Below are positions 1 to 64,000 of a DNA stretch of 64,000 bases, one piece after another. Position numbers and translations under genes: made by a program. The number at the start of each line of letters is the position of its first letter. Position 1 is the first letter of the stretch. A model generated the notes under the pieces. That model worked only from the letters and a program-made list of their open reading frames with translations. It was not told where the DNA came from and ran no database searches. The stretch spans positions 67,642,001 to 67,706,000 of the forward strand of contig OZ241830.1 in NCBI GenBank assembly GCA_965202585.1, given 5' to 3'. The DNA is from Thalia democratica. Its lineage: Eukaryota.

Positions 1-166
1 TAAAAGTGTTGTGTTAGACAAACAATTGTTTTTTTGTAAGTATATTTGAAATGAAAAGTACAATAACCATTTATAATATAGTTATTTTTAAATTAATTTA
101 CTCTAAATAAAGTTTTTTTTTAACGTATGATTGAATTATTATGTTTGAATAAGATTTATTATTTAA

Positions 167-201
167 GCGCTGACGAGGTTTTTGACCGAAACATAGTTTG
201 C
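167..201 (+). ncRNA. Minimal type I hammerhead ribozyme motif
   Basis: GCG (stem I) CTGACGA core 170-176; stem II GGTT/GACC with TTT loop 177-187; GAAA 188-191; stem III AC-ata-GT; cleavage triplet GTT 196-198; TGC 199-201 pairs back to GCG (one G-U pair). Confidence 0.7.
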
Positions 202-342
202 ATAATATAATCTTGAAAGAACAAATACATTATTTCTCTTCTAATAATTAAGATCTCTTTATTTGTTTTGTAAAAATTGAAGCATGTAATGTTATATTAA
301 CATTATATACTAGCGTTGAGGATCGATTTAAAATCGATGTGT

Positions 343-405
343 AATTCAGCAATTATTAAGCTGTTCTGTAAGCGGGAGGTTGTGAGATCGAGTCCACTAG
401 TCACA
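343..405 (+). mobile_element. Degenerate tRNA-derived SINE-like head
   Basis: ctgtaagcgggaggttgtgagatcgagtccac resembles a tRNA anticodon arm, variable loop and T-arm/B-box (GTTCGAGTCC with one mismatch). The A-box is weak. Second copy at ~33217-33279. Confidence 0.4.
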
Positions 406-2118
406 GTTTGACCCTTCGTGCAATTTAGACCCGTTTCCAAAATAACTACGTACAACTTGGCTCAAATGTAGCTAAAAACATTGTAAACAGAAATCAATAG
501 TGTTATTGGTAAATCTTCAGGCACTTTCTCTCGTTTAACTGCACTAGTTTAAAACATACCAGTTGGCTATAAATCTTTTGCACTAACTTAGTTTTGTTAA
601 AATGTTCGAAATAGAGATGAAACGAATTTAAACTGTCGAAGTAATGGTTTTTAAGGTGGATGAAAACATTAAAATTAAATGTTTTGTTAAGTAAAAAGTT
701 TTTTTAGAGACATATCAAACTTTCGTAAAATTTTTGTAAAACATATGTTTAAAACTTTAAAAATAATTTTGAGCACACGTTTTAATGTAATCATTTCGGT
801 CTAAAATTTTAACTGTTTAAAGTAGTTATTAAAAGGTTTATTACAGTATATAAGGGTTTAATTATAAGTTTTCAATAATACTATATAGTAGAATAGTTTT
901 CGAAAAAGTTTCATCTATAATGTATCTCATTAAAGTTGTCTGGAATAATATTAACTGTAATTTTAACGACAAGATGTGTTTAACTGTCAACTTACAACTA
1001 AGAAAAAATCTCGAGAATAAATTAATAACCTATTACAAACCGTCTATTTTATAAGCTAAAACTCGTTACTCAAACATTTTATTGCTAAAAGCTACCAAAT
1101 TAAGTTTTAATTTGACCAATCAACTAACTAAAGTATTTGGTTATAGAATACAGACAAATAAGTGTTACGTTTAAGTACCTCTCTATGTCATAAGTGTAAT
1201 ATTTTAGTTTAATACCAATAGCTAATTCTACAAATTATTTCACAAGTGCAAATATCTAAAGTTTTAGAGATACAAAATATTTATTAGTTACGATTTAATT
1301 TTTGTACTTATTTAAAAAAAGTTTATTAGTTACTACTCTTGTATAGCAGAAAAAATGTACTTTGCACAAATAATTTAGTTTTACAAACTTTTAGCTTAAT
1401 TTTTTTTTTCTCTTCTTAAAATTATTTAAAAACGTTTTGAAATTAGTTTTAAGTTTAACATTTAAAAAAAATAATTTTAAGCTAATAAACTATGGATCCG
1501 CTTGCGATTTGGAACTTTTTTTTTTAACCGATAACCTTTAGTTATCTCTTTGCTGCATTTTTAATTTTTATCAAACTCACATCTAACTAGTTTTTTGGTA
1601 AGCACTAAATACATCAGAAGATTTCTTTTATTTATTTTTCAGCTATAAAATACTAAGCCAATAATAAAAAGCTTTGTTTTTAATCAAATGTTTATATTGT
1701 TAATAACTTTTCAGATCAACACATATTTTTTATATGCTCATCCATGTTAATACCATGGAAAACCGTTCACAAAACACTAAACTGTCTTCCGTATTTTTAT
1801 TTAGAAATATACTGTTTTCTTTCAAAGTCAAAATGAAAATTGTAATTTTAAAATTGATTTATCTGAAGATTAAAATAGTCTTTTAGTTTTACAGAAAAAA
1901 GGAAATTATCTGAAAACGTTTTGTAACTAAACTGCTGCCAATAATAATTAGTAGTATATTTACTATTTGCATATTTAAAAAATGACAGTTAGAAAAACAT
2001 TCAAAAAATTAAATAAAAAACTTTTAGTGAAAGGCGGCTGTAGTTTTTGAGTTTAAGACATAACAGGTAAAACTAGTATCAGATTGAAATTTTTACTATT
2101 CTTAATTTAATATGCATC

Positions 2119-2402
2119 TTTTTTACTCTTTATTTTCGTAATCGTCTTTTTTTTTCGACTGACTAACTACGGACGATTCATACCAAAATATTTTTATCAT
2201 ATTCGTTTAGATCAGAGTAGTACAAAGCTGTATGCAATAAAGAAGTTTAATATGACTAACAAATTAATTTTGCATAAAAACATGATAAATTATAAGATAC
2301 ATTTTGTAGTAGAAATCAGTTTAGAACATTTATAAATTGAATCATTCTAGTTCTAGAATTGAAGTTAACTTAAAGATCGAAAACAAGTTCAAACTCACTT
2401 AA
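2119..2402 (+). repeat. ~280-bp dispersed element flanking the kelch copies
   Basis: ttttactctttattttcgtaatcgtctttttttttcgactgactaac...caaactcacttaa recurs at ~7848-8114 and ~36460-36726; partial copies at ~35000-35070 and 35233-35250. Confidence 0.9.
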
Positions 2403-2486
2403 AAGTTAAGGTTATTTAAGTTAAGGAAATTAAAGTTAAGGTTTGAGAATAAAAGGTGTTAACTAATACTTTTAAAACATTTTTAG

Positions 2487-3501
2487 GTCGGAAAAAATCT
2501 AAAGAAGCAGTGTTTGTAACGGCTTTTAAACTAAATAAACTTTTTCTACTAACAAACGTACCAAAACTAAGCAGAAAAATCGAAGATAATTTAACTGTTC
2601 AAAACGTATCCACTGCCAGATGTCATACATTTACAATCTAAACGTTCTATTTAAAAAAACGTTCAGCTTCATTGAACGTTGTTTTGTAGTGGTTGCTGAA
2701 ACTAAAAACTTTTTAGAAATAGAAGACATTTTGATTGCAAGAATAATGGGTAGTTCTGGATTAAAAATTACTTCAGAATTAGAAGTTTTCAATGCTATAG
2801 ATAGCTGGACTAGCTACAATACACAAAAAAGGAGCAAGCATGCAAAACATCTTTTTTTAAAGGTTCGGTTTCATCTTTTGCCCGATCGCACGTTGAAACA
2901 CGTTATTGATAAATCTTCATACTTTTCTAAAACTAAAGAACATGGTGCACTGTTCAATGCAGTTATGGGTAACAAAGAGAATTTTCCAAAAAAGTTGCTA
3001 AACAACTGCTACACCCATAGATATTGCGACCAACATGATTTTGATATAGTTATTTGTGGTGTTTTGGATGAAATATTAAAAAACTCAAACAAAGTGTTTC
3101 ACAAAACAATAGAAAATGTGAAATTTATTACTCCAAAGAAACAAAAAGCAAATTTTAACCGAGTGGTTTGTTTGAAAGGAGAAATTTATGCAATAGCAGC
3201 AGGTAACTACATGTTTAAGGAAGACAAAACTACCATTGAAAAATACATTGCAAAAACGAATACTTGGGAGAAAGTTTCACAAATAGACGACAACGGAGGA
3301 CGAAGTTCATTTTGCTGCTGCGCTTTCATGAACGAAATATATTTACTAGGCGGCCGTTACCGATGGTACGTGACCGACTCCTGCTTGAAGTTTGATGCAA
3401 CAAGCCGCGCTTGGAAGGGAGTCACGGAGATGAGCGAAGCGCGCCAGCATGCGGCGTGCGCCGTTTTCCAAGGAAGAATCGTAGTTTGCGGCGGGGAAGA
3501 T
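2487..3501 (+). pseudogene. BACK-Kelch protein, copy A (frameshifted, 3'-truncated)
   Basis: Near-identical to 5975-6991. A 4-nt deletion near 2612 splits ORFs 2456-2641 and 2620-3510. Homology ends abruptly after GGED at ~3501. BACK motif (SELEVFNAIDSW...VRFHLL) and kelch GG/Y/W motifs are present. Confidence 0.88.
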
Positions 3502-4156
3502 GTTTTGTAGTTTAACGAATTAAACTCGTGATTTCAGAGTATATCAAGTATATTTACTTGCCTATTTTCTTTAGGAATTTGTCTTAGTTGAGCTTTGAGC
3601 TGGCTTATACGAATGATTATAATTAAAACAAAATATTATTATCAAACTATAAAACTTCATCTAATAACAATCAAACGACGGTCTAAATCAATATTTATTT
3701 TACCTAAAAATAAAATCTATAGCTTAAGGTAGTACTGAAAAAGTAAGTTTTAATTTTTAAAAGTGAAAATCATGCATATTAATACTAAGATACTTTATAA
3801 AAAATACAAAAATATCACATAGATAACCTTCTTTATTTTATAATATTGTATACTTATTTGTCTATTAGATTAATGGTTAAAATATCCCAGCGCATGTGTC
3901 TCTTTAGTTTTTAATAAAAAACTCTGTTACAAATTTGTTTTTACTTTCAATGTTAATTTGAACCTTAAACCAACATAATAGCGTGAACAAATCTCTAAAG
4001 TTACATCTCTAACACTGAAATTATAGTATAAATAATACTTTACAAACAGAAAGTCCTCCGATTAAATGAACACGCTTCGTTCTGACCCAAGCACAGTTTC
4101 CAACTTTATACTCCTTTCTCATAAGAATATATATTTCAAATCAAGTTAACTGACAA

Positions 4157-4175
4157 GCAGCGATGGCCGAGTGGT
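4157..4175 (+). pseudogene. 5' fragment of a tRNA-Ser-like gene
   Basis: GCAGCGATGGCCGAGTGGT matches, from memory, the 5' end of metazoan tRNA-Ser(UGA) including the A box. It is followed by cttaacaat repeats instead of the anticodon and T arms. Confidence 0.6.
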
Positions 4176-5618
4176 AGAACTTAACAATAGAACTTAACAA
4201 TATAATAATACTTAACAATAGAAGCAATACTAATGCTCCGTTCAGACATAAATTCCACTCAACTGAACTAATGAATTAATTCAGTTATAAGAACAAATTT
4301 ATAAACTAAAAACAAACCAACTAGCATGTCATATCGGCACGCGTTTGTATTAAATGGTTTACACAATTTTTTATTCATGGTTGCTAATTCAAAATACTTA
4401 TTCATCAAAGTGATTTAAATATTTAACAGAGGGTTACTGTAGGCTAGCAAGCTTATACCTTTTTTTCAATGGAAAAAAATAAGATGTTGTTAACCAATTA
4501 TTTGCTTGTAATTCTAGTTTTAATGAGTTTTATTTTTAATTAAATATTCATAGAATAGAATTAAAGGAATAATAAATATGGAACAATATAACATATACTT
4601 ATGTTTCATAATAAATACTCACTTTACTTACCAGTTGAATTTTTTACCTTGATAGTGTTTATAACTGAACATATTTTTTGTAATGTGCAGGACGTAAGTT
4701 TAATGTGTGTGTATTAAACACTAAAAACCTTAAATAAAGTTCAATTTGATTTATTTTTTATTTCAAACAAAATACTCAACGCCAGCTTTAATTTTTAGGT
4801 ATAAATCATAAATTATTTTTTTTACACTGACTTATTTTCTTAAATCATAAACAGAATATTAAAACTTCCATGTTCATTCGTATTATCTTGATTATGGTTA
4901 TTTTCAACGATACAGATTTATTTTTACTATTTATGATTTCTCCTTTGATGTGCTACTTGTCATTGTATTATCAAAGTAAAGTCTTTCAATAAATAAATTT
5001 AGTTTAAAATTTAAAATATAATTTAACTTATAAAGTAGAACTAAAACAGTTTAGAAAAACCAACTATTGGCTTAACTACACTGAAAGTGGACTAAAAGCT
5101 AAAAAATAATATTTTTTTATATATTCTTTGGAAAATTATTTCAAAAAAAATTATTTAAGTATATATTGCGTTGTTTTGTTCTTTTTGAATGTCATATATA
5201 TTTCTGCCGTTGAAGTTTAAGCATATTACAGCCTAAAATATTTGACATAATTCAGTAAGATGTGTGTATTTAATTGGTTTTTAAACTAAAATTGATGTCA
5301 ATCTTTTAACTTAATATTACTTTCTTACTAGTTAGTCATGAAGTTACTCTAAAACTACAGTTGAAACTGTATTAAGATTTTGCATAAAACTTACCTTTTT
5401 AATTTAAATTTTATGTTTTAAATTCCATATTTAAATAAAATAATTTTATTACACTCAAAAAAAAAACACATTTATAACTCGATCCATAAAACAAGTAAAA
5501 AATGTTATGACAAATTTATTTTTACTGTTAAAGTTATTATGGATACATAGATCAGATGTTTATTTTTATTTTAATGTTAAAAAAATAATTAATTTTTTTT
5601 AGGCAGGTTTAACTTAAA

Positions 5619-7398
5619 ATGAGTTTTAAATTATCAAAAAATCGTAGAAAAAGCTTTAGTTTAGTTAAAGCATGCAAAAACAATGCTCGAAAGATAAATG
5701 AAAACAAAAATAAGATAAAAGTTTTTGAAACAGGTTTAATTTTTTGTTTTAAAATATGTATTTCGGAAGTATTTATTTATAAACCTTATGATTATTTTGT
5801 CAACTTCAGATTTGCTATTAAACCAAGTTACCTCAGGATTTTTAGAAAAAACACAATTTATTTAAACGCTTTAAATATATTTTTTAATTGCTTCATAAAT
5901 AACAAGTATATAGGAAATTTAAGTTAAGGTTTGAAAATAAAAGATGTTAACTAATACTTTTAAAACACTTTTAGGTCGGAAAAAATCTAAAGAAGCAATG
6001 TTTGTCTCGGCTTTCAAACTAAATAAACTTTTTCTACTAACAAACGTACCAAAACTAAGCAGAAAAATTGAAGATAATTTAACTGTTCAAAACGTATCCA
6101 CATACTGCCAGATGTCACACATTTACAATCTAAACGTTCTATTTAAAAAAACGTTCAGCTTCATTGAACGTTGTTTTGTAGGGGTTGCTGAAACTAAAAA
6201 CTTTTTAGAAATAGAAGACATTTTGATTGCAAGAATAATGGGTAGTTCTGGGTTAAAAATTACTTCAGAATTAGAAGTTTTCAATGCTATAGATAGCTGG
6301 ACTAGCTACAATACACAAAAAAGGAGCAAGCATGCAAAACATCTTTTTTTAAAGGTTCGGTTTCATCTTTTGCCCGATCGCACATTGAAACACGTTATTG
6401 ATAAATCTTCATACTTTTCTAAAACTAAAGAACATGGTGCACTGTTCAATGCAGTTTTGGATAACAAAGAGAATTTTCCAAAAAAGTTGCTAAACAACTG
6501 CTACACCCATAGATATTGCGACCAACATGATTTTGATATAGTTATTTGTGGTGTTTTAGATGAACATTTAAAAAACTCAAACAAAGTGTTTCACAAAACA
6601 ATAGAAAATGTGAAATTTATTACTCCAAAGAAACAAAAAGCAAATTTTAACCGAGTGGTTTGTTTGAAAGGAGAAATTTATGCAATAGCAGCAGGTAACT
6701 ACATGTTTAAGGAAGACAAAACTACCATCGAAAAATACATTGCAAAAACGAATACTTGGGAGAAAGTTTCACAAATAGACGACAACGGAGGACGAAGTTC
6801 ATTTTGCTGCTGCGCTTTCATGAACGAAATATATTTACTAGGCGGCCGTTACCGATGGTACGTGACCGACTCCTGCTTGAAGTTTGATGCAACAAGCCGC
6901 GCTTGGAAGGGAGTCACGGAGATGAGCGAAGCGCGCCAGCATGCGGCGTGCGCCGTTTTCCAAGGAAGAATCGTGGTTTGCGGCGGGGAAGATGACGAAG
7001 AAGAAAATTACTCGGAAACGGTCGAGTCGTATGACGTCATCACCGACACTTGGTCGCCGATGCCCAGCATGATGGAAAGCAAAAGCAGGCACAGCGCAGT
7101 TGCGGTGAGAAGCAAGTATTACGTCATCTGCGAACACGATTTTTGCGAGGTCTTTGACAGCGTTTGTAACAAGTTTGTTGCCTTAAAAGAACCGAATCTA
7201 AAATTTAGACGAATGAGTAAGGCTGTTTCAATTGGCAGTAAAATTTTTGTGTTTCGTTTTACTCAACCTAGTTTGGTGTTTATGATGTTGATAAAGACGA
7301 GTGGTCGGAGGAACTGTGTGAAATTACCAAAAATGTTCAATGTTTTTCCTGTACAGTTGTACCATTTTGTTAATAAATTTGAAGTATTAATTGATTAG
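5619..7398 (+). pseudogene. BACK-Kelch (KLHL-like, BTB largely absent) copy B; predicted exons 5619-5733 and 5975-7398; late frameshift
   Basis: The phase-1 donor ACAG|GTTTAA at 5733 joins in frame to the acceptor TTTTAG|GT at 5975. BACK domain plus kelch repeats (YLLGG, IVVCGG, VESYDVITDTWS). Comparison with copy C shows a 1-nt deletion near 7276 that shifts out the final YDVDKDEW...VPFC* repeat (ancestral stop 7371-7373). It could still be translated. Confidence 0.8.
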
Positions 7399-8805
7399 CT
7401 AAGTGCCAAATAATTGTATAAATTGTACAGAAATCTAAGACAAAATTCATTCAAAAACATCTTTATTAAAGCAACAAACAAGTAAAATCGATTTCGGCTA
7501 ACGCTTTTCAATTACTTTAGTTAGCAACTAATTTTAAGATTAAATTTTGAGTATATAAATAGTTAGAGGTTACATCAGAAAAATCAATTAACACTAATTA
7601 GCATAATTGAGCAAAAATTAATTAAACATTCACAATTCATAAATGCATATACAAAACAGTTTATCAGTAATTTAACTAAGATAAGCAACATTAAAAATAA
7701 AATAAAAATAAGCGACAAAATTCAAATAAAATCTATAACAACTTATAAAGATTAGATTTATAAACGTATTGTTGCTTACACAAATTAGGTTTACATGTTT
7801 TTATAAATAGAGATTCTAAAACACTTAGGTGATAATCGTTACGAGCTTTTTTACTCTTTATTTTCGTAATCGTCTTTTTTTTTCGATTGACTAACAACGG
7901 ACGATTCATAGCAAAATGTTTTTATCATATTCGTTTAGATCAGAGTAGTACAAAGCTGTATGCAATAAAGAAGTTTAATATGACTAATAATTTAATTTTG
8001 CATAAAAACATGATAAATCATAAGGTACATTTTGTAGTAGAAATCAATTTAGAACACTTATAAATTGAATCATTCAAGTCAACTTAAATATCGCAAACAA
8101 GTTCAAACTCACTTAAGAACCAAAAATACCCTACAAACTTGTAACTTTTTAAAAATTATACAAAAACATTCATATTTTTGATAGCAGATTGATAAAATAA
8201 AATTTAAAAGTTAAAAAAACTAACAAGATAAAGTTTCAAACTTTATAATACAAAACTTTAAAAATTTTAATTATAATGTTTTTAAGGCTTGTAATTGATT
8301 ATATGTTATAAAAACCTACATTTTATGCAATAATGTAAAAAAAAGTGTCTTATTTCTAGATGTATAAATAGCATAAAAAAAAGTTAGTCATTATTTGAAA
8401 TCATTACTGGTTTATAATTAGTTTTATTGTTTGAGACAGCAAACGAAGGAAAAATACAAATGTTTTTACTTTATACATTTTTATCAGTTTAAATTTTTAG
8501 TATTATAAAAAATCTAGGTATCACAAAATTATAACTTCCTAAAACTTCAATTTTCTAAACGAAACTTACAATATAGTAAATAACTTTTAAAATCAACACA
8601 ATTATAAAAAAGAGTGAAAATCTTAAGAGCTCTTCTGCAAGCTTATCGAAGGAAAAAATCTAAAATAACTGAAGGTTTGTGCTTAATAAGAAAATTTTTC
8701 AAACGTCCTTGATAAAAGTAGGAATAAAATTCTACAAAAATTTACTAAAAAGGCATAAGCAGCAAAACAAACTAAAACGGTCAATTGAAATTGAGACGTG
8801 CAGCA

Positions 8806-11800
8806 TCAAACGACGTTGTGTTTGAACAGCACGTAGTTGGCCATCGTGTGGTTGCCCGACTGCCGGTACATCAAGCTGAGGTTGAAGGCGATCTCGTGCC
8901 GGAGGTCGAAGCTGTCCTCGCACACCGCGTCGACCACAGTGGCAGGTGGTCCGCACTTCAACGCGTCCTCGTAAATGTGCACCGCAAAGTGGTTCAGCCC
9001 GATCTGGTGGAGGGCGCGCCCGATGTTGTACAGCGACTCCTGCTTGTTGTTCCGCAGCTGCCATTTCAAACATTATACAGGTTTGTTCAAGTTTTATTTG
9101 AAATATCAGCCTTTTCAGTTTATATTAAATAACATCATTACTGAAAGAAGGATATTTTGTTTACTTATCAAACAGAAGCTGACTCATGAACTTTCAAAAA
9201 TTTTAAGTAGCTTTTATTGTTATTGAATGCACAAAGTTAAAATTATGTTTGCGGGTATTTATATCCGAATGAAATAAGTGCGGGTTAAAACTGTACTTAC
9301 AAAAAACCTTTATATAGCTTTTATTAATCTTTAATAGTTAACCTATCAATGAAATATTACAAACAACTTTGTTTCATTAATTTCAAAAACGTCAGCTTTT
9401 AGACTTTATCAAAACAAATATTCTAGCAAGAAAACTAAACATTACCATTGAGGATCTTCAACGTAATAAACAGTCTATCAAAATAATCAAACCTGGCAAT
9501 ACTTGGCAAGGAGTGCGAAGGCTTGCGCGACATAAGTGTGCTTGTTACCGCAAGTTTTCTGCGTGAGTATGTGGCAGTAGCAAATTCCCACTATCAAATG
9601 CAGTTCCGGATTTTCTTGCTCCTGCAAGTATTCTTGTTATTTATCCGATAAGTTTATTCGTTAGCACTGACCAAAGTTGGTTTAAAAAAGCTACGTACAT
9701 TTTTTGAATGAATCTAAAGACATTTTTTAACTCTAAAAGTCTTACTTTAACTTACACATTCACTTCTTTAAAACATTACAAAAAGATACTATAAGAGTTT
9801 CAAAAATTTATGAATTTTGGATATAAGTAACAGAACGAGCTTAAAAAACTATATACTTTTGGTTTTTCTCAGAAAGGGATTGAAATTGTTAATAACGTTT
9901 AGTTTGCTTATAATTACTTTTTAAAACTTTACTTGGTTTTTAATAAAATATATAAGTGAAGTTTTATTATGTACTATTCTGTTTTTAATAACTAAAAATT
10001 TTCAAAAACAATTAAAGTACAGATACATCTACCAAAAATTGTCAAACTTCTTCTAGTAGTTCGATGTAATAATTAAGTGCAGGTCTGAAGTTATTAGATG
10101 CAATATCTCCATGAGCGAACATGCTTTGAAGCGGGTAAACTTTCTTATCTTGTACCTGTAATTGTATACTTTCTTTTCGTGAATGCTTTTAAAAAGAAAA
10201 CAGATTAACCACTTTGTTTTGCTAGTAATTAACTTTCGAAATAACACAAAAATAACTTATCATTATTGCGAAAAACTTTAATTTACTCAGCAATTAAAAA
10301 GTGGTAAACTTAATTAGTCATTAAAATAATACTTTACATTAGCACAAAACAAAAAAACGTCAACATAAGTTTACTTACTATAAAGCGCATTATTGTTGTA
10401 AAAACAATAATTATTGGAATGAAATAATAGATAACCAATACTGGGATATAGACAGTATTCAATAAACACGTATTTATTATCTTAGATGAAAAAAACCTTA
10501 AACGCAAAATTTTCTGCCTTGCAATTAATAATACTTTTCTGCAAAATTTTTTGACACAATACTGACCACCATGATTCTGTGGAGAAACCTGTGAGTGTTT
10601 TTGAGAACCTTCTGACTGTGAGACATCCTGGTGACCACCTGATTGAATATGTTCCACACGTGGTTCTGCACCGACGACTGGTCCTCCTTCTTCGATAAGA
10701 TCACCTTCCTTCATTTGATATACAACAGGTTTGTATGGAAACAATGCACAGTAAGACAGTGTTTGTATAAATGATGTTAGAATTTTAAACTTTTATTTAT
10801 AAAAAACACAGTCTTTATTTTGGATGCCATTTATAAAAGCACTAAAAGTTTTAATACAGTTTTTAATTTAAAAAATATATACTAAAATCCAAAATTAGCT
10901 AAAAAAACTGCTTGATAAGTTTATTTATGTTTGTAAAATTAAAATTTAATAAAAATACAGCAAAGTATTCATTATATCAATAAACAACACAAATAACTTG
11001 ATTCAAACAAACTTGAGTATTTTGAAGGCGTAATAGTACCACCCGCTCAACAGGCTGAACCTGAACAAAATAACTTCCAGCTTGCTTCTTGAAATTTTCG
11101 CGCGCGAAAAGAAGTTTTTCTCCTTCATAACGTGGTCGCTTATCAAACAGGCCTCCTTGTATCTTTTGCACGTGTTGAGCAGGTTCAGCAACTCCTTGAT
11201 TGATAAGGTTGATTATATTGGTAGAGTCTTAGCTCGTAAAATTTTTTGTACTAAAGAAATAATATGCAGCAAAAATATTAAAACACTTTGGAATATTAAG
11301 TTACAAACTATTTGTATTTAAGAAAGATTTTTTTGGTATGATTTAACCTTATGTTAAACTTAGCTTATCTCACGGCATACGAAGGTCCAGGCTTAAGCTC
11401 TGTAGACTTTCGCTGATGTTTTCGTTAAAAAAGAATTGATATACTTTTCAAACTTTTGTATAAACTTTGAATCAGTTTTTAGTAAATATGGAGTGTTTAT
11501 ACTGACATAAAACAACAAAAGATTATGTTCTAAAACTATCCCTTATCATTTCCGTAGAAGCAAACATTAACTTATCCAAAAACATTTATAGAAGAAAGTT
11601 ACTTATAATTTAATACTAACCTGAATGTGTTATAATTTTCAACTTAAATAAGTTTTTAATAATACAGTGCTTATTGACTTATCCGGATAAGCATTTTTCC
11701 AGACAAGTACAAAATATAGTGTTTTTATAAAATAATATAACTGCTGTAATTTATGCAATGTAAAGTAAATAATAATAACTCAGCCATTTTCTTCCTTTTT

Positions 11801-14800
11801 CTGCTTTAAATTCCTTACACTTTACTTTTCAAAATGTCGTGAAAAGTCGACTCGCCCATGCTAAAATGCTTTATTATAAAAGACTTTAAACATTGTTTTT
11901 CCATCTTTTTACAAACTTCTAGTTTATTTTTAAAGCTTATTGCAACTCGTGTTCTTTTTGTTTTTGTAACTTGTCTATTTCTGAAACCTTGTATGTTGAG
12001 TATGTCAAACTTAAAACTTTTTTAATAATAAAAAAAAAATTATGTACCTCATCTTAAATAAATATTGTTTCAATTAAGAACTTTTGATAGTTTGAATTAA
12101 AAACCAAACATAAAAAAACTTTTATATATTAATTTTGTAAAAAATTAAAAACATTATTTTTTAAAACTGATTTACTTTACATATAAAGGTTTCTAATAAC
12201 TAAACTAGTTTTAAATAAAATTGTACGTATGCTTTACTAGTATTATTACATCATAATTATGTAATAAATTGCAGAACTTATAAAATCACTTAAAAATTTT
12301 TCACAGCATCAAAGCTTAAACATTAGTATGTATTACACAAAAATGTTTGTGTTTAATACTGAATTTATTTATTTATTTTCTTATCGACTGAAATTTTCCG
12401 TATAAGTGAATAAGCATTGTACAACTAAACTATTTTTAAATTAAAAATTAGACTCATATTTCAAATTCGCTTTTAAGTATCAAAAGCAAAACTAAAAGAA
12501 TTTCAAATACACTAGCGTTCTAAAACATACCAATGAAACTTTATCAAAACAAACCTTGTAAAAGTCGATCCACTGCCTCTGCTTGAAGACCTGCCAGTCG
12601 GCTTTCAGGTACAATTCCTCGTCAATCCTCTGCTTGCCCGCCCTCTTGCAAGTCACTTTGATCTCGCCTGCGAACGGGTTGGTTGTTTTCCTACTTCGCT
12701 TCACTATTGACAGCTGAAAAATTTGAACGTTGAACCAGTTTATTTGTACTTATTTTAAAAGTTATCAAGTACCCAGACAGTATGAGAAAATTAAAGTTTG
12801 ATAATTCGGTAAAGACCTTGTAAATAATATATTTTTTGTTTACACAAAGTAAAGTGAGAAATGAAGAATCAGCATGATATGTAGAAGATAAAATAAGTAA
12901 TTTTTTTAAGAAAAATTTAACAGATAAAAAAATAAAACTTGCATTCAATATGGTCGTCAAAGGTTTTTTTGACAAAATTTTCTAGGTTTTCTAAACTTAT
13001 TGCAGATATTTTAAATAACAATATTTTGGTTTCTTTTGGTTTGAAAGTAAATTTAAGGTAAACAACTGATTTAAAATGTATAACAACATTGAAAAGACAC
13101 TGTAAATCTACTTAAAATATGTTAAAAAAGCACTTTATTAATATTTTCTTTTTCTATATGATAGATTTTTGATATATAATCGAAATTTAATTTCTTTGCA
13201 TGTTAAGTTTTTTTAAAATTCCAGATTTTTTAATGATTTTTGTTCGAAATTCCAGATTTTCCAGGCTTTTCCCAGATTTCTCAAACTCCAGGATTTTTTT
13301 ACAAAATTGTCAAATGTCAGGTTTTTTAACAACTCTGATACGAAAATAACCAAACAAAGTACTTTTATATTTATTGGAAAACAAGAAAACTGTCTGTACT
13401 AAGCAGAAAAAGTACTAACTGAAATTAACCTCAGTTTTGAAAGTAGTTTTCAGTCTGTTGGCGAGCATAATCAATACAACATCCGCTGCAGCTGCTAGCT
13501 TCTTTCTGTGATTAATCATGTTTATGAGCATTAAGGGTATAAGTTAGTTAAGATTTAATAAACATTTTTTTTACTTCCAGTAACTTTAAAAATAAATAGT
13601 CTATCAGTTGGTATTAGTGATCTATCGTATCCTAATTTTGTGAATTGGTTTAAGCACTTATAATTGAGCAAAATATTTCTTTAATTTAAAATTTTCTTTA
13701 AAGCAGTGTTTCTAATAATATATGTATTAAAACTCTATGTTTTCATAATTGGTTATAAAACTTCGGTGCAATTTTTATTATTAAGAAAAACATTCTACAA
13801 AAAAAAACATTTTTGAAAACATTTTAACTTAATAATTTAACCACAATAAAATAATCTACTGTAAAAAGTATTAATTATACAATTACAAAACAACTAATGT
13901 TCGGTTTTTTTTCTATAGTTTCTACACATTAAGCGTTTCATCAGAACAGTAACAGAGTTAAAATAAACCTTTTTTAAAGAATCAAAAAATTTCACATTAT
14001 GTCGTTTCAAATAAATTTAAATAACTTTGGTTGGCTAATGCATTAGCCAACTAAAACTATTCCAATTTATTTGAAACGTCATAATGTGTATTTCTTTGAT
14101 CCTTAAAAAAATATGCTAACTTTGTTATTGTTCTGATGAAACTACAGTAAACAAACCGAACATTAGTTTTTTTTTGTATTATTAATATTAATCTCTACTT
14201 TCGTATCAAAAAATTTGGCTATCGAATAAAAAAACAGCTCCAAATACTGTTTTAAGTACATAAGTAATCTTCTTAAAATTATCTTTTCCTCATCTAGATT
14301 TTATTATACATATTTATTAGTAATTTTTAACTTTGCTAAAGCTAAACAGAACGTAAGGAAAAAATTAGACTTCAAATTAGGGTTTCATTATAAAAAAATA
14401 CTATTGAACTTTGAATAGCTAACGATTCTGAAATTCTATTTAAGCTGATAAAAGTGTTCTGGTAACTCGAAACGGCACAGCTTGACTTCTTAAACATAAA
14501 AACAAACGCGCTAACTTAACATTCAACAAATAACAAACTTTTTATTGGGATGCTGGCCCCACTTTTTGAAAACTTGGAACCTGCAATTCAGCAGCCTCAT
14601 CTGGTCTTTCGGTGAAATTTCATTTTCATTCTCCTCTTTCTCGGCTCCATCTAGTGTCTAAAGTATTATCAAAAAATTAGACACTTTACAAAATCTAAAA
14701 ACTTTCAAACAAAAGCAGACTAATTAAACAACCAAAACACCTCGATGGCGACGCGGTATTCCCCGGTGTCGAGCAAGATGGCGGCCAGCTCCAGCCTGAT

Positions 14801-15024
14801 GTCGACCGAGTCCTCCGCCGATATCTGCAGGCACTTGAAAAAATTCTCCTTGGCGCTCTTGTAGTCGTTGAGCTTCAGCAGCGACATGCCCTTCAGCTTG
14901 AACAGCTCCTTGCTGGTGGAAAAGTGCGCGAAGTGGTGGACTTCCAATTCCTCGATCAACCGCAACGATTCGACGTACTGGCCCGCTTCGAAGCACGCCA
15001 CGCAAACACTTATCTGCACATCCG
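8806..15024 (-). CDS. GTF3C3: General transcription factor IIIC subunit 3 (TFIIIC102/Tfc4), C-terminal half only, copy 1; nine exons
   Basis: Exons 15024-14741, 14657-14539, 13505-13430, 12713-12555, 11194-11013, 10708-10567, 10155-10048, 9621-9493 and 9057-8806. All GT-AG, phases consistent, no internal stops. Peptides match my recollection of GTF3C3: HVWNIFNQV, THRFLHRIM, QESLYNIGRALHQIGLNHFAVHIYEDAL, DLRHEIAFNLSLMYRQSGN. The exon 5/6 junction has two in-frame alternatives. Confidence 0.92.
11665..12419 (-). mobile_element. pogo/Tigger-type (Tc1/mariner) internally deleted DNA transposon in a GTF3C3 intron
   Basis: TIRs CAGTGCTTATTGACTTATCCGG / CCG(T/G)ATAAGTGAATAAGCATTG with TA on both flanks. 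Minus strand ~11815-11990 reads KERVAISFKNKLEVCKKMEKQCLKSFIIKHFSMGESTFHDILKSK, a CENP-B N-terminal/psq-type HTH. Confidence 0.85.
12953..13337. mobile_element. CAGGG-terminal MITE family member (degenerate)
   Basis: Shares internal sequence (aatttaaggtaaa...tataacaacattgaaaaga; ttccag/ttccagg repeats) with 15128-15537 and with the intact-ended copies at 55970 and 59552. Right end ...aacaactctg. Copy at ~41610-41996. Confidence 0.65.
13870..14190. mobile_element. Foldback/MITE-like long inverted repeat
   Basis: aactaatgttcggttt (13892) / aaaccgaacattagtt (to 14168); inner arms tttcatcagaac / gttctgatgaaa; perfect central palindrome TTGGCTAATGCATTAGCCAA 14031-14050. Copy at ~42525-42925. Confidence 0.85.
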
Positions 15025-15127
15025 CTGTTTGTCAGCATGTTAGAGTTTGTTGATTTATTTGTTTGGTGCCAGTATTATAAAGTAAATTGCTTAATTTCGA
15101 AAAATACTTGTTACGAAAAACAAAAAG

Positions 15128-15537
15128 CAGAGTTGCTAAATGATTTTAGCAAGTTTTCTCCAGGTTTCTAAAATTAGACGTTTTACGGTCTATTTTCGGT
15201 TTAAAATTAAGTTTAAGGTAAAAAACTGTGCCTAATAGTATAACAACATTGAAAAGATTTCTAAAAGCTTCTTTAAATTTGTTTTTTTATTAAAAAATTT
15301 TGAAGATGACAAAAATGTTTATTTATAAGATAGATTATTTATTTGCAATTAAAACTTTACTACTTGACATTTAAAAGTTGTTTAAAATACCATACTTTTC
15401 AGGTATTTTTAGTGATTTTTACTCTAAATACCAGGTTTTTTTTAAAATTACTTTAATTCAAGGATTTTTCATTTTTTTTTTACTTTGAATTTTCAAATTA
15501 CAAATTTTTCCTGGATTCGAGGTTTTTTGGTAACCTT
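15128..15537. mobile_element. CAGGG-terminal MITE family member
   Basis: Starts cagagttgctaaa (cagggttgccaaa in unit 2 at 43800) and ends tggtaacct. Copy at 43800-44230. Confidence 0.7.
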
Positions 15538-16094
15538 AAAAAAGACATAACTTAACCCTCATAACTTTAAATATATTAGTTTACTGCAAAATAAAACAGT
15601 CTTAACATTGCAGGTATTTTTATAACTTTATATATATAATTATGTATACAATATTAACAACTAGTTTTTTTTTTGCTTAATTTTAAATAGCACTATTTTT
15701 AATTTCAAATAGGCCACATAAAAAATTCAAAGTAAATTTTGAGATAAAAGCCAGCGAAGTTGGTGAGCTCAGTAAGTTCCTTAAAGAAAGAGCAAACCAA
15801 TAACGCAAAAAAAAAAAGACTATTTCACTAAAAATCTATCTTCTCCTTAAAATACATTCTACTTTTTTACAGAAAGTCCATTATCAATATTTAAATATTT
15901 TTTAAATACAAAAATATTTTCATTAAAAAAAATATTTTTAATATTTTAAAATTTTTAACATTCAAAGTCTTAAAACTATAATAGGAACTATTCCTAAAAA
16001 ATTTTGAGTCTTAAATTTTACAAATGAAATAAAAAAAGATAGATATTTTGTGATTTTAAAAATTCTGAGAAAATTGACAATGAAAAATTTGTAA

Positions 16095-16200
16095 CTTTTA
16101 ACAAAAAATAAAACATCTCAAAATTCTATAATTTTTTACAAAAAATAAAACATCTCAAAATTCTATAATTTTTTACAAAAAATAAAACATCTTAAAATTA
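16095..16200. repeat. ~37-bp tandem repeat, about 3 units
   Basis: tttttacaaaaaataaaacatctcaaaattctataat repeated; also at ~44785-44890. Confidence 0.85.
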
Positions 16201-16407
16201 AAATAAATTTTTATAATATCAAACAGTGGACTCATAACATGAAAAAGTAAAAATTAAGTTTTTGGAATTTTTCTTTGAAAATTTGTAGGTAGAAAGTCAA
16301 GGTTCTAAACTAAACTGTAAAAAGAACTATATATATATAACAACATTATTAATATTTTTTTAACATCTCTATCTACTTTAAGGTTTTTTTTTTCGCTAAT
16401 AAGTTAA

Positions 16408-17093
16408 GGGCATAGGGGTGTCCGACATTTTTTTTTACAAAAATAACATTTGACCTTATATGAAAGCTTAAAGTACAAACAACAAGCCAGTTTTTATAGA
16501 ATTAAAAAAATTTATTTAACTTTTGAGATATTCTAATTTTCATAAAAAGTTTCCGATACAAATGAAAAATTGAAAGTTTTTCTAAGTCAATTTTCTTGGA
16601 AATTTAAAACATCACTAAAAACGTATCTTCTCCTTCATTTTTTGCGATAGAGACCATAAATTTTCAGGAAACGTTCCTTTTGTAGTTTAAAAAAATTGAA
16701 AGTTGGAGTTTTTTAAATATTAAAAAAATAACTTTAGATAAGAATAAAACAAAAAAAAAATAGGTGGTTTTTTTTTTAATAAAAATTTTATTTTTCAAAA
16801 TTAAAAAAATTTCAATCTTTTTAAAATTTAATAATACACTTTTTTAGAAAATTTGAAGAACATTGCTTTAAAAATGAAGGAGGAGATAGATTTTAAGTGA
16901 AATGGTCTTTTTTTGTGTTTTTAGTTTGTGCCTTTCATTAGAAACCTATTGATGTCACTGACTTTGACTGCTCATATTTTTAAAAATACTTTGAATTTTT
17001 TCAAACTGTTAAATTAAAAATGTCTAATAGCTCGGATAAAACTCTATAAAATAAGATCAACTTGTAAAAATCAAGGAGGACCCCCCTATGCCC
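16408..17093. mobile_element. TTAA-flanked non-autonomous DNA transposon (Kolobok-like or piggyBac-like)
   Basis: TIR GGGCATAGGGG(T/G)GTCC at both ends; TTAA at 16404-16407 and 17094-17097; internal inverted segment tatcttctccttcatttt / aaaatgaaggaggagata. Confidence 0.85.
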
Positions 17094-17613
17094 TTAAGCT
17101 TATTGTGTAAGTTAAGAATATTTCATATTCTTGTAATAATTCATAAAACTTCGAAAAGTTGAAAAACAATAGTGTCAAGTAGGGATGGGAAATTTATGAC
17201 CTGTAGACCAAATCTGTTAGCAAACAGAAATATGTGGCTGTGAAGTATTTTTAGCTTTGCAGAAAACAAATAAAATTAAGCTCTTACTAACAATAACTAT
17301 ACAATTTTCTTTTAATTTATTTTTAGTACACAGTTGTTTTTAATGAACCAGTAATTTAAACAATTAGTTTCAAACATTTTTTTTTCTTTGTGGTTGTAAA
17401 AATATTCAAAACTACATAGCCCACTAAAACTGCTTTTTAAAAAGTCTAGCCAAAGAGAGAATTTTTTAAGTAAATTTGTTCTAATAACTAAAAAAGTTTT
17501 CCACCCTTATTACAACAGTACAAAACTTTCTTAGACAAAAATGTAGAATTTGTGCAAACCAACTATGATACATAAAAACAATGATAATATTTATTTGACA
17601 AAACAAAACCAAC

Positions 17614-17749
17614 TTGTTTTCATAGGAAGTAGAACACATCTGGTTGTATTCTTGCTGCTCAGCATAAGTGTATGTGGAGCTGACAGGCTTCAATTCCAGG
17701 CTGACTTCTGTTGAGTGTGGCTCCTCTGCATCCATTTGTTCTTCACCTT
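17614..17749 (-). other. Candidate coding exon upstream of the GTF3C3 block (MDAEEPHSTEVSLELKPVSSTYTYAEQQEYNQMCSTSYENK)
   Basis: GC-elevated patch with AG and GT at the borders. The unit-2 copy differs by an in-frame 9-nt indel (MDVSQAEE). No homology recognised and the splice link to exon 15024 is not established. Confidence 0.45.
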
Positions 17750-19710
17750 CTTATTGATATTAATTTATTAGATAAGTTTACTAACTATTCTTAAATTGCA
17801 TTAGTAAAACATTTACTATATACATTAGTATTTGTGTATATTGTTTTATTAAAACAACAATGATCAAATATAAAAAGATGTTTTTTCTAAATATTTAAAC
17901 TGTAGTAGAGAATTTCTGTACAGTATTTTTCTCTGAATACTGACCACCAAAACTGTCAAATTTTGTTATTAAAACCAAGTGCATGCAGTTTTTGAAACAA
18001 TAGTTCTAAGTGTACCTCTAATATATAAATACTTTAAATTATCAAAAATGTGTATTTGCTTTATTAAGAAGAATCTAAAAAATAATTGCAAACAAAAGGT
18101 ATGCCGGCCAAAAAATTAGTTACCCCAAAATCACATATTTTTCATCTTAAACAGTAATAAAATCACTTATACATGTCCTAGACTTATACTTATTGATTTG
18201 GTCTTAAGACGTATTAACTTCTTTTCATGTAATATGACATCATAATCACCCTAAATACACAAACGTTGTCTGTAAAATAATGATTTTTGGAATATTGAAA
18301 AGCATAGCTGGTCAGTGATTTTAATAAGAAAAAATAATGTAAAACAAAAATTTCAGGTTATTTACTTACCTTTAAAAGTTTAGGTGATGTGGTGTGCATG
18401 TCAACGGGATATTTGATGTTGTAGTTCATTTAGCTTTAAGTGTTTAAAAAACCCTTGAATATTTATTTAATTAGCACACAACAAATTAATGAGATATTAA
18501 AAAGTTATGATTTATTATAGGCAAGATAATGTTGTATAGCATTGAACATTAAATTAATGATTGCAAAGTAAAGACTTTACAAATAAATAACATTGCAAAA
18601 TAAAACAAAAATTGTATCATTTAGCATTAACACTTAACATTGTTGCAAATGACTGATACTTTTAGAAGTTTTTGCATAAAAATCTGTGTACACACAAGTT
18701 ATAGTTGTGTGAGTGAGAATCTATTATAAAAAGAATTAAATTGTTTAGTATACTTGAACTTTGTTTCAAAAACACTCTACAGAGTTTTGTTTGTCTTGTA
18801 ACATATGGACTTTGTGGCAATATAAAAGTAGTTATTTTTCAAACTCATTCATGAATATTTTGATAAGTGTGTCTTTATTTAGCATTCACTCACTATGCAC
18901 AAAATGGTTTTTTTATTTTCTACCTGCTTCAAAAAGTTGTAATACCAATGACTACAAAAACTGTATAGTTTTGGCAAATATGGCAAAACGATTCAAATTA
19001 AATAATAACTAAAATGATTTTGCAAAAGTTAAATTTAATGCTATTACCTGATGAGATAAAGGTAAATAAAATAAATCTTGTACAAATTGTTAAGTAATAA
19101 ACATGTTTAAAACAAAAAGAAAACAATTTTGTAAAATTAAGAGTTAAACGCTTAATTTATATGTCTTTATAAAGTTGTCAATGTAATTTATATGAGCTTA
19201 ATGAATTACTTTAGCTTAAATATTAAACAATATGTTAAACCAGTTATCGCCAATGTAGTAAAAAAGGTAGAAACTACGAAAAACTTTATAAAGAATGAAT
19301 AACAACAATGGAATTAAAACAAATTATTTTTTACAAAAAAAAAGTTCAAGGTTTAACATTATGTAAATAAAAAGAATTTTATGTTCGAAAAAGCTAAAAA
19401 CCACCCTGCCATGCTAAGATAGTGTTTCAATTTGTAGTTTTTATGAATTCTCTAAAGTCTTACATTTTAATGTGACATCACAATAAAATAGTACTTTGCA
19501 AAATATTTTTTTCAATGAATATTCTTTTGAGAAAAGCACTTGTAGTAAAAACACCTTAGATGCTGTAGGTGTAAAGTAACTCTTTTTTTTTTTTTTTAAA
19601 CTGTTTATGTGAGCTTTGTACAATACTTAAGCAAACTCTATTTGATTGTCAATATTTTTGAAGATAAAACTTGATGATTGTTGCTCATTTTATCTTCTAA
19701 AACTCTTATA

Positions 19711-20400
19711 TTTCTACATTGTGTGAGTAAGTTTAAGAAAGCATTTGACCTAGTTTGGCATTCAACAGTCTTGAAAGTTTATGTTGATAATTTATATTAT
19801 TTTTCTCATGCAATACCTTTGAAGAAATTCTTTATTTAATCTCTAGTTCATCACAGAATCATATATCTTTATTCATAAAAAGTGTGATAAGTTTTTATAC
19901 TTACAAGTATGGCATGTACAGACAAGATCAATTGGCTTGAATGCACTTACTTGATGCAAAAAATCATCAAGAGGCTTTAAAAACTTGCATATCAGTCTCT
20001 GAAAGCTTTGAAACATCATTATAAAGTGAAATAAGTAGAGAAAAATTCAAAATAATTGTTATATTTCTATATTTTGTGAGTAATTTTAAGAAGGTATTTG
20101 ACCTAGTTTGGCAACCAACAGTCTTGAAATTTATGTTGATAATTTATATTATTTTTCTCATGCAATACCTTTGAAAAAGTTCTCTATTTAATCTTCTAGT
20201 TCATCACAGAATCATATATCTTTATTCATAAAAAGTGTGATAAGTTTTTATACTTAGAAGTATGGCATGTTCAGACAAGATCAATTAACTTGAAGGCACT
20301 TACATGATGCAAAAAAAAACCATCAAGAGGCTTTAAAAACTTGCATCTCAGTCTTTGAAATCTTTGAAACATCATTGTAAAGTGAACTGAGCAGAGAAAA
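19711..20400. repeat. Local tandem duplication of ~355 bp within a decayed coding-like region
   Basis: gtgagtaa..ttaagaa..tttgacctagtttggca...gagaaaaattcaaaa occurs twice; also at ~48330-49020. Confidence 0.85.
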
Positions 20401-22499
20401 ATTCAAAAGAATTCTTATGAAAAATCTTTTGAACCTCTGTAAAATTTTTAAACTCCTAGCTTTTTTCAAAGGTCTTTATAAGTTGTAACTTTGGCTTTCT
20501 CCTACATCTTAAGATTAGGCAATGGATCACACTTTTTTGGATTCTGATTAAAGATGAGTGCCTACTACAGCAGCTGTTGAGGTTAGTTTGTTTAATAGTT
20601 AATTAGATTGTTTTAATTTGTGCAAAACTTAGTATTTTTGCAAGGGTTACCAGAAATACTAGTTGAATATTCAGTAACAAAGTTAAGGTTTTTTGGATAT
20701 TTACAATAAATCTTGATATTTTGTCTTAAAGTTTTAGATTTTCTATTTGTTAATTGTTGAGTCCTTTTGTTACTATTAAATTTTTTGAGTTCTCATGCTT
20801 GAATAACATTAAGCTTTAGATGTTAAATAAGTTTTGCACAAATTCATATTAGCTATTCATAGAGTTGTATCCTTGGTTTATAAACATATATTTGTTTTGT
20901 TGGGCTTCATTCTCCTAACATTACTAGGCTATCTTAAATTAAGAGAAAACTTAATTAAGACTCAAAATAAATAAAATCACTTAAAAGTAGCAACATTTAA
21001 GCTAAACTTTATATGCTTGTATAAAGAAGTTTTTTATTCATGAATGAAGCCCAAAGAGACAGCAAGCTAATCTAAGTGTAGAAGTTTGTTTACAACATAA
21101 AAATTAAGTTGGTTAGTTCTGATTGTATTAATGTAGTTTATATATTTATAAATTAGTGATTTGTAATAAGAGTTACTTAAAGTGTGCATAAAAGATTATA
21201 GAAAGTGAATAGAAAGAGTAATTATAAAACAAAAATGTCATTAGTTTCAAAACTGTTTTAATTGTTAAAAAGTTTTATTTATTCATTTTTTTACAAAAGA
21301 AACAGTTAAACCTTATCAGGATTAGGTTTGCTATAAACAAAATGTTCTAAATTTTTAAGTTTACACTCATATATTTACAAAGCACTTCACAGCAAGCAAA
21401 ATTTAAAGGTTATTAGTGTGTATTTGTATGAGGTTTATTCTCACCTTTGTTTAATTTTTCTCTTCTTCTATCACTAACTTCTTTCTGTTCTTTTATCTAT
21501 CAATAATTTCTTTTGTTCATATGTTTGCACTAATAAGCATTTATCAACAACTTGCTGTGTTGTTTTTTATGTATATGACAGATGTAAAGACTCAATTTTG
21601 GTAATAGTATAAATATACAGCCATAAAGATTTCAAATGATGCAAGTATTTGACAAACTTTGAAATGAACTACAGGCTAATAAACATATGTTATTGACACA
21701 AAGTAGTATGGTTTAACTGTTTTAGTTTGTAACAATGTATTGAAATGATAAGTTGAAAACATCAAACACCTTTAATTTGTATGCACACTTTAAGAAACAC
21801 ACAATAAGTTGTCTGGGATCAGTAATTAAACAAAGCAATTAAGTAAGCATTCAAAGTCTATTAGTGAATATATAAAGTAAATTAAAGTATACTAGTTAAT
21901 AAGTAGTGATGGTAGTAACAGCGCAAACCTTTGTATTTATTAGATTGCTAAATAATTACTTACAATGAGACCAATTTAACTATCATGGATAAACTTTAGC
22001 TTAATAAGTTACATGACAATTAAAGTGATATCCTTTAGTAGGAACAGTATAAAACTGAAGTTAACAAGAATATAAACAATTTTTTACAATTTTAAAGTTT
22101 TATTTGACAAAAATATAGTTACTACTTGAATCAAAGTAATTTTAACTGTTTAGATGAATCTCAAGTTGTTTTTTATTTTTGATTAATTTATAAAAGGTTA
22201 TCTAAGTAAAATCAATTTACATAAGCAAGTTAACTGACTATTGTTTAAATATATACATAGAAAACAGTTCAATCATATAAATAGATTTGTCAATGTACAC
22301 ATTTAAAAGGTCTGTAGTTTCTTTCTTTTTATATTTGCTTTATTTTCTGTCATTAAAAAGTACACCTATCTATGAGGTTGATGAACTGTTTTCCATGTAT
22401 ATGTAAAACATTAGGTACTTAACCAGGATGATGTAGTATCTGTATTCATTTGTTTTTGGGTTTTAACCCTAACTTTAACATGTAGTTTTAACAAAATAA

Positions 22500-23110
22500 A
22501 GGCATCTATAAGGTACGCACTAAATTTTTAAATAACACATTATTTGCATTAATTAAATAGGTTTTCTAAAATAAGGTACGCACCCGCTAAAAGTACGCAC
22601 TAAATTTTTAATAACACATTATTTGCATTAGTTAAATAGGTTTTCTAAAATAAGGTACGCACTAAATTTTTCAGGCCCCCCCACCCATATTTTCAAAAAT
22701 GGGGATTCCCCCAAACCGAAAATGTGATGAGATTTTTTGATGGAGATAATTTAAATTTATTTTTGAAGGCATTTCGCCGGCTCCGCCGGCGAAAAATTTT
22801 TCACATTTTTCCTTTTCTCTTTTTCTTCACGGCCTTTTTTCTTGAAGGCCACCTTTTTCTGTCAAATGGACCGTGAGTAGCGTAACTGTCAAACAAATAT
22901 GCGTTGTATTTGTACGGTCTTTATCTGTTATCTTTTACTAACCTTGAGCTTATGTGATCTAATTCATTGATGTGAAACCATTAAAGGCCTGACGGTAATA
23001 TCGGTTATAATTTTTTAGTTATTGACTGAGTGGTTTTATGTTTATGAGTTTGAAAAGTAAGTTTAGGGTAGCGGACAAGAATTAAGAATTTTTAATTCTT
23101 GTCCTTTAGG
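22500..23110. mobile_element. Composite hairpin-rich non-autonomous element (family unassigned)
   Basis: 62-80-bp subrepeats containing AGGTACGCAC; 10-bp perfect GC hairpin TTTCGCCGGC-TCC-GCCGGCGAAA 22772-22794; inverted repeat GGACAAGAATTAA/TTAATTCTTGTCC 23073-23104. Copy at ~51120-51860. Confidence 0.55.
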
Positions 23111-23399
23111 CCTCGTTACTCTGCTGGTCGGCACCCCTTTTAGTTATGACTTTGATGTACGAGTATGTGTGCTAGTACTTTTAAGTCATAACTCAACTCT
23201 CACTTAACTCAAAGTTAAGTTATAACAACTAATTTCACTCTAACGTTGTTTGAAAGATAACAGATATAAATTGCCCATGAGCGACTTGTTTTTAATTTAT
23301 GCTACTTTTACATAAACATTTTCTTCTCAAACTGTCCACATAAAGTGAGTGAATTTTACTAATAATTTGCATCAATTCTACGAGCTTTTCTTTTTCTGC

Positions 23400-26300
23400 T
23401 TTTTCCACATTAAACCCTTTAATTTTTTATATTTACCATAGTGTTGCGTCATAGTCCGGTATTCTCATTTTTATCAATTCATTAGGTTTTTGCTAATATA
23501 TGCAAGTTATATTTATAAACTACCTTTTAAAGCAAAAAACTTTCTAATAATGGCAGAGTAACATCAATTGTACCAAGCCCTACTAGTTTTTTTTTTTAAT
23601 GAATGATATTCTTACTCGTCCTTTAGTTAGATCAAAAAAACAAATTATTGTTTACTTGTACTTCACACTTCCGAGGTTACGTTGATCAACCTTTGTGTAT
23701 ATTTTTCTTTGTAAAATATTCACACAATTTGCTTTAATTTTTCGTTTTTATGTTTTAGTCTGTTGTAGTTACCTTGTTTGTTATTTATTGGTTGTTTATG
23801 CTTGCGAAGTATTATTTTTATTTATTTATTATTTTTTTATTTTATTCTTTATATTTTTATTTTCTTCTTTAGCCAAGTTTAACATTAGGTCATACATTTT
23901 TATTTTCTGAGTAAGCTACGTGGCGATTCTTTTACGTTGTTTTACAAACTTTATTTTTTCTTCACAAGTGTGAAATTCAAAAGTATTTTATGAAATTTTT
24001 TTTTTAATTGTTCAGATAACCCGTTTAAAGTAGGTACAAGCCCTAAATTTGAGCTACATCCTATTGGTCGAAGTACTTACTTAAGTACTGCAATAAAGTT
24101 AGTTTTAAGATTAAACATGCTTTCTGACTGAAGTACTAACTAATTTGTTGTATAGCTTGCCCTTACTAAAGAACTATACAAACACAGTTGTGCTAACATT
24201 TATGATACATTACAATGTTAATTTTTTACAGTAAACATGCCTAAAGTAAACTTATGTTTCAAGCGTAATCAGCTAAGTTAAAATTTTATAGTTTATACTG
24301 GTATTCTCGATTCTACGACTATTCTAAATTTAAAATTAGTGCGTAAAAGGTAAAGCTTAAAATATACTCAAATATGGTCATGTTACCGTAGTTTAAATAC
24401 ATTTCTTTTTTTTCGCTTGTAAAATTTTGCTTGAAGTCATTTTCATTAGACAAGTATTGGTTTAGAAGTTGACATAACCCAAAAGTAGAAAATATTATCT
24501 TATATTGTTATTAAATTAAGTATATTTTAATAAAAGACTCTAGAATTATCTCCCATGTACGGTAATTTCAGTCAATTTTGACTATAATTAAATATCTTTA
24601 ACAATTGATCTATTTAAAAATAAAAACAGATTGTACAGTAATCTTCCTTTATTGTACCAACATATGTTTCTGTGTGCGAATCAACACACTTCAACTGGGT
24701 TCTGTAAAAATATAATTACTGTAATAAAAGAATAGAAGCATAGAGTAAAGTAGGTGTATACAAGTTTTCATTAAAATGAAATATTTTCTACAGATAATAG
24801 TGAATAATAGGTAAAATACTTAATATTAAATCCGACTTAATATATAAAACTATATAATATTTGTGATTATTAAGTCTAAAATAAGTAAAGTAAACTAAAA
24901 TATTTAAAAATATAGTTTTCTTTCAAATGAAGTAAATTTTGAATAAATGTTTTAGCCTTCGCTCGACCGGTAGCATGATTTATAAAGTTAAAACTTGAAT
25001 TAAAATCGTATATGTCTTATATTTTATGGCTAGTATTGTGTTTTTACTATTTTGTTTGTATATCACGCAGTTTTCTTCATTTAAGATTTAGTTTATTTAG
25101 ACGATTAACATGTTTAACAGTTGATTTAAAAAACCTTTTGAATGATATCTCTTGAATTAGTCAAGTTTGATCATAATCTAACGTTTAAAGCTATTTGGTT
25201 TTATTTGTATTTTACTTAAGTTAAAATCACGACTTCATTTGATTGATTGTATTCTAAGTTTTTAGCGCTCTCATTCAGTTTTAATTAAAAAGTAAATTAT
25301 ATTGTACTTGAAACTTATTAGTAGTATTATACTAAGACTGATAGAGATATCCACGCACAACATTTATATATACAACAAAGTAAGATGTATTGTAAAACTA
25401 ACTTTTTCATTTAATTAAATATTTAATATTCTACTCATTACTGATTACGATCAACTGTACCAGGCTTGATCACTTTGTTATTATTAAACTTAACATTATA
25501 GCTTGTTGTTAATCGTACAGTAATTAAGTATTTGAATTTTTAGCATTTGTGTTTATTCTTCTTTCTAAAGTATACGTCCTTTAACACAATAAGCTTAATG
25601 CTTTTATTTATAACGTTTTGTTTTATTCTTCAGGTTTAATCTGTTGAGTTGCCTTGTTTGATAGGTTGTTTATGCTGCAAAATACTAAAATATAAATAAA
25701 TTGCTTTAAAATCTCATTAAAATATAAATTTATTATATTTATGCCTTTACTTTTTCGACTTAATTAAACACTTGATCTTTATGTTATTCAATTAAGTTTT
25801 TTGATTAAGATCCGTGGCGATTATTTTACGTTTTTTTACAAACATTTTGTTTCTTCACACGTGTGGATTTTGAAATCAATTTGAAAGCTTTCTTGGTTAA
25901 GTAAATTTTGACCATCTCTACTTATTTTAATGTTACAGGGTCCAGCTTCCTATTGTTTTAAAACTTAAATAGGATACACTGCACTCTTATTAACTCAATA
26001 TATTTTCTTAGTAATACTAAATTTTTCAGCTGTAGTTAACATCAAACTAAATACATAGTTTGTAAATTTAATTGTCTTTAAATAGAAACTGAGCTAAAAT
26101 TTTCCATATAGTTATATTATTCTCCTTCATAGTAATTCGTACTCAAATTTGGTACTCATTAACACTCTTTAAAATATGTACTGTTTTTCATAAGATTTTG
26201 TTAATTTTTTTATTATTTGTTATCATTAGTAAGTATTCTTATTTAGTGAAAAATTGTTATTATTCTCTATTAATAATCTTCGAACTACAGTCAGTTATTA

Positions 26301-29300
26301 GTGTTTTATTATTAGTTATCATCTTGTTGTGCTGGTTTTTATAATTTTTTAACCTTATTTCATTAACAATACTTATTTAAAGCTTTGTCAGTTTTTCAGT
26401 CTAGTTTCACGGTTCAAATAAGTCTTCTCAGTTTTGTATGCTTTTAATGAGCGTCTGTTTGATTTACTATTCTAAATTTATGAAAACTAATTATAAGTCT
26501 TCTGCTTGTTTTGCATTTTCATACTTTAAAACAATAAAGACAACTTGTTTTATCTGTGTAGAAATTATAGAGTTTCTCAAGACTGTTAAGTACGCATTTA
26601 AAGTAAGGTATGCTTATGGGCTTTATGTATGTACCCTAAACTTTTAACCCTTTACTTCTTATTTGTTTGGTTTATATGTTAAGTTTAAGGTGTGTTTTTG
26701 TTATGGTTTTCAACCAACTTAAACTAATGTAGATATATTGTTAACAATCTTAAAGTTTAAGTTTTATGCTTTGTTGTAGTTTATTGTAATTGTGAGTGAT
26801 TTTATCTCGTTTATAGTATTTATGTTTTTTAATAACAATCTAAAGTACTCCGTGTCAACTACTTTTAGTTATGAGCTTCGTTATTTGTATGATGCTTAAC
26901 ACCAAGTATGTCTCTACGCAAAAAAACCTGTAATTTGAAAATTATGTTAAGTTTGAGATGCTTTTAAACTTACTTTGGTAGCGGTAAAGTATTTTAGTCA
27001 ATTATTATTATTCAACTTTTAAGTATTTTACCTAAGTCTTTTTTTTATGTTTGCAATTAACCAAATAAGTTATGACTTGGAAGTACGAGTAAATGTGCTC
27101 AAACTTCCTAAGTGCAACTAAACTTAATTTCCACTACAAGTTAAGATATAACAGACTAATTTCACTCTAATATTGTATGAAAGATAACAGATATAAATTA
27201 CTCATGAACGACTTGTTTTTAATTTATGCTACTACTACTACATGAATTAATTTCGTCTCATTTTTTTCCATATAAAATTAAAGAATTTTACAAATCACTT
27301 GCATTAATTATGCGAAGTTTTCTTTTTCTGCTTTTTTCCACATTAAGTTCTTGAATTTTGTTAATAAGCAACAAAAGACCATGATGAATTTTTATTTTTT
27401 TGAGCTTGCAGATTATTACGTCATATTAAGGTAGTTTCCTTTAGATAAACTTACTATTTCTTACTTGTTTTAGATAATGTTTAGGTATGAAATGCTTTAT
27501 TGGCGAAGTACATACATGATACAAACATTAGCAGCACTAATTACATTAAGATTATAAGTAGTAATGGGTAATATTTATCTTTGTTAAACTCTTGTATATA
27601 AATATTTACGGTTTTCAACTATTAGTTATATTGTTATTTTTAAATTTCAGACTTCTTTAACAAATTATACACTTATTAATTGTTTAGTATTCCTAATATT
27701 ACAATTTGGTACACACATTTTTTTATATTCATGTTATATTACCTTACAAAACTAATACTCGAACTACAAATAAATCTTATGATTTTATCATTTATCATCA
27801 TTTTGTTGTGCTGGTTTTTGTTATTGTATCCAATGTTTTGCATTAAAATATATTTATTTTACTCTAAAATCAATGGATAACCTGTCTGTTTAAGTAAAAT
27901 GTTAATAATTCCTTACTATGATTTTTAAAGTCTAGTTTTATGGTCTTTGTAAAGTTGAATATATATTTACACTATAAAAGTGTTCCTACCCAAATAAGAA
28001 TAACAAATTGATAAAAATTTCATTTTAACCAACAACAATTATGCCAACTAAACAATAGTTTTTGTAGTACCATTTAAACAAAGTTTTTTTTTGTATGTAA
28101 GATAACTGTATTGTCTAAATGGCATAGACTTACTTTCAATTAGCTTGAAAACATTTAGTATCCTCATATTCATATGTTTTTGATGCGTGTATATTTTCTT
28201 CAAACTTTATATCTTATTTTTGCTTGCTTAGCCGTAATACTGCTTACATTTTAAAGTAATGAAGACATTTTTTCTACGTATGTTTTTATCGCCGATCTTC
28301 TTTTAAAATTTCTGACTATTTCTTACCAAAATAAAATTCTAACTTTCATTAGTTCTTATTTTTATATTTCTGTAACTATTTACGTTGTAGCATTCATTGT
28401 AAACAACACAATTATTTTTGCAAATCTTATGGGGTCGTAACCCATTGGATAAGTTTTAGTTTACAAAACCACATGGTTTAATAAACATGTTTTGCTTATG
28501 ACTTACCTTAAAAAAACTAAAACTTGATCATTTTTGAGTGATAATTTCGAAGATTATTTTATAACTTTTCTGCAGTTCCTCTCGAATTGATAGCGTTTGT
28601 TTATAAAGTCTAGTTCGTTAATGTAGTTTAATTTTGTTTTTTGTAGTTAAATTCTACTCTCTGTCCAAGTATAAATTGAATAAAATAAAGTAAATTTTCA
28701 GTTTTTGTCGTTGTTTAGCTTTTACTAGTCTTTCCGATGATTTAAGTTTTAATTTAACAATTTCTGAGATTTTTAGATTTTCAATCTCGTTGAATATTGA
28801 AATCAGTAATTAGTTTGTTGTGCTTTCTAAAAATTTTTGTTCTTAAATTAATTTAAGTTTTTAATACAGTTAATTACTGCCATCATATAATGAGCAAATA
28901 TTTAAAATACAAAGTTTAATATTCATACTGTGGTTTTTAGTATTATAAGCTGGATATTTATTACAAACTGTGCATATCTGTAGTAAATAATCCCGATACT
29001 ATACTCTTAATCAAGTTCAACGATACTATGGAAGTAATTCAGAGTGACATTGTTGTTTTATGTTGTTGCTATGGGTTTCTTGAATTAATCTTGTTTGCAC
29101 GTTCTATCGTCGCCTGTTAAAATTCAATGTCTAAAACAATTTTTATTTTGTGTTATTTGCATTAGTTTGTTGCCTAAAATATAACAAATTTAAATACACT
29201 ATTTAAGGGATAAATTTGTTAGTCATGTATTTTTATTTTGATACATAAATGACATACTTATTTCTTAAAAAATTAATTTTTATTTGTGCAGTTACAAGTT

Positions 29301-31800
29301 TTGTTCTTACCTTTGTTTTATTTTTGTTTGCATTGAACACTATTTTTATATCTTTCTCAGGTTCTATTGTATGTTTTTGAAAACTTTATTTCTTGTGTTA
29401 ACCGTATCTTATTTGTTGTCGAATATACGTTGTAAATTAAGCTTGAGTGTGCATTTTTTTGTGCATCTTAAAGCCATTTTATAATCTTTTTTGTACCAGT
29501 TCATGATTTTAGATACTTTAAGTTTTAATTTGATAACTTCTGAGATTTTTATGTTTTCAATATCGTTAGATATTGAATTCATATCTGTGATAAATCAGTA
29601 TTTAGTTTGTTGTGCTTTCTAAAGATTTTTGTTCTTAAATTGATTTAAACTATAAGTTTTTAATACACTTAATTACTGCCATCATATAATGAGCAAATAT
29701 TTAAAATACTAAGTTTCATATTCAAACTGTGGTTTCTAGTATTATAAGCTGGATATTTATTACAAATTATGTATATTTGTAGTAAATAATCCTGATATTA
29801 TACTCTAAATCAAGTTCAACAATACTATGGAACTAATTTTTTGTGACATTGTTGTTTTACGTTGTTGCTAAAGGTTTCTTGAATTAATCTTATTTGTACG
29901 TTGTATCGTCGCCTGTTAGAATTCCATGTCTAAAACAATTTTTATTCTATGTAATTTGCATTAGTTTTTTGCCTAAAATATAACAAGTTTAAATAAACTA
30001 TTTAGAGATTTTGTAGCCGTTTAGATTTCACTTTACTTTGCTTTTGCTAAAAAGATTAATTGAATTTCTTTAATCAGCTGAGTAACTTATTTTTGTATAT
30101 ATGCTAACAGTTACTTTTTTACATCTTTCAAAAATACGTAGAATATTTTAATAACTCTTTGATTACTGATTGAGGTTCATATTCAACACGCTCGATATAG
30201 TTTTTACAATGTGTTGTGGATATTAGTAACAATTGCCAATGGACCATAACTTTTTATCTTAACTAATGTTTAAAAACTTGGTCTTAGTTTTATTTTCACT
30301 GCTTATAAAATGATTATTTTATCATTAAAATTAATCTTAGATCTTTATTTGAATTCATTTTATGTACCACGTTCTTATGCAATTTTTTTATCAAATCCAA
30401 AAAAGAGAATTTCTTGTAAACTGTGTCCAGTATACAAAATTAGGAAAATATAGAATACTAAGTAGAGTGACGTAATAATTAGAAATGACATCATGATTGA
30501 TAGTATACTAGTTTTAATAGTATCTAGCTTGTATTAATACTAAAAAAACTTATAAGTTTTCCAACATTTGAAGAAATACTTGACATATGTATAGCCTGAC
30601 AACTGTGCTACATTTTACTAAATACGACAGATAATAAAAACCTCATTTAGATAAAACAAGTACTGTTAAGTAAGGTTGCCATATTTTTAAAAATTGATTT
30701 TGTACTAATTTCGAATACGTTTGGTTTTAGATGATTGAATTCTGGCAACTACGCTTTAAAGCTTCAACTTGAAAGTTTTGGTTTGTTGCCTATGTTGCCT
30801 AAAAATAATAGTCGAGTTGTATATCTATTTATTTTTGTCAAGTTAGTTAAAAGTTACTTTTTTTGTTGCTGAAACTTTTTTTCGTTTAAACCTTTAGCAA
30901 AATTGTACTTATTTCCGATAGGGAGAGCTAGTTCTTACGAATTTTAGAACATTGTGAAACTATGTGAACAGTCTAACAGCCATTCAGTTTTTAATAACTG
31001 CAATTGTACTACACCTGATGAGTTTGTAATTCAACAGCTTCTGTTTTTATTGATTATGTTAACCTAATATACTCCTATTAGTTTTATAAGGTTAAGAGTC
31101 ACTTATAAGTTTTAAACGATAGTTTTTATGAGTAACTAACTAGTACATTTTTTTTTATATTCAAGCTAACTATAACTTTAGCTGTTAAACTATGAATTAT
31201 AGTTAAAAATATTATTATATCAATAGCTGACTTATACTAACAGTTTTTAAATGATTAAAATATACTTTAAGAGGCTGACCCTGTTTTCCATTTGTTTTAA
31301 TTCTTATTTTAAATCAGTATTTAGTTTATATTTGTTCATAATTAAAGTTCTCAATATTATAAGTGTTCAAGTCCGCACACCGGCACGATTTTTGATAGAG
31401 ATTAACTGTTTTTTTAAATTGATATTCTGTGAGCTATTATAAAAATAAGATAATAAACAATAAAACAACTTTGTTACTATGATAAAGATCATGTAAAGAT
31501 TGAAATATTGTAAACAATATTGTAGTTTAACAAATGTTATCAAATTCAACTCGTGATCTCGGAGTATATTCAGTATATTGATTTGCTTTTTTCTTTTGGG
31601 CTTATGTATCAACTGAGCTTGATGTACTCCGGGCTACTTAGGTCTCTAGCTTTATTTGAAACCACATCTGAAAGAGATTCGGCAGTTTCGACAGGAGCCA
31701 GATTCGCAATAGCTTCAGGCCCATCTTTATCTTTAGTTGCTACCTCTGTCTGCGACCGAGTGCGAGAGGGTTTAAGAGCTAATAGCCTCTTCATTTTACT
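23400..31800 (-). pseudogene. Array of decayed paralogous coding modules, family unrecognised (unit 1)
   Basis: Paralogous segments conserve minus-strand peptides with synonymous changes: HTCEE..FVK.RK.IAT and HKQPI..KQGN.NRL (~23.8k vs ~25.7k); LKPNVF/ATLLN.TC/CSTVVRL (~30.7k vs ~60.8k and ~61.7k); HSEL.H.IVELD.EY (~29.0k, 29.8k, 60.0k). Many stops and frameshifts. Confidence 0.6.
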
Positions 31801-32306
31801 TATAAGATTAGTTTAAATATAGACTAACAAGTATTTATATGCTTTATTATACAACAAAATAAAAGGCACATTAAGAAGTGTTTACTACTTTCTAAGGCTT
31901 CTTGCAGTTCGCGATTCTAGTTGTGCTGTAACAAATGGTTGCTCGTACAGTTTACTGGTTCAGAACGTAGGGACTTATAATTCCTCGTTGACACCGGCTG
32001 AAGAGCGCGCGAGATGAAAAGATACAATATTGAAGTTAAGAAGAGAAAGATAGATGCAATAAGTTTATGCCACCGAATGTGTGGGCTTATACGTAGAGTT
32101 CAATGTTCAAATTGACCCAAACTGGAATTTGTTGCTGGAGTATGTCTGCTACAGTATGCGTAAACTTATGAGTATGGCACGTTAACAACTCAAATCGACG
32201 TTGCTAAAGTAGGTATACAAAATGTGTATAGAACAAAGTATAAAAACTACGAAGTTATGAAGTAAAGTACAAAGTAAATGTTTTAAAAAAGCAAATACTT
32301 GAATAA

Positions 32307-32430
32307 GAAGGTTTTGGCGGAGATCATCTAGATTTTTTAAGATGGTAGCTTATGCTCAAAGCGTCAAGAGAGGTTTTGACGGGGATCAGCTAGATTTCCA
32401 AAATGGCGGCTTACGCTCAAAGCGCTAAGT
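32307..32430 (+). promoter_or_regulatory. Two 62-bp repeats with YY1-like AAAATGGCGG motif
   Basis: ggttttggcggagatca...aagatggtagcttatgctcaaagcg / ggttttgacggggatca...aaaatggcggcttacgctcaaagcg; motif at 32400-32409. Copy at ~63367-63490. Function is inferred only. Confidence 0.4.
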
Positions 32431-32550
32431 GACGTGAAGCTGCTTTCTTCTTGACATGAAGTCGGTAAAACTTGCTATTTCATTCGCTCGGCTGCTTATG
32501 TACACCTCGATTAAATAACAGTTCCGCATGATCAAGTTTCGCATGATAAA

Positions 32551-32850
32551 TATACTAATCATTATGAATATAAAGTTTAATTTACCTCAAGTTAAACAAT
32601 TTACAAGATACCCCATAATCAAGTATCACAAAATATACTTGAAATTTAAATTAAATTACAAACGAGATTCATTCAAATTGCACCAGGCATTATTTTTTTG
32701 ATAACAGTATACTAATCATTATGAATATAATGTTTAATTTAGACCTTAAGTTAAACGAATTACGAGAAGCTCAACAATCAAGTATCACAAAGTATAACTA
32801 AAATTCAAATTAAATTACAAACGAGATTCATTCAAATTGCTATGAGCACA
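32551..32850. repeat. ~157-bp tandem repeat, 2 units
   Basis: tatactaatcattatgaatata...tcaagttaaac...aaattacaaacgagattcattcaaattg starts at 32551 and 32708. Confidence 0.9.
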
Positions 32851-33040
32851 TTTTTATAATAACGTAAATCACGTGAAAGTATTGTGTTAGACAAACAATA
32901 GTTTCTTTGTAAGTATATTTGAAATGAAAAGTACAATAACCATTTATAATATAGTTATTTTTAAATTAATTTACTTTAAATTAAAGTTTTTTGTTAACGT
33001 ATTATTGAAGATTTATGTTTGAATAAGATTTATTATTTAA

Positions 33041-33075
33041 GCGCTGACGAGGTTTTTGACCGAAACATAGTTTGC
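33041..33075 (+). ncRNA. Minimal type I hammerhead ribozyme motif, copy 2
   Basis: Identical 35-nt core GCGCTGACGAGGTTTTTGACCGAAACATAGTTTGC, while flanks show substitutions relative to unit 1. Confidence 0.7.
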
Positions 33076-35250
33076 ATGATATAATCTTGAAAGAACAAAT
33101 ACATTATTTCTCTTCTAGTAGTTAAGATCTCTTTATTTGTTTTATAAAAATCGAAGCATATAATATTATATTAACATTATATACTAGCGTTGAGGATCAA
33201 TTTAAAATCGATGCGTAATTCAGCGATTGTTAAGCTGTTCTGTGAGCGGGAGGTTGTGAGATAGAGTCCACTAGTCACAGTTTGACCCTTCGTGCAATTT
33301 AGACCCGTTCCCAAAATAACTACGTTCAACTTGGCTCAAATGTAGCTAAAAACATTGGAAACAGAAATCAATAGTGTTATTGGTAAATCTTCAGATACTT
33401 TCTCTCGTTTAACTGCACTAGTTTAAAACATACCAGTTAGCTATAAATCTTTTGCACAGCAGTTTTGTTAAAATGTTCGAAGTACAAATTAAACGAACTT
33501 AAACTGTCAAAGTAATTATTTATAAGGTCGATCAAAGCATTAATATTAAATTTTGATATTTGTTAGGTAATATGTTTTTATAGAGACATTATAAACTTTC
33601 GTAAAATTTTTGTAAAACATACGTTTAATACTTTAAAATTAATTTTGAGCACATATTTTAGTATAATCATTTCGGTCTAAAATTTTAACTGTTTTAAGTA
33701 GTTATTAAAAGGTTTATTACAGTATATAAGGGTTTAATTATTAGTGTTCAATACTACTATATAGTAGAATAATTTTCGAAAAAGTTTTATCTATAATGTA
33801 TCTCATTTAATTTGTCTTGAATAATATTTAATGTAATTTTAACGACAAGATGTGTTTAACTATCAACTTACAACTAAGAACAAATCTCGAGAATAAATTA
33901 ATAACCTTTTACAAACCGTCTATTTTATAAGCTAAAACTCGTTACTCAAACATTTTTTTATTGCTAAAAGCTATCAAATTAAGTTTTAATTTGACCAATC
34001 AACTAACTAAAGTATTTGGTTATAGAATACTGACAAATAAGTGCTACGTTTAAGTACCTCTCTATAACATAAGTGTAATTTTTTTAGTTTAATACCAATA
34101 GCTAATTCTATAAATTATTTCACAAGTGCAAATATCTAAAGTTTTAGAGATACAAAATATTTATTAGTTACGATTTAATTTTTGTACTTGTTTAAAAAAA
34201 AAGTTATTAGTTACTACTTTTGTATAGCTGAAAAAATGTACTTTGCACAAATAATTTAGTTTTACAAATTTTTAGCTTAATTTTTTTTTCTCTTCTTGAA
34301 ATTATTCAAAAACGTTTTGAAATTAGTTTTAAGTTTAACATTTTTAAAAATTAATTTTAAGCTAAGAAACTATGGATCCGCTTGCGACTTGGAACTTTTT
34401 TTTTAAACCGATAACCTTTAGTTATCTCTTTGCTGCATTTTAAATTTTTATAAAGTTCACATCTAACTAACTTTTTGGTAAGGACTCAATACATCAGAAG
34501 ATTTCTTATAATTATTTATTAGCTATAAAATACTAAGCCAATAATAAAAAGCTTTGTTTTTAATTAAATGTTTACATTGTTAATAACTTTTCAGATCAAA
34601 ACATTTTATTTATGCTCATCTATGTTAATACCATGTAGAACTGTTCACAAAACACTAAGCTGTCTTCCGTATTTTTATTAAAAAATTTACTGTTTTCTTT
34701 CAAAGTCAAAATGAAAATTGTACTTCTAAAATTGATTTATCTGCAGATTAAAATAGTCTTTTAGTTTTACAGAAAAAAGGAAATTATCTGGAAAACGTTT
34801 TGTAACTAAAATGCTGCCAATAATAATTAGTAGTATATTTACTATTTGCATACTTGAAAAATGACAGTTAGAAAAACATTCAAAAAATTAACTTAAAAAC
34901 TTATAATTAAATGCGGCTGTAGTTTTTAAGTTTAAGACAGAACAGGTAAAACTAATATCATATTGAAATGTTTACTATTCTTAAATTTAGTATGCAGCTT
35001 TATTACTGTTTATTTTCGTATTCGTCTTTTTTTTTTTTCGACAGACTGACAACGGACAATTCATAGTAAAGAAGATCGATGGTTTGAATAATTAAGATGA
35101 GTTCGTTGCAAATGAAAACATAACAAGATATTTGATTGCACTCGAAAGAGTAGAGAAAAGTAAAAATATCTAATTTTATTTGTTGCTTAAATAATACAAG
35201 TTTTTTTTAAATTGCGTTACTTAAAAATTTCTAACTGACTAACAACGGAC

Positions 35251-35984
35251 CAAATTTTAACCGAGTGGTTTGTTTGAAAGGAGAAATTTATGCAATAGCA
35301 GCAGGTAACTACATGTTTAAGGAAGACAAAACTACCATCGAAAAATACATTGCAAAAACGAATACTTGGGAGAAAGTTTCACAAATAGACGACAACGGAG
35401 GACGAAGTTCATTTTGCTGCTGCGCTTTCATGAACGAAATATATTTACTAGGCGGCTGTTACCGATGGTACGTGACCGACTCCTGCTTGAAGTTTGACGC
35501 AACAAGCCGCGCTTGGAAGGGAGTCACGGAGATGAGCGAAGCGCGCCAGCATGCGGCGTGCGCCGTTTTCCAAGGAAGAATCGTGGTTTGCGGCGGGGAA
35601 GATGACGAAGAAGAAAATTACTCGGAAACGGTTGAGTCGTATGACGTCATCACCGACACTTGGTCGCCGATGCCCAGCATGATGGAAAGCAAAAGCAGGC
35701 ACAGCGCAGTTGCGGTGAGAAGCAAGTATTACGTCATCTGCGAACACGATTTTTGCGAGGTCTTTGACAGCGTTTGTAACAAGTTTGTTGCCTTAAAAGA
35801 ACCGAATCTAAAGTTTAGACGAATGAGTAGAGCTGTTTCATTTGGCAGTAAAATTTTTGTGTTTCGTTTTACTTAACCTAGTTTGGTTGTTTATGATGTT
35901 GATAAAGACGAGTGGTCGGAGGAACTGTGTGAAATTACCAAAAATGTTCAATGCTTTTCCTGTACAGTTGTACCATTTTGTTAA
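35251..35984 (+). pseudogene. Kelch copy C (5'-truncated, nonsense)
   Basis: Begins mid-exon (caaattttaaccgag) directly after the ctgactaacaacggac motif. CAA>TAA at 35874-35876; the frame beyond reads PSLVVYDVDKDEWSEELCEITKNVQCFSCTVVPFC*. Confidence 0.9.
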
Positions 35985-37417
35985 TAAATTTGAAGTATTA
36001 ATTGAGTAGCTAAGTGCCAAATAATTGTATAAATTGTACAGAAATCTAAGACAAAATTCATTCAAAAACATCTTTATTAAAGCAACAAACAAGTAAAATC
36101 GATTTCGGCTAACGCTTTTCAATTACTTTAGTTAGCAACTAATTTTAAGATTAAATTTTGAGTATATAAATAGTTAGAGGTTACATCAGAAAAATCAATT
36201 AAGACTAATTAGCATAATTGAGCAAAAATTAATTAAACATTCACAATTCATAAATGCATATACAAAACAGTTTATCAGTAATTTAACTAAGATAAGCAAC
36301 ATTAAAAATAAAATAAAAATAAGCGACAAAATTCAAATAAAATCTATAACAACTTATAAAGGTTAGATTTATAAACGTATTGTTGCTTACACAAATTAGG
36401 TTTACATGTTTTTATAAATAGAGATTCTAAAACACTTAGGTGATAATCGTTACGAGCTTTTTTACTCTTTATTTTCGTAATCGTCTTTTTTTTTCGACTG
36501 ACTAACAACGGACGATTCATAGCAAAATGTTTTTATCATATTCGTTTAGATCAGAGTAGTACAAAGCTGTATGCAATAAAGAAGTTTAATATGACTAATA
36601 ATTTAATTTTGCATAAAAACATGATAAATCATAAGATACATTTTGTAGTAGAAATCAATTTAGAACATTTATAAATTGAATCATTCAAGTCAACTTAAAT
36701 ATCGCAAACAAGTTCAAACTCACTTAAGAACCAAAAATACCCTACAAACTTGTAACTTTTTAAAAAGGCTCTTACTAAACTATTATACAAAAAGATTCAT
36801 ATTTTTGATAGCAGATTGATAAAATAAAAAAAAAACTAAGAAGATAAAGTTTCAAAATTTATAATACAAAACTTTAAAAATTTTAATTATAATGTGTTCA
36901 AGGCTTGTAAATGCTTATATGGCATAAAAACCTACATTTTATGCAATAATTTATAAAAATAGTGTCTTATTTCTAGAAGTACAAATAGCATAAAGAAGAG
37001 TTACTCATTATTTTAAATCATTACTGGTTTATAATTACTTTTATTGTTTGAGACAGCAAACGAAGGAAAAATACAAATGGTTTTACTTCACACATTTTTA
37101 TCAGTTTAAATTTTTAGTATAAAAAAAACTAGGTAGCACAAAATTACAATTTCCTAAAACTTCAATTTTCTAAACGAAACTTCCAATAAAAAAAATAATT
37201 TTGAAAATCAACACATCTATAAAAAAGAGTGAAAATCTTAAGAGCTCTTCTGCAAGCTTATCGAAGGAAAAAAATCTAAAATAACTGAAGGTTTGTGCTT
37301 AACAACAAAATTTTTCAAACGGCTCTGATAAAAGTAGGAATAAAGTTCAACAAAAATTTACTAAAAAGGCATAAGCAGCAAAACTAAAACGGTCAATTGA
37401 AATTGAGACGTGCAGCA

Positions 37418-40400
37418 TCAAACGACGTTGTGTTTGAACAGCACGTAGTTGGCCATCGTGTGGTTGCCCGACTGCCGGTACATCAAGCTGAGGTTGAAGG
37501 CGATCTCGTGCCGGAGGTCGAAGCTGTCCTCGCACACCGCGTCGACCACATTGGCAGGTGGTCCGCACTTCAACGCGTCCTCGTACATGTGCACCGCAAA
37601 GTGGTTCAGCCCGATCTGGTGGAGGGCGCGCCCGATGTTGTACAGCGACTCCTGCTTGTTGTTCCGCAGCTGCCATAACATTATACAGGTTTGTTCAAGT
37701 TTTATTTGAAATATCATGCCAACTGGCCTTTTCAGTTTATATTAAATAACATCATTACTTGAACGAAGGATATTTTGTTACTCATTCAAACAGAAGCTGA
37801 CTCATGATTTTTTATAAAATTTTAAGTTATTTTATATGTTTATTGTTATTTAATGCACGAAGTTAGATTTATGTTTGTTTATATCCGAATGAAATAAGTG
37901 CGGGTTAAAAACTGAATTACGAAAAACCTTTATATAGCTTTTAATAATCTTTAATAGTTAACCTAACAATGAAATATTACAAACAACTTTATTTCATTAA
38001 TTTCAAAAACGTCAGCTTTTAGACTTTATCAAAACAAATATTCTAGCAAAAAAACTAAACATTACCATAGAGGATCTTCAACGTAATAAACAATCTTTCA
38101 AAATAATCAAACCTGGCAATACTTGGCAAGGAGTGCGAAGGCTTGCGCGACATAAGTATGCTTGTTACCGCAAGTTTTCTGCGTGAGTATGTGGCAGTAG
38201 CAAATTCCCACTATCAAATGCAGTTCCGGATTTTCTTGCTCCTGCAAGTATTCTTGTTATTTATCAGATAAGTTTATTCGTTAGCACTGACCAAAGTTGG
38301 TTTAAAAAAGCTACGTACATTTTTTGAATGAATCTAAAGACATTTTTTAACTCTAAAAGTCTTACTTTAACTTACACATTCACTTCTTTAAAACATTACA
38401 AAAGATACTATAAGAGTTTCAAAAATTTATGAATTTTGGATATAAGTAACAGAACGAGCTTTAAAAACTATATACTTTTGGTTTTTCTCAGAAAGGGATT
38501 GAAATTGTTAATAACGTTTAGTTTGCTTATAATTACTTTTTAAAACTTTACTTGGTTTTTAATAAAATATATTAGTGAAGTTTTATTATGTACTATTCTA
38601 TTTTTAATAACTAAAGTTTTTCAAAAACCAATAAAGTACAGATACATCTACAAAAAATTGTCAAACTTCTTCTAGTAGTTCGATGTAATAATTAAGTGCA
38701 GGTCTGAAGTTATTAGATGCAATATCTCCATGAGCGAACATGCTTTGAAGCGGGTAAACTTTCTTATCTTGTACCTGTAATTGTACACTTGCTTTTCGTG
38801 AATGCTTTTAAAAAGAAAACAGATTAACCACTTTGTTTTGCTAGTAACTAACTTTGAAAATAACACAAAAATAACTTATCATTATTGCGAAAAACTTTAA
38901 TTTACTCTGCAATTAAAAAGTGGTAAACTTAACTAGTCATTAAAATAATGCTTTACATTAGCACAAAACAAAAAAGGTCAACATAAGTTTACTTAATATG
39001 CAGCGCATTATTGTTGTAAAAACAATAACTATTGGAATAAAATAATAGATAACCAATACTGGGATATAGACAGTATTCAATAAACAGGTGTTTTTTATCT
39101 TAGTTAAAAAAACTTTAAACGCAAAATTTTCTGCCTTGCAATTAATAATACTTTTCTGCAAATTTTTTTGACACAATACTGACCACCATGATTCTGTGGA
39201 GAAACCTGTGAGTGTTTTTGAGAACCTTCTGACTGTGAGACATCCTGGTGACCACCTGATTGAATATGTTCCACACGTGGTTCTGCACCGATGACTGGTC
39301 CTCCTTCTTCGATAAGATCACCTTCCTTCAATTGATATACAACAGGTTTGTATGGAAACAATGCACAGTAAGACAGTGTCTGTATAAATGAGGTTAGAAT
39401 TTTAAACTTATATTTATAAAAAAAACACAGTCTTTATTTTGGATACCATATATAAAAGCAAAAAAAGTTTTAATACAGTTTATAATCTAAAAAATATATA
39501 TTAAAATCAAAAATTAGCTGAAAATACTGCTTGATAAGTTTATTTATGTTTGTAAAATTAAAAGTTAATAAAAATGCCGCAAAGTATTCATTATATCAAT
39601 AAACAACACAAATAACTTGATTCAAACAAACTTGAGTATTTTGTAGGCGTAATAGTACCACCCGCTCAACAGGCTGAATCTGAACAAAATAACTTCCAGC
39701 TTGCTTCTTGAAATTTTCGCGCGCGAAAAGAAGTTTTTCTCCTTCATAACGTGGTCGCTTATCAAACAGGCCTCCTTGTATCTTTTGCACGTGTTGAGCA
39801 GGTTCAGCAACTCCTTGATTGATAAGGTTGATTATATTGGTGGAGTCTTAGCTCGTAAAATTTTTTGTACTAAAGAAATAATATGCAGCAAAAAATTAAA
39901 ATACTTTGGAATATTAAGTTATAAACTATTTGTATTTAAGAAAGATTTTTTTTTGGTATGATTTAACCTTATGTTAAACTTATCTCACGGCATACGAAGG
40001 TCCAGGCTTAAGCTCTGTAGACTTTCGCTGATGTTTTTGTTAAGAAAGAATTGATATACTTTTAAATTTTTGTATAAACTTTGAATAAGTTTTTAGTAAA
40101 TATGGAGTGTTTATACTGTCATAAAATAACAAAAGGTTATGTTCTAAAACTATTCCTTATCATTTCCGAAGAAGCAAACCTTAACTTAGCCAAAAACATT
40201 TATAGAAGAAAGTTACTTATAATTTAATACTAACCGGAATGTGTTATAATTTTCAACTTAAATAAGTTTTTAATAATACAGTGCTTATTGACTTATCCGG
40301 GCATGTTTGGCAATTCTGTAAAGGTATACGGATAAGCATTTTTCCAGATAAGTACAAAATATTGTTTTTGTAAAATAACATAACTGCTGTAATTTATGTA

Positions 40401-43400
40401 ATGTAAAATAGATAATAATAGCTCAGCTCTTCTTTTTCTGCTTTAAATTTCTTACACTTTACTTTTCAAAATGTCGTGAAAAGTCGACTCGCCCATGCTA
40501 AAATGCTCTATTATAAAAGACTTTAAAACATTGTTTCCCATCTTTTTACAAACTTCTAGTTTATTTTTAAAGCTTATTGCAACTCGTGTTCTTTTTATTT
40601 TTGTAACTTGTCTATTTCTGAAACCTTGTATGTTGAGTATGTCAAACTTTTAACTTTTTGAAAATAAAAAAAAAATTATGCACCTCATCTTAAATAAATA
40701 TTGTTTCAATTAAGAACTTTTGATAGTTTGAATTAAAGACCAAACATAAAAAAACTTTATATATTAATTTTCTAAAAAACTAAAATTAAAAACACTATTT
40801 TTTAACACTGATTTACTTTACGTATAAAGGTTTCTAATAACTAAACTAGTTTTGAACAAAATTGAACTTAAGCTTTACTAGTATTATTACGTCATAGTTA
40901 TGTATTAAATTGCAGAACTTATAAAATCATTTAAAACTTTTCCACAGCATCAAAGTTTAAAAATCAGTATGTATTACACAAAAATGTTTGTGTTTAATAC
41001 TGAATTTATTTATTTATTTTCTTCTTGACTGAAATTTTCAATATAAGTGAGCGTCCGGATAAGTGAATAAGCATTGTACAACTAAACTATTTTTCAATTA
41101 AAAAAATAGACTCATATTTCAAACTCGCTTTCAAGTGTCAAAAGCAAAACTAAAAGAGTTTCAAATACACTAGCGTTCTAAAACACACCAATGAAACTTT
41201 ATCAAAACAAACCTTGTAAAAGTCGATCCACTGCCTCTGCTTGAAGACCTGCCAGTCGGCTTTCAGGTACAATTCCTCGTCAATCCTCTGCTTGCCCGCC
41301 CTCTTGCAAGTCACTTTGATCTCGCCTGCGAACGGGTTGGTTGTTTTCCTACTTCGCTTCACTATTGACAGCTGAAAAATTTGAACGTTGAACCAGTTTA
41401 TTTGTATCTATTTCAAAAGTTATTAAGTGCCCAGACAGTATGAGAAAATTAAAGTTTGATATTTCGGTAAAAACCTTGTAAATAATATATTTTTTGTTTA
41501 CACAATGTAAAGTGAGAAATGAAGAATCAGCATAATATGTAGAAGAATAAAATAAGTAATTTTTTTAAGAACAGAATTAACAGATAAAAAAAATAAAACT
41601 TGCATTCAGTAAGGTCGTCAAAGATTTTTAGACAAAATTTTCCACGTTTTCTAAACTTATTCCAGGTTTTTTAAATAGCAATATTTTGGTTTCTTTTGGT
41701 ATAAAAGTAAATTTAAGGTAAAAAACTGATTTAGAATGTATATCAACATTGAAAAGACACTGTAAATCTACTTAATATATGTTGAAAAAATTTATTATTA
41801 TTTTCTTTTTCTATATGATAGATGTTTGATATATAATCGAAATTTCATTTCTTTACATGTAAAGTTTCTTTAAAATTCCAGATTTTTTAGTGATTTTTGT
41901 TCGAAATTCCAGATTTTCCAGGCTTTTCCCAGATTTCTCAAATTCCAGGTTTTTTCTTACAAAATTGTCAAATGTCATGTTTTTTAACAACTCCGATACG
42001 AAAATAACCAAACAAAGTACTTTTATATTTATTGGAAAACAAGAAAACTGTCTGTACTAAGCAGAAAAAGTACTAACTGAAATTAACCTCAGTTTTGAAA
42101 GTACTTTTCAGTCTGTTGGCGAACATAATCAATACAACATCCGCTGCAGCTGCTAGCTTCTTTCTGTGATTAATCATGTTTATTAGCATTAAGGGTATAA
42201 GTTAGTTAAGAATTAATAAACATTTTTTTATTTCCAGTGACTTTTTTTTAAATAGTCTAACAGTTGGTATTAGTGATCTATCGTATCCTAATTTTGTGAA
42301 TCGGTTTAAGCACTTATAATCGAGCAAAATATTTCTTTAATTTAAAATTTGCTTTAAAGCAGTGTTTCTAACAATATATGTGTTAAAACTCCATGTTTTC
42401 ATAATTGGTTATAAAACTTCGGTGCAATTTTTATTATTAAGAAAAATAATCTACAAAAAATACACATTTTTGAAAACATTTTAACTTAATAATTTAACCA
42501 CAATAAAATAATCTACTGTAAAAAGTATTAATAATACAATTACAAAACAACTAATGTTTGGTTTTTTTTCTATAGTTTCTACACATTAAGCGTTTCATCA
42601 GAACAATAACAGAGTTAACATAAACCTTTTTTTAAAAATCAAAAAAGTTCACATTATGACGTTTCAAATAATTTTAAACAACTTCATTTGGCTAATGTTA
42701 TAAACAACTTCTGTACAAACTTATTTGTTCTTTTAAAATACTTATTTTGGTTGTCAAAGACAGTTATTTTCAACATTAGCCAACTAAAACTATTCCAATT
42801 CATTTGAAACGTCATAATGTGTATTTTTTTGATCCTTAAAAAAAAGATGCTAACCTTTTTATTGTTTTGATGAAACTACAGTAAACAAACCAAACATTAA
42901 TTTTTTTTTTGTATTATTAATATTAATCTCTGCTTTCGTATCAAAAGATTTGGCATTTATCGAATAAAAAAACAGCTCCAAATACTGTTTTAAGTACATA
43001 AGTAATCTTCTTAAAACTATCTTTTCCTCATCTAGATTTTATTATACAAACTTATTAATAATTTTTAACTTTGCTAAAGCTAAACAGAACGTAAGGAAAA
43101 CATTAGACTTCAAATTAGGGTTTCATTATAAAAAAAATACTATTGAACTTTAAATAGCTAACGATTAATTGATGAATTCTGAAATTCTATTTAAGCTGAT
43201 AAAAGTGTTCTTGTAGCTCGAAACGGCACAGCTTGTCTTCTTAAACATAAAAACAAGCGCGCTAACTTAACATTCAACAAATAACAAACTTTTTATTGGG
43301 ATGCTGGCCCCACTTTTTGAAAACTTGGAACCTGCAATTCAGCAGCCTCATCTGGTCTTTCGGTGAAATTTCATTTTCATTCTCCTCTTTCTCGGCTCCA

Positions 43401-43776
43401 TCTAGTGTCTAAAGTATTATCAAAAAATTAGACACTTTACAAAATCTTGAAAACTTTCAAACAAAAGCAGACTAATTAAACAAGCAAAACACCTCGATGG
43501 CGACGCGGTATTCCCCGGTGTCGAGCAAGATGGCGGCCAGCTCCAGCCTGATGTCGACCGAGTCCTCCGCCGATATCTGCAGGCACTTGAAAAAATTCTC
43601 CTTGGCGCTCTTGTAGTCGTTGAGCTTCAGCAGCGACATGCCCTTCAGCTTGAACAGCTCCTTGCTGGTGGAAAAATGCGCGAAGTGGTGCACTTCCAAT
43701 TCCTCGATCAACCGCAACGATTCGACGTACTGGCCCGCTTCGAAGCACGCCACGCAAACACTTATCTGCACGTCCG
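37418..43776 (-). CDS. GTF3C3: GTF3C3 C-terminal half, copy 2; nine exons
   Basis: Exons 43776-43493, 43408-43290, 42163-42088, 41371-41213, 39813-39632, 39325-39184, 38774-38667, 38241-38113 and 37669-37418. Same lengths and phases as copy 1, with no stops or indels. Confidence 0.92.
40279..41076 (-). mobile_element. pogo/Tigger deletion derivative, copy 2
   Basis: TA-CAGTGCTTATTGACTTATCCGG ... CCGGATAAGTGAATAAGCATTG-TA; HTH remnant frameshifted. Confidence 0.85.
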
Positions 43777-45093
43777 CTGTTTGTCAGGAACTTGTTAAGC
43801 AGGGTTGCCAAATGATTTTGGCAAGTTTTCTTCAGGTTTTCAAAATTTCTTCCAGGTTTCTAAAATTAGACGTTTTACGGTCTATTTTCAGTTTTTAAAT
43901 TAAGTTTAAGGTAAAAAACTGTGCCTAATAGTATAACAACATTGAAAAGATTTCTAAAAGCTTCTTTAAATTTGTTTTTTTATTAAAAAAAATTTGAAGA
44001 TGACAAAAATGTTTATTTATAAGATAGATTATTTATTTGCAATTAAAACTTTACTACTTGACATTTAAAAGTTGTTTAAAATACCATACTTTTCAGGTAT
44101 TTTTAGTGATTTTTACTCAAAATACCAGGTTTTTTTCAAAATTACTCTAATTCAAGGATTTTTCTTTTTTTTTTTACCTTGAATTTTCAAATTACAAATT
44201 TTTCCTGGATTCGAGGTTTTTTGGTAACCTTAAAAAAGACATAACTTAACCCTCATATCTTTTAGTATATTAGTTAAACTAAAAAATCTTAACTTTGCAG
44301 GTATTTTTTTACCTTTATATATATAATTATGTATACAATATTAACAACTAGTTTTTTTTTTTGCTTAATTTTAAATAGCACTATTTTTAATTTTAAATAG
44401 GCCACATAAAAAATTCAAAGTAAATTTTGAGATAAAAGCCAACAAAGTTGGTGAGCTCAGTAAGTTCCTTAAAGAAAGAGCAAACCAATAACGCAAAAAA
44501 AAAAGACTGTTTCACTAAAAATCTATCTTCTCCTTAAAATACATTCTACTTTTTTACAGAAAGTCCATTATCAATATTTAAATATTTTTTAAATACAAAA
44601 ATATTTTCATTAAAAAAAAATATTTTTAATATTTTAAAAATTTCAACATTCAAAGTCTTAAAACTATAATAGGAACTATTCCTAAAAAATTTTGAGTCTT
44701 AAATTTTACAAATGAAATAAAAAAAGATAGATATTTTGTGATTTTAAAAATTCTGAGAAAATTGACAATGAAAAATTTGTAACTTTTTACAAAAAATAAA
44801 ACATCTCAAAATTCTATAATTTTTTACAAAAAATAAAACATCTCAAAATTCTATAACTTTTTACAAAAAATAAAACATCTCAAAATTAAAATAAATTTTT
44901 ATAATATCAAACAGTGGACTCATAACATGAAAAAGTAAAAATTAAGTTTTTGGAATTTTTCTTTGAAAATTTGTAGGTAGAAAGTCAAGGTTTTAAACTA
45001 AACTGTAAAAAGAACTATATATATATAACAACATTACTAACATTTTTTTAACATCTCTATCTACTTTAAGGTTTTTTTTCGCTAATAAGTTAA

Positions 45094-45771
45094 GGGCATA
45101 GGGGTGTCCGACATTTTTTTTTACAAAAATAACATTGGACCTTATATGAAAGCTTAAAGTACAAACAACAAGCCAGTTTTTATAGAATTAAAAAAAATTA
45201 TTTAACTTTTGTGATATTCTAATTTTCATAAAAAGTTTCCAATACAAATGAAAAATTGAAAGTTTTTCTAAGTCAATTTTCTTGGAAATTTAAAACATCA
45301 CTAAAAACGTATCTTCTCCTTCATTTTTTGCGATAGAGACCATAAATTTTCAGGAAACGTTCCTTTTGTAGTTTAAAAAAATTTAAAGTTGGAGTTTTTA
45401 AAATATTAAAAAAATAACTTTAGATAAGAATAAAACAGAAAAAAATAGGTGGTTTTTTTTTTTAATAAAAATTTTATATTTCAAAATTAAAAATCTTTTT
45501 AAAATTTAATAATACACTTTTTTAGAAAATTTGAAGAACATTGCTTTAAAAATGAAGGAGGAGATAGATTTTAAGTGAAATGGTCTTTTTTTGTGTTTTT
45601 AGTTTGCGCCTTTCATTAGAAACCTATTGATGTCACTGAATTTGACTGCTCTTATTTTTTAAAATACTTTGAATTTTTTCAAACTGTTAAATTAAAAATG
45701 TCTGATAGCTCGGATAAAACTCTATAAAATAAGATCAACTTGTAAAAATCAAGGAGGACCCCCCTATGCCC
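45094..45771. mobile_element. TTAA-flanked MITE, copy 2
   Basis: Same TIRs; TTAA at 45090-45093 and 45772-45775. Confidence 0.85.
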
Positions 45772-47387
45772 TTAAGCTTATTGTATAAGTTAAGAATATT
45801 TCATATTCTTGTAATAATTCATAAAACTTCGAAAAAGTTGAAAAACAATAGTATCAAGTAGGGATGGGAAATGTATGACCTGTAGAACAAATCTGTTAGC
45901 AAACAGAAATATGTGGCTGTGAAGTATTTTTAGCTTTGCAGAAAACAAATAAAATTAAGCTCTTACTAACAATAACTATACAATTTTCTTTTAATTTATT
46001 TTTAGTACACAGTTGTTTTTAATGAACCAGTAATTTAAACAATTAGTTTCAAACATTTTTTTTTCTTTGTGGTTGTAAAAATATTCAAAACTACATAGCC
46101 CACTAAAACTGCTTTTTAAAAAGTCTAGCCAAAGAGAGAATTTTTTAAGTAAATTTGTTCTAATAACTAAAAAAGTTTTCCACCCTTATTACAACAGTAC
46201 AAAACTTTCTTAGACAAAAATGTAGTATTTGTGCAAACCAACTATGATACATAAAAACAATGATAATATTTATTTGACAAAACAAAACCAACTTGTTTTC
46301 ATAGGAAGTAGAACACATCTGGTTGTATTCTTGCTGCACAGCATAAGTGTATGTGGAGCTGACAGGCTTCAATTCCAGGCTGACTTCTGTTGAGTGTGGC
46401 TCCTCTGCTTGTGAAACATCCATTTGTTCTTCACCTTCTTATTGATATTAATTTATTAGATAAGTTTACTAACTATTCTTAAATTGCATTAGTAAAACAT
46501 TTACTATATACATTAGTATTTGTGTATATTGTTTTATTAAAACAACAATGATCAAATATAAAAAAATGTTTTTTCTAAATATTTAAACTGTAGTAGAGAA
46601 TTTCTGTACAGTATTTTTCTCTGAATACTGACCACCAAAACTGTCAAATTTTGTTATTAAAACCAAGTGCATGCAGTTTTTGAAACAATAGTTCTAAGTG
46701 TACCTCTAATATATAAATACTTTAAATTATCAAAAATGTGTATTTGCTTTATTAAGAAGAATCTAAAAAATAATTGCAAACAAAAGGTATGCCGGCCAAA
46801 AAATTAGTTACCCCAAAATCACATATTTTTCATCTTAAACAGTAATAAAATCACTTATACATGTTCTAGACATATAATTTATATCTTAAATGAAAGCTTA
46901 TACTTATTGATATAGATTAAAAGACATATTAACTGCTTTTGATGTGTTATGACATCATAACCACCTTAAATATACAAACTTTGTCTGTAAAATAATGATT
47001 TTTGGAATATTGAAAAGCATAGCTGGTTAGTGATTTTAATTAGAAAAAATATTGTAAAAAATAAATTTTTGGGTATATTTACTTACCTTCAAAAGTTTAG
47101 GTGGTGTGCATGTCAATGGGATATTTGATGACAAAGTTCATTTAGCTTTAAGTGTTTAAATAACCCTTAAATAATTATTCAATTAGCATTAGAACAAATT
47201 AATGAGATGTTAAAAAGTTATGATTTATTATAGGCAAGTTAATGTTGTATGGCATTAAACATTAAATTAATGATTGCAAAATAAAAACTTTACAAAAAAA
47301 ATAAAGAACATTGCAAAATAAAACAAAAAATGTATCATTTTGTATTAACACTTAACATTGTTGCAAATTACTGATACTTTTAGAAGT

Positions 47388-47401
47388 TTATTATTATTAA
47401 C

Positions 47402-47450
<49 letters not shown>
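47388..47450. repeat. (TTA)n microsatellite
   Basis: About 21 TTA units with one interruption; absent from unit 1. Confidence 0.95.
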
Positions 47451-47451
<1 letters not shown>

Positions 47452-50400
47452 GTTATTTTTCAAACTCATTCATGAATATTTTGATAAGTGTGTCTTTATT
47501 TAGCATTCACTCACTATGCACAAAATGGTTTTTTTATTTTCTACCTGCTTATACCAATGACTACAAAAATTGTATAGTTTTGGCAAATATGGCAAAACGA
47601 TTCAAATTAAATAATAACTAAAATGATTTTGCAAAAGTTAAATTTAATGCTATTACCTGATGAGATAAAGGTAAATAAAATAAATCTTGTACAAATTGTT
47701 AAGTAATAAACATATTTAAAACAAAAAGAAAACAATTTTGTAAAATTAAGAGTTAAACGCTTAATTTATATGTCTTTATAAAGTTGTCAATGTAATTTAT
47801 ATGAGCTTAATGAATTACTGTAGCTTAAATATTAAACAATATGTTAAACCAGTTATCGCCAATGTAGTAAAAAAGGTAGAAACTACGAAAAACTTTAAAA
47901 TAGAATGAAGAATAAGAATGAAATTAAAACAGTTTATTTTTTACAAAAAAAAATTTAAGGTTTAACATTATGTAAAATAAAAAGCATTTTATGTTCGAAA
48001 AAGCTAAAAACAACCCTGCCATGCTAAGATAGTGTTTCAATTTGTAGTTTTTATGAATTCTCTAAAGTCTTACATTTTAATGTGACATCACAATAAAATA
48101 GTACTTTGCAAAATATTTTTTTCAATGAATATTCTTTTGAGAAAAGCACTTGTAGTAAAAACACCTTAGATGCTGTAGGTGTAAAGTAACTCTCTTTTTT
48201 TTTCTTTTTTTTACTGTTTATGTGAGCTTTGTACAATACTTAAGCAAACTCTATTTGATTTTCAATATTTTTGAAGATAAAACTTGATGATTGTTGCTCA
48301 TTTTATCTTCTAAAACTCTTATATTTCTACATTGTGTGAGTAAGTTTAAGAAAGCATTTGACCTAGTTTGGCATTCAACAGTCTTGAAAGTTTATGTTGA
48401 TAATTTATATTATTATTCTCATGCAATACCTTTGAAGAAATTCTTTATTTAATCTTCTAGTTCATTAAAGAATCATATATCTTTTTTCATAAAAGTGTGA
48501 TAAGTTTTTATACTTACAAGTATGGCATGTACAGACAAGATCAATTGGCTTGAATGCACTTACTTGATGCAAAAAATCATCAAGAGGCTTTAAAAACTTG
48601 CATATCAGTCTTTAAAATCTTTGAAACATCATTATAAAGTGAAATAAGTAAAGAAAAATTCAAAATAATTGTTATATTTCTATATTTTGTGAGTAATTTT
48701 AAGAAGGTATTTGACCTAGTTTGGCAACCAACAGTCTTGAAATTTATGCTGATAATCTATATTATTTTTCTCATGCAAAACCTTTGAAAAAATCATTGTT
48801 TTATCTTCTAATTCATCACACAATGCATATATCTTTATTCATAAAAGGTGTGACAAGTTTTTATACTACAAGCATGACATGTTCAGACAAGATCAATTAG
48901 TTTGAATGCACTTACATGATGCATCAAAAAAACCATCAAGAGGCTTTAAAAACTTGCATCTCAGTCTTTGAAATCTTTCAAACATCATTGTAAAGTGAAC
49001 TGAGCAGAGAAAAATTCAAAAGAATTCTTATGAAAAATCTTTTGAGCCTCTGTAAAATTTTTAATCTTCTAGCATTTTCAAAGGTCTTTATAAGTTGTAA
49101 CTTTGGCTTTCTCCTACATCTTAAGATTAGGCAATGGATCACACTTTTTTGGATTCTGATTAAAGATGAGTACCTACTACAGCAGCTGTTGAGGTTAGTT
49201 TGTTTAATATAGTTAATTAGATTGTTTTAATTTGTGCAAAACTTAGTATTTATTGCAAGGGTTACCAGTAATACTAGTTGAATATTCAGTAACAAAGTTA
49301 AGGTTTTTTGGATATTTACAATAAATCTTGATATTTTGTCTTAAAGTTTTAGATTTTCTATTTATTAATTGTTGAGTCCTTTTGTTACTTTTAAATTTTT
49401 TGAGTTTTCATGCTTGAATAACATTAAGCTTTAGATGTTAATTAAGTTTTGCACAAATTCATATTAGCTATTCATAGAGTTGTATCCTTGGTTTATAAAC
49501 ATATATTTGTTTTGTTGGGCTTCATTCTCCTAACATTACTAGGCTATTTAAATTAAGAGAAAACTTAAATAAGACTCAAAAATAAATAAAATCACTTAAA
49601 AGTAGCAACATTTGTGCTAAACTTTATATGCTTGTATAAAGAAGTTTTTTATTCATGAATGAAGCCCAAAGAGACAGCAAGCTAATCTAAGTGTAGAAGT
49701 TTATTTACAACATAAAAATTAAGTTGGTTAGTTCTGATTGTGTTAATGTAGTTTATATATCTATAAATTAATGATTTGTAATAAGAGTTACTTAAAGTGT
49801 GCATATAGACAAGTAGGAAGAGTAGTTATAAAACAAAAATGTCATTAGTTTCAAAACTGTTTTAATTGTTATAAAGTTTTATTTATTCATTTTTTTTAAC
49901 AAAAGAAAACAGTTAAACCATATCAGGATTAGGTTTGCTAAAAAACAAAATGTTCCAAAGTTTTAAGTTTACACTCATATATTTACAAAGCACTTCACAG
50001 CAAGCAAAAATTAAAGGTTATTAGTGTGTATTTGTATGAGGTTTATTCTCACCTTTGTTTAATTTTTCTCTTCTTCTATCACTAACTTCTTTCTGTTCTT
50101 TTATCTATCAATAATTTCTTTTGTTCATATGTTTGCACTAATAAGCATTTATCAACAACTTGCTGTATTGTTTTTTATGTATATGACAAATGTAAAGACT
50201 CAATTTAGGTAATAGTATAAATATACAGCCATAAAGATTTCAAATGATGCAAGTATTTGACAAACTTTGAAATGAACTACAGGCTAATAAACATATGTTA
50301 TTGACACAAAGTAGTATGGTTTAACTGTTTTAGTTTGTAACAATGTATTGAAGTGATAAGTTCAAAACATCAAACACCTTTAATTTGTATGCACACTTTA

Positions 50401-53400
50401 AGAAACACACAAAAAGTTGTCTGGGATCAGTGATTAAACAAAGCAATTAAGTAAGCATTCAAAGTCTATTAGTGAATATATAAAGTAAATTAAAGTACAC
50501 TAGTTAATAAGTAGTGATGGTAGTAACAGCGCAAACCTTTGTATTTATTAGATTGCTAAATAATTACTTTACAATGAGACCAATTTAACTATCATGGATA
50601 AACTTTAGCTTAATAAGTTACATGACAAGTAAAGTGATATCCTTATATAAAACTGAAGTTAACAAGGACATAAACAATTTTTTACAATTTTAAAGTTTCA
50701 TTTGACAAAAATATAGTTACTACTTGAATCAAAGTAATTTTAACTGTTTAGATGAATCTCAAGTGGTTTTTAATTTTTGATTAATTTAAGTTTTATACTG
50801 TTTTTAAAAGGTTATCTAAGTAAAATCAATTTAAATAAGCAATTTAACTGACTATTGTTTAAATATATGCATAGAAAACAGTTCAATCATATAAGTAGAT
50901 TTGTCAATGTACACATTTAAAAGGTCTGTAGTTTCTTTCTTTTTATATTTGCTTTATTTTCTGTCATTAAAAAGTACACCTATCTATGAGGTTGATGAAC
51001 TGTTTTCCATGTATATGTAAAACATTAGGTACTTAACCAGGATGATGTAGTATCTGTATTCATTTGTTTTTGGGTTTTAACCCTAACTTAAACATGTAGT
51101 TTTAACAAAATAAAGGCATCTATAAGGTACGCATTCTAAGTATTACGCACTAGTTTTTTAATAACACTTTCTCTGTTATAAGTAAAGATTTTCTTTAAGT
51201 ACTACGCACCCGCATAAGGTACGCACTAAATTTTTAATAACACATTATTTGCATTAATTAAATAGGTTTTCTAAAATAAGGTACGCACCCGCATAAGGTA
51301 CGCACTAAATTTTTAATTACACATTATCTGCATTAATTAAACAGGTTTTCTAAAATAAGGTACGCACAAAATTTTTCAGGTCCCCCACCCATTTTTTCAA
51401 AAATGGGGATTCCCCCAAACCGAAAATGTGATGGGATTTTTTGATGGAGATTATTTAAATTTATTTTTGAAGGCATTTCGCCGGCTCCGCCGGCGAAAAA
51501 TTTTTCATCTTTTCCTTTTCTCTTTTTCTTTACGGCCTTTTTTCTTGAAGGCCCTCTTTTTCTGTCAAATAGACCGTAAGTAGCGTAACTGCCAAACAAA
51601 TATACGTTTATGCGTTATATTTGTACGGTCTTTATCTTTTATCTTTTACTAACCTTGAGCTTATGTGATCTAATTCATTGATGTGAAACCATTAAAGGCC
51701 TGACGGTAATATCGGTTATAATTTTTTAGTTATTGACTGAGTGGTTTTATATTGGTGAGTTTGAAAAGTAAGTTTAGGGTAGCGGACAAGAATTAAAAAA
51801 AACCTTCGCACCTGTCATCTCTCCGGCCTGCCCTTAGTTTTTTTTTAATTCTTGTCCTTTAGGCCCGGCCACTATGCTGGTCGGCACCCCTTTGAGTTAT
51901 GACTTGGATGTACGAGTTAACGTGCTAGTACTTCTAAGTCATAACTAAACTTTATTTTCACTATAAGTTATTAGATATAACAGACTAATTTCACTCTTTA
52001 GTTGTATGAAAGACAACAGATGTAAATTACTCATGAGCCACTTGTTTTAAATACTTCTACTAAAAATTTACGTCTTAACTTGTCCACATAAGATTAGGTA
52101 AATTTACAAATCATTTGCTTCAATTGTACAAACCTTTCGTTTTCTGCTTTTTTCCACATTAAATCCTTGAACTTTTTTATTTTACTACATTCTTGCGTCA
52201 TAATCCGGTAGTTTCATTGATTATAAATATATTGATAACTATTCTAGTAGTAGTTATGTATAATATTTATCGTATAAATATATGCAACTTATTTTTAAAA
52301 ACTATTTTTGCAAGTAGTTAAAAATCCTTAAGTAGCAATGGTAAACGTAAAGACAAAACTTTCTATCTAAAAATCATTTAGTTTTAACAAGTAACAGCTT
52401 AATTGTGTATGTACTAAATTTAATAATGTAAATATCTAATATTTTTTATAAGTTTAAGTAAATAAAAGTTACTTTACATACTAACTATAGACCTTAACGT
52501 ATTACCAATAAATATTTCAGGTTTTAGTCATATTAGATTTGTTTTTATGTATTTGTTTTTAATTTGTTAACTAAACCGTTCATTTCGTAACAATATTTAC
52601 TATTGTTAAACAAATACAGTTTATGTTTACGTTTTCTATAGCTACGTTAATTGTATTTAATACATACAATCAGTGGTTCTTTAAATTATTGAGTCTTTAA
52701 AAAAACATATTTTGTTTAACAATTTTTTATGTGGAAAGTAATGACTAATGTTCTTTTATTTTTGATATATTTTAACTTGTTTGCTAACTTACTTGGTTTT
52801 TATAGTTAGTACTCTCAGGTTAGTTCTCGGTTGAATTAAGCATGTCATATTTCATGTCGGGATACTGCATTATTTTTGTTATATGTTTGTTTTTTGTAAG
52901 TCATAAATAAACTTGACGCTTCGTATACCTTATTCATTCAAAGTCATGACCCTTTCTGTCAAACTACTTTCTTAACTAATTCAATAAACAAAGTCATATT
53001 CCAGATTAAACTCGCTTTTTCGATATTAAATTTAATAGGGTTGATTCTTATATACTTTGATTAGTTTAAGTATGTTAAAGTAGCTGCGATTCTAATTTTA
53101 TGATTAAATTTTTATTAAGCTCTAAGTTCCTAGGTTTCACAAACTAATTTTTTAAATGTCCACTTGGCACAAGTAACAAAAAACTCCTTACTGTTGATTA
53201 TACATTTACTTTTTCGGTTCCTCACTTTATTATTGATTGTTGCCCCTGTACAGAGCGATATTGTCTATTTTCTGGAACCTAGAATCCTGGAAAAACCCTG
53301 AGTTTCGAACCAAAATTAATAAAAACATTAATTTTTAATACGAATTTTTGTATTACCAAAATATAATTTCGTTATATAACACACTAGGAGTAGCTTTACA

Positions 53401-55969
53401 GTATCTTCACAATGTTGTTATGCAATTAAAGACATATTATTTTACTTAGATTTAACTTTTAAGGACCAACTAAGATTGGACCAAAAAACTTGTTTTTAAA
53501 AAACCTAAAATAAATTTACATAAAACATTTAGTATTTCCACAATTAAGATTGTTAATTGAATGTTCTACTATTGCCAATCTCTTCATAGCATTTCTTACT
53601 GCTAAGCTCTTAATATTTTGTTTATCACCAATAAAAGACAATATTCTCTTAATATTTTCAAAATATACTAATCTTCGATCTACAGTCAGTTATTAGTGTT
53701 TTGTTATTAACTATCATGTTTTTGTGCTTGTTTTTATGGACATTTAAACCTTATGTCTCAAACAATACTTGTTCAAAGTTCATTCTAGTTTCACGATTTG
53801 TATAAGTCTTCTTAGTTTTGTATACTTTTAATGAGCATCTGTTTAATTTATTTTTTATTTATAAAAACTAGATATAAATTTCGTGCTTGTTTGGAATTTT
53901 TATATTTTAAAATAATAAAGAAATTTTATTTTATCTGTGTAATAATGTAAGTTACGCATTTAAAGTAAGGTACGCCTCTGGGCTTTATGTATTTCAGTAC
54001 GATCACAAGTTTAGTTTTAGCTATCAAATTAATCAATTGATTCATTGTTAATGATTTGTTAGTTCATTCTTCAATCTTTTTGTTTTTCTACATAAACTTT
54101 GTTTTTTTTTGACACTGTTTCAGTTTGAATATAAAGTATTTCTTAAATACAAACTTTGATGTGTGTAGATTTTCTTACTGTTTATAAAATAAACTAATTT
54201 TCAAACTACAATCAGCTTTTAGTATTTTATCATTGTTGCGCTAATTTGTATGATTCTTTTCAACCTTATTTCTTTATATTTTAATTATTTTTTTTAAACT
54301 TTAACTCTTACATTACAATTACAGTTCGAGTATACTTCCTTTAAAGCTATGAGAGTTTTTCAGTCTAGTTTTACGATATGTATAAGTCTCCTTAGTTTTT
54401 TATATAATTTTGAAGATGAATTGATTATTTTATACTTAAAAGTTTATTAATAAAAAAGTTCTAATTGTTGTGCTTGTTTGGCATTTTTATATTTAAAAAT
54501 AGTGAAGAAATTTTATTTTATCTATCTAAAAATATGATAGGGTATCTTAAAACTGAGGTACACTTCTGAGCCTTATGTAATTCTGCCTAATGATATTTTA
54601 ATTTTAATACATCCATCAGTTAATTTATGTGTTATATGGTATAAGTCTTACCAACTGAAACTAAGTTTAAATGGAAAAATATATATTTATTCAACTAAAT
54701 TTTATGCATTATAGTTTTAGTAAAAATGTAAGTTCGTTGCTAATATATATATGAGTATATATTCTTATAATATTAACTTAATATTTTTTTTATCGTCAAC
54801 CTTTTATTAGCTTCTCTACTATTGATAAGTCTTCTGGTTGTCACTAATATGAAATACATTAGAATTAACTAAATGTTCCGTTAAAAGTAATAAAACGTCA
54901 GCATTCATGGTAAGCAAGATAATTTACTATAATTAGACTTTATGTGAACGTTTTCCGTTATATAAGTATTGGTTTAAAAAATAACAAAGCTCTGGGATAA
55001 ATTGGGACATAGTTTCAACTAATGATTTGTTTTACAAAAGTTCAACAAAGTTGAAATTGGATTCATTGTCATAATTTAAATTATGTTTAATTGTTTTCTT
55101 CTAATGGCTGTTTAAAAAAAATCTTTGGTTTCTCTTAAAGTAATTCTATTGTTTACATATAGGTCTAGTTCGTAACTATATTTTAGTTTTGTTGTTTCGT
55201 AATTGTATATGTAGAACGAAGTTAAGTAAAGACTAATGATTTATTGGACTAATTTTACTCTGACGTTGTTTAAAAGAGATAAAGCCCGTACAAGTTGCTC
55301 ATTTTTTTTTTCTAGTTTTGTGCAACCGATATCTAAGCCACAAAATATTTAAGTTGTTCACTGTAGTCGTTATTATTATTAAGCATAATGTATCGTTGGA
55401 ACCTTTAATTGTTACTTAAATAGACACTGAGCTAAACTTTTCCATATAGCTATTTTGGTCTCCTTCATAAAAATGTATAGTTACACCTTAGTTTGTACTC
55501 ATAAAACGTGGCCATTTTTAAAAATCTAACAAACAAATTACTGTCTTTTTCATGAAATTTCGGTATTTTTATATATTCATAATTATTGCGTCATAATTTT
55601 GTATAGTCTCATTATTTATAAATTAGAATTTTACATTACCACAAGTTGTGGACACATAGTAAGTGTCAGATGTTTTTTAGTTTTAAAATGTTTTGTACTT
55701 TATTAGCGAAGTATACATGTATAATAAATAATTAATAACATGTTTTTTAAATAAAATTCTTGTATTAAAACATATATGGTAATCAAATAGTAATATTTTA
55801 TTGCCTGATCTCGTTTGCTTTAGTTCAAACTAGTGAAACATTGTTTTGTTAATAAACAATTGAATTGATTATTCTCCATATCAATTAATCAAAAACTTTC
55901 ATTGTGATACCCAATACTTTTTTGATGCTAATAATTACTTTTTGTGTTTATTGTAAAATTTAGATCATT

Positions 55970-56253
55970 CAGGGTTGCCAAAAAACCTTGAATTTGTGAA
56001 ATTTTGAATAAATCTTGGAATTTTAAACAATTTTTGCATGTTAAGTAGTAAAATCTTGGTTCGACGCGAATAATCTATCAAATGTATAAATACTTTTTGT
56101 CATCATTATTTTTGTATTTTAAAATACATTTAAAGTAGCTTCACAGTAATGTTGTGTTACTGTTTAACACAGTATTTTACCTTAAACTTAACTTTTAAAG
56201 AAATATAGACCAATAAACGTGTAAAACCTAGAAAAAATCCTGTGACAACCCTG
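55970..56253. mobile_element. CAGGG-terminal MITE (hAT-like)
   Basis: CAGGGTTGCCA...TGACAACCCTG; flanks ATCATT / ATCATA. Confidence 0.8.
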
Positions 56254-59200
56254 ATCATAAATCTTGATTTATTTAAATTAATTTCGATATTAAACAATTA
56301 TTGTTGTTTGTTTTCCTACCAATTTAATTTGATAGAGCAGTGTTTCTTAATTAAACAGTTTTGTTCATGTAATTTTGTACATTCGTGATTACATACACTT
56401 ATTCTCAACGAGATTAAAATCATATCTAGTTTCCTATTCTTAGTTGGTAGTACATTTTTTTGTTCGTATTACTGTAATATTAATTAAAGTTTTGTTTAAC
56501 TATGGTTTCTTTTAAATCAATCTAATGTATACATCTGTATATTTTCTCATATTCTCCTATAATTTTCAAAGTATACTGATTTAAAAAAAGTTCTTAGTAT
56601 TTAATCATTAATTATCATCTTGTTTATATGATTATTTCCAATTTTATTCTTTAAACAACATTTATTTAACTTAAACTTAAAGATAATAATTACAGTTCGA
56701 ATATACTTCTTATATAACGGCTTTGTGATTTTTTTAGTCTTAGTTTCACGTCCTTTAAAGTTTATCATGTCTTCTACAACCAAAAATTAAATGTGCCTCT
56801 AAATTTAAAAACTAAACAATAGCTAGCTTAACTTATGTTTTTGTTATAATCGAACAATTTAAGGCCAGTTCAAAAACTATTTATAAGTTTTGGAGTCTTG
56901 TTTAGTTATTGTTAAAAGTAATTTTGATAACTCCATTTAAAGCTAAGTTTTTTTTTGTCTATCATACGTAATGGTCTTGTCTAAGTTGTACTTTTGGCAA
57001 ATATGTCAATAAAGTTGAAAAAAATAAATATAAGTATTACTTTTTAAGTCTTATAAAATCTAAACTGTTTGGTTTAACAATGCCTCAAACTTTCATACAT
57101 GTTTCCATAACTAAAAAAGTTAACTAAATATTATGTTTTGTTTCCCATCTTTTCTTAATGGTTCTAAATATTCATACTTCTTCTGTTTATCACCAATATA
57201 AAACTCAATGGAGTTAGGCAAATATTTCTTAGTTCTTGTTTTTATATGTTTTCCAAATGTAACCACTTCGCTGTAGCATTCATTGTTGACAATGTAGTTT
57301 TTTCTATTGTTATTGGGCCGTTTTCCATTCGCTAAGTACTGGCTTATAGTTTAACAAAACCTGGAATTAGTTCAAAAATGTCTTTTACTAATGATTTATT
57401 TCCACTCATAAAAAATATATCATATTTTAGTTAATGTTTCATTGATGTTACTATAGAATTTTTTAAAGTTTGTGCAAAAAAATGTTTGTATGGTTTCTTA
57501 TGAACTTATTCTAATGTTTATTTGTAAGTCTAGTTTGTTATTATACTTTAAATTTCTTACTACATTAAATTATACTTCGATAAATTTTGGTTTAAAAGTT
57601 GTTCCCGGGTTGAAAAGTATGTTTTACTCGTGATTTATTTCACCTTAACAAGACTAAAGTCTGATCCAGTTTTATATATTTAATTAACATCGTTTTGTTG
57701 TTGTTACAGTAAAGTTATTTTAAGGTTTATTTTAAATGAATCTACGGGTTCTTTTTAATTAATATTGTTTGTGTATAAGTCTAGTTTGTTGTTATATTAT
57801 GTTTTTTTGTTTCTTAATTTAGTTCTACTTCTTGCCCAAGGTTAAGTAAAGACTAAATGTAATTATATATACTTATAACTAAAATATATGTTGTATGCTT
57901 TGAAAATCTTTAAGGGTTGTTAAAGGTAGGATAATTATTGATTTATAAGTGAATAAAACTCTTGGGTTAAATAAAATATATGTTTCACTCTTATCGACAT
58001 TAAAATGTATCAATTTTCATATTTTTATGATTTCTTATGACTGTCGAGTTATTTAAAATTTTGTTCAATCTGAACTAATAGCGTTTGTTATTGAGAGTTA
58101 ATGTTATTTCGTTTTTAATTCTACTAACAGCCCAAAGCTAACTGAATACTAATCAGAGTTTTATCATTTATTTTAACAGATAGGTTTAAACTAAAAGTAA
58201 AGCTTAATGTTTTATAGTATATATCCTTGGTGTTTTATTATGATTGATTAAGTTTCATTGTAGACAACCTTGGTATTATTCTATAAGTAACACAAAAGTT
58301 TTGCATCGTAGTTTAGTTTATCAATATTTATTGTAATTATAATAGTTAAATTATTTTATGGTATTTAATAAGTCTCATAAATAGCAAATATCTTGTAGAC
58401 GGTTTGTTTATCATTTATAAGTTGTTCATGTCACTATTTTAGATTAATTACAATTAGACATACTACGTGTTGTTTGTTTTACTTAAAATTTATAAGCCAT
58501 TACGCCAACTAATTCTTATTTTGAGGTTGTTATATTTAGTTATATTTCAACAATAATTTTAATATCTCAAATAATTTATTTTTTAAAGGGTATTGGTTTA
58601 GAGTAGAACATAACTGTGAGATTAGTTGTGAATTATGTCATATTCGTATTTAAACATACCTTCTTCTAACAATATTGAAATTAGATCCAATTTTGTATTT
58701 TAGTTGGTAGTTCATTATTTTGTTCGTATTACTGTAAAATTAATTAAAACTTTGTTTGAAAAATATTTTTTATTGTTTCTCTAAAATTAATAGCGTTTGT
58801 TTATAAGTCAAAAACGGTAATTTATTTCTATTTTGTTGTTTCGTTAGTTAGTTCTACTTCTATCCCGCTACATTCATTATTAGTATTTTATTATCAATCA
58901 TCATCATGTTGTGTTGGTTTGTATGATTGTTTCAACCTTATCTCTTAAACAATACTTATTTTACCTTCACGAAATGAACGCAGTTCAAATACACTTCCTG
59001 TTTAAAATCTTTATGACTTATTCAGTCCACTTTCATGGTATATATCATTTTTATTTGATATCTATTAATCTAAAAATAGCTAGCTTAACTTTAGTTTTTT
59101 TATTTTTATTAGATATTCAGGCCTTATTGTAAAATATCAATTTGTCCGCAATTTTTATCCTTATATCTTCCTTAGGGTTTGCTTTGTTATATAATGTGAA

Positions 59201-59551
59201 ACTTTTTTTTTGTTAGTTATATCTTGTTAGTTTTCGTATATATATTGAAAATCAAGCTTGAACACTTTGTATTCCTTTTTTCAGCTGTTAAAACAATTTT
59301 TTAATCTTTTCTGTACCAGTCCATTGTTTTATGTTTTTTATTTCCTACTTACTGAGTATATTTCTTTCAAGTTTAATTTTAGCAACTTCTAAGGTTTTTC
59401 AATAAATATTGAAATAATCTCTGTGATAAACCAGCAATTCATTTATTTTCTTTCTAAAGTTTTTTAGTAGTTTAATTTTTAAGCAACTTCGTTAATTACT
59501 ACAATTGTATAATAAGCAAAATTCTTTTAAAGTTCCAAAGTAGTATATAAA

Positions 59552-59901
59552 CAGGGTTGCAAAAAGACTTGAAAACCTGGAATTTGACAATTTGGGTTAA
59601 AAAACTCTTGAAAAACCTAGAATTTTGAACTAAAATCATTAAAAAACCTGTAAAAATCTGAAAGTTTTAAAATATATAAGGACTTTTTTATGTTAAGTAT
59701 TGAAAATTTTATCAAATACGATTCGTATAAAAAAAAATTATATATCATTTCAAAAATTATTTATTTAAATTTTCTTTATAGTGCGTTGTTTTACTAGTTA
59801 AAACAGTTATTCAGCCTTAATTTTAATTTGTACTAAAAATGAGCAAAAACTCTTGTTAATAAAAAAACCTGGAAGAAATTTTCAAAATTTTGGTAACCCT
59901 G
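59552..59901. mobile_element. CAGGG-terminal MITE (hAT-like)
   Basis: CAGGGTTGC...GTAACCCTG; TATAAA on both flanks. Confidence 0.8.
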
Positions 59902-60952
59902 TATAAATCGTTTTTTTGTATCGTGGTTTTTAGTATTACTTTCTGGATATTGACTACAAGTTATACATATTTGTAGTAAATAATCCGGCTGTCATACTCT
60001 AAATCAAGTTCAACAATTACATGAAATAATTCAGAGTGACGTTGTTGTTTTATGTTTCCTTGAATTAATCTTGTTTGTTCGCTGTATCGTCGCCTGTTCA
60101 AACTCCATGTCTAAAACATTGTAAGTTTTTATTTTGTGTTATTAAAAACACTTAGAACTAGTCTCTTGCCTAAATTAAAGCAAGTTCAAACATTCATTTT
60201 AAGACTTTTCTAGCCCTTAGATTTTACTTTGTTTTTGTTAAATTACTTGCATTAGCTGAGTAACTTTAAAACTTAGTTTAACCGTTGAATTTATGTAAAC
60301 TGTCACTTTTTCACATCTTTCAAATACATGTAGTATCTCAATTAATTTTTGATTACTACTTACAGTTCATTTTGAATATATTTGATATATTTTTTACAAT
60401 GTTTTGTATATTCGACCATAACTTTTTATCTACATTTTTGACTATACACTAAATTTTTTAAACTTGCTCTAAATTTTATTTTCAGTGCTTATTAAACAAT
60501 AATTTTGATTTATCATTCTAAATGTGAAATTCACCCATTTTTTATGCGATTTTTTAATAAATCCAATAATCAAAATTTTCCTGTCCAGTCCACTTTTACT
60601 CTACAAAATTTTGAAAACATCGAAGTTTCAACGATAAAGACGTAATAATAAAAACATTGATAATGGTATGATAGTATTCGTATTACTAGTAAAAGTTTAA
60701 ACTTAAAGTTTTCCATCATCTGTAAAAAACCTTGATATCCAGTCTGACAACTGTGCTACAATATAGCAAGTTGACGAAAACATCAGTTAGAAAAAGAACA
60801 AGTAGTGTTAAGTAAAGTTGCTAGATTACAAAAAATTGAATTTGCACGTGTTTTAAATACATTTGGCTTTAATCTGATTAAAACCTGACAACAACGCTTA
60901 AAAGCTTCAACAAAAAAAATTGCAGTTTTATTTAAGAAGTTTCTCTAACAAA

Positions 60953-61227
60953 TCAGTCACAGTCTTCGTAAATATAGTTTTGTGGTTGCTCATCACAAAC
61001 ATAGTCGTAGTCATTCGGTTGTAAATACGGATTTTGATTGGAGTTTATCGGGTTTAAGTATGCCGGCTCTTGTTGCTCGTAACTTTTTTGCGTCAAAAAA
61101 AGTCTTTGTTTTTTAAGCTCATGTTTCTCGTAACTTTTGGGTGTTAGATATTGCGACTCCGGTTGTACAGTTTATTCAACTAGAAATGCGATCAGCCAAA
61201 TGGTTCATAACCTCCTTTTCAAATTAT
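60953..61227 (-). pseudogene. Tyrosine-motif-rich terminal exon relic (receptor/adaptor tail-like)
   Basis: Open frame 61171-60953: TVQPESQYLTPKSYEKHELKKQRLFLTQKSYEQQEPAYLNPINSNQNPYLQPNDYDYVCDEQPQNYIYEDCD*. Upstream GGYEPF lies in a shifted frame; acceptor-like TAATAACAG at ~61228. Confidence 0.6.
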
Positions 61228-63593
61228 CTGTTATTAAAAATATTTATATTTGTTGTGCTACTGACCTAGGTTATTATATATATATAAAAAGTTCTTGATT
61301 TAAAAAAAAAGACTTAAGGATTTAGATAAAAGTTATTTCAACCTATAAATTTTAAATATATGATAGAATAAATCACAACTTAAAACGAATTAATATAATT
61401 GTCCTCTTATAAACATATCAAGTTAATTCTACAAGTACAAGTAACCGTGTCCTGTATACAAAATTAAGAAAATATAGAATATTAAGTAGAGTGACTTAAT
61501 AATTAAAATATTGATATTATGATTGATAGTATACTAGTATGTATTACTACTAGTATTAATAGTATAATAGTATCTAGCTGGTATTAATACTGAAAAAACT
61601 TATAAGTTTTCCAACATTTGTAGAAATACTTGACATATGTAAAGCCTGACAACTGTGCTGCAAACTATTAAAATACGACAGTTAATAAAAACCTTATTAA
61701 GATGAAAACAAGTACTGTTAAGTAAGGTTGCCATATTTTTAAAAAACTGATTTTGTACGTTTTTTGAATACGTTTGGTTTTAGACGATTAAGTTCTGGCA
61801 ACTACGCTTTAAAGCTTCAACTTAAAAGTTTTGGTTTGTTGCCTATGTTGCCTAAAAATAATAGTCAAGTTGTATTTCTATTTATTTTTGTCAAGATAGT
61901 TAAAAGTTACTTTCTTTGTTGTTGAAACTTTTTTTCGTTTAAACCTTTAGCAAAATTGTACTTATTTCCGATAGGGAAAGCTAATTCTTACGAATTTTAG
62001 AACATCGTGAAACAATGTGAACAGTCTAACAGCCATTCAGTTTTCAATAACTGCAATTGTACTACACCTGATGAGTATGTAATTCAACAGTTTCTGTTTT
62101 TATTAATTATGTTTACCTAATATACTCCTATTAGTTTTTATAAGGTTAAGAGTTTATTATAAGTTTTAAACGATAGTTTTTATGAGTAACTAACTAGTAC
62201 ATTTTTTTATATTCAAGCTAATTATAACTTTAGCTGTAAAACTATGAATTGTAGTTAAAAATATTATTACATCAATAGCTGACTTATACTAACAGTTTTT
62301 AAATGATTAAAATATACTTTAAGAGGCTGACCCTGTTTTCCATTTGTTTTAATTCTTATTTTAAATCAGTATTTAGTTTGTATTTGTATAAAATTAAAGT
62401 TTACAATATTATAAGTGTTCTAGTCCGCACACCGGCACGATTTTTGATAGAAATTAACTGTTTTTTTTAAATTGATATTCTGTGAGCTATTATAAAAATA
62501 AGATTATAAACAATAAAACAACTTTGTTACTATGATAAAGATCATGTAAAGGTTGAAATATTGTAAACAAATATTGTAGTTTAACAAATGTTATCAAATT
62601 CAACTCGTGATCTCGGAGTATATTCAGTATATTGATTTGCTTTTTTCTTTTAGGCACATGTATCAACTGAGCTTGATGTACTCCGGGCTACTTGGGTCTC
62701 TAGCTTTATTTGAAACCACCTCTGTAAGAGGTTCGGCAGTTTCGACAGGAGCCAGATTCGCAATAGCATCGGGCCATCTTTATCTTTAGTTGCTACCTCT
62801 GTCTGCGACCGAATGCGAGAGGGTTTAAGAGCTAATAGCTTCTTCATTTTACTTATAAGATTAGTTTAAATATAGACCAACAAGTATCTATATGCTTTAT
62901 TATAAAACAAAATAAAAGGCACATTAAGAAATGTGTACTACTTTAGAAGGCTTTTTGCAGTTCGCGATTCTAGTTTTGCTGTAACAAATGGTTGCTCGTA
63001 CAGTTTACTGGTTCAGAACGTAGGGACTTATACTTCCTCGTTGACACCGGCTGAAGAGCGCGCGAGATGAAAAGATACAATACTGAAATTAAGAAGAGAA
63101 AGATAGATGCAATAAATTTATGCCACCGAATGTGTGGGCTTATACGTAGAGTTCAATGTTCAAATTGACCCAAACTGGAATTTGTTGCTGGAGGACAGTT
63201 TGTCTGCTACATTATGCGTAAACTTATGAGTATGGCACGTTAACAACTCAAATCGACGTTGCTAAAGTAGGTATACAAAATGTGTATAGAAGAAGGTATA
63301 AAAACTACGAAGTTATGAAGTAAAGTGCAAAGTAAATGTTTTAAAAAAGCAAATACTTGAATAAGAAGGTTTTGGCGGAGATCATATAGATTTTCCCAGA
63401 TGGCAGCTTATGCTCAAAGCGTCAAGAGAGGTTTTGACGGGGATCAGCTAGATTTCCAAAATGGCGGCTTACGCTCAAAGCGCTAAGTGACGTAAAGCTG
63501 CTTTCTTCTTGACATGAAATCGGTAAAACTTGCTATTTCATTCGCTCGGCTGCTTATTTACACCTCGATTAAATAACAGTTGCGCATGATAAA

Positions 63594-64000
63594 TATACTA
63601 ATCATTATGAATATAAAGTTTAATCTACCTCAAGTTAAACAATTTACGAGATACCCCATTATCAAGTATCACAAAATATACTTGAAATTTAAATTAAATT
63701 ACAAACGAGATTCATTAAAATTACTTTAACCAAATTTTTTAAATAAAAATATACTAATAATTACAAATATAAAGTTTAATTTAGACCTCAAGTTAATTCA
63801 ATTACGAGAAGCTGAAACAATCAAGCATCTCAAAAAAAACTTGAAATTTAAATTAAATTACAAACGAGATTCATTCAAATTGTTTTAAGCACAATTTCTT
63901 GATAGAAATGTACTAATCATTATAAGTATAAAGTTCAATTTAGATCTCAAGTTAAACGAATTACGAGAAGCTGAAACAATCAAACATCACAAAATATATA
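63594..64000. repeat. ~157-bp tandem repeat, at least 3 units
   Basis: Unit starts at ~63594, 63750 and 63909; continues to the window end. Confidence 0.9.

Follow-up and report, generated by a model that had tools for sequence, protein, structure and literature searches.

Tandemly repeated back halves of the TFIIIC subunit gene GTF3C3 in Thalia democratica are kept as spliced coding sequence and may encode a TFIIIB-blind subunit

TFIIIC is regarded as a fixed six-subunit factor. At Extra-TFIIIC (ETC) sites, it is bound to DNA without TFIIIB or Pol III and has a role in chromatin organisation. Truncated paralogues that interfere with a complex are known from microProteins and from the Id proteins, which act against bHLH factors. 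To our knowledge, a multi-copy GTF3C3 has not been described elsewhere, and in a literature search no paper on paralogues or truncated forms of GTF3C3 came up. In the yeast counterpart of this subunit, tau131/Tfc4, the C-terminal domain wraps tau95 in its groove and scaffolds tauA, and the TPR array at the N-terminus (yeast 131-573) recruits Brf1 and Bdp1 (PMC7528018). A dual role of TFIIIC has been stated in the same paper (PMC7528018).

Here, we describe at least ten copies of GTF3C3 that comprise only the back half of the gene and stand in tandem, with full-length paralogues in the same genome. The half-genes are homologous to human GTF3C3/TFIIIC102 from about residue 422, and to yeast tau131 from about residue 468, to the C-terminus, with the parts in the same order, but they are devoid of the acidic N-terminus and of most of the N-terminal TPR array. 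A variant of this kind would, by analogy, have the same outcome as an ETC site, i.e., TFIIIC on DNA without a Pol III start. However, at ETC sites the TFIIIC is normal and the DNA site determines its behaviour, whereas here the behaviour would reside in a dedicated subunit variant. Similarly, the half-genes follow the logic of the microProteins and Id proteins, in that the assembly surface is kept, the effector part is lost and partners would be titrated. Those proteins are small and usually single-copy, whereas each half-gene covers one half of a subunit of a general transcription factor, and the half-genes form a large tandem array. Our main reading, to which we assign a probability of roughly 55%, is that the half-genes are kept by selection and made as a shortened TFIIIC subunit that assembles but does not recruit TFIIIB.

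A search for splice sites and reading frames in the window, the whole 64,000-nucleotide stretch of DNA that was analyzed, gave two units on the minus strand, each with the same nine exons (sum, 1451 nt). In both, the frame is open across 482 codons, with AG/GT at each junction.

14741..15024, minus strand: unit 1 exon A, first retained GTF3C3 exon; acceptor ACAG/CG, phase 1, profile positions 422-513, Met46 in frame
14539..14657, minus strand: unit 1 exon B, from the splice-site and frame search
13430..13505, minus strand: unit 1 exon C, from the same search
12555..12713, minus strand: unit 1 exon D, from the same search
11013..11194, minus strand: unit 1 exon E, profile positions 619-679
10567..10708, minus strand: unit 1 exon F, profile positions 686-714
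10048..10155, minus strand: unit 1 exon G, profile positions 715-749; alternative acceptor 30 nt upstream, at 10185
9493..9621, minus strand: unit 1 exon H, profile positions 748-793
8806..9057, minus strand: unit 1 exon I, last exon including the stop; human GTF3C3 residues 806-882
37418..43776, minus strand: unit 2 as a whole, nine exons as in unit 1
Minus strand, unit 2 exons A to E: A 43776-43493, B 43408-43290, C 42163-42088, D 41371-41213, E 39813-39632
Minus strand, unit 2 exons F to I: F 39325-39184, G 38774-38667, H 38241-38113, I 37669-37418

This reproduces exactly the nine-exon, 1451-nt model that a sequence-only reading of the window had proposed for both units. The same reading had counted 11 exon differences by eye and had called the introns rich in indels. 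Our recount gave identical figures for the exons (6 synonymous and 5 non-synonymous sites, no indels), and the introns show 207 differences over 4443 aligned sites in addition to 44 indel events (Fisher P = 9e-15).

Exon I, the last one, aligns with human GTF3C3 (8clk_D) at residues 806-882 (E = 1.4e-19) and yeast tau131 at 957-1022 (E = 1.3e-5). With an orthologue profile made from 39 full-length GTF3C3 sequences (875 positions), the window matched positions 422-874 of 875 only, through six collinear exon matches in both units, and positions below 422, which would represent the N-terminal TPR exons, were unmatched on either strand of the whole window. Mapped through an orthologue bridge, the start of exon A falls near residue 422 of human GTF3C3 and residue 468 of yeast tau131; alone against solved structures, this exon found generic TPR proteins only. 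This is in agreement with the earlier proposals that the first exon, in phase 1, falls near the middle of GTF3C3 and that the N-terminal TPR exons are absent upstream in the window. The cut does not fall cleanly between the N- and C-terminal domains: besides the C-terminal domain, the part of the N-terminal array equal to yeast ~468-573, with its last TPRs, is retained. By yeast numbering, the "ring" (390-430) falls within the part lost from the half-genes. Protein databases contained three short DNA-type marine metagenome fragments at 91-80% identity and full-length relatives at no more than 58%.

The window shows two consecutive units of an array of at least 12 on one contig (C6, 67.51-67.95 Mb), with a repeat of 29-34 kb. 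Each half-gene is preceded, on its upstream side, by the next unit's 3' end. Across the genome, we counted 18 last exons and 16 copies of exon A but only 5 of the first TPR exon. A full-length model of ~800 codons is open in two units (u887 and u935) at that end of the array which is upstream with respect to transcription, and at a separate locus, C6:34.77 Mb, 33 Mb distant from the array; the N-terminal TPR array is present in all three. The 800-aa model of the gene at 34.77 Mb, hereafter the parent, aligns at residues 28-800 with orthologues, including Ciona savignyi GTF3C3. A genome-wide look for full-length GTF3C3, as previously suggested, has yielded such copies at the array end and at 34.77 Mb. 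The alternative raised at the same time, a normal gene whose 5' exons lie beyond position 64000 and whose two units are alleles, is refuted: the two units follow each other within one tandem array, and their N-terminal exons were lost by a defined 6.3-kb deletion.

The intron tree is star-like, with full-length copies interspersed among truncated ones, which points to recombination or conversion between units. We rejected an amplification of the partner subunit, as there is a single GTF3C5-like (Tau95-type) locus, on C2. The genome is AT-rich, and a look for known RNAs and Pol III genes inside the unit gave no Rfam family and no tRNA in the window. Next to the half-genes, in the same units, lies a Kelch gene that is cut and carries a stop and a frameshift.

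Could the array be an assembly artefact, made of haplotypes or of a falsely expanded repeat? Four left-end units are identical over the nine exons and spaced by 33,578-33,580 bp, and several copies lie on small unplaced contigs, as one would expect from such an error. However, the window units are ~5% diverged and set apart by large indels, and the structure of the Kelch neighbour differs between them. Furthermore, the array sequence is present in the three independent runs that a run search gave, all of them DNA-like and under two organism labels; their contigs contain half of the sampled words, in many variant forms, and one contig spans the deletion junction. We therefore consider an artefact highly improbable.

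The N-terminal exons are missing because a single 6.3-kb deletion removed coding exons 2-7 from the window-type units. Its breakpoints (u887 positions 7182 and 13507) are identical in five units (W1, W2, L015, L019 and L022).

15694..15721, minus strand: unit 1 deletion junction, u887 7182 joined to u887 13507 over ~26 nt of filler
44382..44409, minus strand: unit 2 deletion junction, breakpoints as in unit 1
15647..17174, no strand assigned: transposon-like repeat of very high copy number as judged by read depth, adjoining the unit 1 deletion junction

The unit 1 junction is spanned by an independent read contig (X1 record 5, 15534-15782). There are three deletion classes in the array. The unit at C6:67744288 differs from the window type at both breakpoints, and the idea that it shares the distal one was rejected. 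Right beside the shared breakpoints, the flanks are as diverged as elsewhere. Because of this, the truncation must be old relative to the divergence of the copies, and a recent spread of the deletion through an old full-length array was rejected. Judging from these breakpoints, all window-type units trace back to a single copy from which 6.3 kb had been lost.

To follow what happened after the truncation, we counted only derived changes private to the truncated copies, i.e., absent from all full-length copies. Such changes affect 32 of 1451 exon sites (2.2%) compared to 243 of 2440 intron sites (10%; P = 8e-23), so that since the deletion the exons have changed at a rate ~4.5-fold below that of the introns. 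Within the introns, the rate is 3.0% in the 10 bases beside the exons and 9-12% from 11 nt outward, and this step sits within ~10 nt of all 17 exon borders. Taken together, change in exons and splice-adjacent intron bases is held back 4- to 6-fold, against an intron divergence among copies of ~5%. The difference holds within each base class (G/C sites, 3.0% versus 14.0%; A/T sites, 1.4% versus 8.6%), which rejects base composition as its cause, and conversion tracts were rejected on account of the step at the exon borders. No exon indel was found across 21 pairs of copies, whereas the introns show 23-44 events per pair, except for the close pair L021-L022 (13). The private changes comprise 18 synonymous and 14 non-synonymous ones, where 11.45 synonymous changes were expected from the mutation spectrum (P = 0.009); this test of synonymous excess is only moderately strong. 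In counting tests, pairwise dN/dS was 0.10-0.51. Synonymous sites are slower than introns as well (about 6% versus 10%). Finally, all 482 codons and all AG/GT sites are intact in 12 of 12 C6 copies, unlike the damaged Kelch gene in the same units. From the slow exons, the step at their borders, the intact codons and splice sites and a dN/dS of ~0.1-0.5, we infer that the half-genes are kept as spliced coding sequence.

These data bear on an alternative, namely that the half-genes are non-functional relics of a duplication that cut inside GTF3C3 and was passively amplified, with the apparent constraint being due to exchange with full-length copies that are functional, or to a mutation rate that varies locally. 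The array is indeed messy, with its three deletion classes and its transposon insertions, one unplaced copy (C45) is frameshifted, some AT-rich non-coding stretches are less than 1% diverged between the window units, and the exchange between units suggested by the intron tree would provide the means. Conversion tracts, however, could not produce a rate step at all 17 exon borders, and the slowing of the exons persists within G/C and within A/T sites. In addition, the counted changes arose in the truncated copies and are nevertheless enriched in synonymous ones, the diverged flanks indicate that the truncation is not recent, and no pair has an exon indel. We consider passive relics unlikely, albeit an alternative that deserves attention, also in view of the 5' end of the units.

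Upstream of the deletion, each window unit retains a first exon, and two conserved islands were recognized in unit 1.

17614..17735, minus strand: unit 1 upstream exon "Ex1", 122 nt, ATG in strong context, donor AACAA/GTTGGT, phase 2
46293..46423, minus strand: unit 2 upstream exon, the same exon as Ex1, 131 nt, phase 2
17775..17835, minus strand: island 1, a candidate 5' UTR or promoter element; nearly invariant in six truncated units and conserved in the parent too, at a distance of 40-100 nt from the Ex1 ATG on the upstream side
17915..17974, minus strand: island 2, nearly invariant, upstream

Positions 17635-17699 of unit 1 are 100% identical to the 34.77 Mb gene. Joined to exon A, Ex1 is out of frame and leads to a stop after 145 codons. 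The proposal of an intact and possibly functional C-terminal half receives strong support from the selection tests. Extended upstream from exon A, the reading frame closes after 2 codons. The upstream exon itself contains no phase-1 donor of good consensus, and the 35 open AG...GT segments of the right phase between this exon and exon A are all of low complexity, none of them being convincing as a bridging 5' exon. In an exact-match scan, the spliced exon H-I junction was absent from metagenome contigs; leader plus exon A had no exact match there either, although an empty scan of this kind says little. In the genome itself, with as many as 3 mismatches allowed, the H-I junction does not occur as a processed copy, and the read contigs over the array are unspliced. 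That neither a start codon with a right-phase 5' exon nor a spliced form was found in these searches speaks for passive relics and against the main reading.

A 5' end could nevertheless be provided in trans. The 18-mer formed by the spliced leader and GT, ATTCTATTTGAATAAGGT, occurs 1048 times in the genome compared to 22 times for the reversed control, and a 16-mer within it is the Ciona spliced leader (PMC1488885). In Ciona, the spliced leader goes onto unpaired acceptors, and about half of the genes are trans-spliced (PMC1488885). Exon A has the in-frame Met46 as its first AUG in all copies compared, with the exception of unit 1 and its private 3-codon upstream AUG. By analogy, we speculate that the likeliest route to an mRNA 5' end is the addition of the spliced leader to exon A, whose acceptor is now unpaired, and that translation begins at Met46.

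Alternatively, the nine exons might be spliced onto N-terminal exons from elsewhere, by read-through from upstream full-length units or between separate pre-mRNAs, giving full-length GTF3C3 with alternative 3' halves. The phase-1 acceptor to which exon 7 of the full-length gene is joined by its phase-1 donor is kept in exon A, the full-length units are situated on the same strand and, with respect to transcription, upstream, and selection on exons and splice sites would fit this equally well as the main reading. However, the distance to the nearest full-length N-terminal exons is ~100 kb for the closest truncated unit and reaches 380 kb for the farthest, there would be no gain from 3' halves that differ by only ~1% in protein, the full-length units own intact 3' halves, and each truncated unit retains its conserved upstream region. 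On balance, splicing to a shared N-terminus appears improbable. To the same degree, we doubt that the units act as a spliced RNA (e.g., in regulation, as a decoy or by giving rise to small RNAs directed against full-length GTF3C3 mRNAs) with selection on RNA or splicing. The conserved exons and splice-proximal bases, the slowed synonymous sites, the 5' end without a usable start codon and the high copy number would all be in line with such a role. Yet an RNA would account neither for the synonymous excess nor for the pairwise dN/dS, and it would tolerate three-base or other indels, whereas 482 codons are open in 12 of 12 copies.

Returning to the main reading, since selection has kept the half-genes intact, the animal probably makes a shortened factor that is able to join its complex and unable to recruit the polymerase machinery. 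One copy lost 6.3 kb, after which the copies multiplied and diverged. Transcribed, spliced and translated, the half-genes would give a protein (about 437-482 aa) in which the final TPRs of the N-terminal array remain together with the entire C-terminal domain. As suggested by the yeast and human structures, this half-protein may compete for GTF3C5/GTF3C6, the counterparts of yeast tau95/tau55, and form a tauA/TFIIIC blind to TFIIIB. The consequence would be either a dosage-dependent damping of Pol III transcription or TFIIIC-only chromatin sites. A more specific version, which we put forward tentatively and by analogy, is that the array encodes a dedicated multi-copy TFIIIC102 variant family blind to TFIIIB, a stand-alone tauA scaffold that at high dosage would divert GTF3C5/GTF3C6 and TFIIIC into transcription-silent complexes. 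If so, the variant could serve in global control of Pol III output, at insulator-type TFIIIC sites or as a decoy for mobile elements with Pol III genes as their targets, and the nested deletions, which remove the N-terminal arm and spare the rest, would be steps of adaptation and not of decay.

The half-genes resemble a deletion mutant designed to separate assembly from TFIIIB recruitment. If expressed, they would offer a natural handle on the tuning of Pol III output and on the function of TFIIIC on DNA without Pol III, and they would represent a clear case of a truncated duplicate becoming a possible regulator of its own complex. Even if unexpressed, the array is a test bed for the interplay of selection, gene conversion and amplification in tunicate genomes.

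The assembly is AT-rich and spans 802 Mb, and the window (C6:67642001-67706000) holds two head-to-tail units (approximately 3-32854 and 32876-63897) whose large blocks are roughly 92-98% identical when the window is compared with itself. In each unit we rebuilt the C-terminal half of GTF3C3 (tau131/Tfc4 in yeast), hereafter the half-gene with exons A to I, by a frame and splice-site search on the minus strand, with the following extents:

15024 (acceptor ACAG/CG, phase 1) to 8806 (stop), minus strand, half-gene of unit 1
43776 to 37418, minus strand, half-gene of unit 2

The nine exons (1451 nt) proposed by the sequence-only reading were reproduced exactly and are open in both units over 482 codons, every junction being AG/GT. 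The two sets of exons differ, as counted there, by 6 synonymous and 5 non-synonymous changes and by 0 gaps. The last exon encodes the GTF3C3 C terminus (human residues 806-882, E = 1.4e-19; yeast tau131, E = 1.3e-5). Using a profile of 875 positions built from 39 full-length orthologues, we matched positions 422-874 in both units, and positions below 422 were unmatched in any frame in the window, in line with the claim that the N-terminal part is absent. Likewise, exon A does start mid-protein, near residue 422 of the human protein and 468 of yeast tau131 when aligned via a bridging orthologue. The original observation is thus real, and it is larger than reported. No Rfam family reached its gathering threshold in the whole window.

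Genome-wide, the last exon is present in 18 copies, 12 of them on C6 (67.516-67.935 Mb) and all on one strand, 1 at C6:34.770 Mb and the others on small contigs. Exon A has 16 copies, compared to only 5 for the first TPR exon:

C6:34.779 Mb, first TPR exon
C511, first TPR exon
C45, first TPR exon
C6:67.897 Mb, first TPR exon
C6:67.945 Mb, first TPR exon

A profile search located N-terminal exons for profile positions 144-425 at the 34.77 Mb locus. Its model, in which the N-terminal exon borders are approximate, gives an open protein of 800 aa that aligns end to end with orthologues, among them a protein named Ciona savignyi GTF3C3, and its ATG lies 2 nt past an acceptor. Two units of the array, u887 (C6:67887723) and u935 (67935063), are collinear with this gene, with all 800 codons open; C511 appears to carry the 34.77 Mb locus in its other haplotype. 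The array on C6, together with full-length genes elsewhere, therefore refutes the alternative that the window holds a normal gene with its 5' exons just beyond the edge, or two alleles.

Four consecutive units of the array (C6:67516295-67627031, spaced 33,578-33,580 bp apart) are identical in all nine exons, for which either a very recent expansion or the assembly itself would account. Between u887 and u935 lies an additional fragment, consisting of C6:67907730-67908011 and u887 18049-19998 (C6:67905771-67907720); it contains exon A and the exon B/C region, 98% identical to window 12787-14731, and since no accompanying last exon was detected, it represents a further partial unit. Outside this genome, a JGI environmental contig of 3011 nt carries a 358-aa open frame matching residues 432-797 of the 34.77 Mb model at 46% identity. 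Because a frame of that length is uninterrupted, its sequence points to a transcript, or to a gene with few introns, from a distant relative.

When compared with u887, five distinct truncated units (the two in the window and L015, L019 and L022) have identical breakpoints, with u887 7182 joined to u887 13507 across approximately 26 nt of filler. In the window the junction is located as follows:

15694-15721, deletion junction of unit 1
44382-44409, deletion junction of unit 2

The deleted stretch of 6.3 kb comprises coding exons 2-7, and approximately 0.9 kb remains of the ancestral upstream region, with an exon of 122/131 nt that carries an ATG. The junction of unit 1 is spanned by a read contig of an independent run. 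Immediately next to the shared breakpoints, units have diverged as much as elsewhere, and the deletion therefore predates the divergence of the units. The unit at C6:67744288 shows a smaller loss (u887 8913-13293), with two additional exons retained, and that at C6:67776265 shows a further, complex rearrangement. A very high-copy repeat adjoins the junction. In three independent, DNA-like runs that contain the sequence, window segments 12973-13354, 15074-15264 and 15647-17174 had a read-word depth 10-500 times that of neighbouring sequence; these very high-copy repeats lie within an intron and at the junction.

To follow the exons since truncation, we counted changes found in truncated copies but in neither full-length copy of the array nor the 34.77 Mb gene; these therefore arose in the truncated copies. 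Such private changes affected 32 of 1451 exon nucleotides versus 243 of 2440 cleanly aligned intron columns (P = 8e-23). The intron rate was 3.0% within ten bases of an exon and 9-12% from 11 nt outward; this step at the exon borders rules out conversion tracts as the cause of the slow exons and indicates that splice signals have also been kept. GC-rich exon composition is no explanation either, since the contrast persists at both G/C sites (3.0% in exons versus 14.0% in introns) and A/T sites (1.4% versus 8.6%). In 20 of 21 truncated pairs, furthermore, 23-44 indel events fell in introns and 0 in exons; the other pair, which is very close, had 13 intron events. Synonymous changes made up 18 of the 32 private exon changes, against 11.45 expected from the mutation types seen; this coding-specific comparison reaches only moderate significance (P = 0.009), and synonymous sites appear somewhat slow too. 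Pairwise dN/dS was 0.10-0.51. Another weak point is a star-like intron tree that hints at exchange between units. An internal contrast is provided by an intronless BACK-Kelch gene, which is whole in unit 1 and in unit 2 is cut at residue ~232, with a stop and a frameshift. Taken together, these comparisons give good support for purifying selection on the nine exons since truncation, as spliced and probably translated sequence.

The BACK-Kelch gene (484 aa, no BTB domain; window 5944-7398, plus strand) lies tail to tail with the half-gene in every unit; the window also contains a partial copy (2620-3510) and the unit 2 remnant (~35253-36009). Several other units show the same cut at residue ~232 with a stop and a frameshift. 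The family is very large, with 5638 first-look candidates in the genome and dozens of open copies of ~475 aa on many chromosomes, often clustered.

How the half-genes might reach an mRNA is constrained by their 5' end. Two codons 5' of exon A the frame is already closed, and since exon A requires phase 1, joining the retained upstream exon (phase 2) to it leads to a stop after 145 codons. In the C6:67744288 unit this upstream exon would join exon 6 in frame, at one-in-three odds of coincidence; with exon 2 of the full-length gene, as with exon A, it is out of frame. No convincing bridging 5' exon was found between the upstream exon and exon A. Two islands just upstream of the retained exon hardly vary across six truncated units, which fits a candidate retained promoter. 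Within the upstream exon, unit 1 and the 34.77 Mb gene share 65 nt (17635-17699, minus strand) at 100% identity, while the coding exons of these two loci are only 89-98% identical; the unit 2 counterpart (46314-46378, minus strand) has one change, and the exon's two indels both have lengths divisible by three.

In the genome, the 16-nt Ciona spliced leader plus GT was counted 1048 times versus 22 times for the reversed control, which points to about a thousand putative spliced-leader RNA genes or copies thereof and is in favour of a tunicate origin. These matches are spread over all large contigs, with regular steps of ~15 kb on contig C26. Spliced leaders go onto acceptors without an upstream donor, and trans-splicing affects approximately half of the genes in Ciona (PMC1488885). 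In all copies compared, exon A has an in-frame Met46 as its first ATG, with an additional, private three-codon upstream ATG in unit 1. Leader trans-splicing onto the exon A acceptor and a start at Met46 would yield a 437-aa product and require no new exon. Exact-match searches of metagenome contigs for spliced junctions (exons H-I; leader plus exon A) gave no hit, and no processed copy of the H-I junction was found in the animal's own genome with up to 3 mismatches.

By descent, the half-genes are GTF3C3 paralogues, but a complete N-terminal TPR array, one defining feature of this family, is missing from their proteins. Our literature search found no report of a truncated or multi-copy GTF3C3; TFIIIC-only (ETC) sites and interfering truncated paralogues are among the nearest functional ideas. 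In yeast tau131, the N-terminal TPR array (residues 131-573, including the 'ring', 390-430) and the disordered N terminus recruit Brf1 and then Bdp1, and the C-terminal domain (612-1025) is packed against TPRs 6-10, accommodates tau95 161-236 in a groove and scaffolds tauA (PMC7528018). The predicted product would thus keep the assembly half and the last TPRs of the N-terminal array and would lack the disordered N terminus, the ring (on yeast numbering) and the first TPRs. The partner is not amplified, one Tau95-type locus having been found. Judging only from the yeast and human structures, the half-gene product would most likely compete with full-length TFIIIC102 for GTF3C5, the tau95 counterpart, and GTF3C6, giving a TFIIIC that would be DNA-bound and blind to TFIIIB, unable to place it.
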